A DNA stretch of 59,090 nucleotides, taken from NCBI GenBank assembly GCA_018005585.1, contig JAGMZX010000018.1, positions 1 through 59,090 of the forward strand, in the 5' to 3' direction. The notes beneath the pieces were generated by a model. That model was not told the origin of the DNA, searched no databases, and saw nothing but the letters and a program-made list of their open reading frames with translations. This document shows, one piece after another, positions 1-59,090 of the stretch (within the stretch, counting starts at the first letter, position 1; each line of letters starts with the position of its first letter). The translations under genes and the position numbers were made by a program. The DNA comes from Candidatus Hydrogenedentota bacterium. Its GTDB lineage: Bacteria > Hydrogenedentota > Hydrogenedentia > Hydrogenedentales > JAGMZX01.

Positions 1-84
1 AATCTGGGCGTCGTTTTCGAGCCGCCGGATGCCGCGAAGCCGGTTGGCTTCATCGACGCGGTCACCCCGCGCTGGGACTGGTAG
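1..84 (+). CDS. 3' end of a gene running in from the left edge (partial; ...NLGVVFEPPDAAKPVGFIDAVTPRWDW*)
   Basis: Frame 1 is open from base 1 to TAG at 82-84 with GC-rich codon usage. Too short to assign. Confidence 0.45.
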   Translation, partial: NLGVVFEPPDAAKPVGFIDAVTPRWDW

Positions 85-300
85 ACCGCAGCCACTAACG
101 CAGGAGCGGCGTCCCCGCCGCTTGCCGTGGCAGGATCAGTCTCCGGAGAAGTGCTGAATGACGGCATGCACGAAGTCGAAACTCAAACAGCGCGTAGCCG
201 CGTTTTGCCTCGAAGACGGCCTGAACTGCTTACTCGCCCGGAGATTGGAGAGATACGCCAACACGTTCCTTCATCAGACCGTCCGGTCTTCCGCTTTGTA

Positions 301-495
301 TCACTTCGTCGTTGCCTCGAATTGCTCATAGCCCTTGATGGGCTGGACCTGCGCCGCCGTGATCTTCACCCCTGCCACGGGCTTGCCGTTCCAGTCGATC
401 AGTTTGCCCTCGACCGCTGACTGTTTCCCGCCGCCGCAGGCCGCCAGGGCCAAAACCAGCAACAGAATTGAAACACGGAACTCGCCGCGTTTCAT
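301..495 (-). pseudogene. Short or truncated lipoprotein: signal peptide with lipobox, then the start of a carboxypeptidase-regulatory-like beta domain
   Basis: MKRGEFRVSILLLVLALAAC has a lipobox (LAAC). GKLIDWNGKPVAGVKITA resembles the first strands of a CarboxypepD_reg-like domain. TGA comes after 64 aa, and several in-frame stops follow. Confidence 0.4.
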
Positions 496-591
496 GACTT
501 TCCCCTCCGTTTTTCCTTCTCGTGGCCGACGCGCACCGCGCGGATTGCGCCTGTTATCCAGCTCTTGCGTGCTCTATTTTGAACCGTTGCC

Positions 592-635
592 TGTCCGAAG
601 GACAAGAATATGATGGCCCAGGGCAACGCCCTGGG
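592..635. repeat. Left 44-bp inverted repeat (REP-like; hairpins TGTCC-GAA-GGACA and CCCAGGGC-AAC-GCCCTGGG)
   Basis: Its reverse complement matches 1307-1350 at 42/44 positions. Confidence 0.9.
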
Positions 636-656
636 GACAAAGACAGGGAAACGCCC

Positions 657-669
657 GCCCTGAAAGGGC
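657..669. repeat. Short REP-like hairpin GCCCTGAAAGGGC, with an inverted partner GCCCCTTCAGGGC at 1152-1164
   Basis: Palindromic. One copy sits on each side of the transposase, in opposite orientations. Confidence 0.75.
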
Positions 670-687
670 AATAGAAGGATTCCTCCC

Positions 688-1140
688 ATGCCACAATCGC
701 TATCGATGAATCTGATCCATCTCATTTACAGCACGAAAAACCGGGATGCCTGCCTCACACCCGCGATTCGACCGAATTTATTCGCATATCAGGCCGCTAT
801 CTTGCGGGAATGGGATAGTCGCGCGATCGTGATTGGCGGTGTCTCAGACCACCTACACACATTGCTTGTGTTATCAAAGAACCACGCCCTATGTAAGGTT
901 GTGGAAGAGGTCAAGAGGAGTTCCTCAAAATGGCTGAAGACACAGGGTCGATCATTTGCGGGATTTCATTGGCAAAATGGATACGGGGCCTTCTCCGTCA
1001 GCCAGTCCCATGTGGCACACGTGCGTCGCTATATCGAGGGCCAAGAAGAACATCACCGCGCAATGTCGTTTCAGGACGAATTCCGGTCGTTCCTGAGGCG
1101 ATACAAGGTCGAATATGATGAACGGTATGTTTGGGATTGA
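688..1140 (+). mobile_element. tnpA: IS200/IS605-family HUH tyrosine transposase (Y1_Tnp), probably REP-associated (RAYT/TnpA_REP-like); no tnpB
   Basis: 150 aa with HLIYSTKNR at the N-terminus, HUH motif DHLH, WQNGYGAFSVS, and catalytic Tyr in RRYIEGQEEHH. Flanked by palindromic repeats. Confidence 0.9.
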
Positions 1141-1190
1141 CCTGTTGTTTCGCCCCTTCAGGGCTTCATTTTTCCGGGCGCCCCTATTTT

Positions 1191-1350
1191 CCCAGGGCGT
1201 TGCCCTGGGCGCTATCATGTCCGAGGGCGTTGCCCTGGGCGCTATCATGTCCGAGGGCGTTGCCCTGGGCTATCATGTCCGAGGGCGTTGCCCTGGGCTA
1301 TCATGTCCCAGGGCGTTGCCCTGGGCTATCATATCCTTGTCCTTCGGACA
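1191..1350. repeat. Tandem array of five REP-like hairpin units (30, 30, 28, 28 bp plus a terminal unit), ending in the right 44-bp inverted repeat (1307-1350)
   Basis: Units start at 1191, 1221, 1251, 1279 and 1307, each CC(C/G)AGGGCGTTGCCCTGGGC(GC)TATCAT. No unique spacers. Confidence 0.92.
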
Positions 1351-1397
1351 AGATGCCGCGCGCCGCTTCCGTTTCCGCTATCGCCGGTCTCCGGAAG

Positions 1398-1430
1398 CCC
1401 TCACCCCGCTCCTCTCCCTCGGGGAGAGGG
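1398..1430. repeat. REP-like element of a second family (CCCTCACCCC..CCTCTCCC..GGGAGAGGG)
   Basis: Hairpin CCTCTCCC-TCG-GGGAGAGG preceded by CCCTCACCCC, a familiar bacterial extragenic-palindrome pattern. Confidence 0.6.
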
Positions 1431-1431
1431 A

Positions 1432-1498
1432 GTGGCACGAACGTACCGCCCGTGATTCAATCCGCGCATGGGAGACATGGGCAAGATGCCCATGCCAC
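1432..1498. repeat. REPIN-like doublet of a third family (GTGGCACG..CCGCCCGTG / CATGGGCAAGATGCCCATGCCAC)
   Basis: Two palindromic arms in inverted orientation with GTGG/CCAC feet. A related copy lies at 30560-30610. Confidence 0.65.
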
Positions 1499-1583
1499 GG
1501 GGTTGTGCCGGGCGGGCCGTTTTCGGAATAATCGGGGCAAGGCGCGGCAGCCGCCGCGCCATGTCCATGCGTGGGAGCCCGCC

Positions 1584-3572
1584 ATGAAAATCCACATCCT
1601 CATGCTTTCCCTGCTTGTGCTGTGCGTTTCGATGACGGCGCATTCGGAAGAGCCCTACTACCGCGACCTGTATCCCGATACCTGGGTAGCGACGGACGCG
1701 CTCGGGCGTACGATGCCGGACGCGCTGGTCGTGGGCCCGCCGAAGACGGACCAGCGGCGGGTCGTGGGCATTTTCTATATCACGTGGCACAGCGACGGCA
1801 TGGCGAAGGCGAAGAGTCCCTGGACCGGCGACGTGTCGAGGATTCTCGCTCAGGACCCGGGCGCGCGCCTGGACGCGGCGCACCCGCTGTGGACGGAGGG
1901 CATGTATCACTGGGGCGAGCCGGAAATGGGCTATTTCCTGAGCAGGGACGAATACGTCATTCGCAAGGACATGTCAATGCTCGCCGATGCGGGCGTCGAC
2001 TTGCTTGTCATGGACGTGACCAACGCGGTGCGCTACTGGGACGAGTGGGACGTGCTCTTCCCGGTCATGCAGCGGATGAAGGCGGAGGGCAACCGCGTGC
2101 CGCAGTTCTGTTTCTGGGCGTATAACGGCCCGTCGATCGTCGTCGTGCAGGATTTGTACGACCGCATCTACGCGGCGGGGAAATACAAGGACCTCTGGTT
2201 CTACTGGGACGGCAAGCCGCTGCTGCTGTACAACGGCACGCCGTCCATCGACTCGACGGGACACGACATCAAACACCCGAACCCCAACTATGACCCGGCG
2301 GCCAAGACAGACCCGAGCCATCCGCACTATGGCGACCCGAAACACACGGTGGAATTCTTCACGGACTACTCGCAGGAGGTAAAGGATTTCTTCACGCTGC
2401 GCACGATGTGGTGGGGTTATTACGAATGGGCGGGCAAGCGCGCCATCGGCTCGGAAGACTATTGGAGTTTCGGATATGACCTGGCCGACGAGCGTGTCAA
2501 GGCAATGACACCCGAGGAACTGGTCTCGCGCCACAACGGCGTGAAGGAGCAGGCGGCGGTCACGCCCGCGCAGCATCCGTCAAGCCTCACCGGCAAATGC
2601 TGGACCCGCGAACACGGCGAACCGGAATTGAACGAATATGACCTGCCCGTGCCCACGCATGTGCCGTGGCTGGGCAAGACGGTCGAGCATCCGGAAGGCT
2701 ACGGCATCTATTTCCAACAGCGGTGGGACGAGGCGATCGAGGCGGGCCCGCAGTTCCTCTATATCAACGACTGGAACGAATGGACCGCGGGAAAGTACCA
2801 GCCGCCGGCGGGGCAGACCTTCAAGTTCATGCGGCGCGACAACCCGTTCTTCTTCGTCGATCAGTACAACGCGGAGTTCAACCGCTGCATTCACCCCATG
2901 CGCGGCGGGTATACCGACAATTACTACATGCAGATGGCGCAGAACATCCGCCGCTACAAGGGCGCGCGGCCCATTCCGGAACTGCGCGGGCTGACGCCGG
3001 TCCAGATTGACGGCGCATTCGAAGACTGGGAGGCGGTCAGCGTGGAGTACCGCGACACCGCGGGCGACACATTCCACCGCGACTATCCGGGCTACGGCGG
3101 CGCGCATTACACGAACGACTCCGGCCGCAATGACCTGCTAACGTGCAAGGTCGCCGTCGGCGCGGAATCCGTGTGCTTCCATGCGGCCACGCGGGAGCCG
3201 GTCACGCCGCACACGGACCGGCATTGGATGATGCTGTTGCTGGACGCCGACCGGAACCACGACACCGGTTGGCACGGTTACGACTATCTCGTCAACTACC
3301 GCGTAATCGACGAAGACACTACGACACTGATGCGCTGGGACGCGGCGTCGGGCACTTGGGTCGAGCAGGCGCAACTCGCCTATCGCTACGCGGCTAATGC
3401 GCTCGAACTGGCCGTGCCGCGCGAATGGATCGGGCTGTCCGGCGGCGAAATGACATTCGACTTCAAGTGGACCGATAACCCCGCCGACCTGAACGACCCG
3501 ATATCCCTGTGTCTCAACGGCGACACCGCCCCGAACCGCCGCTTCAATTACCGCTGCATCTGGAAGCAGTGA
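1584..3572 (+). CDS. Secreted glycoside hydrolase-like protein (GH99/GH71-like barrel plus a C-terminal CBM9/DOMON-like domain)
   Basis: Sec signal MKIHILMLSLLVLCVSMTAHS. Motifs DTWVATDALGR, VGIFYITWH, HWGEPEMGYF, ADAGVD, NDWNEW, and IDGAFEDW at the start of the C-terminal domain. The ORF-track extension to 1131 is translated REP DNA. Confidence 0.7.
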   Translation: MKIHILMLSLLVLCVSMTAHSEEPYYRDLYPDTWVATDALGRTMPDALVVGPPKTDQRRVVGIFYITWHSDGMAKAKSPWTGDVSRILAQDPGARLDAAHPLWTEGMYHWGEPEMGYFLSRDEYVIRKDMSMLADAGVDLLVMDVTNAVRYWDEWDVLFPVMQRMKAEGNRVPQFCFWAYNGPSIVVVQDLYDRIYAAGKYKDLWFYWDGKPLLLYNGTPSIDSTGHDIKHPNPNYDPAAKTDPSHPHYGDPKHTVEFFTDYSQEVKDFFTLRTMWWGYYEWAGKRAIGSEDYWSFGYDLADERVKAMTPEELVSRHNGVKEQAAVTPAQHPSSLTGKCWTREHGEPELNEYDLPVPTHVPWLGKTVEHPEGYGIYFQQRWDEAIEAGPQFLYINDWNEWTAGKYQPPAGQTFKFMRRDNPFFFVDQYNAEFNRCIHPMRGGYTDNYYMQMAQNIRRYKGARPIPELRGLTPVQIDGAFEDWEAVSVEYRDTAGDTFHRDYPGYGGAHYTNDSGRNDLLTCKVAVGAESVCFHAATREPVTPHTDRHWMMLLLDADRNHDTGWHGYDYLVNYRVIDEDTTTLMRWDAASGTWVEQAQLAYRYAANALELAVPREWIGLSGGEMTFDFKWTDNPADLNDPISLCLNGDTAPNRRFNYRCIWKQ

Positions 3573-3646
3573 GAGGAAGTGGTCCTGTGAAGAGTTGAAC
3601 AGGATGATGTTTCGCTGAGCCAATCTGCGGCGTGAAGGGAGACGGC

Positions 3647-4411
3647 ATGGGGAAACTCAGACCCAGCGGCGGCTATCGCGACACGGCCAGTTTTCAGGCG
3701 GCGACGATCATCTACGACGCCACCTACTGGTTTTGCGAGACATTTCTCGATTCCCGTTCGCGCACGGTGGACCAGATGGTCCAGGCCGCGCGCTCCGGCC
3801 GTCAGAACATCGCCGAGGGCAGTCGTGCCGCGGCGACCTCTTCGCAAACTGAGTTGCGTCTGCTGAACGTGGCGCGTTCGAGCCTGGAAGAACTGCTGCT
3901 CGACTTCGAGGACTTTCTGCGGCACCGGCGCCTCCCGAAATCGGGCCCCGACGCGCCGGAGGCCTTGGCTGTCCGGCAAGTGCCGCAGCGGTTCAAGCGG
4001 GAGCGGCCAGATCGGACGGATCTGACCGGTCTGTCGGATCAAGAGCGCTGGACGCTGTACGCGCCGTGGCTCGATCACGCCGACCCCGCCGTGCGCGCCA
4101 ACGCGATCATCTGCCTGAACCACCAGGCCAATTTCCTGCTTGACCAGCAAATCGCCGCGCTGGAAAAGGCATTTGTCGAGGGCGGCGGTTACAGCGAACA
4201 ACTCGCCGCTGCGCGGCTCGCGGAGCGCGAGCGGCGCAAACACGATCCGCATGATCGGTCTGACCCGCCTGGTCCGTCAAAGCGCATTCCCGAATGCCCG
4301 AACTGCGGCAAGGCCATGGTCCTGCGTACCGCGCAGAAGGGCAAAAGCGCCGGAAAACAGTTTTGGGGCTGCTCAGCATACCCGGATTGCACGGGCCTGG
4401 TGGAGAACTGA
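3647..4411 (+). CDS. Four-helix-bundle (suffix-domain type) protein with a C-terminal topoisomerase-type C4 zinc ribbon
   Basis: DQMVQAARSGRQNIAEGS, LNVARSSLEELLLDFEDFLR, and CPNCGKAMVLR...FWGCSAYPDC. RBS AAGGGAGA before ATG 3647. Confidence 0.85.
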   Translation: MGKLRPSGGYRDTASFQAATIIYDATYWFCETFLDSRSRTVDQMVQAARSGRQNIAEGSRAAATSSQTELRLLNVARSSLEELLLDFEDFLRHRRLPKSGPDAPEALAVRQVPQRFKRERPDRTDLTGLSDQERWTLYAPWLDHADPAVRANAIICLNHQANFLLDQQIAALEKAFVEGGGYSEQLAAARLAERERRKHDPHDRSDPPGPSKRIPECPNCGKAMVLRTAQKGKSAGKQFWGCSAYPDCTGLVEN

Positions 4412-4708
4412 CCCAAGCCGCCAAAATTCTCGGCATCACGCGCGTGCGGCTCTGAGGAACAAGGACGAATCGCGGCAGTCGGCGCCGCCATGGCCCGCCT
4501 TGTCGGGATTGATGTCGCATCCCGCCCATAGGAAAGTGATAGCACCCGCCTTTGCGAAACGTTCCGGCGCGGCAAGAGCCGTCACCGTCCGAAGCTTGCG
4601 AATTCCTTACAACCCCGACACAAGGCGCTGACACCCTTTGCCGGTCGGGAAGCTATCGTGCATTCGGGAACTCGGTCTGGGACCGAGCCGAAGACAGGAG
4701 AATGCACG

Positions 4709-6364
4709 ATGAAAAAGACATGGGTATTGGCGGGGTTGCTGGGCGCGTGGGCATGCGTGTCCGCCGTGATGGCGGAGCCGGTGGCGCTTACGCCGCGGGT
4801 CACGGACGCGGCCCTGTACAAGCACGGCTACGGGTATGTCACGGCGTCGGTGACGCTGCCCGCAGGCGCGGGGGACATTGCTGTCGGGGAACTGCCGGAA
4901 GCGGCGCTGGGCACGTTCTGGTTCGAGCCGCTGCCGGACGGGACGCATGTCTCGGCCGTGCGCCGGGAATCGCGCAAGGAGACCATGGAAACGCCTGCCG
5001 CCACGATCGCGGACCTGATACGCCTGAATGCGAACCGCCGCGTGCGACTGCTAACGGACCAGGACGAATTGTCGGGGGTGTTGCTAGGGTCTGTGGCTCC
5101 GGCACCTGACAGAGACACGGAGGAGACGCCCGCCGGCATCCCGGTGAAGCCGCTCGCCGCGGATTCGTTGTGCCTGCTGCGGACGGACGACGGCGGCACC
5201 GTCGCGTTGCGCACGCCGGAAATCCGGCGGCTGGTGCTCCTGGAGGACGGCGTGTTCACGGAACCGGTCGAGCGCGACACGTGGCGCCTCGCCTGCACGC
5301 TTTCCGGGCCGTGCGGCGGCGGCGAACTGCGCATGCACTACCTGGTCTACGGATTGAGCTGGATTCCGGCATACGAAATCGGCCTGCGCGACGACGATAC
5401 GGCCCGTGTCGTGTTCCGGGGCACAATTCTCAACGACGCCGTCTCGCTCGATGGTTGCGCGGTGTCGTTCGTCGCGGGGCATCCGAATTTCCGGTTGCGC
5501 ACCGTTCAGGACGCACTCCTTTCACCGCTTCCAATCGCGGAATTCTACAGTGCGCTGCAGCGGGCATTTGAGCCCGCCGGCCGTTACGACGGCGGGATGA
5601 CGACGCAGAGCCCCGGTGTGCCGTGGTTCGTGAGCAATTCACCGGGTCCCGTCGAGCAAGTCCGCGTGCAGCCGCAACAGGTCGAATTGGACGGATCGTT
5701 CGAGGAGGACATGTTCTTCTATGCGCCGGTGCATGCGACGCTCGAACGGGGCGAACGCGGCGCGTTTCTTATTGGCAAACACGATGTCCCGTGTGAGCAC
5801 GTTTATCTCTGGGAGGTCTCGGACATGGCGCCCCGGGATTGGGGCGGGAGCGGCGAAGGGTTGGCCAATCCTGCCGCGGACGCACAAACCGTGTGGCACT
5901 CGCTACGTCTTACGAACGCGTCGGGCGCGCCCTGGACCACGGGGTCCGTACTCGTGACGCGTGGCGGAAACCCCATCAGCCAGGATGTCCTTCAGTACAC
6001 GCCGCCGGGCGCGGTGGCGGATTTCCGGCTTACCAAGGCGCTGGGCGTGACCGCTTCGAGCCAAGACCAGGAGACCAACCGCAGAAACAACGTGATTCGC
6101 CGCTACCTCCGCGGCGGGCCGGACGAAATCGTCACGGTGCGCGGTGTCATGCGCATTCGGAACAACGAGAACGACACCGTGCGGGTCGTAATCAAGAAGC
6201 GTTTTGTCGGCACTTTGCTCGAGACCGCGCCCGAAGCCAAGGTCTCGAAAAGCGCCGAGAATATCCGCAGTTACAATCCGGCCGGCGAGATGGAGTGGCA
6301 GGCGGATCTGGCGCCCGGCGAAGAAAAGGAATTTACGTATAGTCTCGACATGCTGGTCTACTAA
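4709..6364 (+). CDS. Secreted DUF4139-domain protein
   Basis: Signal peptide, ALYKHGYGYV, LHYLVYGLSWIPAYEI, SLRLTNASGAPWTTG, and a terminal W..DLAPGEEKEFTY. RBS AGGAG at 4696. Confidence 0.75.
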   Translation: MKKTWVLAGLLGAWACVSAVMAEPVALTPRVTDAALYKHGYGYVTASVTLPAGAGDIAVGELPEAALGTFWFEPLPDGTHVSAVRRESRKETMETPAATIADLIRLNANRRVRLLTDQDELSGVLLGSVAPAPDRDTEETPAGIPVKPLAADSLCLLRTDDGGTVALRTPEIRRLVLLEDGVFTEPVERDTWRLACTLSGPCGGGELRMHYLVYGLSWIPAYEIGLRDDDTARVVFRGTILNDAVSLDGCAVSFVAGHPNFRLRTVQDALLSPLPIAEFYSALQRAFEPAGRYDGGMTTQSPGVPWFVSNSPGPVEQVRVQPQQVELDGSFEEDMFFYAPVHATLERGERGAFLIGKHDVPCEHVYLWEVSDMAPRDWGGSGEGLANPAADAQTVWHSLRLTNASGAPWTTGSVLVTRGGNPISQDVLQYTPPGAVADFRLTKALGVTASSQDQETNRRNNVIRRYLRGGPDEIVTVRGVMRIRNNENDTVRVVIKKRFVGTLLETAPEAKVSKSAENIRSYNPAGEMEWQADLAPGEEKEFTYSLDMLVY

Positions 6365-6443
6365 GGGAACGCGGGACATGGCGGGAGGCGGCGGTTGTGC
6401 TTGTGAAAGCGACGGTACGCTGTCGCACTCCATCGCATTGGAA

Positions 6444-7592
6444 TCAGGGCCGGCGCATGCGGAAGCGTTCGAGGACGTCATGCACGTCGCGCCGGTCGAG
6501 CGGCGGGGCGCTGCTGTAGAAAAGATGGGTCGCGCAGGCGCAATCCGTGCAGCCGAACCCGCGCGAGCCGGGTGCGAGCACGCGCGCGAGGGCGTGAGCC
6601 AGGTCGCATTCGAGACGGACGGATGCGCGGACGGCCAAGGCCTCGACCGGCGCGGCGCGCGGGCGCAGGTAGTCGATGTGCCAGTGGCGCGTCTTGTGCG
6701 GGCGCAGGTGCCGGGCCATGCGCGCGGCAAGGTTGGCCATCGCGGAGCCTACGTAGATGTAATGACCCTTGCGGAACGGGACGGCTCCCAGCGAGCCGAC
6801 TTCGACCCGCGTGGTTTCCTTGAGTTCCAGGAGCAAGAGATACGCGCCCCGGTCCTGCGCCTCGCGGTCGATGTGCTCCCAGGGAATATCGAGCAGCCGC
6901 ACGCCGCGTCCGAGCGTGAGGTCCTCGCGCCACGTCACCGAGACGGGCAGGATGCGCACATAATCGCGCACGTCGAGCAGGGTCCGGCTGAACGCGAGGT
7001 CCGTGTGGAAATCGGGCATGAACCAGCGCACGTTCGGCGTGTGCACGACAAACACCACGGCCGTGCGCGTGCCGCTGCGCGCCATTTCCGCAAGTTCGAG
7101 CAGGTGCCTGCGCCCGCGCTCCGTCACGGCGTCGGGGAACATGGCCACGCCGTTCCCGAACAGCGTGCAGGACTTCACCTCGACGTAGAGCTCGCCGGCC
7201 GCGTCGCGCAGCAGGAAATCGAAGCGGCTGCGCCCCACGGGCGCTTCCGCGCGCACGATGGCGGCGTGTTCCAGTCCCGGGATGCGCCGGCGTTCGAGCA
7301 GGCGCCGCGCCACCGCGTTCGTCGCGTGGGTGTGCAGCAGCACGGGCGCGCCGTCGCGCTCCACGGCCACGGCGGTAAAGCGGGTCCTGCGCGCCGCGCC
7401 GGGATCCGCGTTCTCCGTGACGTACAGTGTCGCGCCGGGGAGCAGCAGCTCGCGCAATCGGCCCGGATTTGGCAGGAACGCCTCGACGGGCGGGCGCCCC
7501 GGCGGCGCGCAGCTCACCAGGAACCGGTTGGGCCGCGCGATGAAACGCGCCTGGAAAACCGGTGTCGTGAAGAAACGATTGGACGCGCGCAT
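6444..7592 (-). CDS. sfsA: SfsA (PD-(D/E)XK DNA/RNA nuclease family) fused to a C-terminal GIY-YIG (DUF123/Uri-like) domain
   Basis: N-terminal half: RPNRF, LPNPGRLRELL, VEVKSCTL, FPDAVTERGRRHL. C-terminal half: GAYLLLL...GHYIYVGSA, HWHIDYL, GFGCTDCACATHL. Confidence 0.88.
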   Translation of the reverse strand: MRASNRFFTTPVFQARFIARPNRFLVSCAPPGRPPVEAFLPNPGRLRELLLPGATLYVTENADPGAARRTRFTAVAVERDGAPVLLHTHATNAVARRLLERRRIPGLEHAAIVRAEAPVGRSRFDFLLRDAAGELYVEVKSCTLFGNGVAMFPDAVTERGRRHLLELAEMARSGTRTAVVFVVHTPNVRWFMPDFHTDLAFSRTLLDVRDYVRILPVSVTWREDLTLGRGVRLLDIPWEHIDREAQDRGAYLLLLELKETTRVEVGSLGAVPFRKGHYIYVGSAMANLAARMARHLRPHKTRHWHIDYLRPRAAPVEALAVRASVRLECDLAHALARVLAPGSRGFGCTDCACATHLFYSSAPPLDRRDVHDVLERFRMRRP

Positions 7593-7667
7593 GCGTGCGT
7601 GTTTCCCTCCGGTGGATACAACGCGGCGCGGAAACGCGGGAATCGCGGGCCGCGCCGGATGCGAGGG

Positions 7668-8366
7668 TCAAGAGTGGAGCATCGCGGGCCGGGAATCAAC
7701 TTCCGGCCGGCCAAAGAAACGCTGGTAGTTGAAGACCCACAAGGTGATGAACCCCATGCAGCCGAGGATATGCCAGAACGCATGCCAAGGAAAGACATAG
7801 AGGCTGATTTCGTCATTGCCTGCTGCCGCGACGAACATCCCGGCCAAGAAGAACAGGAAGAACATCCAGAACAGGGGCCGCGCATGGCGGGGGATCTTCC
7901 GGAACGACACGGCAATCACGCCGACGCACACCCAGGCGTTCAAGATCAGCGCCAGTTCCCCAAAGTAGAACTGGCCGAAATCCCCGAAGTTCACGACGGG
8001 TTTCTTCTCGATGGCCCAGATTTCCAAGGCGAGATAGGCCCATACGCACAGGTTGACCGTCGTGGACGCCGCAATCAATGCACGGCTCGCCCGCGGATGC
8101 AGGAAGTCCCGGCTGAACGCAATCTGCAGGGCGAATGCGAGCAGAATGTTGGTGCCTACGTCAAAGAAGGACGCCACGCGGTACCCTTCCACGGAGTGGA
8201 GCCAGACCGTGGGGATGCCGGTGATCAGGACGCACGCATACACGAACATCCAGCGCCCGGGCTGCCGGCGCGTGAACGCCGTAAAGAGCAACGGCAATAT
8301 GCCTCCGAAGCAGGTGCAATAGGACGTGACAATATTCGCGAGCTGGGCGTCGTGCTGGTAGGCCAT
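7668..8366 (-). CDS. Multi-pass membrane protein with CREST-superfamily (ceramidase/PAQR-like) metal motifs
   Basis: About seven hydrophobic segments, with T-x3-H (PTVWLH), a TM Asp (FFDVG) and H-x3-H (WHAFWH). Start taken at MAYQHD (8366); 8414 is possible. Confidence 0.6.
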   Translation of the reverse strand: MAYQHDAQLANIVTSYCTCFGGILPLLFTAFTRRQPGRWMFVYACVLITGIPTVWLHSVEGYRVASFFDVGTNILLAFALQIAFSRDFLHPRASRALIAASTTVNLCVWAYLALEIWAIEKKPVVNFGDFGQFYFGELALILNAWVCVGVIAVSFRKIPRHARPLFWMFFLFFLAGMFVAAAGNDEISLYVFPWHAFWHILGCMGFITLWVFNYQRFFGRPEVDSRPAMLHS

Positions 8367-8698
8367 GGACCTGCGATTCCTCGGTACCGGAGGTCTCCCC
8401 CGGGGTTTCATCAATCATTTGATGGATAGACCCGGCCGGAATACCCGCGGTTTCGGGCCCGGCGACAGTTGAAACCGCAGTCGCGGCCGGGGTGCTGCCC
8501 GGCGCGTAACGGATTCGATCTCCAGGAGTATGTTTCGCTATGATCCGAGGCCGTCGTGTGTCTTGCGGTCCCGCGGCCGCAACTGCGCCGGCCGTGCATT
8601 TCAAGTCGTCCTAATATCAGTGGAAGTGGCTGACATAATTCGTAGAAGAGCGTGTCAAGATCGTTAACGCCTTGCGCCAGGGTGATTCCATCATATCC

Positions 8699-9820
8699 AT
8701 GAAGAGACCCGCGTTATTCCTGCTTGCCCTCGTCACGCTTGGCTGCACCGGGAACGGCGGCGGCATGCTGTCGGTATCCGGCGAAATCGAAGGGGTGGGG
8801 GTGAACGCGGGGAGCCGGATCGGGGGCCGGGTCGTCGAAATCCTCGTGGACGAAGGCGCGCCCGTTTCGGCGGGCGACGTGCTGGTGCGGCTGGACGATA
8901 CGGAGGCGCAAGCCGCGGTGGCGGCAGCGCGGGCTCGGGTGGACTCCGCGCGGGCGACCCTGACCAAGCTCGAAGCGGGCGCGACGGAAGAGCAACTGCG
9001 CCAGGCGGAGGCGGCGGTGCGTGTGGCGGAGGAGCAGTACCGCATGGCGGAGAACGGCGCACGCGACGAGGAAATCCGCGCGGCCGCGGCGGTGCTGGAG
9101 GGCGCGCGCGCGGCGCGCGACACGGCGCGCTCGGATTTCGAGCGCATTGCGCGGCTCTACGAGGAGCGTGTGGCGGCGCGGCGTCAATATGACCAGGCAA
9201 AGGCGGCGTTCGACGCGGCGGAGGCGCAATACAGGGCCGCGGCCGAACGGCATGCCATGCTGGAGGAAGGCGCGCGGAACGAGGAAATCGCCATGGCCAA
9301 GGCCGCGCTGGAGCGGGCACAGGCGGGGCGCGATGAACTCGTGCGCGGGCCGCGCGAGGAGGACAAGGCGGCCGCCCGGGCGGCGCTGGACGCCGCCGCT
9401 GCCGACCTGCGGCGGGCCGAGACGATTGCGTCAGAAATGGTCGTCACCGCCCCTAGGGACAGTGTGGTCGAGTCGATTGCCGTGCACGTGGGCGACCTGG
9501 TCGCGCCAGGACCCGTAGTGCGTCTGATAGATCCCGGCGACCTCGAAGTGATGATTTATGTCAGCGCCGCCTTGCTCGGCCATCTCCAAGTCGGGCAGAC
9601 GCTGCCGTTCACCACCGATGCCCACGGAAACGAAGTCTTTGAAGGCACGATCGTCCATATCTCGACGCAGGGAGAATATACGCCGCGCAACCTGCAAACG
9701 CAGGAAGAGCGCGTGCAGCAGGTGTTCGGCGTCAAGCTGAAGCTCGATTCCGCGGGCGGCAAGCTGCGCCCCGGCATGACGGTCGCCGCGCGCATCCCGG
9801 ACCCGCGGAAGGTACCCTGA
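8699..9820 (+). CDS. HlyD/YbhG-like efflux periplasmic adaptor (probable lipoprotein)
   Basis: LVTLGC lipobox-like, GRVVEILVDEGAPVSAGDVLVRLD lipoyl motif, long Ala-rich coiled coil, EYTPRNLQT.EER, LRPGM. Confidence 0.9.
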   Translation: MKRPALFLLALVTLGCTGNGGGMLSVSGEIEGVGVNAGSRIGGRVVEILVDEGAPVSAGDVLVRLDDTEAQAAVAAARARVDSARATLTKLEAGATEEQLRQAEAAVRVAEEQYRMAENGARDEEIRAAAAVLEGARAARDTARSDFERIARLYEERVAARRQYDQAKAAFDAAEAQYRAAAERHAMLEEGARNEEIAMAKAALERAQAGRDELVRGPREEDKAAARAALDAAAADLRRAETIASEMVVTAPRDSVVESIAVHVGDLVAPGPVVRLIDPGDLEVMIYVSAALLGHLQVGQTLPFTTDAHGNEVFEGTIVHISTQGEYTPRNLQTQEERVQQVFGVKLKLDSAGGKLRPGMTVAARIPDPRKVP

Positions 9821-9822
9821 GC

Positions 9823-10791
9823 ATGGCCGGGGGCGCGGCGTCCAAGCCGGTCGTGATCGAGACGCGGGAGCTGTCCCGCCGGTTTGGCCCCCTCGTGGCG
9901 GTGGACCGGGTCAACATCGCCATTGAAGAGGGGGATATCTTCGGCTTTCTGGGCCCGAACGGTTCGGGCAAGACCACGCTGATCCGCATGTTGTGCGGGC
10001 TGCTTCGGCCCAGTTCGGGCCAGGCAACCGTGCTCGGCCACGACGTGCGCAACGACAGCGAGGGGGTCAAGCGCAGCATCGGCTATATGTCGCAGCAGTT
10101 CAGCCTGTACAACGACCTGTCCGTAATGGAGAATCTCCGCTTCTACTCGGGCGTCTATGGCATTCCGCGCAAGCAGCGCGCGCAACGCATAGACGACGTC
10201 ATCGGCATCGTAGGCATAGACCGCTACCGCAAACAGCTTGCGGGCCGGCTGTCGGGCGGCTGGAAGCAGCGGCTGGCCCTGGCGTGCGCGCTGGTGCACC
10301 GGCCGCGCCTCATGTTCCTCGACGAGCCGACGGCGGGCATCGACCCGGTCGCGCGGCGCGACTTGTGGAATCTCCTGTTCGACCTGGCGGGACAGAATGT
10401 CACTTTCTTCGTTACCACGCATTACATGGACGAGGCGGAGCGGTGCAGCCACCTCGGCTACATCTATTTCTCCCGGCTCATTGCCTACGGGACGCCGGGC
10501 GACCTGAAGAAACTCGATGACGTGACGCCCGAGGGCTGCGCGCGCCTCGAGTTGCGCGTGCCGCGCGTGGCGGCCGCGATGCGGTCGCTCAACACGTTTC
10601 CCTATGTGCGCGACGCGACCATCTTCGCCGACGTGGTGCATGTGCTCACGGCGAAAGGCACGGAAGGACGCATCGTAGACGACCTGCGCCGGAGCGGATT
10701 TCCGGACGCGGCGGTCCAGCCCATCCCGGCAACGCTCGAGGACGTGTTCGTCACGCTGACGCGAAGCCGGACGGGGGACAATCATGATTAA
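9823..10791 (+). CDS. ABC transporter ATP-binding protein (YbhF-like)
   Basis: Walker A GPNGSGKTT, signature LSGGWKQR, Walker B LMFLDEPTAGIDP, TTHYMDEAE. Confidence 0.95.
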   Translation: MAGGAASKPVVIETRELSRRFGPLVAVDRVNIAIEEGDIFGFLGPNGSGKTTLIRMLCGLLRPSSGQATVLGHDVRNDSEGVKRSIGYMSQQFSLYNDLSVMENLRFYSGVYGIPRKQRAQRIDDVIGIVGIDRYRKQLAGRLSGGWKQRLALACALVHRPRLMFLDEPTAGIDPVARRDLWNLLFDLAGQNVTFFVTTHYMDEAERCSHLGYIYFSRLIAYGTPGDLKKLDDVTPEGCARLELRVPRVAAAMRSLNTFPYVRDATIFADVVHVLTAKGTEGRIVDDLRRSGFPDAAVQPIPATLEDVFVTLTRSRTGDNHD

Positions 10792-11899
10792 CGGCATCGG
10801 CGCCATTATCTACAAGGAGACGCGGCACATCCTGCGCGATCCGAAGACGCTCTTTCTGATGCTGGTGATCCCGAGCCTGGAGTTGATCATCTTCGGCTAC
10901 GCCGTGGACCTCGACGTGCGGCACATCCCGACGGTCGTCTGCAATCTCGATGCCCGCCAGGAAAGCAAAGCGCTGCTCGACAGCTTCGTCAACACGGGCT
11001 ATTTCGATATTGTCGGTTACGCGAACTCCGGCCAGGAGATGGTCCACGCGATTGTGCGCGGCGACGCCCGGGTGGGCATCAAGATTCCCCCGGATTACAG
11101 CGAGCGCGTTCTCACCGGCGAAAAGACGGAGGTGCAGGTGTTGCTGGATGGCAGCGATTCGACCGTGGCGATGCAGGCGTTGAACGTCAGCAGCGCGATC
11201 GGCTTGCGCAGCTCGGTCCAGATTCTTGGCAGGACGTCGCCGAGCCGGTGGGAGCTTCCCGTGGACATGCGCCAGCGCGTCCTCTTCAACCCGGACATGA
11301 AGACCGCGAATTTCATGGTGCCCGGCCTCGTGGGCGTGATTCTCCAGGTGGTTATCATGCTGCTCACTTCGTTTGCGATCGTGCGGGAAAAGGAGCAGGG
11401 CACGCTCGAACAGCTTATCGTCACGCCCGTCTCGCGCCTGGGCCTCATGCTGGGCAAGCTTGTTCCCTTCGGTGTCATCGGCGTGGCGGAAGTCGTATCC
11501 GTGCTGACGCTGATGCGCGTCCTGTTTCAGGTTCCGATAGCGGGGAGCCTGCTGTTGCTGGGGGGATTCACGGCGATCTTTCTGTTCACGACGCTGGGGC
11601 TTGGCCTGCTCGTATCGACCTTCGCCAGCAATCAGATTCAGGCCTTGCAGATTTCCTTTCTCATCCTGCTGCCCACATTCCTGCTGTCGGGGTTCATGTT
11701 CCCCCAGGAGACCATGCCGCCGGTCATCTACGCGATTGGCCAGGTTGTCCCCGCGACCTACTTCCTGCGAATCCTCCGCGGGATCATTCTGCGCGACGCC
11801 GGGTTCTACGACCTGTGGCCGAATGCCGCGATCCTGGCCTGCATGGGCTTCTGCGTGATCTGGCTGGCAACGCTGCGGTTCCACAAGACGCTGGCGTAA
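10784..11899 (+). CDS. ABC-2 type transporter permease (YbhR/S-like)
   Basis: AIVREKEQGTLEQLIVTP, LLSGFMFP, PATYF. Overlaps the ATPase stop codon. Confidence 0.93.
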   Translation: MINGIGAIIYKETRHILRDPKTLFLMLVIPSLELIIFGYAVDLDVRHIPTVVCNLDARQESKALLDSFVNTGYFDIVGYANSGQEMVHAIVRGDARVGIKIPPDYSERVLTGEKTEVQVLLDGSDSTVAMQALNVSSAIGLRSSVQILGRTSPSRWELPVDMRQRVLFNPDMKTANFMVPGLVGVILQVVIMLLTSFAIVREKEQGTLEQLIVTPVSRLGLMLGKLVPFGVIGVAEVVSVLTLMRVLFQVPIAGSLLLLGGFTAIFLFTTLGLGLLVSTFASNQIQALQISFLILLPTFLLSGFMFPQETMPPVIYAIGQVVPATYFLRILRGIILRDAGFYDLWPNAAILACMGFCVIWLATLRFHKTLA

Positions 11900-12116
11900 G
11901 CGTTCACCCGCGCGGGTACGCGCGGGCGGAATGCGGCCGTTGTTCGGGTCTTTGCCGCTGTCTCAATAGGAACCAGGGACGAACGTCCGGGAATCCGCAT
12001 TCAAGGCCCTCTGCCAGCACCTGCCTGTGGCGTCCCTGCTTCCCACGGTTTTCCGGGAAGATTGCCGGCGCGGAAGCGGCCCGTGCTACTATCGCGTCAC
12101 CCTGGGAGTTCCACTC

Positions 12117-14063
12117 ATGCCGCAACATGCACTGTCGCGATTGTCCTGGACCCTCGAGGGCTGGCGACCCTATGCCTGGATGCTCGGCCGCAAGCCCGGC
12201 GCAAGTCACATCCAGGCGGATATCGCGCCGGTTTCGGCGCGCGTGCCGGGGTCGGTGCAGGCCGCGCTGCTGGCGGCGGGGCTGCTGCCGGACTGGCATC
12301 TGGGCGTGCATTCGCGGGACTGTGAATGGGTCGAGCACCGGCACTGGCTTTTTGAAACCACGATACCGGCGGCGTGGACGCCGCCGGGCGAACAGGCCGT
12401 GCTCGTTGCGGAAGGCCTGGATTACGCGGGCTGGGTCCTCGTGGACAACGTGGAGGTTGCGCGGTTCGCGGGCGCGCTGGCGCCGCACCGGTTCGACCTG
12501 ACAGCCCAGATCAGCGACGGCCGGCCGCACCGGCTCAGCATCTGTTTCGATGAGGCCCCGCCCGAGCAGGGGCAGATCGGATATTCCTCGCGTTCGCGCT
12601 ACTTCAAGCCGCGCTATCCCTACAGTTGGGACTGGTGCCCGCGGCTCGTGCCCGTTGGCGTCTGGGACGCGCTTTGCCTGGAAACGGGGTCAAGCGCGGC
12701 ATTCCGCCTTGACCGCGTTCGCGCCACGCTCGCCGGGGACTACGCCACGGGCCGTATCGAGGCCGCGGTCGGCACCGAAAGTCCCGCGGCGGAAGGCATG
12801 ACGGTCCATGCAATTCTCCTGGATGGCGAGCGGGAATGCGGGCGCGCGCGGGCCCCGCTCGAACAAGCTGGCGCGACGGTGGCGCTGGACGGCCTCGCCG
12901 TGCAACCGTGGTGGCCAAACGGCGCGGGAGAGCAGAAACTGTACACCCTCGAAGTCCGCGTCGTGGATGCGCACGGAGCGCCTGTCTGGCGCGCGGAGCG
13001 TCAGGCCGGGTTCCGGCATATCGCGTGGCGCGCGTGCGAGGCCGCCCCCGAAGGGGCGCTGCCCTGGATTTGCGAGGTGAACGGAACGCCGGTCTTCCTG
13101 CAGGGCGCGAACTGGGTGCCGCCGCGCATCGCCTACCATGACGTTACAGAGGAAGACTACCGTGCGCTCATCGGCCTGTACCGGGAAATGGGCTGCAATG
13201 CGCTGCGCGTTTGGGGCGGCGGCATTCTCGAAAAGGAGACCTTCTACGACCTGTGCGACCAGGCAGGCATCTTCGTATGGCAGGAATTCCCGCTGTCTTC
13301 GTCCGGCGTGGAGAACCTGCCCCCGGACTGCCCGGAGGCGATAGCAACGCTCGCCGGCATCGCGCGTTCGTACATCGCGAGGCGCGCCCATCACGCGTCG
13401 CTGCTGCTGTGGTGCGGCGGCAACGAACTCACGCTTGCGGACGCCTCGCCCGTGGACGCGTCGCATCCGTGCATTGCGGCGCTGCGGCGTGTAGTCGAGG
13501 AGGAAGACCCCGGGCGCCGGTTTCTCCCCACGTCGCCGAGCGGACCCGAGTTTTACGCGCACGCAGCCGCGTACGGCAAGGGACGGCACCACGACATCCA
13601 CGGGCCGTGGGGCATGGCCGGGTTCGCCGGCCTGGAAGCGTGGCGCGCGTACTGGGAGGGCGACGACGCGCTGTTCCGTTCCGAAGTCGGCATGCCCGGC
13701 GCAATGGACGCGGACCTGATCCTGAAATACGCGGACGGCATGGCCTGCTGGCCGCCGGAGGGCGAATACTGGGGGCATACAGCTGCGTGGTGGACGCAGT
13801 GGGACCGGCTGCAGGCGCAGTTTGAACACATGGGTCCGGAGGCGGGGCTGCGCGCATACGTGCAACAGACACAGGCGTATCAGGCGGCGGCTTACGCGGT
13901 TGCGGCGGCTTGCTGCAAACAGCGCTTCCCGAAGTGCGGCGGGTTCCTCATCTGGATGGGTCACGACTGCTTCCCCTGCCCCGCCAACAACTCCGTTATC
14001 GATTTCGAGCGCCGGCCCAAGCCGGCATATTTCGCGCTGCAGCAGGTCTTTCTGCGGCGGTAG
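12117..14063 (+). CDS. Glycoside hydrolase family 2 (beta-mannosidase-like)
   Basis: EGLDY, YSWDW.PRL, FLQGANWVP, CNALRVWGGG, WQEFPLS, WCGGNE (acid/base), SEVGMPG (nucleophile region). Confidence 0.88.
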   Translation: MPQHALSRLSWTLEGWRPYAWMLGRKPGASHIQADIAPVSARVPGSVQAALLAAGLLPDWHLGVHSRDCEWVEHRHWLFETTIPAAWTPPGEQAVLVAEGLDYAGWVLVDNVEVARFAGALAPHRFDLTAQISDGRPHRLSICFDEAPPEQGQIGYSSRSRYFKPRYPYSWDWCPRLVPVGVWDALCLETGSSAAFRLDRVRATLAGDYATGRIEAAVGTESPAAEGMTVHAILLDGERECGRARAPLEQAGATVALDGLAVQPWWPNGAGEQKLYTLEVRVVDAHGAPVWRAERQAGFRHIAWRACEAAPEGALPWICEVNGTPVFLQGANWVPPRIAYHDVTEEDYRALIGLYREMGCNALRVWGGGILEKETFYDLCDQAGIFVWQEFPLSSSGVENLPPDCPEAIATLAGIARSYIARRAHHASLLLWCGGNELTLADASPVDASHPCIAALRRVVEEEDPGRRFLPTSPSGPEFYAHAAAYGKGRHHDIHGPWGMAGFAGLEAWRAYWEGDDALFRSEVGMPGAMDADLILKYADGMACWPPEGEYWGHTAAWWTQWDRLQAQFEHMGPEAGLRAYVQQTQAYQAAAYAVAAACCKQRFPKCGGFLIWMGHDCFPCPANNSVIDFERRPKPAYFALQQVFLRR

Positions 14064-14072
14064 GAAACGGGT

Positions 14073-15275
14073 TCAGCCTGCGTGCTCGAGCACGATCTTT
14101 ATGGCGCCGGTGCGGCCCTTGTGGAGAAACGCCTTCGCGGCGTCCTTGTAGCGCGCCATGGGGAAGCGGTGGGTGATGATGTCGGCGGGGTCCACCGCGT
14201 TCGTGAGCAGCATATCCGCGGCGATGTCGAAAGAAGTCCGGCCATCGGCTTCCGAGGCGTGGCAGTTGATGCCGGAAACCTGGACTTCCTGCGACCAGAT
14301 GGGCGAGTAGTCGACGCGCCCCGGCTTGAAGTTGATGCCGACCAGCACAATAGCGCCGCCGCCGCGCGCCCAGCGCAGCGCATGTTGCAGCGTCGCGTCG
14401 CTCCCGACCGTGTCGTAAATGCGGTCAAAGCCTCCCAGCAGGATTTCGTTGCCAAAGTGGCCGCGCACGTAACGCGCGCCCGCGGTTTCCGCCACGCGCC
14501 GGTAGAGGCCGGGGCCTTCCTCAATGACCGCCGCACCGTATTTCGCCGCGACCCGCGCCTGGAATGGATAGCGCGCAAGGCAGTGTACCGCGGCGTCCGG
14601 CGCCATGCGCCGCAAGGCCACGACGGCAAGCAGTCCGATGGCGCCGCCGCCGATGACCAGCACGCGTTCGCCCGGCCGCGGGGGCGCCTTGAGCACGCCA
14701 TGCGCGGCGCTTGCGAGCGGCTCTATCAGCACGGCGGCGTCGTTGCTCAGTGCCGGGGGGACGCGAAACGGCTGCGTCCGGTGCATGACCATGTACGGCG
14801 AGAAGCCGCCGCCGGTGTCCCGCAGGGGCAGGCTGCCGCGGCCCAGGTTTTCGCAGAGCATGTAGTTGCCCCGCGCGCATTGCGGGCACGGAGGGGCGTG
14901 CTCCATCTGGAAGCACGACGGCCAGTCGATGCGCAGGACGACGCGATCGCCCGCGGCCAGCCCTTCCACCTCACTTCCGGCCTGGGCCACTTCGCCGACG
15001 AGTTCGTGTCCGAGGAATTTACGATGAATGCCGGGCACGGCCGCGGAAAAGCATTTCGGGTCGAGGTCCATGAACATGAAATGCAGGTCGGTGCCGCATA
15101 GACCGCACTGAATATTGCGAACCTTGAGCCAGCGTTCATTGGGAATCGCGGGCTCGGGCACTTCCGCGTAGCGCAGCGGCGACAACGGGCCGAGCGCTGC
15201 ATAGCGGAAGAGGCGTTCCGCGACTTTGAGGGCCATGACTTTACCGGGACGGTTCTCGAAAAAAAGCGCCTTCAT
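14073..15275 (-). CDS. Zinc-dependent alcohol dehydrogenase family (MDR) oxidoreductase
   Basis: CGLCGTDLH, GHELVG, structural-Zn Cys cluster C..PCPQCARGNYMLC, NAD loop GGGAIG. ATG overlaps the upstream TGA (15272-15275). Confidence 0.88.
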   Translation of the reverse strand: MKALFFENRPGKVMALKVAERLFRYAALGPLSPLRYAEVPEPAIPNERWLKVRNIQCGLCGTDLHFMFMDLDPKCFSAAVPGIHRKFLGHELVGEVAQAGSEVEGLAAGDRVVLRIDWPSCFQMEHAPPCPQCARGNYMLCENLGRGSLPLRDTGGGFSPYMVMHRTQPFRVPPALSNDAAVLIEPLASAAHGVLKAPPRPGERVLVIGGGAIGLLAVVALRRMAPDAAVHCLARYPFQARVAAKYGAAVIEEGPGLYRRVAETAGARYVRGHFGNEILLGGFDRIYDTVGSDATLQHALRWARGGGAIVLVGINFKPGRVDYSPIWSQEVQVSGINCHASEADGRTSFDIAADMLLTNAVDPADIITHRFPMARYKDAAKAFLHKGRTGAIKIVLEHAG

Positions 15276-16477
15276 AGGCACGCCTGGACCGCCGCGACAA
15301 TGGCGTCCGCTTCGTCCGCCGTGAGCAACAGGCTCGGGCGCAGCACGACGGCGTGCCGCGCCACCGCACCCGGGAGCACAAGCAGGCCGTTTGAAGCGGC
15401 GCGGCGGCAGAACTCGCGGGCCGATTCTTCCGTGCCGCAGTCCAGCGACAGCGCGAGACCGGTCCCGGCGGCGTCGCGGAAAGGCGCGCCGGGCCGCGCC
15501 GCGATCCCGCGCAGCGCGTCGAGCAGCCGCGCGCCCATCGCGGCCGCGTTGCGCCACGGCTCGAGGCGCGCGTAGGCCTCGAGGGTCTTCAGACCGACCC
15601 GGCACCCGATATCCGACCCGCCGAAGGTCGAGAGGTGAATCATGGGATGCGCGTTCATGAAACGGTTAACCTCCTGCGTCAGCAGGGTCGCCGCGATGGG
15701 AAACACGCCGCCGCCGAGCGCTTCGCCCAAGACAAGGATGTCCGGCGAGATGCCGAGCGCCCCGTACGCGAACCGTGCGCCCGTGCGCCCGAAATTGGTC
15801 TGTGTCTCATCCGCCACGAGCAGCGCGCCGGTCTTGCGGCACGCGCGTTCTATCGCCAGCGCATACTCGGGCGAGACGGCGCGGCAGTGGTTCTCGACCT
15901 GCACCGGCTCGAAGATGAACGCCGCGGTCTTTGGCGTGATCGCCGCCTCGATCGCGTCCGAATCGCCGAAGGGCACGGTGCGCACCTCGGGGACCAGCGG
16001 TCCAAAACGCTGCTTGTCCGCGCGGTCGGACAGCGTGAGCGCGAATCCCGTGTGCCCGTACCAGCCGCCGTCCACGGTGACCAGTTCCGCGCGGCCGGTG
16101 TGGCCCCGGGCGGCCTTGCACGCGAATTCCATCGCTTCGCCGCGCATGACGCTGTACACCGCGCATTCGAGCGGCCCCGGCACGAACGTCGCGAGCGCTT
16201 CCGCCAGGCGCGACTTCTCGACCGAGATCATCGGGAAGTTGCCTTGGTCCGTCTCGCGCATGGCGGCGCGCAGCGCCTCGATGAGTTCCGGCGGGCGCCG
16301 CCCGAGGTTGTACGTGCCCGCGCCGCAGACGCAGTCGAGATACCGGCGGTCGGCGGTGTCCCAGACCCACGCCCCCTCGCGCTTGCCTTCGAAGAAATCG
16401 TGGCCCATGGCGCGCAACCACTCCAGCCGGCCCTGCGCCAGGCCGGGACACACAGCGGCGGGGAATGCCTGGTTCAT
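15272..16477 (-). CDS. Class-III aminotransferase-fold protein lacking the PLP Schiff-base lysine (Glu at that position)
   Basis: FIFEPVQVE, ADETQTNFGRTG, DILVLGEALGGG (consensus GKxLGGG), HLSTFGGS. Start overlaps the upstream TGA (ATGA 16474-16477). Confidence 0.88.
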   Translation of the reverse strand: MNQAFPAAVCPGLAQGRLEWLRAMGHDFFEGKREGAWVWDTADRRYLDCVCGAGTYNLGRRPPELIEALRAAMRETDQGNFPMISVEKSRLAEALATFVPGPLECAVYSVMRGEAMEFACKAARGHTGRAELVTVDGGWYGHTGFALTLSDRADKQRFGPLVPEVRTVPFGDSDAIEAAITPKTAAFIFEPVQVENHCRAVSPEYALAIERACRKTGALLVADETQTNFGRTGARFAYGALGISPDILVLGEALGGGVFPIAATLLTQEVNRFMNAHPMIHLSTFGGSDIGCRVGLKTLEAYARLEPWRNAAAMGARLLDALRGIAARPGAPFRDAAGTGLALSLDCGTEESAREFCRRAASNGLLVLPGAVARHAVVLRPSLLLTADEADAIVAAVQACL

Positions 16478-17883
16478 GACACGCGCCTCCGCGAGGGCAT
16501 CCATTCCTCGATGCTGCGCAACAGGCCGAACAAGGCCATCTGTGCCCTTTCGTTATTGAGCAGCCGGAGCACGCCGGGGACTCTGACGGCGAGCAGGGCC
16601 GCGGGCAGCAGCGTCATCATGTCGCGCACGGATTCCCGGATAGCGGCGATGACCTCTTCGAGTTCCGCCTCGCTCACCGTGATTGGGACCATGAAACGCA
16701 TGACTTGCGGCGCATTGCCCGAGTAGGCGGCGAAGACGCCATGCCGCGCAAGCGCGTCGGACATCATGGGCCCCATGAATTCGTGCACATACTCGATGCC
16801 GACCATGAGCCCGAGCCCGCGCACGGCGCGCACGATCCGCGGGTTTTCGTCGCGCAGGTCTTCCAGGGCCTGTCTCAGGCGCGCACCGCGCCGCGCCGCG
16901 TTCTCCCACAAGCGCGTTTCCTCGATGTATTCGAGCACGCGCAAGGCGACGCGGCAACCCAGGTCCGTCCCGCCGCCCCACGTCTCGTGGAACAGCGGGT
17001 TGCGGTCCACGAAGTCCGTCAGGACGGGCACGGGCCGGTATACGGCCGCCGCCATGGGGTAGAGGCCGCCGCCCAGCGATTTCGCGACGGTCATGATGTC
17101 CGGGACTACGTTCGCATGTTCACTGGCGAAGAGACGCCCGGTGCGCCCGAAACCGGTCTGAATTTCGTCAAATATCAGGAGAACGCCCTGTTGGTCGCAG
17201 AGGTTGCGCACCCCTTCGAGATAGGCGGCGCCGGCGGGAAAGATGCCAGCTTCGCCCTGGACCGGCTCGAGAAGCACGGCGGCGGTCCGGTCCGACACAC
17301 GCGCGCGCATCGCGCCAAGATCGTTGAACGGCACAAAGGTGAAATCCGGCATGAGCGGTTCGCAGTAATGACGGTAATGCGCCTTGCCGTTGGCGGACAG
17401 CGCGAATCCGGTGTGGCCGTGGTACGCCTTCACCGTCGCGACGATCTCGCTGCGCCCGGTCGCGCCGCGCGCGAGCTTAATCGCGCAGTCGATCGCATCG
17501 CCGCCGCCCGCCGCAAAAAGAACCTGATTCAGGTCGCCGGGCGCGAGCGCGGCCAATTTCGCCGCGAGCGCCAGTTTGGCCGGCGAAACCATGTGAAACG
17601 CGCCCATGTCGAGGTCGTTCAGAGCCGCGTCCAGCGCGTCCATGACGGACGGATTGTGACGGGATACGTTGAAGCAGCCGGCGGCAGTGAAACAGTCGTA
17701 CATGCGCCGGCCCGATGCGGCGTCCCGGAATCCGACGCCTTCCCGGTCCGTTTCTACGACGTCCAGGTGTCCCGCGCGCAGATACTTCATCTGACCGCGG
17801 TTGAGGTAGCGCGAGAACCGGGCCACGAGGCTGGCCTTTTCCGCCTGGGTCATGCGTGGCCCCGGCGGTGTGGTGCTGGACAT
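16474..17883 (-). CDS. Class-III PLP aminotransferase (putrescine/acetylornithine aminotransferase-like), catalytic Lys present
   Basis: AYHGHT, LLEPVQGEAGI, FDEIQTGFGRTG, DIMTVAKSLGGG (K268). Confidence 0.9.
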   Translation of the reverse strand: MSSTTPPGPRMTQAEKASLVARFSRYLNRGQMKYLRAGHLDVVETDREGVGFRDAASGRRMYDCFTAAGCFNVSRHNPSVMDALDAALNDLDMGAFHMVSPAKLALAAKLAALAPGDLNQVLFAAGGGDAIDCAIKLARGATGRSEIVATVKAYHGHTGFALSANGKAHYRHYCEPLMPDFTFVPFNDLGAMRARVSDRTAAVLLEPVQGEAGIFPAGAAYLEGVRNLCDQQGVLLIFDEIQTGFGRTGRLFASEHANVVPDIMTVAKSLGGGLYPMAAAVYRPVPVLTDFVDRNPLFHETWGGGTDLGCRVALRVLEYIEETRLWENAARRGARLRQALEDLRDENPRIVRAVRGLGLMVGIEYVHEFMGPMMSDALARHGVFAAYSGNAPQVMRFMVPITVSEAELEEVIAAIRESVRDMMTLLPAALLAVRVPGVLRLLNNERAQMALFGLLRSIEEWMPSRRRVS

Positions 17884-17960
17884 GGGTCTTCTCCTCGCTA
17901 CAAGACACAGGGTGATTCTTTCACGCCGGGACGGGGCGGCGCAATGCCGGTCGCGGCGGC

Positions 17961-17989
17961 TTGACCGGGTCGCGCGCCCGTCCCATAAT
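17961..17989 (+). promoter_or_regulatory. Sigma-70-type promoter for the Gfo/Idh/MocA gene
   Basis: TTGACC-N17-CATAAT, 30 bp upstream of ATG 18020. Confidence 0.65.
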
Positions 17990-18019
17990 GCGCCGGTGCC
18001 GCAAGGGGAGAAAACGCCG

Positions 18020-19069
18020 ATGACCAAGGTGGGCCTGATCGGACTCGGGCGCATTGCCGGCCTGCATCAACTGGGTTACGCGGACTTTCCGGATGCGCGG
18101 ATCCACGCGGTTTGCGACGTGAATGCGGAACTGGCCGAAACGCGCCGCCGCCAGTGGAATGCCGCCAAGTCTTATACGGATTATCGCGCGTTGCTGAGCG
18201 ACCCGGAGATTGACGCGGTCGAGATCGTCACGCCCCAGACCGTGCACGAACCGATGGTCATCGACGCGGCCGCCGCGGGCAAGCACATTGCGGTGCAGAA
18301 ACCCATGACTACGAGCATGGCTGCGGCCGACCGCATGCTCGATGCCGTGCGCAACGCGGGCGTCCTGTTCAAGGTGACGGACAATTACGTCACGCACCCG
18401 CCCATCGTACTGGCGAAGCGCCTCCTTGGCGAGGGGCTCATCGGCGACCCGATTATGCTGCGCATGAAATTCGTCGGAGGGCAATGGGAAGGCGGCTGGC
18501 AGGTGCCGCCGGACACGTGGGCCTGGCGGCGCGAGGAAGTCGCGCGCGGCCGTGGTATCCAGACCTTTGACCACGGCCACCACATGTGGGCTACCGCGTG
18601 GTTCCTGATGGGTGAGATCGAGCGTGTCGTGGCGTGGATCGATTGGACCAGCGAGTTCATCGACTGTCCCGCGGTGATCATGTGGAAGTACAAAGACGCG
18701 AAACGGTACGGCACGTGCGACTACACGCAGGCTGTCGATCTCCAAATCCCGACGCGGTATTATTCGTGCGACGAATGGTTCGAGGTCACGGGCAGCCGGG
18801 GCATCCTCCTCGTGCGCCGCTGCACGGGCAATATCCTGGATGGCCCGCCGGTCAGCACGTTTACAAACGACGGCTGGAAACATTATGACGTGCCTTCCGA
18901 CTGGGCGGAAGGCTTCCGCGGCGCCACGCGCAACTTCATCCGCGCGGTCCAGGGCCGCGAAACGCCGCTGCTCACGGGCCAACAGGCCCGGGAGGTACTG
19001 CGGTTCGCCTTCGCATTGCGGAAATCCGCGGACGAACGCCGCGAGATTGCCTTGGACGAAATCGCGTAG
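18020..19069 (+). CDS. Gfo/Idh/MocA family oxidoreductase (cytoplasmic)
   Basis: VGLIGLGRIA, DAVEIVTP, KHIAVQKPM, FDHGHH. Confidence 0.9.
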   Translation: MTKVGLIGLGRIAGLHQLGYADFPDARIHAVCDVNAELAETRRRQWNAAKSYTDYRALLSDPEIDAVEIVTPQTVHEPMVIDAAAAGKHIAVQKPMTTSMAAADRMLDAVRNAGVLFKVTDNYVTHPPIVLAKRLLGEGLIGDPIMLRMKFVGGQWEGGWQVPPDTWAWRREEVARGRGIQTFDHGHHMWATAWFLMGEIERVVAWIDWTSEFIDCPAVIMWKYKDAKRYGTCDYTQAVDLQIPTRYYSCDEWFEVTGSRGILLVRRCTGNILDGPPVSTFTNDGWKHYDVPSDWAEGFRGATRNFIRAVQGRETPLLTGQQAREVLRFAFALRKSADERREIALDEIA

Positions 19070-19384
19070 CAGCTATCCCAAAATCCGTGGGACGACGGGA
19101 ATCGTATATTCGATTGGAGGATACCATTCAAAGACGCGGCTTGACTGTGCCCGCGCCCCTGCAAGAGGCAGGAATCGAGTTATGGCACAGTTGCCGGTTC
19201 GGCAACGGGGGCTCTCGCCGGCTGCCGGTATTTGGGCTGTTTTTCGTATCCGGCCAGCCTTGCGCCCGGCGGAATCTTGGGACGCAGATTTTCTGCTTGT
19301 CTTTTAGTGCGGATAAGTACTATAAGTAGCCAATTTTTGAGGCAATCCGGCTCTTGGGTTGGGCTGGTCCGCAGGAGGCGAACG

Positions 19385-21319
19385 TTGAAAACGCGCGAGA
19401 TAGGCGACCGGAAAGGGTCGCAAAGAAATGGTTCTGCCACAGTCAAGACGCTCGGGCCCATATCGGACCTCGAGCGTCATTTGCCAACGGAATGGTGGCG
19501 GACGCTGTTCAATTCGCTGTATCTGAAGACGGACGGCGACGTCGTCGAGAATCCGGAAAACACGCGTCAGGAGGTGGACATGGCGACCCGCCTTCTGGGG
19601 CTGCAACCGAACGATTACATTCTGGACATGTGCTGCGGCCAGGGGCGCCATTCCCTCGAACTGGCGCGGCGCGGGTTCCGTCACGTCACGGGCTGCGACC
19701 GTTCGCGGTACCTGATTCGCCAGGGACGGCGGCGCGCGAAAGCGGAGGGGCTCGGCGTTTCGTTCCACGAGGGCGATGCGCGCAAATCGCGGTTGGGCGG
19801 GCGCCAGTTCCATGCGATCCTGCTCATGGGGAATTCCTTCGGCTATTTTGAACAGGAATCGGACGACGAGATGGTGTTGAAGAACCTGGCGCAATTGCTG
19901 CTGCCGCACGGCTTGGTGTTCATGGACCTGGCCGACGGCGAATGGCTGAGCCAGCATTTCGAGGCGCGCACGTGGGAGTGGATCGACGAACAGCATTTCG
20001 TGTGCCGGGAGCGCGCCCTGTCGAAGGACGGACGCCGCATCGTCACGCGCGAAGTCATCACGCACGCGGAAAAAGGCGTAATCGCGGACCAATTCTACGC
20101 CGAGCGCCTGTACACGCGGGAGCAGCTCAAGGAACTGCTGGAGAAGGTCGGCTACGAGTCCGTGCGGTTCCATGAACCGCTCGAAACGAACTCGACGCGC
20201 GGCCAGGACCTCGGCATGATGGCGCACCGGCTCATCCTGACGGTGAAGGCGCCGCGGCGGGCCGTGCCCGCGGCCGTGGCCAAGGCGTCGCGCACGAAAG
20301 TGACCGTAGTCATGGGCGACCCCGAGATGCCGGACCGTGTCAAGGTGAATGGCCAGTTCAATGCGGAAGACATGGACACGATCAACAAGATGAAGGCGGC
20401 GCTGGCGGAACTGCCAGAGTACGAGTTCGCCTATCTGGACAACCACCAGAATCTGCTGCGCACGCTGGCCGCGAATCCGCCGCACCTGGTGTTCAACCTT
20501 TGCGATGAGGGCTTCCGCAACGACCCGTTCATGGAACTGCATGTGCCCGCGCTGTTGGAAATGCTGGACATCCCGTACACGGGCGCAAGCCCGGCGTGCC
20601 TCGGCCTGTGCTACAACAAGGGCCTCGTCAATGCGATTGCCCAGTCGCTCGATATTCCGACGCCGCTCGAGTCTTATATCGGCCCGGACGATTCGCTGGC
20701 CACGCTCCCCGCGACGCTACCCGCGCTGCTGAAGCCGAATTTCGGCGACAGCAGCATGGGCATCACGAAGGACGCCGTGGTGCACAACGCGGAGGAATTG
20801 CTCGAATATATCCAGTGGATGCGCGCCAGCTACGGCAAGTGCGCCATTCTCATCCAGGAGTTTCTTACCGGTCCGGAGTATACCGTCGGCATCGTGGGCA
20901 ATTCCGGCTTGACGTACACGATCCTGCCGCTGCTCGAGGTCGATTACTCGAAGCTCGACCCCGATTTGCCGCCGATTCTCGGTTACGAGTCCAAATGGCT
21001 TCCAGACTCCCCCTACTGGGACCAGGTGTCTTACCGGGAAGCACGGCTGGACTCCGACGCGCGCCGCCAAGTGCGCGATTACGCGAATGTGCTGTTCGAG
21101 CGTCTCGGTTGCCGCGATTATGCCCGTTTTGATTTCCGCGCCGACGCCAACGGCGTGGTGAAACTGCTCGAAGTCAACCCGAACCCGGGCTGGTGCTGGG
21201 ACGGCAAGATGAACATCATGGCCGGACTGCGCGGACTGCGTTACGCGGACCTGCTCAACATGATTCTCAAGGCCGCGCAGGAACGCCTCGCTGTCCCACT
21301 CCCCGTCAACGTTCTCTGA
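19385..21319 (+). CDS. Fusion of a class I SAM-dependent methyltransferase with a D-Ala-D-Ala ligase-like ATP-grasp domain
   Basis: MTase: ILDMCCGQGRHSLELARRG, GCDRS, GDAR, MGNSFGYF. ATP-grasp: VFNLCDEG, IPYTG, KPNFGDSSMGI, IQEFLTGPEYTV, YESKW, YARFDFR, LEVNPNPG. TTG start inferred from AGGAGG at 19373. Confidence 0.88.
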   Translation: MKTREIGDRKGSQRNGSATVKTLGPISDLERHLPTEWWRTLFNSLYLKTDGDVVENPENTRQEVDMATRLLGLQPNDYILDMCCGQGRHSLELARRGFRHVTGCDRSRYLIRQGRRRAKAEGLGVSFHEGDARKSRLGGRQFHAILLMGNSFGYFEQESDDEMVLKNLAQLLLPHGLVFMDLADGEWLSQHFEARTWEWIDEQHFVCRERALSKDGRRIVTREVITHAEKGVIADQFYAERLYTREQLKELLEKVGYESVRFHEPLETNSTRGQDLGMMAHRLILTVKAPRRAVPAAVAKASRTKVTVVMGDPEMPDRVKVNGQFNAEDMDTINKMKAALAELPEYEFAYLDNHQNLLRTLAANPPHLVFNLCDEGFRNDPFMELHVPALLEMLDIPYTGASPACLGLCYNKGLVNAIAQSLDIPTPLESYIGPDDSLATLPATLPALLKPNFGDSSMGITKDAVVHNAEELLEYIQWMRASYGKCAILIQEFLTGPEYTVGIVGNSGLTYTILPLLEVDYSKLDPDLPPILGYESKWLPDSPYWDQVSYREARLDSDARRQVRDYANVLFERLGCRDYARFDFRADANGVVKLLEVNPNPGWCWDGKMNIMAGLRGLRYADLLNMILKAAQERLAVPLPVNVL

Positions 21320-21350
21320 CACCACCCGGCGCGGGCACCCGGTCTCTGGC

Positions 21351-22838
21351 TCACCGGTAAGGCCGCGCCCAGCGTTCCATTCGGGTGTCTTCGTTGCGGA
21401 TGCGCCAGCGTATGAGGTGCTGCGCGTATTCCGCAACGGCGGCGGCGTATTCGCTGCGTTGCGCGACGTTCACGAATTCGCCGGGATCCGCGCGAAGGTC
21501 AAATAACAGAGGTGGAACCGCCTCCTCGCCGAACGCCACGAACTTGAACCGGTCATCGCGGACCACCCAGAGGCGGCACGTGTCCGGGTTTGCGGGCCGT
21601 TCTTGATCGCGAAGCGACGTATAGTAGTAATACTCGAAGAAAATGCGCGGCTTGGCCTGCGCTCCGGGACGGTCGTGGACGCGCGGCAGCAGGCTCGCGC
21701 CCTGGAACCGCGCGTGCGGCGGCGCGCCCAGCCATTCGCAGATGGTGGGCCCGATGTCGATTGCCTCGCAAAAGCCGCCGACCCGCGTGCCGCGCGTGGC
21801 GTCCGCCCGCGGCGACGGGTCGCGGATGATCAACGGCACGCGCAGGGCCGCGTCGAAGTAATGGGATTTGCCGGTCAGGTAATGGTCGCCCAGATGTTCG
21901 CCGTGGTCCGAACTGAAGATGATCAGCGTGTTTTCCCATTGACCTGAGTCGCGCAATGCCTGAAACAAGCGGCCAAGACACGAGTCGATCTCCGAGACCA
22001 TGCCATAGTAGCAGGCCTTGAATTCGCGCATCTCCCGCTCATCCATCAACTGGTCATTGGCGTTGTCCCTCATCCGGCGCAGATACGGGTGCAGGCCGTC
22101 CCGCTCCTCGGGCCGCCGCGTCGCGGGCGGCAACGCCGCCAGGTCGTACATCCGGTGATACGGCGCGGGACAAAGGCCGGGCCCGTGCGGCTTGAGGTAA
22201 TTCAGGCTCAGGAACCAGCCGGTATCCGGTCGCGCGCCGATATATTCAACGGCCTGTGTGGTGACGAACTGGGATTCGCTGTCTTCGGCCCGGTAGCGCG
22301 CGGGATACCAGCACGGCAGGTGCTCGCCGGGGCCACCGGGCGGCACATCGGGCGCGTACATGACCTCGCGGCAGCAGGACGCGGCGGGGTAGTTTTTCGC
22401 GCGCAGCCACGCGTACCATTCCGGACAATCGTATTCATGATCGAGCAGGAATTCGAAACCCGGCAAGGCATTGTGATAGTTCAATGATGTGGTGTACGGG
22501 TGGCCCCCGGGCAAGGTGCGCGGGTCGATGGCGTAATCATTGTAGCCCATGATCGCGGGCCGGAATCCATGACAACGCAGGTGCATCGCGACGTTGTCGT
22601 TCGCGTCCGCAAGCGGCGTCATGTTGTCCAGGCAACCTGTCGCGCACATGTAGCGCCCGGTATAGATGCACATGCGGCTCGGCGCGCACGGCGACGCCTG
22701 AACGAAACAATGCGTGAACAGCGCCCCTTCCGCCGCCAGCGCGTCCAGGTGCGGCGTTTCAATGACCGGGTTGCCCGCCGCGCGCAGGCAGTCCGCCCGG
22801 AATTCATCGGCCATGATCCACAGGATATTCTTGGGCAT
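21351..22838 (-). CDS. Formylglycine-dependent sulfatase-family hydrolase resembling phosphonate monoester hydrolases
   Basis: NILWIMADEFR, CAPSR (CxPxR), MGYNDYAIDPR, KPHGP, SSDHGEHLGDH, LFDL..DPGE..N. No signal peptide. Confidence 0.85.
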   Translation of the reverse strand: MPKNILWIMADEFRADCLRAAGNPVIETPHLDALAAEGALFTHCFVQASPCAPSRMCIYTGRYMCATGCLDNMTPLADANDNVAMHLRCHGFRPAIMGYNDYAIDPRTLPGGHPYTTSLNYHNALPGFEFLLDHEYDCPEWYAWLRAKNYPAASCCREVMYAPDVPPGGPGEHLPCWYPARYRAEDSESQFVTTQAVEYIGARPDTGWFLSLNYLKPHGPGLCPAPYHRMYDLAALPPATRRPEERDGLHPYLRRMRDNANDQLMDEREMREFKACYYGMVSEIDSCLGRLFQALRDSGQWENTLIIFSSDHGEHLGDHYLTGKSHYFDAALRVPLIIRDPSPRADATRGTRVGGFCEAIDIGPTICEWLGAPPHARFQGASLLPRVHDRPGAQAKPRIFFEYYYYTSLRDQERPANPDTCRLWVVRDDRFKFVAFGEEAVPPLLFDLRADPGEFVNVAQRSEYAAAVAEYAQHLIRWRIRNEDTRMERWARPYR

Positions 22839-22858
22839 TGTGCTCTCGCGCCTCGCCG

Positions 22859-23926
22859 CTATTTGCTTTGCAGCAGCGCCAGCATGGCGCGGTCGAGCTT
22901 GTGGCCGCGCCAGTCTTCGCATATCGCGTCTTCACGCTGCGAATCGAGGATGCCGAAGGGGCCGCGGAAATTCCACAATGCCCAGCCCATGCCCGCTTCC
23001 TGCCAGAGTTCGAGACAATCGCGCAGCCACGCCAGCACGACGCCGTGCGGCGTATGCCGGAACGCGCCGCATTCGCCCACATGCACACCCACGCCGCTTG
23101 CCGCCAGTTCCCGCCATTTCTGGAAGCGTTTTTCGCGCAGGCGTTCCTTGTCCCAGACCACGTGTTCGCTTTCCCGCAGCGGCCATGTGGGCAGAGGCCA
23201 GCGCTCCGATTCCTGGACCCACGACGCCCGGTAGTGCGTCAGCGGCATGGGGTCGTAACCGCGCGTGCTCTGCGCGACGCCCAGCGGGACCAGCCCGTCG
23301 ACCGGTTCGCGCCCCCAGAACATCCCGTCGCAGATGATCAAGCGTTCCGGGTCGTGCTCGCGGATAGCCTCGATGGCGCGCTTCATCACGTTCACGTAGA
23401 CGGACTCGGTAATCTTGCCGGGCTCATTGACAAGGTTGAAACTGAGCGCGGCGCCGGGAATGCCCTGATGCCGCTTGGCGAAGTGGCCCCAGTGGAACGC
23501 AAACGCGCGCTGAGCCTCCTCGTTGTCCCAGAGCGAGACCGGTTCGGGATCGCCGCCGACGCAGTAGCCCGGCGCACGGTGAAAATTCAGGCACACGTGG
23601 ATGCCGTGTTTCTGCCCATAAGCGACGGCGGCGTCAATCTCTTTCAATTCCGCTTCATTCAGCGTGTACCAATCGCCGGGTTTCGCCCAGCAATGGTAGG
23701 ACATCGGCAAGCGCACAAAGTCAAAGCCCAGTTCGGCAATCCACGCGAAATCCTCCTCAACAAACGGCTTGTTGCCGGGCACCCAGAACTTCTCGAGCAG
23801 GTTGAAGCCGCGCCAGCGCGGCAGCCGCTTGTGAAGCGGCGTTTCCGGCTGCGCGGATACGGCGGACGCCCACGCAGCGCCCGCCATAACGGTCGCCGAT
23901 GTCTTCAGGAACTCGCGACGCTGCAT
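22859..23926 (-). CDS. Tat-exported glycoside hydrolase family 5
   Basis: MQRREFLK Tat motif, RWRGFNL, DFVRLP, LNFHRAPG, NLVNEP (acid/base), HVGECG (nucleophile). Confidence 0.9.
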   Translation of the reverse strand: MQRREFLKTSATVMAGAAWASAVSAQPETPLHKRLPRWRGFNLLEKFWVPGNKPFVEEDFAWIAELGFDFVRLPMSYHCWAKPGDWYTLNEAELKEIDAAVAYGQKHGIHVCLNFHRAPGYCVGGDPEPVSLWDNEEAQRAFAFHWGHFAKRHQGIPGAALSFNLVNEPGKITESVYVNVMKRAIEAIREHDPERLIICDGMFWGREPVDGLVPLGVAQSTRGYDPMPLTHYRASWVQESERWPLPTWPLRESEHVVWDKERLREKRFQKWRELAASGVGVHVGECGAFRHTPHGVVLAWLRDCLELWQEAGMGWALWNFRGPFGILDSQREDAICEDWRGHKLDRAMLALLQSK

Positions 23927-24090
23927 GTGTCATTCTCCTCGAATACCGTGCAAAGAACGACGGAATCCGCTGCGTGTTCAGTCCAGACTTTAACACGCCC
24001 GGGGCTTCCTGGGATACTTGACGTTTCAGGATTCGGGAGGAACGGTCTACGCGGGAAGGCAGCAACTTTTGGAGCAGGCGCGGCGTTGCC

Positions 24091-25938
24091 GTGGGCGCGT
24101 GCGCGTGGGTGCTGTTCGCCTTCGTGGCGGTGACGGTGCGCGGTATCCGTTGGGAGGAGAATTACGAGTTCGCGCAGGTATTGCTGGGCGCGGTCTCGTA
24201 CCCGCCGGGGCACCCCTTGTACCAGCACGTTCATAATACGCCGAGCCTGCAAACATACCTGGCGGCGGCGCTGCTCTGGATCGATCCGGACCCGCGCCTG
24301 ACGTGCGGCGTGCGTAACGTGTTGTATGTCCTCGCCAAGACCCTGCCCGCCTTTCTCCTGGGCGCCGGGCTTACGGGGCGCGCCCGTTGGGGTCACGCGG
24401 CGGCCGTGCTGGCCCTGCTGGCGGGCAACGAATTCGCGACGACCTATCCGTCGCGGCCGTGGCCCATGTTCGCGGGCAACGGCGCCGTAGGAACGGGGGC
24501 CGCGCTGCTCGGTATCGCGTGCCTCTGCAACGGGTGGAACGCGGCCGCGTATGCCATCGCGGGGCTCATGCCCGCCCTGCACCTGGGCCAATGCGCGCCG
24601 CTTCTCGCCGTTACCGGCCTCCATGCCGCGCACACGGCGTGGCGTGGGCGGCGGGGCGATATGCGGCGCCCATGCGCCGGATTGCTCGCGGGGCTCTCGG
24701 TCACCTTGATTGCCTTTCTCGTCTTCTGGTATCTGCGCGTTCCCTGGCCGGAGTCCGGGCCTTATTATGACCCGATTGCGCCGGAAACGGTCTGGAAGGC
24801 GTTCCTGACGCACTATTCCGCGCACCGCGACCTCGTCTGGGACCGGCAGCAGGCCGTGTTGGGCTGGGCTGCGCTCTCCGGCGCGCTACTATTCTTCACC
24901 GGCATGCGTAAACGCTGCTCGCGGCCCGGCAGGACCTGGTTCGGCGTCTATATGATGATTACCGCGCTGCTGGTGTGGGGGGTCATGGGCGCACACGCGC
25001 TCCTGGGCGCGGAAACACCCGCCTGGCTCATCGCGTGGATGCCCTACCGTCTCGTGAACCACCTCATACCTTTGCTGACTGTGTTCGCCGTGTTGACGGC
25101 ATCGCGGACAGGCCCTGGAATCATGTGTCTGGCCGCGGCGCTGGCGTGCGCCGCCTTGCCGCACGGCGGCGAACGCGCTTTCTTGCTGTCAGCCGCTTCC
25201 GCGGCGGCGATTGTGCCGTATGCCACGTCCGCGCGGCCGCGTCTCGCCAAGGCTTGGTTTGGCGCGACAGGCGCGTTCTGGCTTTTCTCGGTCGCGGAGT
25301 TCAGGCTGGACGGCGCATTCTTCGCCGTGCCGCTGCTGGCGTGCGTAATGGTTCATCATTTCGCGGGGCGCCAGTGCCCCAATGTCCGCAGCGAGCAACA
25401 CGAGGGATTGCGATGGGCCCTTCTTTCTGTTGTGGGCCTGGCATGCCTCGCCGCATTGGGAGCCAATCTGTATGCCGAGTGGCGCTCGCGTGAGGATGTT
25501 GCGGAGCGGCTCACGCCGACGGACTTCGAACTGCGCACCCGCGCGTATCTTGCCGGGCACGCGGCGCCGGACAGCATGATCGCCGCGCCCGTGTACCAGT
25601 GGCGGCTGCAAGCGCGGCTTGGCTACCCCGTGATCGCGGATGCGGCCACGCACACCTGGCTGCCTTATCACAAGCGGCTCGGCCCGACGCTGTATAAGCT
25701 GTATCGCGACCTGTATGGCATCGACCTGCGCGCGTCGGGCGGAAAGACCACGCCGTTCGAGGTCTGGCGCGAGCATTGGGGGCGCCTCTCGGCGTCCCAG
25801 TGGCAGGCCCTTGGCAGAGAATATGGTTTCCGTTTCGTGTTCGCGCCGGGTTTTGTGCCGCTCGCATTGCCCGTAGCCGTCGAGGATGAATGGTACCGCT
25901 TGCACTATATTCCGGAATGGCGCCAGGAACCCCTGTGA
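24091..25938 (+). CDS. Polytopic membrane protein with a soluble C-terminal domain; possible GT-C-fold glycosyltransferase (start uncertain)
   Basis: Many hydrophobic segments and a 615-aa open frame. The frame is open back to 24022, and an in-frame ACG at 24049 lies 8 nt after GGGAGG. Family not securely identified. Confidence 0.6.
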   Translation: MGACAWVLFAFVAVTVRGIRWEENYEFAQVLLGAVSYPPGHPLYQHVHNTPSLQTYLAAALLWIDPDPRLTCGVRNVLYVLAKTLPAFLLGAGLTGRARWGHAAAVLALLAGNEFATTYPSRPWPMFAGNGAVGTGAALLGIACLCNGWNAAAYAIAGLMPALHLGQCAPLLAVTGLHAAHTAWRGRRGDMRRPCAGLLAGLSVTLIAFLVFWYLRVPWPESGPYYDPIAPETVWKAFLTHYSAHRDLVWDRQQAVLGWAALSGALLFFTGMRKRCSRPGRTWFGVYMMITALLVWGVMGAHALLGAETPAWLIAWMPYRLVNHLIPLLTVFAVLTASRTGPGIMCLAAALACAALPHGGERAFLLSAASAAAIVPYATSARPRLAKAWFGATGAFWLFSVAEFRLDGAFFAVPLLACVMVHHFAGRQCPNVRSEQHEGLRWALLSVVGLACLAALGANLYAEWRSREDVAERLTPTDFELRTRAYLAGHAAPDSMIAAPVYQWRLQARLGYPVIADAATHTWLPYHKRLGPTLYKLYRDLYGIDLRASGGKTTPFEVWREHWGRLSASQWQALGREYGFRFVFAPGFVPLALPVAVEDEWYRLHYIPEWRQEPL

Positions 25939-26004
25939 TGGGCGAAACCGCGCATTCAACATGAGGATACCGTTGGGAGGGCCATGTCGACTGTGCCTGC
26001 GTTT

Positions 26005-26029
26005 CGCAGGGGCGGGGCATGCCCCTGCG
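26005..26029. repeat. Intergenic hairpin, REP-like (CGCAGGGGC-N7-GCCCCTGCG)
   Basis: Perfect 9-bp stem between two co-oriented membrane-protein genes; no U-tract. Confidence 0.45.
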
Positions 26030-26139
26030 GGGTACAGGAATCAAGTCTCGGGATGAATGCCAGAGGCTGCGCGTCTGAATGGAAGTGCCGCCGGCCTCCT
26101 CAATCGTTATACTTGCGCTTCTGACGGAAAGGAACACGC

Positions 26140-27948
26140 GTGGCGAGGACACCCGCTCCCAGCCGTTTCCCGGACCTGCGCCGGCACCTGGCGATCCTGG
26201 CCATCCTCATGGTGCTGGGATTGGCCGCATACGTCCGCGTGACGGGATTTGAATTCCTGCAATTCGACGACAACGAGATCGTTTGCGGGAATGAACACGT
26301 GACCGCGGGCCTGACGTGGCCGGGCATTGTGTGGGCGTGGATGCATCCCCATTTCGGCATCTGGATGCCGCTCACGTCGATGAGCCACATGCTGGATGCG
26401 CAGCTCTTCGGCGATTGGGCGGGCGGACACCACCTGACGAACCTGCTGTTGCATTTGGCGAATGTCGCGGTGCTGTATTTCGCGCTGTCCGCGCTGACGG
26501 GCAGCCCGTGGCGCAGCATGTGGGTCGCGGCGCTGTTCGCGGTGCACCCGTTTGGCGCGGGAGTGGCGGGCTGGGTGTCGAGCCGGAAAGAACTGACCTG
26601 GGCTCTGTGCTTCTTTCTCGCTTTGTGGGCCTACGCGCGGTATGCGCGGAAACCGGCGCCCGGACACTATGTGCTCGTATTGGTCTCGATGGCGCTCGGC
26701 GTGCTCTGCAAACCGATGATCATGACGCTGCCCTGCGTGTTGCTCCTGCTCGACTGGTGGCCGCTCGGACGCTGGCGGGGAGACACGATTGAACAGCTAT
26801 GGGCACGGGCCCTTGCGTTGATCCTGGAAAAAGCGCCCATGTTCTTGCTGAGCGTGGCGGCGGCGGCGGCAGCGGTCTGGGGGCAACGAGATGTGCATGC
26901 GGTCACGTTGTACGGCGATGTCTCTCTGGGCGTGAACGCGGCGAACGCGGCGGTCAGTTACGCGCGGTACCTCTTTCACGCGGTCTGGCCCGTCTGGCTC
27001 TCGGGCCACTATCCGCACTTGGGCGAAGCGCTCACACCGCTGCTGGCCGCGGGCGCGGCGCTGTTGCTGCTCGCGATAACGGCGGCGGTATTGGCGTTGT
27101 TCCGCCGCGCGCCCTGCCTGCTTGTGGGCTGGTTCTGGTTTCTCGGGACGCTTCTCCCGGTAATCGGCCTGGTCCAGTATGCCAACGCCTCAATGGCGGA
27201 CCGCTATGCCTATGTGCCGGTTATCGGGTTGTTTATCATGGCGGGTTGGGGCGTGCCGCACCTCCAGTTCAGACAACCGCCGGAGGCCGCGCTCCCCGGC
27301 AGGCATGGCGCACGCAGGAAAGACCGAAAGACGCGGCCCGCCCAGGACTCGCGCGGCATGCTGACAGGGGGCTTGGCTGTTGTGTCGATTCTGGCTCTTG
27401 CGCCCTTGGGCTGGTGGCAAGCGGGTTACTGGCACGACACGGAGCGCCTGTTCGCGCGCGCGCTGGAAGTCACGAAAGACAACGCGCTCGCCCACACGAA
27501 TCTGGGCATGGTGCGCCTCACGCAGCAGCGCTGCGAGGACGCCGTCGCGCATTATCGTGAAGCGGCGCGCATCGAGCCGCGCAATTTCCTCTGGCAATAC
27601 AATCTCGGCAGCGCACTTCTCGTCTGCGACCGCCCCGCGCAGGCGGTGCTCGCACTGCAGCAGGCCGTCAGGGGCAACCCGGAACATGCCCCGTCGCTCT
27701 CAAACCTGGGGACGGCCCTGCTCGACCTGGGGCGCCCGCGGGAGGCGCTCCGCTATCTCAAAAACGCTGTCCGCCTGGACCCTGCGCACGTGAACGCCCG
27801 AATCAACTACGCCCGCGCTTTGCGCAGGACGGGTAACCCGGCAGCGGCCGCGGCGGAACTGGAAGAAGCACTGCGGCTGGACCCGGCCAACACGGCTGCC
27901 CGTCAGGAACTGAATGTCTTGCGTGGCGCGGGCCAGCGACAAGAGTGA
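26140..27948 (+). CDS. TMTC-like GT-C membrane protein with C-terminal TPR repeats (putative protein O-glycosyltransferase)
   Basis: QFDDNEIV (DD loop), W.PLT..SH.LD, HLTNLLLH, LFAVHP, ADRYAYVP, W.DTERLF, followed by TPRs. Confidence 0.82.
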   Translation: MARTPAPSRFPDLRRHLAILAILMVLGLAAYVRVTGFEFLQFDDNEIVCGNEHVTAGLTWPGIVWAWMHPHFGIWMPLTSMSHMLDAQLFGDWAGGHHLTNLLLHLANVAVLYFALSALTGSPWRSMWVAALFAVHPFGAGVAGWVSSRKELTWALCFFLALWAYARYARKPAPGHYVLVLVSMALGVLCKPMIMTLPCVLLLLDWWPLGRWRGDTIEQLWARALALILEKAPMFLLSVAAAAAAVWGQRDVHAVTLYGDVSLGVNAANAAVSYARYLFHAVWPVWLSGHYPHLGEALTPLLAAGAALLLLAITAAVLALFRRAPCLLVGWFWFLGTLLPVIGLVQYANASMADRYAYVPVIGLFIMAGWGVPHLQFRQPPEAALPGRHGARRKDRKTRPAQDSRGMLTGGLAVVSILALAPLGWWQAGYWHDTERLFARALEVTKDNALAHTNLGMVRLTQQRCEDAVAHYREAARIEPRNFLWQYNLGSALLVCDRPAQAVLALQQAVRGNPEHAPSLSNLGTALLDLGRPREALRYLKNAVRLDPAHVNARINYARALRRTGNPAAAAAELEEALRLDPANTAARQELNVLRGAGQRQE

Positions 27949-27991
27949 TTCCCCGTTACGCTGTCTGCAAACACGCCAGAGCCCGGCGAAA

Positions 27992-28009
27992 TCGTGAAGG
28001 ATTGCACGA
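27992..28009. promoter_or_regulatory. Near-palindromic operator TCGTGAA-GGAT-TGCACGA (Rex-like or Crp/Fnr-like geometry)
   Basis: 6/7 arm symmetry, GTGA-N6-(T/G)CAC core, centred about 60 bp upstream of the predicted start site of the redox operon. Confidence 0.45.
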
Positions 28010-28025
28010 GTTTTCCATGACTTCC

Positions 28026-28054
28026 TTGAAATCAGAGAATCAAGTTGCTAGGCT
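28026..28054 (+). promoter_or_regulatory. Sigma-70-type promoter of the NuoE/NuoF/NuoG::NfnA/NfnB operon
   Basis: TTGAAA-N17-TAGGCT with an extended -10 TG. Confidence 0.55.
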
Positions 28055-28163
28055 CTGCGCTGAGCGTGACCAATGGTGGGAACGGTTCTCGCGGGATGCC
28101 TGACCGTTCCCTTGTTTTTGCGGCAGCTCGTGGCCTGAGCGCGCTGACGCAACGAGAGGGACC

Positions 28164-28658
28164 ATGGCAACGACAATGACTGTCGATACGGCGGCCGTCG
28201 CGGAGATTGTCGCCAAATACCCCGCCAACCGCAGCAGCCTGATACCCATCCTTCAAGACGTGCAGGAGCACTACGGGTATCTGCCCGAAGCGGCCATGGA
28301 CAACCTGGCGCAGCGCCTGAACCTGTCGCCCAATGAAGTGTACGGGGTAGCGACGTTCTATACCCAATTCCGTTTCCAGCCGCCCGGCGAACATACGATC
28401 TACGTATGCCAAGGCACGGCGTGCCACGTCCGCGGCGGGGCGGAGATTCTGCAGGAACTGGAGCACCGGCTGGGCATAGAAGCGGGCGAGACGACGCCGG
28501 ACGGGCGGTTCGACCTGCGCCGCGTGGCCTGCCTGGGCTGTTGCGCGCTGTCGCCGGTCGTCTCTGTGGACGGCCACGTGTTCGCGGAAGTGACGCGCGC
28601 GAAAGTGCCGTCGATCCTGGCCAAGTACCGGGGGAAGAAGGAGGTGGCGGAATCATGA
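28164..28658 (+). CDS. nuoE: NuoE/HydC-like [2Fe-2S] subunit of a soluble flavin-FeS complex (not complex I)
   Basis: LIPILQDVQEHYGYLP, GVATFY, CQGTACHVRG, ACLGCCALSP. Confidence 0.92.
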   Translation: MATTMTVDTAAVAEIVAKYPANRSSLIPILQDVQEHYGYLPEAAMDNLAQRLNLSPNEVYGVATFYTQFRFQPPGEHTIYVCQGTACHVRGGAEILQELEHRLGIEAGETTPDGRFDLRRVACLGCCALSPVVSVDGHVFAEVTRAKVPSILAKYRGKKEVAES

Positions 28659-30583
28659 GCGGTCTGCAGCACGCCTATGATCAGGCGCAAGCCGAGTGGC
28701 AGGCGCTGGAACGGACCGCACACCCCCTCTTTTTCGTGGGGGCGGCAACGTGCGGTGTGGCCGCGGGCGCGGGCGAGGTGATCGACGCCCTGACCAAGGC
28801 CATCGGCGAGCGCGGCCTCGACGCGGAGGTCATAAAGGTCGGCTGCCTCGGGCCGTGTTCTCTGGAACCGCTGGTAATCGTGCAGAAACCGGGCAAGCCG
28901 CGCGTGTGCTACGGCCCCATCGACGGCAAGAGCGCGTTGCGGCTGCTTGACGCCTATGTGCTGGGCGATGACCCGTGCGGCGACCTGGCCGTCGGCAAGA
29001 TGGACCCGGGCCAGGTGGACGGCATCGGCGATTTCGCGGACCACCCCATGCTGCGCGGACAGGTGCGCAACATCCTGCGCAATTGCGGCCAGATCGACCC
29101 GGAAAACGTGCGCCATTACCTGGCTCGTGACGGGTACCGCGGTCTTCTCAAGGCACTGGAAAGCGGGCGGGACCACTGTCTCGACATGGTGAAGCAGGCG
29201 GGCCTGCGCGGGCGCGGCGGCGCGGGTTTTCCCACGGCGTCGAAGTGGGAATTCTGCCGCAAAGCGCCCGGCACCGCGAAATACCTCATCTGCAACGCGG
29301 ATGAAGGCGACCCCGGCGCGTTCATGAACCGGTCCGTGCTCGAGGGTGACCCGCACGCGGTGCTCGAGGGCATGCTCATCGCCGGCTTCACCATCGGCGC
29401 GACGGCGGGCTATGTCTATTGTCGCGCGGAATACCCGCTGGCGTTGCACCGGCTCGACGTGGCCCTGTCTCAGATGCGCGAACTCGGCCTGCTCGGGCAG
29501 AACATTCTCGGGTCCGGCTTCTCGTTCGAGATTACGGTAAAGAAAGGCGCGGGCGCGTTCGTCTGCGGCGAAGAGACCGCGTTGATCGCGTCCATCGAGG
29601 GCCATCGCGGCATGCCGCGTCCGCGTCCGCCCTTCCCCGCCATCAGCGGCCTCTGGGGCAAGCCTACCGTTATCCAGAACGTGGAAACGCTGGCGAACCT
29701 GCCGCTTATTCTCCGTAACGGCCCGGACTGGTACGCGCAATTCGGCGCGGAATCGAGCCGCGGCACCAAGACCTTCGCGCTCGCGGGCAAGATCAACCGG
29801 ACCGGCCTGGTCGAAGTGCCGCTTGGCACACCGCTGCGCACGATCATTCAGGAGATCGGCGGCGGCATCCCGAACGGCAAGCAATTCAAGGCTGTGCAGA
29901 CCGGCGGGCCTTCCGGCGGCTGCATCCCCGCGGACAAGCTCGACCTCCCCGTCGATTACGAATCGTTGACGAGCGCCGGGACCATCATGGGGTCGGGCGG
30001 CATGATCGTGCTCGATGAAGACAGTTGCGTCGTCGACATCGCCCGGTTCTTCCTGTCGTTCACGCAAGAGGAATCGTGCGGCAAGTGCGGCCCGTGCCGC
30101 GTGGGCACCCGCGCCATGCTGGGCATCCTCAACAAGATCGCCGAGGGCCGCGGCACGCCGCGCGACCTCGATACGCTCGAGGAGATGGCGGTAACGGTGA
30201 AACAGGGGTCGCTTTGCGGCCTGGGCCAGACCGCGCCCAACCCGGTGCTGACCACCTTGCGCTATTTCCGCGCGGAATATGAGCAGCACATCAGGGAACA
30301 CGAGTGCCCCGCGTTCACGTGCAATAAACTGATTACGTTCCGCATCGATCAGGAGCGGTGCGAAGGCTGCGGCGCCTGTGCGCGCGGCTGCCCCGTGAAC
30401 GCCATCCAGGGCGAGAAGAACAAGCCGCACGCGATCGACCAGCGCGTGTGCATTCATTGCGGCGCCTGCGTGAGCCGGTGCCCCTCGACAAGCGCCGCCG
30501 TATACCGGGAGAGCGGCCGGCTGGTCCGATTCGAACCGCGGCGCGAGAAGAAAGCAGACGCGGCACGGGCGTCCCGCCCGTGA
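28655..30583 (+). CDS. nuoF: NuoF/HydB-like FMN/NAD(H) subunit with N-terminal [2Fe-2S] and C-terminal 2x[4Fe-4S] domains; bifurcating-type signatures
   Basis: ATCG..GCLGPC, GLRGRGGAGFP, NADEGDPGAFM, CGEETALI, RPPFP, GGPSGG, DSCVVD, ESCGKCGPCR, SLCGLG, HIREHECPAFTC, CEGCGACARGCP, CIHCGACVSRCP. Confidence 0.93.
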   Translation: MSGLQHAYDQAQAEWQALERTAHPLFFVGAATCGVAAGAGEVIDALTKAIGERGLDAEVIKVGCLGPCSLEPLVIVQKPGKPRVCYGPIDGKSALRLLDAYVLGDDPCGDLAVGKMDPGQVDGIGDFADHPMLRGQVRNILRNCGQIDPENVRHYLARDGYRGLLKALESGRDHCLDMVKQAGLRGRGGAGFPTASKWEFCRKAPGTAKYLICNADEGDPGAFMNRSVLEGDPHAVLEGMLIAGFTIGATAGYVYCRAEYPLALHRLDVALSQMRELGLLGQNILGSGFSFEITVKKGAGAFVCGEETALIASIEGHRGMPRPRPPFPAISGLWGKPTVIQNVETLANLPLILRNGPDWYAQFGAESSRGTKTFALAGKINRTGLVEVPLGTPLRTIIQEIGGGIPNGKQFKAVQTGGPSGGCIPADKLDLPVDYESLTSAGTIMGSGGMIVLDEDSCVVDIARFFLSFTQEESCGKCGPCRVGTRAMLGILNKIAEGRGTPRDLDTLEEMAVTVKQGSLCGLGQTAPNPVLTTLRYFRAEYEQHIREHECPAFTCNKLITFRIDQERCEGCGACARGCPVNAIQGEKNKPHAIDQRVCIHCGACVSRCPSTSAAVYRESGRLVRFEPRREKKADAARASRP

Positions 30584-30610
30584 TGCATAGGCAAGATGCC
30601 CGACGCGGCA
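30560..30610. repeat. Degenerate copy of the 1432-1498 REPIN family, overlapping the nuoF-like stop codon
   Basis: GCGGCACGGGCGTCCCGCCCGTG (arm 1; TGA at 30581-83), then CATAGGCAAGATGCCC (degenerate arm 2). Confidence 0.6.
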
Positions 30611-30636
30611 CGGGAAGCATAGGTGAGATAGACACT

Positions 30637-33147
30637 ATGAAGCTCTACATCAACCAGCGGGAAGTGGAAGGCCGGGAAGGCGAGACCATTCTCGAATGCG
30701 CGCTGCGCCATGGCATCCATATTCCCCATTTGTGCACGCACCCGAATCTGCCGCCGTTCGGCGCTTGCCGCCTCTGCGTGGTTCAGGTGGAGAAGATGCG
30801 CGGATTCCCGACGTCATGCACGACGCCCGTGCAAGAGGGCATGCGCGTCGAGACCGAAACGCCGGAATTGCTCAAGCTGCGGCGCAACATCCTCGCGCTG
30901 ATGATGATCGAGCACCCAAACGCCTGTCTGGTCTGCGGCAAACGGGAGCTGTGCGAGAAGTTCCGGCCCAAGGCGGAGAAGGTGGGCCGCACCACCGGTT
31001 GTCACACCTGCAACAACAAGGAAGTCTGCGAAGTCCGCGCGTTATCGGAAGACCTCGGCCTGACCGAGATTCCCGTGGCGCCGCTGTATCACATGCGGCC
31101 GCTCGACCGCTCGAACCCGTTCATCGATCGCGACCTGAACCTGTGCATCCTTTGCGGACGGTGCGTGCGCATCTGCGAACACCAGCAGGGGCAGCCTGTA
31201 ATCGCGTTTGTCAACCGCAGCGGCAAGACGCACATCGGCGAGGCGTTCGGGCGCAACCTCGAGGAAGCGGGCTGCACCTTCTGCGGCTCGTGCGTGGATG
31301 TGTGCCCCACGGGCACGCTTGCCGACCGCTACGCGAAATGGTACGGCCGCGCCGAAAGCGAGGTGGACAGCACCTGCATCTTCTGCGGCGCCGCGTGCGC
31401 GCTGCACCTGGGCTCAAACGACGGCCGGCTCGTGGCCGCGCGCGCGGTGAACATGGGCGTGCCGGTGTGTCTCATGGGCCGGTTTGCCCTGTCCGAATTC
31501 CTGAACGGGGAAGACCGGTTGAAAACGCCGCACGTGCGCGTCGGCGAGGTCCTGCGCGAAGTGAAATGGGACGACGCGTTGGCGTCCGTCGCGGAACAGC
31601 TTCGCCCGTACATCAATGACGGCTTCGCCCTTGTGTGCGACACGGGCACGCCCATCGAAGACCGGCACGTCTTCAAGCGTTTCACGAACGAAGTCATGAA
31701 ATCGCAGCGGTATTTCGAGATCACGCCGGACGCGCACGGCTTATCGCGCGCGGCGGTGCCGGAGGGCACGCGCGCGCTCGTGACGACCGGCGATTTCGTG
31801 GACGCCGCGCAGCTCGATGGCGTCGACGTGATCGTGGTCCTGGATTGCTACCCCACACCCGTCAGCGAGCGCGCCTGCGCCGTGCTGCCCGCCGCCGTGT
31901 TTGCCGAGACCGCCGGCACGGTCCTTGACGGAGAGGGCCGTCCGCGGCCATTACGCCAGGCGTGCGCGCCGCCGGGTCAGGCTTGGCCCGAATGGCGCAT
32001 CATCGCACAACTGGCCCGGACGCTCGGCGGCGCAGGGTTCGATTGGAACAAGGTGGGCGAGATCACGGCCCAACTGGGCCTGGACGATGCTGCGCTCCAC
32101 GCGGACCGCGCGGAAGCGCCCGCGCCCGCGCTGGACAAGTTGGCGGCGAGCTCGTTCTTCCGGGGGCATCGCATCGAGGACTACGTCGCGGGCCTCCGCG
32201 CGCTGAAAGGCGCGGAAGGCCGCCCGGCAGACCTGCGTCCGATTCGGGCTGAAGGCCGCTTCCTCATCGTTTCCAAGCGCGAAATTGTGCCCAACTCGCA
32301 CGAAATCGTCATCGAAGCACCCGAGATCGCGCGCAAGGCACAGCCGGGGCAGTTCATCATCGTCATGGTGGACGAACGGTCCGAGCGCGTGCCCTACACG
32401 TTGTGCGACTGGGACGCCGCGAAGGGGACCGTCACGCTCGTGGTCCAGGAAAAGGGCCAGTCGAGCCGGAAACTAATCCTGACGGAGGCGGGCGACCGGC
32501 TCGCGCACGTGGTGGGGCCGCTGGGTATTCCGCTCGAAATCAAACAGTACGGCGTGGTGGCGCTTGCGGGCGGCTGCTACGGCATCGGCGGCATTCTGCC
32601 GATCGCGAAGGCCATGAAAGCGGCGGGCAATCGCGTGATCGTCGTGACCGAAGCGCGCAGCCACTACATGAACTATTACGAGGAAAAACTGGCGGGCTCG
32701 GCCGACGAATTCGTCTTCACGACCATCGACGGGTCGTCGGGAGTGAAAGGGCACGCGGTCGATGACATCGGCAGGCGGCTGCGCGCGGGCGAGCAGCTCG
32801 ACTGTGTCATCGCCGTGGGATGCCCGTTCATGATGATGCTGACGAGCGAAGAAACAAGGCCGTTCGGCGTGAAGACGCTCGCGGCGCTGAACCCGATTAT
32901 GGTGGACGGCACGGGCATGTGCGGCGCGTGCCGGATCACCGTGGGCGACAAGATGAAATTCGCGTGCGTCGACGGACCGTTCTTCGACGCGCATCAGGTC
33001 GATTGGGACGAGGTGCGGGACCGCCGCGACGCCTACAGCTTCGCGGAAATCCAGTCGGTTGGACGCACCGAACCCGTCGTGGAACACCATGACCACGCGC
33101 ATCGCGGCTGCGGCTGCGGCATGCGCGCGGAAGCGGGGGTGAAGTGA
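30637..33147 (+). CDS. Fusion: NuoG/HydA/FdhA-like Fe-S module with a truncated non-catalytic molybdopterin-oxidoreductase fold, joined to an NfnA/SudB-like FAD/[2Fe-2S] domain (from about 32257)
   Basis: CTHP..GACRLC..SC, HPNACLVC..C, CILCGRCVRIC, CTFCGSCVDVCP, TCIFCGAAC..VCLMGRF; then EAPEIARKAQPGQFIIV..ERVPYTL, VVGPLG, DGTGMCGACR, FACVDGPFFD. No H-cluster or Mo-ligand motifs seen. Confidence 0.88.
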   Translation: MKLYINQREVEGREGETILECALRHGIHIPHLCTHPNLPPFGACRLCVVQVEKMRGFPTSCTTPVQEGMRVETETPELLKLRRNILALMMIEHPNACLVCGKRELCEKFRPKAEKVGRTTGCHTCNNKEVCEVRALSEDLGLTEIPVAPLYHMRPLDRSNPFIDRDLNLCILCGRCVRICEHQQGQPVIAFVNRSGKTHIGEAFGRNLEEAGCTFCGSCVDVCPTGTLADRYAKWYGRAESEVDSTCIFCGAACALHLGSNDGRLVAARAVNMGVPVCLMGRFALSEFLNGEDRLKTPHVRVGEVLREVKWDDALASVAEQLRPYINDGFALVCDTGTPIEDRHVFKRFTNEVMKSQRYFEITPDAHGLSRAAVPEGTRALVTTGDFVDAAQLDGVDVIVVLDCYPTPVSERACAVLPAAVFAETAGTVLDGEGRPRPLRQACAPPGQAWPEWRIIAQLARTLGGAGFDWNKVGEITAQLGLDDAALHADRAEAPAPALDKLAASSFFRGHRIEDYVAGLRALKGAEGRPADLRPIRAEGRFLIVSKREIVPNSHEIVIEAPEIARKAQPGQFIIVMVDERSERVPYTLCDWDAAKGTVTLVVQEKGQSSRKLILTEAGDRLAHVVGPLGIPLEIKQYGVVALAGGCYGIGGILPIAKAMKAAGNRVIVVTEARSHYMNYYEEKLAGSADEFVFTTIDGSSGVKGHAVDDIGRRLRAGEQLDCVIAVGCPFMMMLTSEETRPFGVKTLAALNPIMVDGTGMCGACRITVGDKMKFACVDGPFFDAHQVDWDEVRDRRDAYSFAEIQSVGRTEPVVEHHDHAHRGCGCGMRAEAGVK

Positions 33148-34619
33148 TGCCTGACACACCCAACGGCGAACCGGCCCAGAAACCGAAGGCGAAGCCGAAG
33201 ATTCCCCGGCAGCTGATGCCCGAGCAGGCGCCGGAAGACCGGGTCCGCAATTACAAAGAGGTGCCCTTTGGCTACTCGGAAGAGATAGCCGTGCTCGAAG
33301 CGAGCCGGTGCCTCAATTGCAGGAACCCGAAATGCGTGACGGGCTGCCCCGTTCACGTGGATATCCCCGGTTTCGTCTCGCTGGTGAAAGAGCGCAAGTT
33401 CATCGAGGCGGCGCAGAAGATCAAGGAACAGAACGCGCTGCCGGCCGTGTGCGGGCGCGTCTGCCCGCAGGAAGAGCAATGCGAGAGCAAGTGCATCCTC
33501 GCGATCAAGGGCGAGGCCGCGGCCATCGGGCGACTCGAACGGTTCGTGGCCGACTACGAGCGCAATTCCGGCGAGGTGCGTATCCCCGAACTGCCGGCCA
33601 AGACGGGCAAGCGCGTCGCGTGCATCGGCGCGGGGCCCGCGGGCCTCACCGTAGCGGGCGACCTGATCAAGCTGGGCCACGAGGTCACCGTCTTCGAGGC
33701 GTTGCAGGAAGCGGGCGGCGTGCTCACCTACGGCATTCCCGAATTCCGCCTGCCCAAGGAGATCGTGCGGGCGGAGGTGGACTATCTCAAGAAACTCGGC
33801 GTGCGCTTCGTCATGGACTACGTCGTCGGGCGCAACGCGACCATCCGCGAACTCATGGAAGACGAGGGCTACGACGCCGTTTTCGTCGGAACCGGCGCGG
33901 GCCTGCCTTCGTTCATGAACATCCCCGGCGAGAATCTCGTCGGCGTCTATTCGGCCAACGAATACCTGACGCGCGCCAACCTTATGAAGGCATACCTCTT
34001 CCCGAAATATGACACGCCGCCGATCCGCCGCGAACGCGTCGCCGTCGTAGGCGGCGGCAACGTGGCGATGGACTCCGCGCGCACGGCGCTGCGCCTCGGC
34101 GCGGTGGTCTACATCGTCTACCGGCGCGCCCGCGAGCAGATGCCGGCCCGCGCCGAGGAGGTCCATCACGCCGAGCAGGAAGGCGTCAAGATGATGCTGC
34201 TCAACAACCCGGTGCGCATCCTCGGCGACGAGCGCCACCGCGTAACCGGCATGGAATGCCTGCGCATGGAACTCGGCGAGCCCGACGAATCGGGCCGCCA
34301 CAGGCCCGTGCCCGTGAAAGGGTCCGAGTTTATCCTCGACGTGGATACCGTCATCATGGCCATCGGCAACAAGCCGAACCCGCTCGTGCCTCAGACGACG
34401 CCCGAACTCAAGGTGTCCAAGTGGGGCACGGTCGAGGTGGATGCCGGGACCATGGCCACATCCGTGCCGGGCGTGTACGCCGCGGGCGACATCGTCTCCG
34501 GCGCAGCCACCGTGATCAGCGCGATGGGCCAGGGCCGCACCGCCGCCGCGTCGATCCACCGGTATCTGATGGGCGAGCCCGCGCCTGCCGCGCAGGCCGG
34601 CCAGGCCGCCGCAAGTTGA
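33147..34619 (+). CDS. nfnB: NfnB/SudA/GltD-like FAD, 2x[4Fe-4S], NADP(H) subunit
   Basis: RCLNC..PKCVTGCP, CGRVCPQEEQCESKC, IGAGPAGL, YGIPEFRLPK, GGGNVAMD, VYRR, GDIVSGAATVISAMGQGR. TGATG overlap with the fusion gene. Confidence 0.88.
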   Translation: MPDTPNGEPAQKPKAKPKIPRQLMPEQAPEDRVRNYKEVPFGYSEEIAVLEASRCLNCRNPKCVTGCPVHVDIPGFVSLVKERKFIEAAQKIKEQNALPAVCGRVCPQEEQCESKCILAIKGEAAAIGRLERFVADYERNSGEVRIPELPAKTGKRVACIGAGPAGLTVAGDLIKLGHEVTVFEALQEAGGVLTYGIPEFRLPKEIVRAEVDYLKKLGVRFVMDYVVGRNATIRELMEDEGYDAVFVGTGAGLPSFMNIPGENLVGVYSANEYLTRANLMKAYLFPKYDTPPIRRERVAVVGGGNVAMDSARTALRLGAVVYIVYRRAREQMPARAEEVHHAEQEGVKMMLLNNPVRILGDERHRVTGMECLRMELGEPDESGRHRPVPVKGSEFILDVDTVIMAIGNKPNPLVPQTTPELKVSKWGTVEVDAGTMATSVPGVYAAGDIVSGAATVISAMGQGRTAAASIHRYLMGEPAPAAQAGQAAAS

Positions 34620-34652
34620 GCATAAGCGCGCCGGGCGGGGACTCAGCCCGGC

Positions 34653-35129
34653 TCACGCGCCCGCATTCATGCGCCAGAGCGCATAGTTCAGAATAGCGGC
34701 GAAACTCACCCAGCAGACATAGGGGATCAACAAGGCCCCAGACAGGGCGCGAACGCGCCAGAAGAGAATAACGGTCGCGAGGATGGCGGCGTCGAGCAAC
34801 AGGATCTCCGCGAAAGCCCAGCCCAACGCGTGCTGCCCGAAGAATATCCAGGACCACAGCGCGTTGAGCAGAAGCTGCATGAGATAGACGGCCAGCGGCG
34901 CGGCGACGGGCGCCTGTTGCCGTCGCAGCCACACCAGCCACGCCGCGACGGCCATGCCCAGGTACAGCAGCGACCACACCGGGCCGAAAACCCAGGCCGG
35001 TGGCGTGAATGCCGGCTTGTGAAGCGCGCGGTACCATTCGCCTGCGCCGTATTGGCTGCCGAACGCAGCCGCCCCCGCAACAAGCAATATGCTGACGATA
35101 AGAACGCCGGCCTTTTCCCAAGAGGACAT
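34653..35129 (-). CDS. tspO: TspO/MBR tryptophan-rich sensory protein
   Basis: WYRALHKPAFTPPAWVFGPVWSLLY, LNALWSWIFF, LIPYVCWVSFAAILN. Confidence 0.93.
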   Translation of the reverse strand: MSSWEKAGVLIVSILLVAGAAAFGSQYGAGEWYRALHKPAFTPPAWVFGPVWSLLYLGMAVAAWLVWLRRQQAPVAAPLAVYLMQLLLNALWSWIFFGQHALGWAFAEILLLDAAILATVILFWRVRALSGALLIPYVCWVSFAAILNYALWRMNAGA

Positions 35130-35131
35130 GG

Positions 35132-36526
35132 TCACGCCCGTTTCACGCGCGGGCCGTCCGCCGTGTCCTCGAGTATCCAGCCGAGGCTGCGCAACTGGTC
35201 GCGGACCGCGTCGGCTTTCGCGAAATCCTTGGCGCGGCGCGCGTCCTGACGCGCCTGAACCAGGTCCAGCACGTCCTGAGGAACGGCCGCTTCCGGCGCA
35301 TCGCCGAAAAGCCCCGTGACGCGGTCGAGCCGGTCCATGAGCGTAAGGGCCTCGCGTGCGCCCTCCGCGCCCGCCACGCCGTCGTCGACCAGCTTGTTGA
35401 CGTCGCGGATGAAATCGAATACCACGCCGAGCGCGCCCGAGATATTGAGGTCGTCGTCGAGCGCTTCCTGAAACGCCGCCTCGCAGGCCGCGCACTGCTG
35501 CGCCAGGCCGCCGCCGCCGCGCACCGTCTTCAACCGGTCGCGGAAATCGCGGATGCGCCGCAGCGATTCCCGGGCCGCGTCGACGGCCTCGAAACTGAAA
35601 TTGTTCGGCTGGCGGTAGTGCGTGGCCAGCAGCACCCACCGGATCGCCATCGGGTCGATGCCGCGTTCGAGCAGGTCGCGCAGCGTGAAGAAATTGCCCA
35701 GCGATTTCGACATCTTGCGGCCTTCAACCACCAGATGCGCGCAGTGCAGCCAGTATTTTACGAACGTCCGGCCCGTGCAGCATTCGGATTGGGCGATCTC
35801 GTTCTCGTGATGCGGGAAGATGTTATCCACGCCGCCACAATGGATGTCGAAACTCTCGCCGAGGTATTTGAGGCTCATGGCCGAACATTCGATATGCCAG
35901 CCCGGGCGGCCCTTGCCCAGTTCCGTCTCCCAAAACACGGCGCCATCGTCTTCGTCCCAGGCCTTCCACAACGCGAAATCGCGCGCGTCCGCCGCTTCAT
36001 ATTCGTCCGTATCGACGCGCCCGCTCGCACCCGCTCGCAACTGCTCCAGGTCCATGTGGCTCAACCGGCCATAACGCGGAAACGTCGAAAGCCGGAAGTA
36101 TATGCTCCCCTCGTGCTCGTACGTGTGCCCCTTCTCCCGCAGCGTCTTGATCATCGCGACCATCTCGGGCACATGGTCCGTGGCGGCAGGATAGACATCC
36201 GCCCGGCGGATGCCCAGCGTGTCCACGTCCTCGAAAAACGCCCTTGCATAGCGGTCCGTGATGGCCTTGAGCGGCTCGCCCGTTTCGCGGCACGCGCGGA
36301 TCAATTTGTCCTCCACGTCCGTCAGATTCATCACGTGCCGGACCTCATAACCCCGGTATTCCAGGTAGCGGCGCAGCAGATCCTCGAATACGTACGCGCG
36401 GAAATTGCCGATGTGCGCGAAGTTGTAGATCGTCGGGCCGCACGTGTACAGGCCGGCCTTGCCCGCCTCGACCGGCTCGAACGCCTCCTTCGCGCGGCTC
36501 ATCGTGTTGAAAAAACGCAGCGCCAT
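35132..36526 (-). CDS. cysS: Cysteine-tRNA ligase
   Basis: YTCGPTIY, HIGNFR, DFALWK, GRPGWHIECSAM, FPHHENEIAQ, KMSKSLGNF. Confidence 0.98.
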   Translation of the reverse strand: MALRFFNTMSRAKEAFEPVEAGKAGLYTCGPTIYNFAHIGNFRAYVFEDLLRRYLEYRGYEVRHVMNLTDVEDKLIRACRETGEPLKAITDRYARAFFEDVDTLGIRRADVYPAATDHVPEMVAMIKTLREKGHTYEHEGSIYFRLSTFPRYGRLSHMDLEQLRAGASGRVDTDEYEAADARDFALWKAWDEDDGAVFWETELGKGRPGWHIECSAMSLKYLGESFDIHCGGVDNIFPHHENEIAQSECCTGRTFVKYWLHCAHLVVEGRKMSKSLGNFFTLRDLLERGIDPMAIRWVLLATHYRQPNNFSFEAVDAARESLRRIRDFRDRLKTVRGGGGLAQQCAACEAAFQEALDDDLNISGALGVVFDFIRDVNKLVDDGVAGAEGAREALTLMDRLDRVTGLFGDAPEAAVPQDVLDLVQARQDARRAKDFAKADAVRDQLRSLGWILEDTADGPRVKRA

Positions 36527-36580
36527 CGGTCTCTCCTTGCATATGGGACAGCCGTCGATCACAACGGCGTGGGAAGCCGC

Positions 36581-36609
36581 ATTCTAGCATTTCGCCGCCC
36601 ACGCATGAA
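36581..36609 (-). promoter_or_regulatory. Sigma-70-type promoter of cysS
   Basis: Minus strand TTCATG-N17-TAGAAT with an extended -10 TG. Confidence 0.5.
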
Positions 36610-36794
36610 AAACCCGGGACACTTCGCCGGGAATTGGCACAAGCGGCCCATTCCGGGGTCGGCACAGGCACCCACACGCTTCGTGGGACGCCTGTTCTGG
36701 TGTCCGTGCAGCCTCTGGTCGGGCAAAAACGTCTTCCAGGGCATAATACAGATCGGACATGACGTGCCTATGCTCGTCGGCAAAGGAATACGAC

Positions 36795-36986
36795 CTGCAA
36801 ACGTTCCGGCATGTCCATTACCAGCAAGGCGACATGCGGGTGGGATGGCTTGAGGCGTTCCCCGATTACCGCACGCAGGGGGCATCCCTGGAAGAACTCG
36901 AATAGAGTCTGCGGGATATTCGTGAAGAACGGGAAAGCGGCACAATCCCTTGCGTGCGCCGGACCGGCGAGTTGGTCATCCCGTGA
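36795..36986 (+). pseudogene. hicB: HicB-like antitoxin pseudogene (CTG in place of the start codon, in-frame TAG at 36903-36905)
   Basis: Reads LQTFRHVHYQQGDMRVGWLEAFPDYRTQGASLEELE*SLRDIREERESGTIPCVRRTGELVIP*, matching short HicB-type proteins (FPDY.TQG.SLEEL). RBS AAAGGA upstream. Confidence 0.75.
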
Positions 36987-37164
36987 AGCGAACGGACCTG
37001 CTCAAAGGACTGGGCGCCATGCGCCGCGTTCTCCTGCGTCACGGCTAGCGCCACGACTGGTATCACAATCCGGAGACCATGGTGTCGCAGCCGGACCCCG
37101 CCATGCAGAAATCAAGGATACGCTGGCCAGGCACATTCTGAAGATGCTCCGTCCGGAACAGTGA
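36983..37164 (+). pseudogene. hicA: HicA-like mRNA interferase pseudogene (in-frame TAG at 37046-37048 and a 1-nt deletion near 37095-37100)
   Basis: VKRTDLLKGLGAMRRVLLRHG*RHDWYHNPETMVSQPDP / frameshift / RHAEIKDTLARHILKML. GTGA overlap with the hicB stop. Confidence 0.78.
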
Positions 37165-37185
37165 CAGCCCGGGAGGGAAGGACGC

Positions 37186-38463
37186 TCACGCGGGCCGGAT
37201 TTTGCGTTTCTCCTTGTCGAAGACCACGCGGCGGCCGAGGACATACGCCAGGTCGCCGAGCAGGACTGCAATTCCGTGCCGGTAGCCGTATTCCATGTTC
37301 GCACGAGGCAGGCCGCCGTCGCGGATGCAGTCGAACCAGTTCGTCACGTGCGCTTGTCCGGGGTAGGGCGGATCGAAGTCGAGCAGCTTCTGCTCCGGGA
37401 TCGATTCGTCGACGCCTTCGCTCGAATATACGATATTGCCGAGGTCGTGCCCGAAGCGGCCGCGCACCATGCCCTTCTCGAACATGAGCACGGTGGACTC
37501 GCTGTCGAGGGTGCTGCCGAAATGGCTGACGAACTGCGCGTGGAAGCCTTCTTCGTATTCGAGCACGACGGTGACCTGGTCCGGCGCGTCGCAGCGTGGG
37601 TCGTTCCCGTGCGCGTAGCGGCCGCCGAAGGCGGTCGCGGCGACGGGGCAGCCACAGCCCGTAACGAAGTGGAACGTGTTGATGAAATGGCTCATCCAGC
37701 CGCCGATGGCCCCGCTTGAAAAGTCGTGGTAACCCATCCAGCACGCATGCTGGTGCGCGTCGAAGGGACGGCGCTTGCGGTTGTACAGGAACGCTTTCCA
37801 GTCCGTGTCTTCCGCGGTCTCCGGGCCTTGGTAGTGCACCCAGAACGGGACTTGAAGCGATTCGTTGGATTCCGCGCGGAACAGCCGGCCCAGCGTGCCC
37901 GCGGCGATGAATTCCTTGACCGCGCGCGCCGCGGGACACGACATGCCCTGCGTGCCATGCTGCACGGCCCGTTTCGAGTCCGTCACGACGTCGTAGCACT
38001 CGTTGAGTTCTTTGAGGTCCGATGCAACGGGCGCGATCGGCTTTTCGACATAGACGTGCTTGCCCGCCCGCACCGCGTCGATGGTCTGGCGGCAATGCTG
38101 GTGGTCAGGCGTGGCGATAATGACCGCGTCCACATCCGGGTCATCCAGCAGTTCGCGGTAATCGGCATACATCCTCGGTTTCAGGCCGTAGAGCCCCGCT
38201 GCTTCATCGGGATAGGTCTCCTGCCGCAGTCTCCAGATATCGGCGGCCGCCACGAGCGCCGTATTCGCGTTCGCGGGCTGCACCATGTTCTGCAGAATCC
38301 AGCGTCCGCGTCCCCCGCAGCCGATGAGGCCGAGGTTGATGCGGTCATTTGCGCCGATGGCGCGCGCGGCGCTGGCCGCTGTCATCTGCGGAAGCGCGAG
38401 GGCGGCGCCTGCGGCCGCCGATGCGCGGATGAAGCCGCGCCGGGAAATGGTGTCTTCTCTCAT
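37186..38463 (-). CDS. Tat-exported Gfo/Idh/MocA oxidoreductase
   Basis: SRRGFI Tat motif, IGCGGRG, DAVIIATPDHQH, HVYVEKP. Confidence 0.9.
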   Translation of the reverse strand: MREDTISRRGFIRASAAAGAALALPQMTAASAARAIGANDRINLGLIGCGGRGRWILQNMVQPANANTALVAAADIWRLRQETYPDEAAGLYGLKPRMYADYRELLDDPDVDAVIIATPDHQHCRQTIDAVRAGKHVYVEKPIAPVASDLKELNECYDVVTDSKRAVQHGTQGMSCPAARAVKEFIAAGTLGRLFRAESNESLQVPFWVHYQGPETAEDTDWKAFLYNRKRRPFDAHQHACWMGYHDFSSGAIGGWMSHFINTFHFVTGCGCPVAATAFGGRYAHGNDPRCDAPDQVTVVLEYEEGFHAQFVSHFGSTLDSESTVLMFEKGMVRGRFGHDLGNIVYSSEGVDESIPEQKLLDFDPPYPGQAHVTNWFDCIRDGGLPRANMEYGYRHGIAVLLGDLAYVLGRRVVFDKEKRKIRPA

Positions 38464-38540
38464 TATCCGAAATCCTTCCGGTGCAACAGCCGATTGGGAT
38501 GTCTTCTCTGGAACGAGCGGCGCCGACGCCGCCTCCACTA

Positions 38541-39731
38541 TCAGAGCGTAAACTGCGGAATCTTGAGCAGTTCTCCGTCTTTCTGGGCGGATTCGTGGGC
38601 GACGATGCCGCAGACGGTGAGTTTGAGCGCAGCGACGATATCGACCAGCGGCTTGCGTTCTTCTATGATCGAATGGATGAACTCGTTGCCGAGATAGCCG
38701 TGCGAGCCGCCGTGGCCGCCGGGGTCGACGCCGGGCGGCAGCGGCGGCTTGGCCAATTGGAGGTTCGAGATATCGGCGAGCCCGTCATAATTCATGCCGA
38801 TCATCGAGCCCTTCTGGCCGCGCACGCGGCCCGTTTCGCCGCCGTGGCCCGCGGTGTCCTTGCTCATGAGCATGCGCGACATGCCGCCTTCCGTCGTGCG
38901 CAGCAGGGCGATTTCCGTGCCGAAGACGTTGCCGTAGGCGTTCCCGCCCGATTGCAGCCATTCGAGTTCGCTCGGCATGCCCAGGCACGACACCTCGGTG
39001 AAACCGCCGCCGCTGACGCACGTGTGATAGGCCGTCGAGTGCGTCGGATACCACAGCGGCGGGCAGCCGATGCGCCAGCCTTTGTACGAGTCAATAGGCG
39101 TGGCGAGGTAGTGGTAATACTCGCCTTCGGAATAGACAATCGTGCCGAAGCCGCCCGCGTTGTAGATTTCGCGCATGGCGTAGCAATCGTCATGGTAGGC
39201 GCTCGTCTCGAACATCATGTAGTTGAGCCCCGACGCCTTGACCGCATCGAGCAGCTTGCCCGCGTCTTCGACCGAGCCCCAGACCGCGGGCACCGCCGTG
39301 GCCACATGCTTGCCGTGCGCGAGCACGTCGATGCAGTGCCGGCAATGGCTGGGCGCGTCCGTCGCGACGAATACCGCCTCGATATTCGGGTCTTTCACGA
39401 GTTCTTCGAGCGAGGGGTAGGTCTTGTCGCAGCGGCAGACTCGGGCCAGTTCCGCGCAGCGGTCGGGGAACAGGTCGCTGACCGCGGCCACCTCGACATT
39501 CGGGTGATCCTGGAAGCCGAAGGCCGCGCCGAACTTGCACACGCCGTAGCCGACGATGCCCATCCGTATCTTGCGGTCCGAGACGGGCGCCCACTCCTTG
39601 TTCTTCACCGTGTTGCTGGCGGTGTCGTCGAAGCCCTGGATGGTCTCATTATCCGCGGCGGCCAGGTTCAGCAGGCCGGCGCCCGCGGCGGCGCTTTGAA
39701 TGAAATGGCGGCGTGAGAAAACGTGCGACAT
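38541..39731 (-). CDS. Tat-exported Gfo/Idh/MocA oxidoreductase
   Basis: SRRHFI Tat motif, IVGYGVCKFG, VFVATDAPSH, YSEGEYYH, PLWYPTH, GGHGGSH. Confidence 0.9.
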   Translation of the reverse strand: MSHVFSRRHFIQSAAAGAGLLNLAAADNETIQGFDDTASNTVKNKEWAPVSDRKIRMGIVGYGVCKFGAAFGFQDHPNVEVAAVSDLFPDRCAELARVCRCDKTYPSLEELVKDPNIEAVFVATDAPSHCRHCIDVLAHGKHVATAVPAVWGSVEDAGKLLDAVKASGLNYMMFETSAYHDDCYAMREIYNAGGFGTIVYSEGEYYHYLATPIDSYKGWRIGCPPLWYPTHSTAYHTCVSGGGFTEVSCLGMPSELEWLQSGGNAYGNVFGTEIALLRTTEGGMSRMLMSKDTAGHGGETGRVRGQKGSMIGMNYDGLADISNLQLAKPPLPPGVDPGGHGGSHGYLGNEFIHSIIEERKPLVDIVAALKLTVCGIVAHESAQKDGELLKIPQFTL

Positions 39732-39906
39732 GGCATGACCTCCCCGTTGGAATTCCAGGGACAGTATATCGCAGGGGCGACAAACCGCGCGATGCGCCGT
39801 CCGTAAGACGTTTGTCTTTCACGCGGGGAAGCGCCACACTGTTGCGGTATGCATGAAATCACGTTCTGGAGCCGGGGTGAGCGCGCCCCGGCGCTGGAGA
39901 AGACGT

Positions 39907-41304
39907 GTGAGAGACAAAGAACTTATCGACCTGGGTCTGCGGCGCGGCGGCGGCATCGAAAACGCGCGCCGCTCCATTCAGCGCGCCGTGCATGCCGGCC
40001 TGAGCAAGAAGCAGGTGCGCAGACTCTTGAAAGACGTGGCGCGCGACCCCGCCGCGTTTCTGGGCGACCCGCACTTCGCGGAGTTGGCTCGGGCGCTGCA
40101 GGCGGACCACGCCGCCGAAGCGGCGATAACGCGCCGCACGGGACACGCCCCGTTCCGGCAATGGGGAGAGAACCTCGACCCGAAGTCGCTTGACCAGATG
40201 TACAACGCCTGCGCGCTTCCCGTGTCGGTGCGCGGCGCGCTGATGCCGGACGCGCACGTGGGCTATGGCCTGCCCATCGGCGGCGTGCTTGCCACGCACA
40301 AGGCCGTGATCCCGTATGCCGTCGGCGTCGATATCGCGTGCCGCATGAAACTGACCGCGCTCGACCTCCCAGCCGCGACCCTGGACGATGCCCCGGAACG
40401 GCTGAAGAAGGCCATCGAGCAGGAAACGAAGTTCGGCGTCGGCGCCTGCTTCAAGAACCGGCGCGATCATCCCGTCATGGACCGGGACTGGACGGTGTCT
40501 CCGGTCACGCTGCGACTCAAGGACAAGGCGTGGTCCCAGTTGGGCACGAGCGGCAGCGGCAATCATTTCGTCGAATTCGGCGAACTCGAAATCCTCGAGG
40601 ACGGGCTTGCCTTGCCGCGGGGGCGCTACCTGGCGCTGCTCACGCACAGCGGCAGCCGCGGCACGGGCGCGGAAGTCTGCGGCTATTACAGCCGCATCGC
40701 CATGGACAAGCGGCGCGACATGCCTCGCGAATCCAAGCACCTCGCCTGGCTCGACCTCGATTCGCAAGCGGGCGGGGAGTACTGGGCCGCCATGGAACTC
40801 ATGGGCGCGTACGCGGCCGCGAACCACGAATGCATTCACCGCCACATCGCGCGCAACCTCGGCGCCGCGGTCTTGCTCGACATCGAGAACCACCACAACT
40901 TCGCGTGGCGCGAGATTCACGACGGCATGGACCTGGTCGTGCATCGCAAAGGTGCGACGCCCGCCGCCGAAGGGCAACTCGGGATCATCCCCGGCTCGAT
41001 GGCCTCGCCCGCGTACATCGTCCGCGGCAGGGGCAGCGCCGCGTCGCTGGACAGCGCGTCGCATGGCGCGGGCCGCGTCATGAGCCGCAGTGAAGCGAAG
41101 AAGCGCTTCACGTGGGGGGAAGCCCGGCGCGTCCTCGAGGCGCGCAGGGTAACGCTGATTTCCGCGGGCCTCGACGAAGTGCCCATGGTCTATAAGGACA
41201 TCGACGAAGTCATGGCCGCGCAGGCGGACCTCGTCGAGGCGCTGGCGCGCTTCCAGCCGCGAATCGTCAAGATGGCCCCCTCCGGCGAGCGCCCTGAGGA
41301 TTGA
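39907..41304 (+). CDS. rtcB: RtcB family RNA 3'-phosphate/5'-OH ligase with an N-terminal extension (start 39907 GTG or 39853 ATG)
   Basis: MPDAHVGYGLPIGGV, VGVDIACRM, GTSGSGNHFVE, THSGSRG, NHHNFAW, HRKGATPA, IPGSM, ASHGAGR. Confidence 0.95.
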   Translation: MRDKELIDLGLRRGGGIENARRSIQRAVHAGLSKKQVRRLLKDVARDPAAFLGDPHFAELARALQADHAAEAAITRRTGHAPFRQWGENLDPKSLDQMYNACALPVSVRGALMPDAHVGYGLPIGGVLATHKAVIPYAVGVDIACRMKLTALDLPAATLDDAPERLKKAIEQETKFGVGACFKNRRDHPVMDRDWTVSPVTLRLKDKAWSQLGTSGSGNHFVEFGELEILEDGLALPRGRYLALLTHSGSRGTGAEVCGYYSRIAMDKRRDMPRESKHLAWLDLDSQAGGEYWAAMELMGAYAAANHECIHRHIARNLGAAVLLDIENHHNFAWREIHDGMDLVVHRKGATPAAEGQLGIIPGSMASPAYIVRGRGSAASLDSASHGAGRVMSRSEAKKRFTWGEARRVLEARRVTLISAGLDEVPMVYKDIDEVMAAQADLVEALARFQPRIVKMAPSGERPED

Positions 41305-41328
41305 TGACTCTGCAAAAAGTATCTTGTT

Positions 41329-41379
41329 CGCAGTTCAGCCTTCAGGCTGTCTTGAAGCCAGCCTGAAGCTTGAACTGCG
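41329..41379. repeat. REP-like inverted doublet downstream of rtcB
   Basis: CGCAGTTCAGCCTTCAGGCTG (41329-49) and CAGCCTGAAGCTTGAACTGCG (41359-79) are 19/21 reverse complements, and each arm has an internal palindrome. Confidence 0.7.
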
Positions 41380-41487
41380 CGTTTTGGGCTGCCTTCAAGA
41401 TATGCTGAAGAGGAACTCGCGCACAAAAGAACCTGAGTCGGATGTAAAGAAGAAACCGGAACGGCCGGTGCGTCCCCGGAGTCGGAC

Positions 41488-41967
41488 ATGTTCCTCCTTT
41501 TCCGAGCGCTTGCCTACGCGACGTTGTTTGCTGGCGTCATGCTGGTTTTCGTGCCCGCGCGCCTGTTGGCGTGGTCCGGCATCGCCGCGCCCCCGGCGAT
41601 AGGCGTTCCGCAGCTTGTCGGGGGCGTGCTGGCAATAGCCGGCGCGGCCTTTGTCCTGTGGTGCGTGACCACGTTCATTTTCGTCGGGAAGGGGACCCCC
41701 GCGCCCTTTGACCCGCCGCGCCGGCTGGTCGTGCAGGGGCCCTATCGATACGTGCGGAACCCCATGTACATCGGCGCGGGGCTCGCCATGGGCGGGGCCG
41801 CGTTGTTCTGCGAATCATGGCTGTTGCTGGCGTACATGGCGGCGTTTTTTCTGGTGACGCACCTGTTCGTTGTCGTGTACGAGGAACCCACACTGCGACA
41901 TATGTTCGGACAGGAATATGAAGCGTACTGCCGCCGGGTCAGGCGGTGGTGGCCTGGGGCGCCATAG
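41488..41967 (+). CDS. Isoprenylcysteine carboxyl methyltransferase / PEMT-family membrane protein
   Basis: GKGTPAPFDPPRRLVVQGPYRYVRNPMY, EEPTL..FG.EY..Y..RV.RW. Confidence 0.9.
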   Translation: MFLLFRALAYATLFAGVMLVFVPARLLAWSGIAAPPAIGVPQLVGGVLAIAGAAFVLWCVTTFIFVGKGTPAPFDPPRRLVVQGPYRYVRNPMYIGAGLAMGGAALFCESWLLLAYMAAFFLVTHLFVVVYEEPTLRHMFGQEYEAYCRRVRRWWPGAP

Positions 41968-41987
41968 GCCGGGGCGGCGGCCGCATT

Positions 41988-44588
41988 TCAGCGTTTCGCG
42001 CGGATGACCAGCGATTTGCCGGCGCTCAGCCGCACCATCGCGGGCAGGGTCACCGACCCGAGTTCATCCACGGGCGCCCGGAACGTTCTGCGCGCGTGTT
42101 GCACCCTTGCGGTTCCGGCTCGTGCAAGATGCGGCAGGTCGACACGGCTCAACGCAAGTTCGCCGGAGAGCACGGTGATCGTGGCGCCCGTGTGATGTTG
42201 CCGGTACGTGCCCCATGCGCCGTCGAGCGCCCAGAAGCAGCGGAATTCCTCCGCGTGCAGGCGCGGCGCGAAGCCGATCACGCCCGCGCCCGTGTCGTAG
42301 CGGAACCCGCTGAGCGCCAGCAGCAGGCCATACGAGGCCATGGCGCGCGCGTAGTGATGGCCGCACTCGAATTCGTCCCAGGGGTTGCGCTTGTGCCCGT
42401 CATAGCGGTCGCGAACGCTGCGGACGATGGTCAGTCCCTCCTTCACCAGCCCCGAGAGAATACAATGGCTTGCGACCTGATACTCGATGCCGGTCCAGAC
42501 TTCGTCCGAATAAGGAAACGGCACGGCCGGCCGCCCGCCGCGCGGCCATGTGCAGTTGATGAGGCCCGCCTCGCCGCCGAGCGCGTAGACTCGCTGCGCA
42601 TTCGCGTGCTCGCGCAGGTCTGCCCGCCAATTATGCCGGAAAACGGAGCGCAGCGCCGTGCGCAGCTTGTCCGCGTCGAGGATGGGCCCGAGCCCCGCCA
42701 CATCGGCCAGCCATGCGCCGAGCACCTGGTCCGCGAGACAGCCCTTGCCGTACTGGTACTCAGGGGCGTCCTCGGGATTGTAATGCTGCTCGTAGTATTC
42801 GCCGTTGAACAAACGCGCGTCCAGCCAAGCGCTGCCGCGCGTGTAGGCTTCGCGGTATGCGCCCGCCGTGGCGTCGTCGCCGAGATGCGCTGCAATCTCC
42901 GCGCCCGCCAGCAACGCGCCGAGATAGAAACACGAGGTCATCGTGTTCTCGCCGTAGAACTCGATGTCGTACGTGTTGTGCTGCCTGCCGCGCAGCACGC
43001 CGGTGTGTTCGGGGTCCCATTCCTTCCACGCGAATTCGAGCGCGCGCTTCAATGAGGGCCACAGACGGCGGATGAAACCGTCGTCGCCGCAGATTTTCCA
43101 GTCACGGAAGGCCTTGATGGTCCCGCCAAACTGCCCGTCGGCGCAGGGCAGGAAATCGTTCGGCGGCGCGCCCAACGGCAGATTCAGGCGGAAGCCCATG
43201 CTCCCGTCCGCGCGCAGGTTGTACCGGTAGTCCGCGAGGCGCATGGACCGTTCGAGACTCGGGAACAGGAAGGCGAGCGCTTGCTGGTAGTTCCAGACAT
43301 GCGTGCATGAGCCTTCGCAGCAGCCGCCGGCCGGCGCGGAACCCTCGAAGCCGTAGAACGTGCCGTCGCTCAGGCGCAGACAGGTGGCCGTTTTCAGAAT
43401 CGCTGTCTGGCTCGATACGGCATCGAGCACATAGGGCGGCAGCGTGCTCGAAAACAGCGCGTCGTGGAACCGCTTGGTTTGAGTGTGCAGTTGCCGCTCT
43501 CTCGCGTGGAGCCGGAGCGCAACATCGACGGCGTCCGCGAATTGCGAGGCGTAATAGTTCTTCCAGACGGGCAAGTCCCGTCTCGGCGGGCAGCAGCCTT
43601 GCCGCAACGCCTGCTCGGCGCATGCCGCGTCGTGCCAGTACTTCTCGAAGTTCGGGAAAAACCACGTGATGTAGAACGTGACTGTCTTTACCGCCCGCGG
43701 CTCCAACCGCATGCGGACCCCCAATACGCCCGCCGCCGTCTGGCCCTCCTCCGTGGGGCCATAGTCGTTGTCACACAGGCGGCCCGTGGTCGAGAAGGCG
43801 TCCCACAACTCGTGATACGGCGTAAACCAGCCCTTGCGCGGCCAGTAGCGCATCACGGTAACGTGTTTGTCGGGTGTAAGAAGCGCCACGGACCCGAATC
43901 GGGGGTGGTTCTCGGGCCATTTTTCGGAAGTGAAGGCGAGACCGCGCACCCCCGGCGTTTCCACATACCGGTTTACGTTGCGGCCGTAACCGTGCGGGCT
44001 GCCCGAATAGACGGGGTCGAGACCCGCGGCTTTGCCGATGCTGCCCACGGAGTTCAAGAGGCTCCACGCAAGGGTAGCATCGACCGGGGTGGGTTTGCGG
44101 TTTTGCAGCGTGTACTTGAGGACTGCCGCGGGGAAGCCCGAGCCGTCGGGATTGCCCGGGATGAACGGATTGTACGCTTCCAGAGTGATTCGGACAGGCA
44201 GCTTCGCGCACTGAAAAGCAATCCAGGCGAACGGATACTCGCCGCGAAAACGGCAGCCGTCCAGGTGCGGCCACCCTTGACCGCAGTCATGCGGGTCTCC
44301 GCCGCCCCCGCCAATGAAAGGCGGCTCCGGCGGAGCCATGGCCACGCGGCACACCGGCGGCCCGCCCTTCTCACGCGCATATACGAGTGGAAACGTGCGC
44401 GAGAGATACCCATTGAAATCGGGACGATTCTGGATGGCCCAGTCGCGCAAGCCGCCGCGGCCCGACAAGCCAACGCAGCCCGTGCCGATACCGCCCAGGG
44501 GAAACGATATCTGGTCCAATTGCCGGCCGCGGAACACCCGCAGCGGCCCGGGGCGGGCCCATTCCTCAGCGCCGCGCTTGATTGGCAT
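41988..44588 (-). CDS. Glycoside hydrolase family 116 (non-lysosomal glucosylceramidase/beta-glucosidase-like)
   Basis: FPLGGIGTG, EYPFAWI, GFEG..GCCEGSCTHVWNY, DGQFG, QHNTYDIEF, YSDEVWTGIEY, NPWDEFECGHHYARAMAS. GTG at 44591 is an alternative start. Confidence 0.88.
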   Translation of the reverse strand: MPIKRGAEEWARPGPLRVFRGRQLDQISFPLGGIGTGCVGLSGRGGLRDWAIQNRPDFNGYLSRTFPLVYAREKGGPPVCRVAMAPPEPPFIGGGGGDPHDCGQGWPHLDGCRFRGEYPFAWIAFQCAKLPVRITLEAYNPFIPGNPDGSGFPAAVLKYTLQNRKPTPVDATLAWSLLNSVGSIGKAAGLDPVYSGSPHGYGRNVNRYVETPGVRGLAFTSEKWPENHPRFGSVALLTPDKHVTVMRYWPRKGWFTPYHELWDAFSTTGRLCDNDYGPTEEGQTAAGVLGVRMRLEPRAVKTVTFYITWFFPNFEKYWHDAACAEQALRQGCCPPRRDLPVWKNYYASQFADAVDVALRLHARERQLHTQTKRFHDALFSSTLPPYVLDAVSSQTAILKTATCLRLSDGTFYGFEGSAPAGGCCEGSCTHVWNYQQALAFLFPSLERSMRLADYRYNLRADGSMGFRLNLPLGAPPNDFLPCADGQFGGTIKAFRDWKICGDDGFIRRLWPSLKRALEFAWKEWDPEHTGVLRGRQHNTYDIEFYGENTMTSCFYLGALLAGAEIAAHLGDDATAGAYREAYTRGSAWLDARLFNGEYYEQHYNPEDAPEYQYGKGCLADQVLGAWLADVAGLGPILDADKLRTALRSVFRHNWRADLREHANAQRVYALGGEAGLINCTWPRGGRPAVPFPYSDEVWTGIEYQVASHCILSGLVKEGLTIVRSVRDRYDGHKRNPWDEFECGHHYARAMASYGLLLALSGFRYDTGAGVIGFAPRLHAEEFRCFWALDGAWGTYRQHHTGATITVLSGELALSRVDLPHLARAGTARVQHARRTFRAPVDELGSVTLPAMVRLSAGKSLVIRAKR

Positions 44589-44935
44589 CACCGGGGTCTC
44601 CCAGCCTTGGATTCGCTCTTCACCCGCCTATTCTATTGCCGGGTATGGTCGGAATCCAGCCGTCAAGGCGCCCAGGCCCGAGGGAATCACGTTACACAGT
44701 GGCAAAAAAAGCGCAAACAGGAAGAAAGATGAACGGCATGCCTGTGACTGGGGAAAACCGGGTTAGCGGAGTAGCAGGGCGGGAAAAAGTGCGCGATTGG
44801 GGTCTTCGGCGCCTTTTTTTGGTGCGAACGTCCCCTTCCAGTGGCAGTAATTCGACGCGGGCGACTGTCCGGGCGGAGCGTAAGGTATGTTATCACAATT
44901 ACTTACGCTATTTCCGCGATTACGGAAAAATCCGC

Positions 44936-44962
44936 TAAAGTTTCGGCTTAAGTTGCCGATAA
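44936..44962 (+). promoter_or_regulatory. Sigma-28 (FliA/SigD) promoter of the flagellin cluster
   Basis: Exact consensus TAAA(44936-39)-N15-GCCGATAA(44955-62). Confidence 0.9.
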
Positions 44963-44969
44963 AACCGGA

Positions 44970-45308
44970 TGGTATCCGGGAAAGTGCCTGTTCGGAACGT
45001 AGCAAAGCCTGGGGACAGGCCGAGGGACTTGGTAGAAAGTTGAAACGGTAATGGAAAGTGGTGTGCGCAGGGACAGCGCACACCGGAATTGGGCGGGAAG
45101 GGCCGTTTGGGGCCGGCTTCCTGACGCAAACAGCGTTCCACGGCATAGGGACATGACCGCTGGAAGGCTGGGCGCGCCGGGAACAGGTGCCTGCCTCTGG
45201 CGGAGCTTCCCGGTGTACTGGGATGCGTCCGGTCCCCTGTGCGGGCCGGACGGCGCAATAAGGAGGCGCATGGAAGCGTCGCCTTAACCACTCATGGAGG
45301 ACAATGCT
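44970..45308 (+). promoter_or_regulatory. Long (about 340 nt) flagellin 5' leader with several GGA-in-loop hairpins (CsrA/RsmA-type sites)
   Basis: Hairpins at 45007-20 (loop GGGA), 45060-84 (9-bp stem, loop AGGGACA), about 45141-59 (loop AGGGAC) and 45265-80 (loop ATGGAA). ATGGAGG overlaps the SD. Confidence 0.6.
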
Positions 45309-46124
45309 ATGGGACTTAGGATTAACACCAATGTACCGGCGCTGAACACGGCGCGCGTCCTGAGGCGGTCCACGAACGCGTTGAACCAGTCGCTGGAACG
45401 GCTGTCGAGCGGCTTGCGGATCAACCGTGCGGCGGACGACGCGGCGGGACTGGCAATCGCGGAGGCGTTTCGCTCGCAGGTGCTGGGCACGCAAGTGGCG
45501 CAGCGCAATGCGCAGGACGGCGTCAGCCTCGTGCAGACGGCGGAAGGCGCGCTGAGCGAGACGACGAACATCCTGCAGCGTATCCGTGAACTGGCGGTGC
45601 AGTCGGCGAACGGCACGCAGAGCACGAGCAACCGCGCCGCGCTCGATGCGGAAGTGAAGCAGTTGCTGGCGCAGATCGACAGCATCGCGCTGGACACCGA
45701 CTACAACGGGATTCGCGTGCTGAGTTCGTCGCAGACGGTCACGCTGCAGTCGGGCGCGTACACGAGCCAGGTGCTGGCGGTGGTTGTTTCGGGCGCGAAG
45801 ACGAACGACCTTTCGGTGAACGCCGTGTCGGTTTCCACGATGGCGTTGGCGGTGTCGGCGATCAGCACGATCGACAACGCGATCCAGAGCGTGAACACCC
45901 TGCGCAGCAGCCTGGGCGCGTACCAGAACCGCCTGGAATTCACGATCAATACGCTGGCGATTCAAGAAGAGAACGCCGCCGCCTCGCAGAGCGCTATCCG
46001 CGATGCCGATATCGCGCAGGAAACGGTGTCGTTCACGCGCAATCAGATCCTGGTCAGCGCAGGCACATCGGTGCTGGCCCAAGCCAATATTGTGCCGCAG
46101 ACGGCGCTCCAACTGCTCGGTTAG
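45309..46124 (+). CDS. fliC: Flagellin, short form (271 aa), copy 1
   Basis: MGLRINTNVPAL, LERLSSGLRINRAADDAAGLAI, RIRELAVQSANGT, LGAYQNRLE, IRDADIAQE, VLAQAN. SD GGAGGA. Confidence 0.97.
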   Translation: MGLRINTNVPALNTARVLRRSTNALNQSLERLSSGLRINRAADDAAGLAIAEAFRSQVLGTQVAQRNAQDGVSLVQTAEGALSETTNILQRIRELAVQSANGTQSTSNRAALDAEVKQLLAQIDSIALDTDYNGIRVLSSSQTVTLQSGAYTSQVLAVVVSGAKTNDLSVNAVSVSTMALAVSAISTIDNAIQSVNTLRSSLGAYQNRLEFTINTLAIQEENAAASQSAIRDADIAQETVSFTRNQILVSAGTSVLAQANIVPQTALQLLG

Positions 46125-46149
46125 GCGCGCCGTTTCTCATAACTGTGCC

Positions 46150-46182
46150 GGCGGTTGGGCGCCGTTATAGCGCCCAACCGCC
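46150..46182 (+). terminator. Strong hairpin after flagellin 1 (terminator or mRNA-stabilising stem)
   Basis: Perfect 13-bp stem GGCGGTTGGGCGC/GCGCCCAACCGCC with a 7-nt loop. No U-tract, so termination is uncertain. Confidence 0.5.
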
Positions 46183-46341
46183 CCGCCAGGTATGTAGCGC
46201 CGGGACAGAACGCAGGTCGAGCCGTGATTGCGGCGCGTGCCGTGGGTGGATGAGTCGCGTCGTCCATCGATGGCAGTGTGCGTGAATGCATGGGAGGATC
46301 CAAGTTTAACTGTCTTGGGGCCATTCAAAGAGGGTTGAGTG

Positions 46342-47131
46342 ATGGGCCTGCGGGTTAATACCAATGTGCCCGCCATAAACGCGTCACGCCAGTTGGCGCG
46401 TTCTGCAAGCCGCCTGAATACGTCGCTCGAACGCTTATCCAGCGGTTTGCGGATGAACCGCGCCGCGGATAACGCGGCGGGGCTGGCAATCGCGGAGGCG
46501 TTTCGCTCGCGGGTGCTGGGCGCGCAAGTGGCGCAGCGCAATGCGCGGGACGATGGAAGGCGCGCTGAGCGAAACGACGAACATCCTGCAGCGCATCCGC
46601 GAGCTGGCGGTACAGTCCTCGAATGGCACGCAAAGCACGAGCAACCGCGCGGCGCTCGATGCGGAAGTGAAGCAGTTGCTGGCGCAAATCGACGGCATCG
46701 CGCTGGACACCGACTACAACGGGATTCGCGTGCTGAGTTCGTCGCAGACGGTCACGCTGCAGTCGGGCGCGTATACGAGCCAGGTGCTGGCCGTGGCCGT
46801 GAACGGCGTCAAGACGAACGACCTTTCGGTAAACGCCGTGTCGGTTTCCACGATGGCGCTGACGGTGTCGGCGATCAGCACGATCGACAACGCGATCCAG
46901 AGCGTGAACACCCTGCGCAGCAGCTTGGGCGCGTACCAGAACCGCCTGGAATTCACGACCAACACGCTGGCAATTCAAGAAGAGAACGCCGCCGCCTCGC
47001 AGAGCGCTATCCGCGACGCCGATATTGCTCAGGAGACCATGGACTATACCCGCAACCAGATTCTGGTCGGCACATCGGTCTTGGCGCAGGCCAACGTTTT
47101 ACCCCGGGCCACGCTGCGGTTGCTGGCGTAA
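46342..47131 (+). pseudogene. fliC: Flagellin copy 2, frameshifted by a 20-nt deletion at about 46549-46556, with an additional in-frame 6-nt deletion near the 3' end
   Basis: 790 nt = 816 - 20 - 6. The N-terminal flagellin frame (MGLRVNTNVPAI..AQRNAR) switches to the frame of ORF 46541-47131. Confidence 0.88.
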
Positions 47132-47349
47132 CGCAGCATTCGGACCGGGCGAAGCGCGTGACGACGCGTATGGCCGCGCACCGCGTCGTATACTGCGCCC
47201 GGTGGGGACGCGCGCGGAGAAAGGAGGGCCTGAGAATATTGCGCGAGCGGACGCCACGCCGGGACACGTGGCAGCCCCGTTCGCCTGTTCTTGTCGAAAG
47301 GTGGTAGTGGCAACGGAAGCCTGAGAACACAATTCAAGGAGGTAAGCTT

Positions 47350-48165
47350 ATGGGACTTCGGATCAATACCAATGTGCCCGCGCTGAACACGGCGCGCGTC
47401 CTGAGGCGGTCCACGAACGCGTTGAACCAGTCGCTGGAACGGCTGTCGAGCGGCTTGCGGATCAACCGTGCGGCGGACGACGCGGCGGGACTGGCAATCG
47501 CGGAGGCGTTTCGCTCGCAGGTGCTGGGCACGCAAGTGGCGCAGCGCAATGCGCAGGACGGCGTCAGCCTCGTGCAGACGGCGGAAGGCGCGCTGAGCGA
47601 GACGACGAACATCCTGCAGCGTATCCGTGAACTGGCGGTGCAGTCGGCGAACGGCACGCAGAGCACGAGCAACCGCGCCGCGCTCGATGCGGAAGTGAAG
47701 CAGTTGCTGGCGCAGATCGACAGCATCGCGCTGGACACCGACTACAACGGGATTCGCGTGCTGAGTTCGTCGCAGACGGTCACGCTGCAGTCGGGCGCGT
47801 ACACGAGCCAGGTGCTGGCGGTGGTTGTTTCGGGCGCGAAGACGAACGACCTTTCGGTGAACGCCGTGTCGGTTTCCACGATGGCGTTGGCGGTGTCGGC
47901 GATCAGCACGATCGACAACGCGATCCAGAGCGTGAACACCCTGCGCAGCAGCCTGGGCGCGTACCAGAACCGCCTGGAATTCACGATCAATACGCTGGCG
48001 ATTCAAGAAGAGAACGCCGCCGCCTCGCAGAGCGCTATCCGCGATGCCGACATCGCGCAGGAAACGGTCGGGTATACCCGCAACCAGATTCTGGTCAGCG
48101 CAGGCACATCGGTGCTTGCCCAAGCCAATATTGTGCCGCAGACCGCCCTGCTGCTCTTGAGCTAG
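47350..48165 (+). CDS. fliC: Flagellin, short form (271 aa), copy 3
   Basis: Same motifs as copy 1. DNA is identical to copy 1 over 47380-48050. SD AAGGAGG. Confidence 0.97.
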   Translation: MGLRINTNVPALNTARVLRRSTNALNQSLERLSSGLRINRAADDAAGLAIAEAFRSQVLGTQVAQRNAQDGVSLVQTAEGALSETTNILQRIRELAVQSANGTQSTSNRAALDAEVKQLLAQIDSIALDTDYNGIRVLSSSQTVTLQSGAYTSQVLAVVVSGAKTNDLSVNAVSVSTMALAVSAISTIDNAIQSVNTLRSSLGAYQNRLEFTINTLAIQEENAAASQSAIRDADIAQETVGYTRNQILVSAGTSVLAQANIVPQTALLLLS

Positions 48166-48289
48166 CAGGCCGGATAATGTTCTGCGGCCGCGCGCCGTCG
48201 GGCGCAGTCCAGACCGCGGCGGCGCTGGCCATGTGAAATAGGCCCGTTTCGTCGGGCATTGCGGCAAAGGCGTTTGCCGGAGCATGCAT

Positions 48290-48652
48290 ATGCGAGTGGA
48301 GCAGCATACGGAACAAGCCGCCGCGAGCTTGCTTTCCGCCCGTGCAGGTTCTTCGTCTGTTCCTGCTTTGCGTACCGCCGCAGGGGAACATGCCGGTCCG
48401 CGGCAGGTACAGCAGACGCAACGCCTGCACGATGGCGTGGAGCGTAAGAGAAAAACGGAGGCCGTTCCCATCGAGGAGCAGCGGCGCCGTACGGGTACTC
48501 GCATGCGCGTCGATGAGGCGACCAGCCGCATCGTAGGTCAATTGATTGACCAGAACAACAAAGTGATCAGGCAAGTCCCGCCGCAGGAACTGCTCGAAAT
48601 CGCGGCACAGTTCCGGCGGCTTCAGGGATTGATCTTTGACGAACGCGCCTGA
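48290..48652 (+). CDS. flaG: FlaG family flagellar protein
   Basis: C-terminal RIVGQLIDQNNKVIRQVPPQELLEIAAQFRRLQGLIFDERA and position directly after flagellin. Start at 48284 or 48290. Confidence 0.85.
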   Translation: MRVEQHTEQAAASLLSARAGSSSVPALRTAAGEHAGPRQVQQTQRLHDGVERKRKTEAVPIEEQRRRTGTRMRVDEATSRIVGQLIDQNNKVIRQVPPQELLEIAAQFRRLQGLIFDERA

Positions 48653-48911
48653 ACGAATTTTACTGGCGCGCGAGTCCTGCCCGGCCCCGGCGTCCTGCAG
48701 AGGACGCCGGGGCTTTCCCGGTCCGTGAAGCGGACGGCGCGGCCGCCGCGAAGACCTCGGTTTTCCAGCTTCCTTGCGCCGCGCGATTGCCTCGGATATG
48801 GCGCGGGTGTTAGCATTTGTGCCTCGGGGTAAGTGTTCGGACGCCGTGCTTCCCGTGTGCGTTGCGCCCGTCGCCGGTCTCATAAGAGAGCACGTTTACA
48901 GGAGCCGTACT

Positions 48912-51900
48912 ATGGAAGCGGAGAAACAGACTCAGGGCGCGTACCGCTGGTTTCGCATTTCCATCGCGGCATATCTGTTTGTGCTTGTGCTCGCGCTGAC
49001 CCCTTGGACTCCGGACCCGGCCGGCGACGTCAAGCGGCTGTTGCTGGCGGTGTTCAGCGCGTCATTAGCGACGGCATGGCTTGCGGCATCGTGGCGCATG
49101 GGCGTTCCCGTGCGCCGGCCGCGAATTGTGCTGGAAGTGCTGCTGGGCATGCTCGTGTGTTATGGCGCCGCCACGTTTCGCTCGCCCTATCCCGGGTTCA
49201 GCATAACGGAACTCGCGTTTTTTGGCGGCCTGTTTCTGCTCTATTTCGTGGCCAGTCAGGTATATACGAAGGAGCAGGAAGTACTCGGGCTGATGAAAAC
49301 GCTGTGTGCGGCCATGGTGCTGGCCGCGCTCTATGCGTTCTTGCAGAAAAGCGGCCTGGACCCGTTTCCATGGACCGGCCGCGAGCAGGACATCTACACC
49401 AATCTGCCGAGCACGTTCGGCAACCCGAACTACGCGGCGCACACGCTTGTACTTGCCCTGATCATGGCCGTGTTGCTTGCGCGGCACACGGCTGACCGCC
49501 GGGTCTGGGCGGTTGCCGCCCTGTTTGCCCTCTACCTGTACTTCACGGGGCAGCGCGGCGGGATTATCGGGCTCGGAGCCGCGGCTGTCCTGCTATTGAT
49601 GGCCGGTGGCGCATCGCGTCTCTTCTCCGGCGCGATCAAGCGCGTCGTGGTTGCGCTGCTGGTCACAGCGCTGGCGGGCGCTGCCGCCGGCGGGCTCTAC
49701 ATGCTTCAGAACAAGGCGCGTAACGGCGTAGCCCTGCCGCTCGACGGTTCCCTGTTGCTCCGGTACAACGGCTATCTGAATTCCGCCGCGATGATCCTCG
49801 ACAGGCCGCTCCTCGGACACGGCCCGGGGGTCTACGCGCTGACGACTCCCGTATACTGGACGACTTTCGAGCAGCAGTGGTTCGCCCAGGAGCAGTTGAT
49901 GAACGCGCACGTCCACAACGACTTGCTGGAAGTCGCCGTGGACGCGGGCCTGCCCGCCGCCGGGTTCTACCTTGCGCTGTTGCTGCTGGGGATATGCTAC
50001 GGCCTGCTGATGGCGTTCACGGCGCCTGATACGGCCAGACGCCGTCTCGGCTTTGCGTTTGCCGCCTTGTTCATGACGTTCCTGGTGGACGGGTTGTTCG
50101 GTTTCAATCTGCGTGTGCCCGTGTCGGCATCCGTGCTGTTTGTGTTGCTGGGCAGCCTGGAAGGGCTTTGGGTATCCCCCGATACGCGCGCTGCGCCCCT
50201 CCGCAAACCGGGCTTGCCCGGCGTTGCGTGGCGGCTGGGCATGGCGGGCGCCGCGGTGATCATCGCTGTCTGGGGCGCGCGGGTGTTTCTCTCCGAATTC
50301 ATGCTGCAGCGCGGCCTGAAACATCATCACCTGATGATGAAGGTGTTCAATGCGCCGCCGCAGGAAAAGCGTGACATGGACCCGCAGAAGGCCGCGGCAT
50401 TTGTCGAGGCGCAGCGGGCCGCTGCAAAGTCGGCCTTCACGTGGGGCGAACGGCTTGCTCCGTGGAACTACCTCTTTGGCGGGCGGATCGGCGAGACGGA
50501 GGCCGCGGCGCGCGCGTATGACGATGCGGCGCGGCACTTCGAGCGGGCGCTCGCGCTTAACCCGTATTATGTGCCGACGCTGGCCCGGCTCGCCGGAACC
50601 CGGCTTACGCAGGCGGAGGACGCGCTGGGTCCGGAAGGGGCGGCTCCGGCGGGGGACGTGACGGGTTTGCTGGATGAGGCGCTGCATTACGCTGATCGCA
50701 TCGGCGAATTGTGCCCCGTTTTCGCCCTTGCGGAAGAATTGAAGGGGCGCATCGCCTGCTTGCGGGCAAAATGCCTGGCGCGGCGCGACCCGCCCGCCGA
50801 CGGCGTCGAAGTCGAAGAGCAATGGAAACAGGGCGAGGCCCATCTGGAGCGCGCCATTCAATTGGGCGCGAGAAACCATATCGAACTATACCGGCTCCTG
50901 GCGCAAGTGCGCGAGACGCTGGCCGACCCCGAGGGCGCCGAGGAAGCGTTCGTGCGGGCTGTCCAGTCTAATCCGGACGATGCGGACTTGTGGGAGATGT
51001 TCTTCAGTTTCGCCATGCGCGCGGAGGTCTCCGAGCGAATCAAGAATACGCTGAACACGTTGATTGCGCATATTGTCAGCCTGGAGCCGCCGCGCCACGA
51101 CGCCGTGGCGAACGGCTATATCGCGCTGGCGCGATGTTTCGCGGAGACGAAGGATCTTGCCGGCGCCGATGACGCGATTGCCAGCGCCGCGCGTTACGGG
51201 ACCGGGCAGGAAGGCGTGTGGCGGGCGTTTGCCCAGTACGCAAACGAGCACGACCGGCTATTCCTGTATGAGCGCTGTCTGCGGGACGCCGTGCAGCAGG
51301 CCGCCGCGAACGGCGCGCCGGCCGAGCCCGCGCTCGCCATCGCCCATCTGCTGTTGGCGGAGATGTACGAAGGCAAGACTCCCCCGGCGGACGCCGCCGC
51401 GATCGAGGCCGCCTATCAGCAGGCCGTGCGGTTCGCGGCGGACCGCGCCGATGTCTGGGCGAACTACGCGAATTTCGCGCGCAGAAATGACCGCATGGAG
51501 ACGTTCAAGGAAACCCTGAAGACGACCTGCAACGCCACGCGCGGTGGCAGCGTCACGCCGCCCGCCTTCGTGCACGCGGTGTCGAACGTGATCGAACAAG
51601 GCCCCGCGGCGCTTGAACTGTCCACCTCGGTGCTGTTGCGCCAGTTCCGGGAGTATCCGTCCGGCAACGTGCGGCTCGTTACCGTGCATCTGAGTTGGGC
51701 GGCGCAATTGCTGTTCGAGGCGGCGGTGAATGCCCAGGGCAGCGAGCCCACCCTGTGCAGGACATGGCTCAACCTGGCCATTGTGCTGGCCGGCATGGAA
51801 CAGTACACGGCTGCCGAAAGCCTGTATCCGCGCGCGATGCAGTGCCTTGAAGGCGAGAATACCGCCATCGCGGGCATCCAATGGGCAGACACGCTTCAGC

Positions 51901-52127
51901 GCATGGGGCGGACCCCGGAAGCGCTCAACCTGCTGCGCGACTTGCTGGCGCGTTTCCCAGACATGCCCGAACTGCGACACGCCCACGCGCAGACGCTCGT
52001 GCGCAACCAGCAGATTCCCGAGGCGTTGCAGGAGTACGACGCGTTGCTGGACGTGCAGTACTTGCCGCCGAACGTGAAGGAACAGCTCGAAGCGGAGCGC
52101 AACGCACTTGTCCAGCCGCAGCCGTAA
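48912..52127 (+). CDS. O-antigen ligase/Wzy_C-family membrane protein with a long C-terminal TPR region
   Basis: STFGNPNY, FTGQRGG, RPLLGHGPG, HVHNDLLEVAVDAGL, followed by about 500 aa of TPR-like helices. RBS AGGAG at 48900. Confidence 0.85.
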   Translation: MEAEKQTQGAYRWFRISIAAYLFVLVLALTPWTPDPAGDVKRLLLAVFSASLATAWLAASWRMGVPVRRPRIVLEVLLGMLVCYGAATFRSPYPGFSITELAFFGGLFLLYFVASQVYTKEQEVLGLMKTLCAAMVLAALYAFLQKSGLDPFPWTGREQDIYTNLPSTFGNPNYAAHTLVLALIMAVLLARHTADRRVWAVAALFALYLYFTGQRGGIIGLGAAAVLLLMAGGASRLFSGAIKRVVVALLVTALAGAAAGGLYMLQNKARNGVALPLDGSLLLRYNGYLNSAAMILDRPLLGHGPGVYALTTPVYWTTFEQQWFAQEQLMNAHVHNDLLEVAVDAGLPAAGFYLALLLLGICYGLLMAFTAPDTARRRLGFAFAALFMTFLVDGLFGFNLRVPVSASVLFVLLGSLEGLWVSPDTRAAPLRKPGLPGVAWRLGMAGAAVIIAVWGARVFLSEFMLQRGLKHHHLMMKVFNAPPQEKRDMDPQKAAAFVEAQRAAAKSAFTWGERLAPWNYLFGGRIGETEAAARAYDDAARHFERALALNPYYVPTLARLAGTRLTQAEDALGPEGAAPAGDVTGLLDEALHYADRIGELCPVFALAEELKGRIACLRAKCLARRDPPADGVEVEEQWKQGEAHLERAIQLGARNHIELYRLLAQVRETLADPEGAEEAFVRAVQSNPDDADLWEMFFSFAMRAEVSERIKNTLNTLIAHIVSLEPPRHDAVANGYIALARCFAETKDLAGADDAIASAARYGTGQEGVWRAFAQYANEHDRLFLYERCLRDAVQQAAANGAPAEPALAIAHLLLAEMYEGKTPPADAAAIEAAYQQAVRFAADRADVWANYANFARRNDRMETFKETLKTTCNATRGGSVTPPAFVHAVSNVIEQGPAALELSTSVLLRQFREYPSGNVRLVTVHLSWAAQLLFEAAVNAQGSEPTLCRTWLNLAIVLAGMEQYTAAESLYPRAMQCLEGENTAIAGIQWADTLQRMGRTPEALNLLRDLLARFPDMPELRHAHAQTLVRNQQIPEALQEYDALLDVQYLPPNVKEQLEAERNALVQPQP

Positions 52128-52141
52128 ACCGCGTTACGGCA

Positions 52142-53200
52142 TCAGGGCACGAAGCTGGCGTCGCTCTTGAGCGCGCACACCCACTCGGCGATCAGTTTCG
52201 CGGCCTGCTCGACGTCCTTGAGCGAAACCAGTTCGACCGGCGTGTGCATGTACCGGTTTGGAATGCCGACCGTGGCCGTTGCCACGCCATCGCGGCTCAA
52301 TTGCATCGCGTTCGCATCGGTGCCGGTGCTCCGGGGCGCGGCACGGTGCTGGATCGGGATCTTGTGTTTCTCCGCGATGCGCACCAGCTCCGCGCGGACG
52401 ACAGGATTGATGTTGGGACCCCGGTCGAGGATGGGGCCGCAGTTGATCTTTGTGAGCCCGAAGCGGTCCCCGTCGCCGCGCGGATGATCCGTGGCCCACG
52501 CGACGTCGACGGCGATGCCCGCGTGCGGGTGGCAGCCATACGCGCTCGTGGTTGCGCCGCGCAAGCCGATCTCCTCCTGTACCGTGGTGACGCAGTACAC
52601 GGCGACTTCAACTTTCCGCTTTGCAAGCAGGCGCATGGTCTCGATGCACACGAACGCGCCGATACGGTCGTCCAGCGCGCGCGCCACAACCTTGTGATCG
52701 CGCAACGCCATGAAACCTACGTCAATCGTGACCGGGTCCCCGATCGCTACCAGCCTCTCCGCGTCCTTCCTGTCCTTCGCGCCGGTGTCAATCCACATCT
52801 CGTGAAAGTCGGTGAATTTCTTCCGGTCGTCCGGCGGCGTCAGGTGAATCGCCTTGCGTCCAATGACGCCCGGCACCGGCCCCCGCGCGCCGTGCACCAC
52901 TACGCGCTGACCCGGCAACGTAGCCGCGTCCACGCCGCCGATGGGCACGAACCCGATAAACCCCTTATCGTCAATGGTGTTCACCATCAGGCCAATCTCA
53001 TCGACGTGGCCCGCGAGCATGACGCGCAACGGCGCATTCTTGTTGCGCACCGCGTACTGGTTCCCGTGAACGTCCTTGTACACTTCATCAACGTAGGGCG
53101 CGACGTATTCGCGGCACGCCGCCTGCACCCGCTCCTCGAAACCGGACGGGCTCGGCGTGCTCAGCAACCGTTTCAAGAAATCGAGCGATTCCTGGCGCAT
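52142..53200 (-). CDS. M42 family metallo-aminopeptidase (TET/FrvX-like)
   Basis: AGHVDEIG, ALDDRIG, QEEIGLRGA, AVDV, RYMHTP. Confidence 0.93.
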   Translation of the reverse strand: MRQESLDFLKRLLSTPSPSGFEERVQAACREYVAPYVDEVYKDVHGNQYAVRNKNAPLRVMLAGHVDEIGLMVNTIDDKGFIGFVPIGGVDAATLPGQRVVVHGARGPVPGVIGRKAIHLTPPDDRKKFTDFHEMWIDTGAKDRKDAERLVAIGDPVTIDVGFMALRDHKVVARALDDRIGAFVCIETMRLLAKRKVEVAVYCVTTVQEEIGLRGATTSAYGCHPHAGIAVDVAWATDHPRGDGDRFGLTKINCGPILDRGPNINPVVRAELVRIAEKHKIPIQHRAAPRSTGTDANAMQLSRDGVATATVGIPNRYMHTPVELVSLKDVEQAAKLIAEWVCALKSDASFVP

Positions 53201-53275
53201 GACAAACTCTCCCTGGGGTTGACGCGAGGCCGTATAGTACCTTGTCGCGCACGCAAAACGACAATGGAGACCAGG

Positions 53276-54658
53276 TCACTTTCCGACGCAGAAGGTGGAG
53301 AAGATGATGCCGAGCAGGTCTTCGGGCGTGGTTTCGCCGGTGATTTCGCCGAGCGCCTGCAAAGCTTCGCGCAAGTCGATGGCGAGGAACTCGGGAGACT
53401 CGCCGGGGTGGCCGAGCATGCGTTCGAGCGCCGTGCAAGCGCGGCGCAGGCTGTCTTTCTGGTGCAGCCGGGTGATGAGGGCCTGGTCGGCCGCAATATG
53501 CGCGCCGCCCAGCAAGAGCCGGCCCAGGGCCGCCTCAAGGCCGTTCAGTCCTTCGCCGGTCAAGGCGGAAAGCCGGCAGACGGCGGCGGCATCGAGTCCC
53601 AGTGGCGGCGGTTCCGCTTCTGGGGCCAAATCCGTTTTATTGAGTACGATAACGATGGGCGTCGCGAGGGCGCCGAGGTCGCGCGCGATGGCCCGGTCCT
53701 CTTCGGTGAGCGGTTGCGAAGCGTCGATGACCAGAAGGATCAAATTCGCGTTTTGCAGCGCTTCCCGCGCGCGGTCGACGCCGATGCGCTCGACTTCGTC
53801 GTCCGTCGCGCGCAGCCCGGCCATATCGACGAGCCGCACGGGCACGCCCGCTATGGTGATGTACTCTTCGATGCGGTCGCGCGTCGTGCCCGCATGCGCC
53901 GAAACGATGGCCCGCGCGTCGCGGAGCAGCGCGTTGAACAGGCTTGACTTGCCGACGTTGGGGCGGCCCGCGATGGCCGCGACGGCGCCCTCGCGCACCA
54001 GCCGGCCTGCGTCCGCCGTGTCGATCAAGGCGAGCATGTCCGCGTGCGCATGGCGCAGTTCGTCAAGTAACGCGGGCGTCACGAGGTCCGGCAAGTCTTC
54101 CTCGGGGAAATCGACGGCGGCTTCGATGTGCGCCAGCGCGTGCCTTATCCGGTCGCGCATCGCGTGCAACTCGCGGGAGAGGCGGCCGCTGGCGGCGGCG
54201 TTGGCCGCGAGCAGCGCGGCGCGCGTGCGCGCGCGGATGGTGTCGATGACGGCCTCCGCCTGTACGAGGTCGATGCGCCCGTTGAGAAACGCGCGCAGCG
54301 TGAATTCGCCCGGCCTTGCGAGCCGCGCGCCCGCCTCGAGGCAGGCCTCGAGAATCGCGTTGAGCGGCGCCGCACCGCCGTGCGCATTGATCTCCACGAC
54401 GTCCTCGCGCGTATAGGAGCGCGGCGCGCGCATGACGTGCACGAGCACTTCGTCGAGCGCGTTGCCTCTCGCGTCGTGGATGTGGCCGTGGTGCACGCGC
54501 CGCCGCGCCGGCGCAAACGCGCGCCCGCGCGAGGGACGAAACACTCGTGCGGCAATGCCGAAGGCCTGCGCGCCGCTCAGGCGCACAATGCCGATGCCGC
54601 CTTCCCCCGGCGGGGTCGCAATGGCGGCGATGGTATCGTCATGCGCCAGCGTCTTCAC
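53276..54658 (-). CDS. mnmE: tRNA uridine-34 modification GTPase MnmE
   Basis: [50 protein letters not shown], terminal FCVGK. Confidence 0.97.
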
Positions 54659-55910
54659 CGGAATTGCCGGAGTCTTGCGGCCCGGGCCGCTGCGGCGCGC
54701 CGCCCCTGCGCATGTTCGCCGGCCTGGGCCGCATCAGGCGGCCGCTTGCGCGCCGCTTGATGCCGCCGCGGGGGCGGTGGTGCGATTCGCTCGCCGGGCC
54801 GCCTTGCCCGCCGGAAGGCTGCTTGACGCGCGGGCTGATCACCACCTGCCGGTAGAGCGCGTCGCCGATGCTGAAGGTGCGCACGTCGGGGTCGCCCTGG
54901 AGCGTCAGGTGAATGACGCGCCGTTCCTGCGGGCTCATGGGTTTCAGGCGCACGTCGCGGCCCGATTCCTTCGCGCGCTCCGCGAGGCCGCGCGCCATGC
55001 CCTCGAGCGCGTCGCGCCGCCGGTCGACATAGCCCTCGATATCCACCACAAGGCGTTCGGTGACTTCGTTCTTGTCGCTGCGCGCGATGATGCGGTTGAT
55101 GAGATACTGCATTGCCTGAAGGCTGCGGCCCTTGCGCCCGATCAGCAGGGCGCTGTCCTGCGTTGCCACGTCGAGCCGGGCCGCGCCGTCCCCGTCCCGG
55201 CGGAATTCGACGGTTGCCTCGATGCCCATCTGGCTGATGATCGATTGCAGCAACGCGGCGGCCTCGCGGCCTTGATCTTCGGTCAGGGGCGAGGATTCCG
55301 TCTCCTGCGCCAACGGTTGATTCAACGCTTCCGGGCCGGGCTCTTCCTGCGCGCGCCGCCGGTCTGCTTGCGGCCCCTGGTCGGGGCGCCGTTGGCGTTG
55401 CGCACGCGGTTCGCGCCCTGGGTCGTCCCGGTGGCGCGGTGCACGGTCGCGGCCGTGCTGACGGTCTCCGCGGTCGCGCTGGCGGCGTTGCTCATCACGC
55501 TGGCCGGAGGGGGCGGGCCGGTCCCCGGCGTCCCGGCGTTGTTCGTCGCGCGGTGCCGGCGCGGCTGGCCGCCCGTCGTGTTCGCGCCGTGGCACGCGCT
55601 CGTCGCGGCCGCGGTGGCGGTCCCTGCCGCGGCGGTCGTCGCGCGGTCCGCGGCGGCGCTCGTCACCCGCGCCCTCGGTCTGGCGCTCGCGCTGTTCGGG
55701 ACGGCGCTCGTCCTGAGCGGCGGGCCGCTGTTTGCCGCGCTTGGCCGTTACGCGGACGCGGACGGGCCGCGCGCCGAGGCCGAGAAAGCCGCGGCTGCCT
55801 TCGTCCAGGATTTCAATTTCGTCCACATCATGCATTTCGACCCCCAGCTGGTCCAAGGCGAGTTGGATAGCCTCTTTGCGCGTTTTCGCGCTGGATTCGA
55901 CCGATGGCAT
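54639..55910 (-). CDS. jag: Jag/KhpB (EloR) RNA-binding protein: Jag_N, long Arg/Asp-rich linker, KH, R3H
   Basis: [42 protein letters not shown]. Located between yidC and mnmE. Confidence 0.93.
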
Positions 55911-55973
55911 AGGTCTATGTCTCCTCGGCGGGCTGCAAGCCCGGGACTGTTCGGGGCGTGGCGCGCCCCGCGG

Positions 55974-57968
55974 TTATGACCGCTTCCTCGGATCCCGCTT
56001 GGTGACGGCGTCGCCGCGGCCCTTCGGCTGTTTCTTGGCGCGGCGCATTTCCTTCGCCGCTTGCCGTTTGCGGGCCTGCGCGGCGTCGTAGAAGTGTTGC
56101 GGTTTCCGGGCGGCCGGTTTCTTCTTGAGCTCCTGGGGCGTCAGTTCGACGGTAAACATCCGCGTGAGATAGCTCTGGCCGATGCCCAGGAGCGTACTGG
56201 TCAAAATATAGAGATTGAGGCCCGCGGCCACGTTGTAGCAAAAGACGCTGAACAGCACGGGCATGAAATTGAGCATCATCTTCTGCTGCTGCGTCTGTAC
56301 CGGCCCCGAGGTTGGCATCAGCTTCTGGCTCACGTACATGGCCACGGCCATCAGGATAGGCAGCACGTTGATGGCGTCGATGGAAGTGAAGACAAGCGGG
56401 ATTTCCCACGGGAACCGAATGAGCGCGTCCTGGCGCGAGAGGTCTTGAATCCAGAGGAACGAAGTGCCGCGCAACTCGAAGGCGCTCCACAACATGCGGT
56501 ACAGCGCAATGAAGACCGGCATTTGCAGGAGCATCGGAAAGCACCCGCCCAGCGGATTCACGCCGTACTGCCGGTACAAATCCATCGTGCGCTTCTGCAT
56601 TTCCTGCGGGTTGTCCTTGAACTCCGCCTTGATTTTCTCCATTTCCGGAGCGAGCAACTGCACCTTCTTCATGCTCTTCATGCTCTTGATCGTGAGCGGA
56701 AACATGAAGAGGCGCACGACGACTGTCAGCAGGACGATCGCGATCCCATAGCTGGCATGGAGCGTGTTGTGGAAGAAGTTCAGGAGGCTCAGCAGCAGCT
56801 TGGCGAACCAGTCCATGAACCCAAACATCGTGAAAAACTGAAGCCCTTCGTCGAGTTCGGGAAAACCGCGCGAGGCCGCCTCCTTGAGCGAGGCCAGGTG
56901 TGTCGGCCCAAGGTAGATGCGGAAATCGCGCGTCTCGGAAGCGCCGGGCGCCACTTCCATCCGCGGCGTCGCGATGCCGAACCGGTAGCGTTCGGGGCTC
57001 CCCGCAACCCAGCCCCACGTATCGGGGAGCCAGGGCGCGTCGGGCAGCGCCACGACGCGCATGGCCATCAGGAAATACACGCTTTTCACGGCCATCCAGT
57101 CGGGCTGGACAACCCGCTCGGTTGAATAGCCGGTATCGCTGTCCGGCGGTTCCAGCCCGCTGGTCGCGTGATGCTCATTCTGGCCGCTCTTGCGCCAGAT
57201 GACCTCCTTCTGTACCGGACCGGCCTGCCCGTTCTCGTCGGACGCCAGCGCGGGCGTCCAGTTCAACGTAAAAGCCGGAACATGGGTGTCCAGTCCCAGG
57301 CGCTGCGCCGCATCGCTCAGGTTGGCGTAAACGACCGAGACGTCCAAAAGCCCCTCATCCGAATCCAGGGAGAATAGCTTCGTGACGCGCGCCACGCCCG
57401 GCTGTTCGTACGTAAACGTAACGGAGCGCCCGGTCTCGTCCACGGTGGCTTCCCAGAGCGCGTAATCAAGTTCGTCGCCGCGCCAGTTGTCGCCCAGCTT
57501 GAGGCCGTGCAGCCCCAGCGGATACAGGGGCGGGTCGCCGAGGATCTCGGGGGACTCCGGCACCAGGCGAGGGTGCTGGTCTTCGCTGTCGCCGATGAGG
57601 ACGCACGCCTGTTTCAAGCGCGCCCCAACACGCGTAAACTCCAGCCGCAGACGGTCGTTGGCCAAGGTAATGGTCTCTTCCAGAGCGGCGGGCTCCGCGG
57701 GCGGCGGGGCTGGAACGGCCGGACCTTCCGGGACAACAGCCCGTGGCTCTGGCAGGTCCTCGACCGCAGGCGCGGCCGTGGCCGGTTCCAGGGGCAACTC
57801 GGCGGTGTTAGCCAGGTCCGAGACGGGCGGGATTTCCGGTTCCGCGACGCGGGGCGTCTGTGTGCGGGGGCCAAGGAAATAGGAGAAGACGATAATGCCC
57901 ACCGTTGCGAGCACAATGACGGCCAGTTCATAGACCCCGAAGGGCCGTTCATTCTGTTGACCTAGCAA
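55974..57968 (-). CDS. yidC: Membrane protein insertase YidC (long periplasmic-domain form)
   Basis: YGIAIVLLTVVVR, NPLGGCFPMLLQMPVFIAL, WIQDLS..D, AAGLNLY. TTG start inferred. Confidence 0.95.
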   Translation of the reverse strand: MLGQQNERPFGVYELAVIVLATVGIIVFSYFLGPRTQTPRVAEPEIPPVSDLANTAELPLEPATAAPAVEDLPEPRAVVPEGPAVPAPPPAEPAALEETITLANDRLRLEFTRVGARLKQACVLIGDSEDQHPRLVPESPEILGDPPLYPLGLHGLKLGDNWRGDELDYALWEATVDETGRSVTFTYEQPGVARVTKLFSLDSDEGLLDVSVVYANLSDAAQRLGLDTHVPAFTLNWTPALASDENGQAGPVQKEVIWRKSGQNEHHATSGLEPPDSDTGYSTERVVQPDWMAVKSVYFLMAMRVVALPDAPWLPDTWGWVAGSPERYRFGIATPRMEVAPGASETRDFRIYLGPTHLASLKEAASRGFPELDEGLQFFTMFGFMDWFAKLLLSLLNFFHNTLHASYGIAIVLLTVVVRLFMFPLTIKSMKSMKKVQLLAPEMEKIKAEFKDNPQEMQKRTMDLYRQYGVNPLGGCFPMLLQMPVFIALYRMLWSAFELRGTSFLWIQDLSRQDALIRFPWEIPLVFTSIDAINVLPILMAVAMYVSQKLMPTSGPVQTQQQKMMLNFMPVLFSVFCYNVAAGLNLYILTSTLLGIGQSYLTRMFTVELTPQELKKKPAARKPQHFYDAAQARKRQAAKEMRRAKKQPKGRGDAVTKRDPRKRS

Positions 57969-57997
57969 ACTTCCTTACTCCGCGAACGCGGATGAGC

Positions 57998-58249
57998 CTA
58001 CACGCCCATGCGGGACGTGCGCCGGGGCGGCGGCACGGGGTCCACGCCTCCCTTGCAGAACGGCTGGCAGCGCAGGATGCGCCATGCGGCAAGACCTACC
58101 CCTTTGAGGACGCCGTGCTTCTCGATAGCCTCGATGGCATAATGCGAGCAGGTGGGATAAAACCGGCAATTCTGGCCGAGCCACGGGCTCAAGAACCGCT
58201 GATACAGCCGGATCAATCCGATCAACAACCTACTCACGCACGAGCCCAC
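57998..58249 (-). CDS. yidD: Membrane protein insertion efficiency factor YidD (start 58249 or 58237)
   Basis: [36 protein letters not shown]. Confidence 0.95.
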
Positions 58250-58586
58250 CTTTACGGAGGATTCGGTCCAGCACGTCCACGCTTTGCGCGTACTCTAATG
58301 CAGCCGCCGACGGGCGCGCCACGACCACCAGATCCATCGCGGCGGCAAATTCAGGCGCGTGAGTGCGGAAATACTCGCGGATACGACGCTTGATCTTGTT
58401 ACGCACCACGGCGCGGCCCACTCGGCGCGACACTGCGACGCCTAGCCTGCACTGCTGCCCTTCACGCCGGACCGCATAGCACACGAACGCGTACCCCACC
58501 ATTTTCCGGCCGTCGCGAAAGACGCGGTCGAAGTCTTTTTTCCCAGTGAGGCGTGCTTGACGCGGGAACGTTTTCCGGTCCGGCAC
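58230..58586 (-). CDS. rnpA: Ribonuclease P protein component
   Basis: RL...[31 protein letters not shown] (RNR motif). GTG start gives 118 aa. Confidence 0.95.
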
Positions 58587-58644
58587 AACAGGCTCATCTA
58601 CCTCCAGGTTCTGCGGCCGGGCAGACAGGCCCGGCTGCGGGACA

Positions 58645-58779
58645 CTACACACTCAGACGCTTGCGGCCCTTCTGCCGGCGGCGGCTGATAACCCCCCGCC
58701 CGCCCGGCGTGGCCATACGCGCCCGGAAACCATGGGTCCGTTTCCGGCGCCGGTTCGACACTTGTAACGTTCTTTTCAC
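58645..58779 (-). CDS. rpmH: 50S ribosomal protein L34 (missed by the ORF track, 44 aa)
   Basis: GTG start: [52 protein letters not shown]. Confidence 0.97.
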
Positions 58780-58909
58780 GACCCGCTCCTCGTAACAGTT
58801 CTACATGCACTACGCCGCCGCGACATGCCGGGAAACCAACACAAAAGGATATCCACCAGCGGAGAAGATGTCCCCGCGACGGCACAAACCGCCCATTTGT
58901 AATTCCAAT

Positions 58910-58939
58910 AGTCTATATTATTTCCGCTGGGAGAGTCAA
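58910..58939 (-). promoter_or_regulatory. Candidate sigma-70 promoter of the rpmH operon
   Basis: Minus strand TTGACT-N18-TAGACT in a locally AT-rich patch. Confidence 0.45.
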
Positions 58940-58976
58940 ACATCGAATCGAATGACCAGATGCACCCGTGGGCAGG

Positions 58977-59005
58977 TTGAAACCGTGACCGCCGTGTGAG
59001 ATTAT
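58977..59005 (+). promoter_or_regulatory. Candidate sigma-70 promoter of the divergent gene at the right edge
   Basis: TTGAAA-N17-GATTAT with an extended -10 TG. Confidence 0.4.
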
Positions 59006-59052
59006 CAAACCATCTATGATGGGGGTATCCGCGTGCAACAAGGAGGTGCATC

Positions 59053-59090
59053 ATGAGCAGTTTTATTACTAAGCCGGGCTCCATAGGTAT
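59053..59090 (+). CDS. 5' end of a divergent gene (MSSFITKPGSIG...), partial
   Basis: AAGGAGG at 59040-46 followed by ATG at 59053; open to the window edge. Confidence 0.55.
   Translation, partial: MSSFITKPGSIG

Follow-up and report, generated by a model that had tools for sequence, protein, structure and literature searches.

Textbooks describe class-III aminotransferases, among them the ornithine, GABA, putrescine and omega-amine transaminases, as homodimers, and these enzymes find wide use in biocatalysis. Outside this class, serine palmitoyltransferase (SPT, LCB1/LCB2) has a single active site to which the Lys-less subunit still contributes residues (PMC3794620), and the SerTA enzyme (Ser4/Ser5) of Serratia sp. 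ATCC 39006 was called by its authors the first heterooligomeric aminotransferase studied (PMC11726168, FEBS Lett 2024). We found no report in the literature of a class-III enzyme formed by two proteins with one working site.

Here we analyse two adjacent genes, AT-1 and AT-2, whose closest solved or curated relatives in sequence and fold are YgjG/PatA of E. coli (PDB 4uox), PigE and the acetylornithine/LysJ aminotransferases. All these relatives are homo-oligomers, and each of their chains has both the Schiff-base Lys and the T-T-F-G-G loop.

The AT-1/AT-2 locus and its spread

The window is a stretch of 59,090 nucleotides from a Candidatus Hydrogenedentota genome. Three genes follow each other on its minus strand: AT-1 (16474..17883, 469 aa), AT-2 (15272..16477, 401 aa) and a Zn-dependent medium-chain dehydrogenase (14073..15275, 400 aa). 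As the earlier note had read them, both junctions are ATGA overlaps, one joining the AT-1 stop to the AT-2 start (16474..16477, context gtgtcATGAacc) and the other the AT-2 stop to the dehydrogenase start (15272..15275, context cctATGAagg). The operon start carries a Shine-Dalgarno GAGGAG on the same strand (17891..17896), 7 nt before the AT-1 ATG. No Rfam elements were found in 13900-18200.

AT-1 and AT-2 are 36% identical to each other. Both are full-length matches to the class-III family PF00202: AT-1 with 279.7 bits (cut-off 30.5; model positions 16-401 of 403, E 4e-83) and AT-2 with 217.5 bits (positions 13-403 of 403, E 3e-64). The closest solved relative of AT-1 is putrescine aminotransferase YgjG (E 1e-71), and the predicted AF2 model of AT-2 (pLDDT 90.7) superimposes on YgjG with a TM-score of 0.93. 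No NCBIfam model reached its cut-off for either protein; assignment to the putrescine aminotransferase equivalogs NF008570 / TIGR03372 was rejected (309.8 for AT-1 and 198 for AT-2 versus 612). Annotation pipelines label both as ordinary 'aspartate aminotransferase family' enzymes.

Wherever a locus includes upstream DNA, the gene immediately upstream of AT-2 is AT-1, in the same orientation, and the most frequent spacing of the two genes in other genomes is again the 4-nt ATGA overlap (23/56). In a phyletic profile of the window's phylum the two genes co-occur in 18 of 135 genomes; the sole exception, a genome of 71% completeness, has a piece of AT-1 where a contig ends. The AT-1 and AT-2 clades are each monophyletic (100/100) with congruent internal topologies, and their pairwise identities are correlated (r = 0.83, Mantel p = 0.001). 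The flanking genes vary from locus to locus, so the pair moves as a unit. It is present in at least 191 species genomes with labels from many different phyla, the cultured carriers being Desulfoluna limicola, D. butyratoxydans and Desulfosudis oleivorans. No AT-1::AT-2 fusion was found among the seven longer proteins checked from the top 150 representatives.

Active-site residues of the two subunits

The roles of the canonical class-III residues were taken from a review of human ornithine aminotransferase (OAT; PMC13327489). The AT-1 translation carries DIMTVAKSLGGG with the Schiff-base lysine, Lys268 (codon 17080..17082, minus strand, within TVAKSLGGG), which is Lys in 121/121 homologues and in 57/57 genome pairs. 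The cofactor residues Asp239, Gln242, Tyr154 and Gly127 are each likewise present in 57/57 pairs, and Glu211 and Arg396 are also invariant in this set.

The loop that a class-III subunit normally lends to its partner's PLP site, H-x-S-T-F-G-G, has decayed in AT-1 to H-E-T-W-G-G-G (residues 299-305; 16969..16989, minus strand). Alignments to YgjG and to AT-2 both place Trp302 at the position of the canonical, partner-donated Thr. Among AT-1 orthologues this column is variable (Y, H, S, T, V, M or W), as is the Phe column, so that AT-1 departs from the S/T-T-F/Y-G-G pattern. The Trp in place of the donated Thr is a point absent from the earlier note.

AT-1 also has a hydrophobic/amphipathic C-terminal extension (residues ~420-469; 16477..16626, minus strand), which is kept in every sub-clade, whether or not the Zn-dehydrogenase is present, and has no counterpart in AT-2 or in canonical class-III enzymes. 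Helices are predicted at 405-433, 438-442 and 445-461 (pLDDT about 72-78).

AT-2 shows the opposite pattern. Its translation carries DILVLGEALGGG, in which the Schiff-base position is occupied by Glu252 (codon GAA, 15722..15724, minus strand), and Glu is found there in 121/121 homologues of 50-99% identity and in 57/57 genome pairs, from species-level genomes of Hydrogenedentota, Desulfobacterota, Spirochaetota, Myxococcota and other groups. The phosphate-loop Gly, invariant as Gly127 in AT-1 (57/57), is Arg112 in AT-2, also in 57/57 (16142..16144, minus strand; S-G-T/S-E-A changed to x-R-G-E-A); the equivalent residue of human OAT, Gly142, contacts PLP (PMC13327489). The carboxylate-binding Arg is gone, the canonical residue aligning with Val378 (V/L/I), the Gly-rich Q-G-E-G-G loop has become Q-(A/V)-E-N-x-C, and the ring-stacking residue is relaxed (Trp in 38, Cys in 12 and Tyr in 3 of the genome pairs). 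The lent loop, by contrast with that of AT-1, is intact as H-L-S-T-F-G-G (residues 281-287; 15617..15637, minus strand), with Thr284 in 57/57 and Phe285 in 56/57 pairs; the loop corresponds to Ser321/Thr322 of human OAT (PMC13327489).

The earlier note had reported Lys268 in AT-1 and, in AT-2, Glu252, the divergent motifs MRGEA, WYG and DETQTN and a retained STFGG, all of which are present in the sequence.

Comparison among relatives indicates that AT-2 is under constraint, with purifying selection rather than decay. A total of 86 columns are at least 93% conserved among 57 genomes, and dN/dS, which the note had proposed as a check, is about 0.24-0.29 for AT-2 and 0.15-0.21 for AT-1, rough values because dS is saturated. 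Asp223, Glu224, Gln226 and Glu195 are retained, as well as an Arg two residues away from the canonical position; because of these the AT-2 pocket may still accept a ligand of some kind. Conservation of Asn196 and Cys198 is restricted to AT-2.

A proposed heterodimer and alternative roles for AT-2

On this evidence the losses in AT-1 and AT-2 are reciprocal, as a half-sites heterodimer predicts. Since the genes are kept adjacent and each product retains the part of the active site that the other has lost, a two-protein enzyme is the most likely explanation. We give a probability of roughly 0.7 to the reading that AT-1 and AT-2 are the obligate alpha and beta subunits of a class-III aminotransferase in which each dimer has a single working active site; the assembly may be alpha2-beta2. 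The functional site would combine Lys268, Asp239, Gln242, Tyr154 and the Gly127 loop of AT-1 with the Ser283-Thr284-Phe285 loop of AT-2. The mirror-image site would be dead for transamination, with Glu252, Arg112, Val/Leu/Ile for the carboxylate Arg and the Q-x-E-N-x-C loop on the AT-2 side, and it would also lack a conserved Thr-Phe from AT-1. The suggestion of the earlier note that AT-2 is a non-catalytic partner completing the AT-1 site thus gains support from the reciprocal residue losses and the inseparable pair. A physical heterodimer with a single site is what the sequence features, their conservation, the adjacency of the genes and their co-occurrence point to.

Certain class-III enzymes accept Ser or other residues at the position of the donated Thr. 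An AT-1 homodimer could therefore keep some activity.

An alternative that we regard as unlikely accepts the heteromer but takes the conserved AT-2 pocket (Arg112, Glu252, Asn196, Cys198, Arg380, Asp223 and Gln226) as a second functional site, which would bind an effector, or a substrate or product as in hand-over to the dehydrogenase, or would retune AT-1 specificity. In its favour, Arg112 and Glu252 do not drift but are invariant, the conservation of Asn196 and Cys198 is particular to AT-2, and Asp223 and Gln226 are retained; a subunit that served only as filler should show more drift at these positions. However, a salt bridge between Arg112 and Glu252 that plugs an empty cofactor pocket would explain the invariance equally well, and the relaxed stacking aromatic (Cys in 12/57) together with the loss of the partner's Thr argues against bound PLP or PMP.

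Still less probable is that AT-2 is an independent homodimeric enzyme, acting before or after AT-1 in one pathway through lysine-independent chemistry with non-covalent PMP or PLP. Asp223 and Gln226, at the positions of the pyridine N and O3' contacts, are invariant, which would suit such an enzyme, Glu252 could serve as its general base and the S-T-F loop would serve its own homodimer. Yet an AT-1 homodimer would then miss the donated Thr although its other PLP residues are invariant, and AT-2 itself has Arg for the phosphate-loop Gly, a displaced carboxylate Arg and an unconserved stacking residue; moreover, the co-occurrence within the phylum and the ATGA coupling exceed what is usual for consecutive pathway enzymes. 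Lys-less sugar dehydratases with non-covalent PMP/PLP chemistry do exist, namely ColD and E1. These 3-dehydratases have a DegT-type fold and an intact pocket for the cofactor, with His in place of the Lys; we rejected AT-2 as a member of this type on its class-III fold, its Glu instead of His, its altered phosphate loop and its relaxed stacking residue.

Finally, the idea that Glu252 stems from faulty sequencing or assembly, or from a mutation that recently inactivated a duplicate in decay, is refuted: GAA and AAA differ by one transition, but every homologue and genome pair has Glu and none Lys, the codon shows no variant in contigs of four metagenome runs from four different studies (although the best DNA match may come from the very sample that yielded the window), and the frame, whose integrity the earlier note had already set against a single error, is unbroken and conserved, its dN/dS lying clearly below 1.

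Returning to the obligate heterodimer, a separate Lys-less class-III clade, with Lys changed to Arg, has a reciprocal loss pattern with its neighbour too. One might speculate, with considerable doubt, that a hidden alpha/beta architecture is recurrent in class-III aminotransferases, having arisen in at least two independent lineages (Lys to Glu here, and Lys to Arg/His in the P0257/P0270/P0276 clade), and that the dead pocket of the Glu lineage (Arg112, Glu252, Asn196, Cys198 and Arg380) has been re-used for effector binding or substrate hand-over and is not just a plug.

Likely reaction and comparison with known systems

AT-1 has retained the switch, Glu211/Arg396, that omega-amine:2-oxo-acid transaminases of the putrescine, ornithine and GABA aminotransferase type possess. 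This makes amine + 2-oxo acid <-> aldehyde/ketone + amino acid the most likely reaction, with the proposed AT-1/AT-2 heterodimer transaminating an omega-amine. In a sister sub-clade an alanine dehydrogenase (TIGR00518, 530 bits versus a cut-off of 392) replaces the Zn-dehydrogenase and lies directly upstream of AT-1 in 16 loci, so the co-substrates are probably pyruvate and alanine.

The Zn-dehydrogenase has the domains PF08240 (ADH_N, 61.3 bits) and PF00107 (ADH_zinc_N, 37.5 bits). From its sequence and alignment to 4ej6, the Zn-ligand pattern comprises CGTDLH (Cys60), GHE (His90/Glu91) and EPLA, and the structural Zn cluster Cys121/130/133/141. Its matches to threonine, sorbitol and inosose dehydrogenases are weak and all under cut-off, and assignment as L-threonine 3-dehydrogenase was rejected (NF003808 / TIGR00692, 119 versus 380 and 104 versus 458). 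Because it is found downstream of the pair in only 30 of 80 loci, is disrupted in some relatives and is absent from part of the family, we regard it as an accessory and not a constant component. In the window, where it is translationally coupled to the pair, it would interconvert the carbonyl product and an alcohol, for a net amine <-> alcohol conversion; we infer this role and the reaction direction from gene context. One related locus adds a glycyl-radical enzyme.

A similar gene logic is known from taurine degradation in anaerobes, where the Tpa-Ald-SarD module combines an amine:pyruvate transaminase, alanine dehydrogenase and an aldehyde reductase. The shared logic is that of a class-III transaminase served by an alanine dehydrogenase that recycles pyruvate, with an alcohol dehydrogenase to convert the aldehyde. 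However, Tpa is a conventional homo-oligomer with the Lys in place, the dehydrogenases of the module belong to other families, and nothing at the AT-1/AT-2 locus points to a sulfonate substrate.

If the heterodimer is real, AT-1 or AT-2 expressed singly would probably fail, and the pair would offer a natural scaffold with a substrate pocket shaped by two unlike chains, useful for engineering asymmetric transaminases. For uncultured digester and sediment anaerobes the locus would also define an amine/alcohol module, and the cultured carriers make the pair open to testing.

Compared with the YgjG group, AT-1 has the same set of omega-amine transaminase residues, Glu/Arg switch included, but carries a C-terminal tail that those enzymes lack. 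The SPT heterodimer consists of homologous fold-type-I PLP subunits, with the PLP lysine in only one of them; it differs in belonging to the alpha-oxoamine synthase family rather than the aminotransferases, and in being eukaryotic and membrane-bound with small regulatory subunits, bacterial SPTs being homodimers. SerTA is also encoded by tandem paralogous fold-type-I aminotransferase genes, one without the Schiff-base lysine, and has a single active site per heterodimer whose activity needs residues of the inactive chain (PMC11726168), as we propose for AT-1/AT-2. SerTA, though, belongs to the sugar-aminotransferase (DegT-like) group and not to class III, and its Ser4 is truncated (no N- or C-terminal regions and no small domain) whereas AT-2 has a full-length two-domain fold. 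It lies in a secondary-metabolite cluster of one genus, in contrast to the broad spread of AT-1/AT-2, and it is proven biochemically where AT-1/AT-2 is known from sequence comparison. As in SPT and SerTA, paralogous subunits are encoded together, the PLP lysine is in AT-1 only, and the Lys-less AT-2 retains the Thr284/Phe285 whose columns vary in AT-1; if the proposed enzyme is confirmed, the principle of LCB1/LCB2 and SerTA would extend to the class-III aminotransferases.

Organization of the cassette and conservation of Glu252

Three genes are arranged head to tail on the minus strand of the window: AT-1 (16474-17883, 469 aa), a class-III aminotransferase subunit with its catalytic-position Lys268 in DIMTVAKSLGGG; AT-2 (15272-16477, 401 aa), a paralogue with Glu252 at the lysine position in DILVLGEALGGG (codon GAA, 15724-15722, minus strand); and, downstream of AT-2, a Zn-dependent medium-chain dehydrogenase of 400 aa (14073-15275, minus strand). 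A Shine-Dalgarno sequence, GAGGAG, stands before AT-1, the stop of AT-1 overlaps the start of AT-2 (gtgtcATGAacc), and the stop of AT-2 overlaps the start of the Zn-dehydrogenase (cctATGAagg). Translations and sequence bore out in every detail what the earlier note had described here, namely the Lys268/Glu252 difference, the coordinates and the overlaps. Both subunits match Pfam Aminotran_3 over the whole model and share 36% identity; their best solved relatives are the E. coli putrescine aminotransferase YgjG, the Thermus acetylornithine/LysJ aminotransferase and PigE. On the plus strand, a GH2-like glycoside hydrolase (12027-14063) runs towards the cassette and a Gfo/Idh/MocA oxidoreductase (18017-19069) away from it, and the same strand has a sigma-70-like promoter match at 17961-17989. 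As neither neighbour is conserved beside the cassette in other genomes, both were rejected as members of the system.

A search of 5.8 billion proteins with AT-2 retrieved 488 homologues at E <= 1e-20. The lysine column is Glu in 121/121 sequences (the best 120 of these homologues, 50-99% identity, plus the AT-2 of the window), and the R-G-E loop, D-E-T-Q and H-L-S-T-F are kept together with it. The lysine loss, on which the earlier note had built its proposal of a non-catalytic AT-2 completing the AT-1 site, is therefore not strain-specific, and no orthologue with Lys was found. Among the top 150 clusters of a 50%-identity library, ~10 belong to the Glu clade, and Lys is present in 136 of the others. 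Sequence support at 15724 was also checked: contigs from four metagenome runs of four studies (wastewater, sludge, digester), the best DNA match among which may come from the sample from which the window was assembled, cover the codon and agree on GAA with no variant. A sequencing error or recent mutation was rejected on the strength of these runs, of the 121 homologues and of the Glu found in 57/57 genome pairs.

Rather than decaying, AT-2 is being maintained. In it, 86 columns are conserved to 93% or more, versus 111 in AT-1, and its AlphaFold model (pLDDT 90.7) superposes on YgjG with a TM-score of 0.93. The dN/dS ratio, which the earlier note had suggested determining, is ~0.24-0.29 for AT-2 versus 0.15-0.21 for AT-1 and the dehydrogenase, values that are rough since dS is saturated. 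An error or pseudogene explanation of AT-2 is excluded.

Reciprocal losses at the active sites

A class-III subunit normally lends its H-x-S-T-F-G-G loop to the PLP site of its partner. In human OAT, Ser321/Thr322 are supplied by the neighbouring subunit. The PLP of this enzyme is bound by Lys292, Asp263, Phe177, Gln266, Gly142 and Ser321/Thr322, from both subunits, and its substrate switch is Arg413/Glu235 (PMC13327489).

Residues were counted over 57 genome pairs of AT-1 and AT-2. Lys268, Asp239, Gln242, Tyr154, Gly127, Glu211 and Arg396 of AT-1 are each present in 57/57 pairs; in its H-x-S-T-F-G-G loop, by contrast, the Thr and Phe columns vary (Y, H, S, M, W and others), with Trp302 at the Thr position in the AT-1 of the window. 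AT-2 retains the loop, with Thr284 in 57/57 and Phe285 in 56/57 pairs, and keeps Asp223, Gln226 and Glu195. Its phosphate-loop Gly is replaced by Arg112 (57/57), Val/Leu/Ile378 aligns with the canonical carboxylate Arg, with an invariant Arg380 two residues on, the Q-G-E-G-G motif reads Q-(A/V)-E-N-x-C, and constraint on the ring-stacking residue is relaxed (W38/C12/Y3). These reciprocal losses are the key result on AT-1/AT-2. Of the two predicted interface sites, the one made of the AT-1 pocket and the AT-2 loop is thus complete and invariant; in the other, made of the AT-2 pocket and the AT-1 loop, the lysine and the phosphate-loop Gly are gone, as are the partner Thr and, at its canonical position, the carboxylate Arg. 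An AT-1 homodimer would miss the donated Thr in both sites, and an AT-2 homodimer the lysine in both.

AT-1/AT-2 is probably a single-site heterodimer, to which we assign a probability of 0.7. An unlikely alternative is that, inside the heteromer, the AT-2 pocket now serves as a ligand site, a role consistent with the invariance of Arg112, Glu252, Asn196 and Cys198 of AT-2. It is distinctly improbable that AT-2 is a separate PMP-type enzyme: AT-1 would then have no donated Thr, and the damaged cofactor pocket of AT-2 does not agree with such a role.

Two further regions of AT-1 are conserved. The almost invariant loop ALSANGKxHYRxYCEPLMP (residues 161-180; 17344-17403, minus strand) has the lowest confidence of any internal part of the monomer model (pLDDT 53-65) and may stay disordered until the complex forms or substrate binds. 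A hydrophobic/amphipathic C-terminal extension of ~50 residues (residues ~420-469; 16477-16626, minus strand; consensus MKxLLPxALxAAKIPGVLxLLNNExVQTxLFxxxRxxE) is conserved in the nearest outgroup pair as well as in every sub-clade, whether the dehydrogenase is present or not. It has no counterpart in AT-2 or YgjG, nor in the Pfam class-III model, whose end falls near AT-1 residue 417, and is predicted as helices with moderate confidence in the structure model; conceivably, it might clasp the partner or a membrane surface. Long C-terminal extensions of low complexity occur in some members of the family: the AT-1 of a Thermoleophilia locus (L056), taken from a naive ORF call, has an Ala/Arg-rich one of ~300 aa, and the AT-2 homologue P0245 (504 aa) a histone-H1-like (HC2) tail.

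Linkage of the pair and its accessory genes

Scanning one genome per prokaryotic species, we found a relative of AT-2 in 191 species. The labels of the 80 best loci are Hydrogenedentota, Desulfobacterota, Spirochaetota/Leptospirales, Myxococcota, Bacteriovoracaceae, Nitrospirota, Thermoleophilia and Thermovirgaceae. Of the carriers, Desulfoluna limicola, D. butyratoxydans and Desulfosudis oleivorans have been cultured. Wherever a locus includes DNA upstream of AT-2, the gene immediately before it is an AT-1 orthologue on the same strand, the modal spacing being the 4-nt ATGA overlap (23/56 pairs). Of the 135 genomes from the window's phylum, the same 18 have orthologues of both genes; co-occurrence breaks down in a single genome, which is 71% complete and has a fragment of AT-1 at the end of a contig. 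The genes flanking the pair differ completely from lineage to lineage, and the pair therefore travels as a unit; around the Zn-dehydrogenase type of cassette no recurrent flanking genes were found, the flanks being different in every lineage.

AT-1 and AT-2 each form a 100/100 clade with congruent internal topologies, AT-2 branches being ~1.5-2 times longer than those of AT-1, and their pairwise identities correlate (r = 0.83, Mantel p = 0.001). A simple tandem-duplication origin finds no support in the tree, which does not place the two as sisters but is weak at its deep nodes (87/81). None of the seven longer proteins checked among the top 150 representatives is an AT-1::AT-2 Rosetta-stone fusion; the extra domains are APH kinase, DUF6206, aldehyde dehydrogenase or SBP_bac_3, and P0259 and P0277 have no second Pfam domain.

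The Zn-dehydrogenase lies downstream of the pair in 30/80 loci and adjoins it in most carriers of the window's phylum. Within the phylum, two genomes of one genus have it beside an intact pair but interrupted by an in-frame stop (TAG in one, TGA in the other), two others show only a partial match next to an intact pair, and in one genome it lies elsewhere. One genome has a dehydrogenase orthologue with no AT pair detected. The copies concerned are at G019:C2:31009-32208, G020:C115:9052-10251, G010:C85:51395-52144, G011:C94:5366-6325 and G093:C6:2960-4153. Given its presence in 30/80 loci and its interrupted or partial copies, the Zn-dehydrogenase is accessory to the pair.

A sister sub-clade of the pair is without the Zn-dehydrogenase and has, in 16 loci (L031:2918-8694, L040, L060, L066, L074 and ~11 more), an alanine dehydrogenase directly upstream of AT-1 (TIGR00518, 530 bits versus a cut-off of 392). 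It is further accompanied by a TetR regulator (19 loci), Amidohydro_2 (7 loci) and Amidohydro_3 (5 loci). In one genome (L001:1091-6267, on a 5.9-Mb contig), genes for a GntR regulator, a PNPOx-like protein, and a glycyl-radical enzyme together with its radical-SAM activase precede the AT-1/AT-2/dehydrogenase cassette. This glycyl-radical enzyme falls below every NCBIfam cut-off, its best matches being the hydroxyproline and sulfopropanediol dehydratase types.

AT-1 bears the residue set of omega-amine:2-oxo-acid transaminases. Judged from gene content, the accessory genes, including the upstream alanine dehydrogenase of the sister sub-clade, point to pyruvate/alanine as the co-substrate pair and to an amine <-> carbonyl <-> alcohol module, possibly catabolic. 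In a curated family search no NCBIfam model reached its cut-off for AT-1, AT-2 or the Zn-dehydrogenase; a riboswitch or RNA element naming the ligand was sought in Rfam, with no match at E <= 1 across 13900-18200, and a search for transcript evidence gave no RNA run with the cassette locus.

Related pairs and comparison with known systems

The nearest relatives of AT-2 are also paired. P0251, which branches closest outside the Glu clade, combines the R-G-E phosphate loop with a retained Lys and follows an AT-1-like gene of 463 aa with the same C-terminal tail (L086:192-2833); this pair, known from one 3-kb contig only, could represent an intermediate stage of evolution, with the lysine still present in the two subunits. 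Another class-III clade without the lysine (Lys->Arg/His; P0257, P0270, P0276) stands in tandem with a Lys-bearing paralogue in reversed gene order. There, P0270 (Lys->Arg) precedes a Lys-bearing 426-aa gene (L087:552-3061) and keeps H-I-S-T-F-G-G, and its neighbour has Glu at the Thr position (H-S-S-E-Y-G-G), the same reciprocal pattern, with an apparently independent origin. Together, the paired outgroup and the P0270 pair suggest that this architecture arose more than once.

The closest described system to AT-1/AT-2 is SerTA (Ser4/Ser5), a sugar-type aminotransferase in which a truncated Lys-less chain completes a single active site, and according to whose authors no earlier study had dealt with a heterooligomeric aminotransferase (PMC11726168). 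In SerTA, Ser4 is truncated, whereas AT-2 is a complete two-domain subunit. The same principle operates in eukaryotic serine palmitoyltransferase LCB1/LCB2, a member of another fold-type-I family (PMC3794620). The principle itself is thus known, and our full-text literature searches found no class-III example of a heteromer; we therefore place the novelty of AT-1/AT-2 in what would be a new enzyme class for the half-site heteromer, with a putatively dead subunit of full length and a wide phyletic spread.

Follow-up and report, generated by a model that had tools for sequence, protein, structure and literature searches.

A four-gene operon of uncultured anaerobes encodes a candidate oxidoreductase for NADP(H), NAD(H) and ferredoxin in which bifurcation may occur at two sites

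Within the window, the 59,090-nucleotide stretch of a Candidatus Hydrogenedentota contig that was analysed, one operon joins a HydBC/Bfu-type core to a complete NfnAB-type system, two electron-bifurcating systems that are normally separate. The four co-oriented genes (28164-34619) are tightly arranged, with an ATGA overlap between E and F (28655-28658), a 53-bp gap between F and G and a TGATG overlap between G and B (33145-33149). This layout agrees with the original prediction, the anatomy of which was correct in each detail checked. The genes and the parts of their products are as follows.

28164..28658, + strand: gene E, BfuC/NuoE/HydC-like, 164 aa, with a thioredoxin-like [2Fe-2S] site at cysteine positions C82, C87, C123 and C127
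28655..30583, + strand: gene F, BfuB/NuoF/HydB-like, 642 aa
28655..29074, + strand: BfuB N-terminal thioredoxin-like domain, B5 site (C33, C64, C68)
30287..30322, + strand: BfuB B2 site motif H545-x5-C551-x4-C556 (with C458)
30341..30580, + strand: BfuB C-terminal ferredoxin-like domain, 2 x [4Fe-4S] (B3, B4)
30637..33147, + strand: gene G, BfuA::NfnS fusion, 836 aa
30637..30876, + strand: A1 [2Fe-2S] domain (C33, C44, C47, C61), PF13510, E = 2.6e-21
30913..31029, + strand: tandem-duplicated A2 motif
31144..31305, + strand: A3 and A4 [4Fe-4S] (C170/173/176/180; C213/216/219/223), PF22117 Fer4_Nqo3
31375..31470, + strand: A5 [4Fe-4S] (C247, C250, C254, C278), weak PF04879 match
31483..32136, + strand: molybdopterin-oxidoreductase domain stump, ~220 aa, one alpha/beta domain
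32137..32259, + strand: poorly conserved linker from wire to NfnS, conservation 0.34-0.40
32260..33066, + strand: NfnS/NfnA-like domain with FAD-binding barrel, NAD-type Rossmann domain and Asp-Cys3 [2Fe-2S]
33067..33144, + strand: His/Cys-rich C-terminal tail (HHDHAHRGCGCG)
33147..34619, + strand: gene B, NfnL/NfnB, 490 aa

BfuC and BfuB are predicted to form a standard bifurcating core with the FMN/NADH site, the B1 [4Fe-4S] cluster and the B2, B5 and B3/B4 centres. The gene E product belongs to the 2Fe-2S_thioredx/NuoE family (PF01257, E = 1.6e-54; NF005722 NuoE exceeds its cut-off), while the gene F product combines Complex1_51K, SLBB, NADH_4Fe-4S and two Fer4 domains (Pfam/NCBIfam). With 750 bits against C. 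saccharolyticus NfnB (9bov_B), 747 against S. ovata StnB (8oh5_B) and 744 against A. mobile NiFe-HydB (7t2r_B), BfuB reaches 730-750 bits with its counterparts in enzymes proven to bifurcate and shares their A/M/F signature. The bifurcating-type residues expected in BfuB are all found in the sequence, namely ADEGDPGAFM from residue 215, RPPFP from 324 and GGPSG from 417, in addition to GAGAFVCGEE from 298; ADEGDPGAFM and GAGAFVCGEE correspond to the bifurcating, not the non-bifurcating, rows of Suppl. Fig. 10 in Schut 2022. Equally present are the predicted C..H-x5-C-x4-C site, whose residues are the counterparts of the Zn-binding H524, C529, C534 and C437 of T. sibiricus NfnB, and the C-terminal 2x[4Fe-4S] domain, with two CxxCxxCxxxCP motifs from residues 569 and 599 (Fer4 families, Pfam), which is the ferredoxin-facing end of Bfu cores (PMC12018979). 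The B5 domain can be aligned with its N-terminal counterparts in Nfn-Bfu BfuB subunits, with which it has the SCG...GC..C pattern in common; in S. ovata a [2Fe-2S] cluster occupies the site, and in T. sibiricus Zn does.

The N-terminal part of the gene G product (Fer2_4, NADH-G_4Fe-4S_3, Fer4_Nqo3 and a weak Molybdop_Fe4S4; Pfam/NCBIfam) reads as BfuA in the form of a pure Fe-S wire, predicted to carry A1-A5 and an extra three-cysteine site and no catalytic site of its own. Across 121 sequences, conservation is 100% for the cysteines of A1, A3, A4 and A5 and for all six of A2. The first A2 copy (H93-x3-C97-x2-C100-x5-C106) aligns with the A2 motif of FdsA and the second, which lacks the histidine (C122-x2-C125-x5-C131), with that of HydA/HoxU, a combination absent from every solved homologue compared. 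The extra, fully conserved three-cysteine motif of the wire had not been mentioned in the original prediction. In the stump, PF00384 was matched over positions 283-352 only, which is the last ~70 of the Molybdopterin model; Molydop_binding (PF01568) is absent from G and the stump has none of the cofactor-binding parts (Pfam), while AF2 pLDDT exceeds 90 over G residues 240-520. A motif search of the four proteins for TSCCP, MPCxxK and ExMxCxxGC gave no match, in line with the predicted absence of H-cluster motifs. The compact stump form is rare, with no more than 11 representatives recovered at E < 1e-30 out of 1.84 billion.

The linker between wire and NfnS has a pLDDT below 50 at G residues 525-537 (AF2). 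A fusion of ~830 aa with the same architecture occurs in >115 protein clusters at 56-95% identity; 116 of the 120 clusters listed have the same length and the remaining four are shorter than 800 aa. Furthermore, region 31800-32700 is contiguous and without indels in contigs from three separate wastewater/sludge studies, so that the predicted in-frame fusion is real; with these contigs and the same-length clusters, an assembly or frameshift artefact is ruled out for practical purposes, against which the two well-folded halves in the AF2 model also speak. Wire and NfnS are separate adjoining genes in loci L027, L028, L029 and L033, with the stop codon located within the linker; the arrangement is thus fused in most relatives and split but adjacent in a few, rather than split in all of them.

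The order E-F-G::S-L, with gene E upstream of F, is kept in all 36 genome loci with enough flank, among Planctomycetota, Hydrogenedentota, Anaerolineales of the Chloroflexota, Verrucomicrobiota, Aegiribacteria and Sumerlaeota. Many uncultured anaerobes thus share the design, for which a trace of transcription was also seen. It is improbable that these genes encode two enzymes sharing only an operon or tether, with NfnSL as an ordinary Nfn, the BfuABC-like part using a hydrogenase or Fdh partner encoded elsewhere and the fusion merely co-localising two ferredoxin/NAD-linked activities. The long, poorly conserved and predicted disordered linker would suit such an arrangement, Hydrogenedentota genomes often hold several Bfu hydrogenases and partners may be encoded elsewhere (Schut 2022). 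However, flanking genes vary from locus to locus, loci of different phyla have nothing but the four-gene unit in common, without any further redox gene travelling with it; compact BfuA with stump and duplicated A2 is essentially confined to this operon context, and the family-specific changes of NfnS, present whether it is fused or split, argue for co-adaptation.

NfnL is canonical. It scores 617 bits with TIGR01316 (cut-off 472), 553 with T. maritima NfnB (4ylf_B) and 529 with P. furiosus NfnL, and cysteine motifs at residues 55 and 102, YGIPEFRLP at 195 and YRR at 325, the latter two as originally predicted with YRR as the NADP motif, point to two [4Fe-4S], a bifurcating-type FAD and an NADPH site. 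E131 corresponds to E126 in P. furiosus NfnL, a Glu ligand whose mutation uncouples the branches. These features bear on the rather unlikely reading of the complex as a repackaged Stn/NfnABC, in which the NfnL FAD would not bifurcate, both NADPH electrons would pass via two [4Fe-4S] into BfuA, bifurcation would occur at BfuBC only with NfnS mainly as scaffold or minor side entry, and the net reaction would be that of ordinary Nfn (2 NADPH + NAD+ + 2 Fd(ox) = 2 NADP+ + NADH + 2 Fd(red)). BfuB is indeed most similar to Nfn-Bfu BfuB subunits, BfuA-side modules are argued to do no more than feed electrons to the core (Schut 2022) and the GltD domain of Stn has lost bifurcation despite a near-identical FAD-site sequence; yet NfnL reaches only 284-349 bits with the GltD domains of Stn/NfnABC, far below its matches to true NfnL, Stn has Lys at the cluster where the Glu ligand is kept here, and the NfnS [2Fe-2S] ligands (D757, C762, C765, C777) and FAD motif are invariant in >115 sequences, unexpected for a mere scaffold.

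NfnS (residues 543-817 of G) matches NF004862 (E = 2.7e-100), the sulfide/DHOD-like FAD/NAD-binding protein model of the NfnA/NfnS family, and P. furiosus NfnI-S (5jca_S; 268 bits, 47% identity, TM 0.85), which supports the full NfnA-like domain predicted within the 836-aa protein; T. maritima NfnA gives 208 bits. The NAD-type domain equals the FAD domain in conservation. Stand-alone NfnS lack the His/Cys-rich tail, in which C825 is 86-88% conserved, and His-rich tails also end the split relatives. The remodelled part of the module is NfnS, not NfnL, with 27 family-specific substitutions relative to a taxonomically narrow stand-alone set (Thermotogota, Enterococcus and Synergistota relatives and P. 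furiosus) versus 15 in NfnL, none of the latter in Fe-S domain residues 23-137. Several NfnS changes fall in nucleotide-binding motifs; they include GGGVG to GGCYG, VGP to GCP, G672E and P729C, and four basic residues are lost.

Such changes in both nucleotide-binding motifs, next to an unchanged NfnL Fe-S domain, would fit a wiring through NfnS, which is on balance doubtful, in which the high-potential branch of S-FAD and [2Fe-2S] exchanges with BfuA, BfuBC takes the place of NADH as its partner and the NfnL distal cluster serves free ferredoxin (4 NADPH + NAD+ + 6 Fd(ox) = 4 NADP+ + NADH + 6 Fd(red)). NfnS is tethered to BfuA by its N-terminal end, where FAD binds, and A5 and the stump, where Fdh would hold its cofactor, are fully conserved directly before the linker. 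In vivo this enzyme would mostly run in reverse, as an NADP+ reductase that is dominated by ferredoxin and strongly driven, useful with an only mildly reduced ferredoxin pool (equilibrium near -413 mV). However, it would gain little over a plain ferredoxin:NADP+ reductase, and one-electron supply would make S-FAD and the NAD-type domain dispensable, yet that domain has been kept in different phyla. An NAD-specific site of the Rossmann fold would presumably carry a residue such as E672, which lies at the end of beta-2, and this also speaks against such a wiring.

The reading favoured here, held tentatively, is that the products of the four genes make up a single soluble Fe-S flavoprotein complex in which the low-potential branch of NfnL feeds BfuA, placing the two sites in series. 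As BfuA lacks a substrate site, electrons would have to enter or leave via NfnSL, which would then be the third-substrate module with NADP(H) as third substrate. The NfnL FAD would stay bifurcating, since its proximal cluster keeps the Glu ligand and both the arginine of EFRLP and the [2Fe-2S] branch through NfnS are retained. NfnS would hold on to its FAD and conserved nucleotide-binding fold, so that the NfnL distal [4Fe-4S] would be the one port of the module left free. This cluster, normally for ferredoxin, would dock on the BfuA wire, probably near the duplicated A2 motif as judged by position relative to the Stn insertion. NADPH would reduce L-FAD, from which the high-potential electron would pass via [2Fe-2S] and S-FAD to NAD+ and the low-potential electron along the wire into BfuBC, where the FMN/Fe-S site would split electrons again between NAD+ and ferredoxin. 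The net reaction, reversible in principle, would be 4 NADPH + 3 NAD+ + 2 Fd(ox) = 4 NADP+ + 3 NADH + 2 Fd(red). At physiological potentials of -380 mV for NADPH and -280 mV for NADH (Schut 2022), a low-potential acceptor could be pushed to about -680 mV; in reverse, NADPH could be gained at half the ferredoxin cost of ordinary Nfn, only with a strongly reduced NADH pool. On the other hand, the series reaction is strongly exergonic only toward NADPH oxidation at usual in-vivo potentials, no acceptor needing about -680 mV is encoded nearby, the NfnS changes (27 versus 15) would also fit a junction on the S-FAD side, and the replacement of the ferredoxin-like B3/B4 domain of BfuB by a GltD/FAD domain in ~40% of related operons is hard to square with a super-reducing ferredoxin purpose.

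No match to the architecture was found among solved structures or described enzymes: neither a Bfu enzyme with an NfnS subunit, in solved structures or the searchable literature, nor a paper or solved structure describing a Bfu core linked to NfnAB via a fused wire. Nfn-Bfu is given as ABC only (Schut 2022), and published work confirms the original prediction's statement that the Stn and NfnABC hybrids have no NfnA-type subunit; published Nfn-Bfu/Stn are explicitly without NfnS, whereas the operon here has a complete one. Stn/NfnABC carry the GltD domain inserted in the chain at the point where BfuA of this operon has the duplicated A2 motif. The complex is best read, from its sequence, as a Bfu (HydABC-type) family member not described before, for which the name NfnSL-Bfu is proposed. 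It would act as an oxidoreductase for NADP(H), NAD(H) and ferredoxin with two potential sites of bifurcation, and coupling of the two in series would have a precedent in BCRII/Bam, where two bifurcation modules work in series within one complex.

The operon under study consists of four genes, listed here by position in the window:

28164-28658, + strand: gene E, 164 aa, BfuC/NuoE-like
28655-30583, + strand: gene F, 642 aa, BfuB/NuoF-like, ATGA overlap with E
30637-33147, + strand: gene G, 836 aa, BfuA::NfnS fusion, after a 53-bp gap
33147-34619, + strand: gene B, 490 aa, NfnL/NfnB, TGATG overlap with G

By Pfam and NCBIfam, E is a NuoE-type thioredoxin-like [2Fe-2S] protein and F a NuoF-type FMN/NADH subunit with a ~140-aa N-terminal extension and a C-terminal 2 x [4Fe-4S] domain, and G begins with the Fe-S domains of NuoG/HydA/FdsA, followed by a molybdopterin-domain stump only. 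The NCBIfam models further assign residues 543-817 of G to the NfnA/NfnS family by a full match to NF004862 (335 bits versus a cut-off of 220) and B to the NfnB/NfnL family (TIGR01316, 617 bits). The motifs quoted in the original prediction have all been found in the encoded proteins. Equally, its claim that a hydrogenase or formate dehydrogenase active site is missing holds, as a motif scan revealed none of the H-cluster motifs TSCCP, MPCxxK or ExMxCxxGC, and the search for an active site found none, with only ~70 positions of PF00384 matching and PF01568 absent. The operon very probably encodes one NADP(H)/NAD(H)/ferredoxin-linked complex, here called NfnSL-Bfu.

The joining of wire and NfnS in G is not an error of assembly. 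The region 31800-32700 is found free of indels in single contigs from runs of three wastewater and sludge studies, and this contiguous junction together with the clusters of the same architecture rules out an artefact. A search of 5.8 billion proteins recovered 2167 homologues, and among the best 120 clusters, at 56-95% identity, 116 are 812-866 aa long with an identical domain list, the source names including Hydrogenedentes, Planctomycetota and Dehalococcoidia. In species-representative genomes, the order E, F, G::NfnS, NfnL holds in every case in which the contig extends far enough (36 loci in Phycisphaerales, Sedimentisphaerales, Pirellulales, Hydrogenedentota, Anaerolineales, Verrucomicrobiota, Aegiribacteria and Sumerlaeota); these matches are all MAGs, in a scan by exact peptide patterns that may miss isolates. 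The closest locus, from a Hydrogenedentota MAG (L031), shows 83-90% protein identity to the window operon, which makes this phylum the probable origin of the window. As flanking genes vary from locus to locus, the four genes form the conserved unit. In four related loci, given in their own coordinates, the wire ends at ~535-550 aa and a separate NfnS gene comes next:

L027, 3254-5729: split wire and NfnS
L028, 6001-8480: split wire and NfnS
L029, 6001-8426: split wire and NfnS
L033, 5546-8049: split wire and NfnS

The separate NfnS proteins of these loci still show the family-specific GCYG and VGCPFMMM signatures and end in a His-rich tail, and a 50%-identity library contains both the fused (838-843 aa) and the split form (508-579 aa). 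The occurrence of wire and NfnS as one protein in part of the lineages and as neighbouring genes in the rest strongly suggests that the two act together. Two unlinked enzymes are very unlikely.

A scan of 27800-35000 for promoters and terminators gave nothing above shuffled expectation. A Rex-like palindrome, TCGTGAAGGATTGCACGA, precedes the operon by ~155 nt (27992-28009). Nowhere else in the window does a sequence come within three mismatches of the Rex operator consensus TTGTGAA-N4-TTCACAA; as an operator the palindrome was rejected as probably due to chance because none of 24 related loci has such a site upstream of the operon. In metatranscriptomes, a single exact contig of 195 nt (32430-32624) was found, too little to demonstrate transcription as an operon. 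Matches to the window DNA turn up repeatedly in metagenomes of wastewater, sludge and anaerobic digesters. The genomic neighbours (GH2, GH116, sulfatase, aminotransferases, cysS, TspO, Gfo/Idh/MocA, RtcB, yidC and mnmE) provide no functional hint. The set comprises a GH2-like hydrolase (12027-14063), a sulfatase (21351-22922), a GH116 beta-glucosidase (41988-44591) and two Gfo/Idh/MocA oxidoreductases (37186-39731), which fits a polysaccharide-degrading heterotroph. A gene for a TspO/MBR family membrane protein (34653-35150, - strand, PF03073, E = 5.8e-44) faces the end of the operon from the opposite strand; the true start of the ORF 34653-35639 probably lies further downstream than its first start codon. 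An unusual pairing of domains occurs at 19232-21319 (+ strand, 695 aa), where a SAM-methyltransferase (residues 126-245) is combined with a C-terminus of D-Ala-D-Ala-ligase-type ATP-grasp fold (495-679). Three ORFs of 813, 568 and 615 aa (1131-3572, 4658-6364 and 24091-25938) have coding-type GC3 and no Pfam match at E <= 1e-5, the last of them resembling a polytopic membrane protein.

The BfuBC core is of the bifurcating type. F scores 730-750 bits against BfuB of four structurally solved bifurcating enzymes, Caldicellulosiruptor saccharolyticus NfnABC, Sporomusa ovata Stn, A. mobile NiFe-HydABCSL and Thermococcus sibiricus NfnABC, versus ~350-400 bits against non-bifurcating NuoF/FdsB. The marker residues of a bifurcating BfuB are present: ADEGDPGAFM at F215 and GAGAFVCGEE at F298 match the bifurcating and not the non-bifurcating rows of Supplementary Figure 10 of Schut 2022, and F has the A/M/F signature by which bifurcating homologues are told apart from non-bifurcating ones (Schut 2022). 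The cofactor sites of BfuB are equally recognizable, with the B1 [4Fe-4S] domain (PF10589, E = 1.1e-33), the B2 Cys3-His site (C458, H545, C551 and C556, aligned with T. sibiricus C437, H524, C529 and C534), and the C-terminal ferredoxin-like B3/B4 domain with two CxxCxxCxxxCP motifs (F569 and F599). An N-terminal domain corresponding to that of the B5 site is present, and three of its cysteines align with Nfn-Bfu BfuB; the site may hold [2Fe-2S] or Zn, both of which occur among known members. The C1 [2Fe-2S] site of BfuC is covered by PF01257 over the full length of E, with C82-x4-C87 and C123-x3-C127. Judged by these sequence tests, the complex belongs to the Bfu family.

Approximately 40% of the related operons possess a BfuB that is devoid of B3/B4 and reads in frame into a second GltD/DPD_II plus FAD/NAD(P) domain, giving a product of ~1040-1045 aa that is 35-40% identical to the window NfnL:

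L001, 2782-5928: BfuB::GltD
L037, 3849-6968: BfuB::GltD
L003, L007-L009, L011-L013, L018, L022 and L032: BfuB::GltD likewise

The same type of BfuB is known from the subtype I FeFe-Bfu hydrogenases of Hydrogenedentota (PMC11406978); here it adjoins the BfuA::NfnS fusion and NfnL. In L018 (2744-5980) this protein has SEGDPGSFMNRS and GAGAYVCGEE, residues of non-bifurcating type at the marker positions of Schut 2022, unlike L001, which keeps the bifurcating-type residues.

In the BfuA half of G, the ligands of the Fe-S clusters A1-A5 are all present and each is 100% conserved in 121 sequences. No catalytic site was found in G: the match to the Molybdopterin Pfam model is limited to its last ~70 positions, there is no dinucleotide-binding domain, and AF2 confidently folds the stump as one alpha/beta domain. 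This compact form is rare: among 1.84 billion proteins, only 11 representatives were found at E < 1e-30. As a BfuA without substrate site needs a partner and NfnSL is the sole conserved one, NADP(H) would be the third substrate. The A2 motif occurs as a tandem pair, with H93-x3-C97-x2-C100-x5-C106 followed by a copy without His:

30988-31029: second A2 motif copy, G residues 118-131, with C122-x2-C125-x5-C131

All six cysteines of the duplicated motif are invariant in the 121 sequences. The first copy aligns with FdsA and the second with HydA/HoxU, and in no solved NuoG/HydA/FdsA homologue do both occur together. The second copy, which might be the site of an additional cluster or metal, lies between the A1 domain and A2, the very place where the GltD domain is inserted in Stn/NfnABC. 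This duplication, the His/Cys-rich tail of G and the BfuB::GltD form of related operons are features beyond those of the original prediction.

B is nearly orthologous to true NfnL: it scores 553 bits against Thermotoga maritima NfnB and 529 bits against Pyrococcus furiosus NfnL versus 284-349 bits against the GltD domains of Stn/NfnABC. At the level of sequence, its cluster ligands comprise Cys motifs at B55 and B102 and, for the proximal cluster, the Glu residue E131, equivalent to P. furiosus E126, the mutation of which uncoupled the two branches; flavin and NADPH marks are kept in the Arg of YGIPEFRLP and in YRR. Among 30 family members, only 15 NfnL positions depart consistently from the T. 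maritima and P. furiosus proteins, and residues 23-137 of the Fe-S domain contain none of them. Residues 1-23 (window 33147-33215) form a Lys/Pro-rich extension, KPKAKPKIPRQ, ahead of the canonical start, of which 'PRQxMPEQ' is conserved in the family; it is apparently missing from the partial T. maritima and P. furiosus NfnL sequences compared. With NfnSL apparently complete in its NADPH site, its L-FAD with bifurcation marks, its S branch and its nucleotide fold, the distal [4Fe-4S] of NfnL would be the only free port. This cluster might dock onto the BfuA wire, with the extra three-cysteine site as the likely bridge, so placed that the NfnSL and Bfu bifurcation sites would work in series, yielding per NADPH 0.75 NADH and 0.5 reduced ferredoxin, a tentative reading which we rate a little short of probable. 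A wiring as in Stn, with a non-bifurcating L-FAD and per NADPH 0.5 NADH and 1 ferredoxin, is considered quite unlikely.

The NfnS domain of G shares 47% identity with the P. furiosus protein and superimposes on 5jca_S with a TM score of 0.85; the Asp-Cys3 ligands of its [2Fe-2S] cluster (D757, C762, C765 and C777) are invariant and the FAD motif is kept. On the other hand, 27 positions otherwise conserved in a taxonomically narrow reference set of 119 stand-alone NfnS plus the T. maritima and P. furiosus proteins are altered in the family, in fused and split forms alike. The changes include G672E and the loss of the basic residues R577, R600, K608 and K734, and the canonical NAD-binding motifs GGGVG and AVGP..MMK are replaced in all family members by GGCYG and VGCPFMMM. 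As the whole nucleotide-binding domain is as conserved as the FAD domain, the changes are read as those of a retuned site rather than a dead one. Beyond the canonical NfnS end, G carries a tail that is absent from stand-alone NfnS:

33067-33144: His/Cys-rich C-terminal tail, HHDHAHRGCGCG, G residues 811-836

Its C825 is 86-88% conserved, relatives likewise end in His-rich tails, and the tail may bind metal. That changes concentrate in NfnS speaks against wiring in series through NfnL; electrons might instead enter the wire from the S-FAD, giving per NADPH 0.25 NADH and 1.5 ferredoxin, which we nevertheless judge unlikely.

For wiring in series, the net reaction would be 4 NADPH + 3 NAD+ + 2 Fd(ox) = 4 NADP+ + 3 NADH + 2 Fd(red), exergonic by ~35 kJ per 4 NADPH in the forward direction at a ferredoxin potential of -500 mV. 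By our arithmetic with the physiological potentials of Schut 2022, the low-potential couple would be at equilibrium at ~-680 mV. Against this reading stand also the lack of a known acceptor requiring ~-680 mV and the existence of the BfuB::GltD variants. A two-stage bifurcation cascade from pyridine-nucleotide and ferredoxin sites alone, in which the low-potential output of NfnSL is bifurcated once more at the Bfu FMN/Fe-S site, is possible, though rather doubtful. If true, NADPH alone, with NAD+ as sink, could drive an acceptor to such a potential far under that of ordinary ferredoxin; in reverse, NADPH could be gained at half the usual ferredoxin cost, and both machines would be bridged by an extra three-cysteine cluster of the wire. 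The three wiring models differ clearly in their predicted NADH:NADPH:ferredoxin ratios.

Nfn (NfnSL) and Bfu (HydABC-type) enzymes have been treated as unrelated answers to one problem, with emphasis on organisms using one or the other. A conserved complex that unites both in full would lend itself naturally to studying how bifurcation modules chain, and could show whether a bifurcating FAD stays bifurcating with its ferredoxin port hard-wired and how far under the ferredoxin potential biology can reach without a metal active site. It would equally add an NADPH/NADH/ferredoxin node to abundant uncultured fermenters of digesters, sediments and wastewater (Hydrogenedentota, Phycisphaerae/Sedimentisphaerales and Anaerolineales), in which current pipelines label the fusion only as 'sulfide/dihydroorotate dehydrogenase-like FAD/NAD-binding protein'.

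The architecture is undescribed within the open-access literature, where papers on Bfu, Stn, Nfn distribution and Hydrogenedentota contain no description of BfuA::NfnS or NfnSL-Bfu. Twelve Bfu activities have been listed, Nfn-Bfu among them with subunits A, B and C alone and one domain that is 'homologous to the large subunit of NfnAB' (Schut 2022), and Stn has no NfnA homologue, as Nfn has no HydBC homologue (Kumar 2023), in agreement with the prediction that the known hybrids Stn and NfnABC lack the NfnA small subunit. NfnSL and NfnABC are regarded as unrelated alternatives (Xiao 2025), none of the four Nfn architectures contains a NuoG-like part (Liang 2019), and the Bfu survey of Hydrogenedentota covers hydrogenases only. 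No PDB chain combines both halves of the fusion by sequence or fold, and a fold search with the AF2 model recovered each half separately, never together.

Among known systems, Nfn-Bfu (StnABC of S. ovata, 8OH5; NfnABC of C. saccharolyticus, 9BOV, and T. sibiricus, 9N5U) shares BfuBC, ~65-70% identical by eye, a BfuA wire with A1-A5 and a cofactor-less Fdh-like remnant, and NADP(H) as probable third substrate through a GltD-type FAD/NADPH module with two [4Fe-4S]. In Nfn-Bfu, however, the GltD domain lies inside BfuA, its FAD is non-bifurcating, the special cluster has a Lys ligand and NfnA/NfnS is missing, whereas here G has no GltD domain, a canonical NfnL with Glu ligand is encoded by its own gene, NfnS sits on the BfuA C-terminus and the A2 motif is doubled. 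With NfnAB/NfnSL (T. maritima, 4YLF; P. furiosus NfnI, 5JCA) the complex shares all NfnL cluster ligands, the EFRLP Arg, YRR, and the NfnS [2Fe-2S] and FAD motif. Those enzymes are free heterodimers or S-L fusions without HydBC-type partner (patterns A-D of Liang 2019), whereas here NfnS, with its 27 changed positions, is joined to the BfuA wire in an operon shared with BfuBC, outside these patterns. The closest precedent for chained bifurcation modules is the class II benzoyl-CoA reductase Bam(BC)2DEFGHI (Bam-Bfu, BCRII), in which BfuABC-type subunits and an unrelated second flavin bifurcation module act in sequence within one complex; its second module is of HdrA type and its end point a tungsten site reducing benzoyl-CoA, in contrast to NfnSL and substrates that would all be pyridine nucleotides and ferredoxin. 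The subtype I [FeFe]-Bfu hydrogenases of Hydrogenedentota (PMC11406978) likewise place an 'FAD' centre beside an 'FMN-FeS' centre in one Bfu enzyme, but carry the DPD_II plus FAD/NAD(P) domain on BfuB, have a BfuA with H-cluster and lack NfnS/NfnL, while the window BfuB keeps the ordinary ferredoxin-like domain. The wire half matches the fold of NuoG/Fdh, and residues 1-326 of G align with FdsA of the NAD-dependent formate dehydrogenase FdsABG (Rhodobacter capsulatus, 6TG9) at 210 bits; FdsABG and NuoEFG have an F subunit without bifurcating marks and either a Mo site or a place in complex I, whereas here the Mo domain has shrunk to a stump. Without H-cluster motifs and a full Mo/W-bisPGD domain with Cys/Sec ligand, the complex is neither a HydABC nor an Fdh-Bfu enzyme, and as it conforms to the Bfu family in sequence and departs from both Stn/NfnABC and free NfnSL, it is filed as a variant of the Bfu kind.
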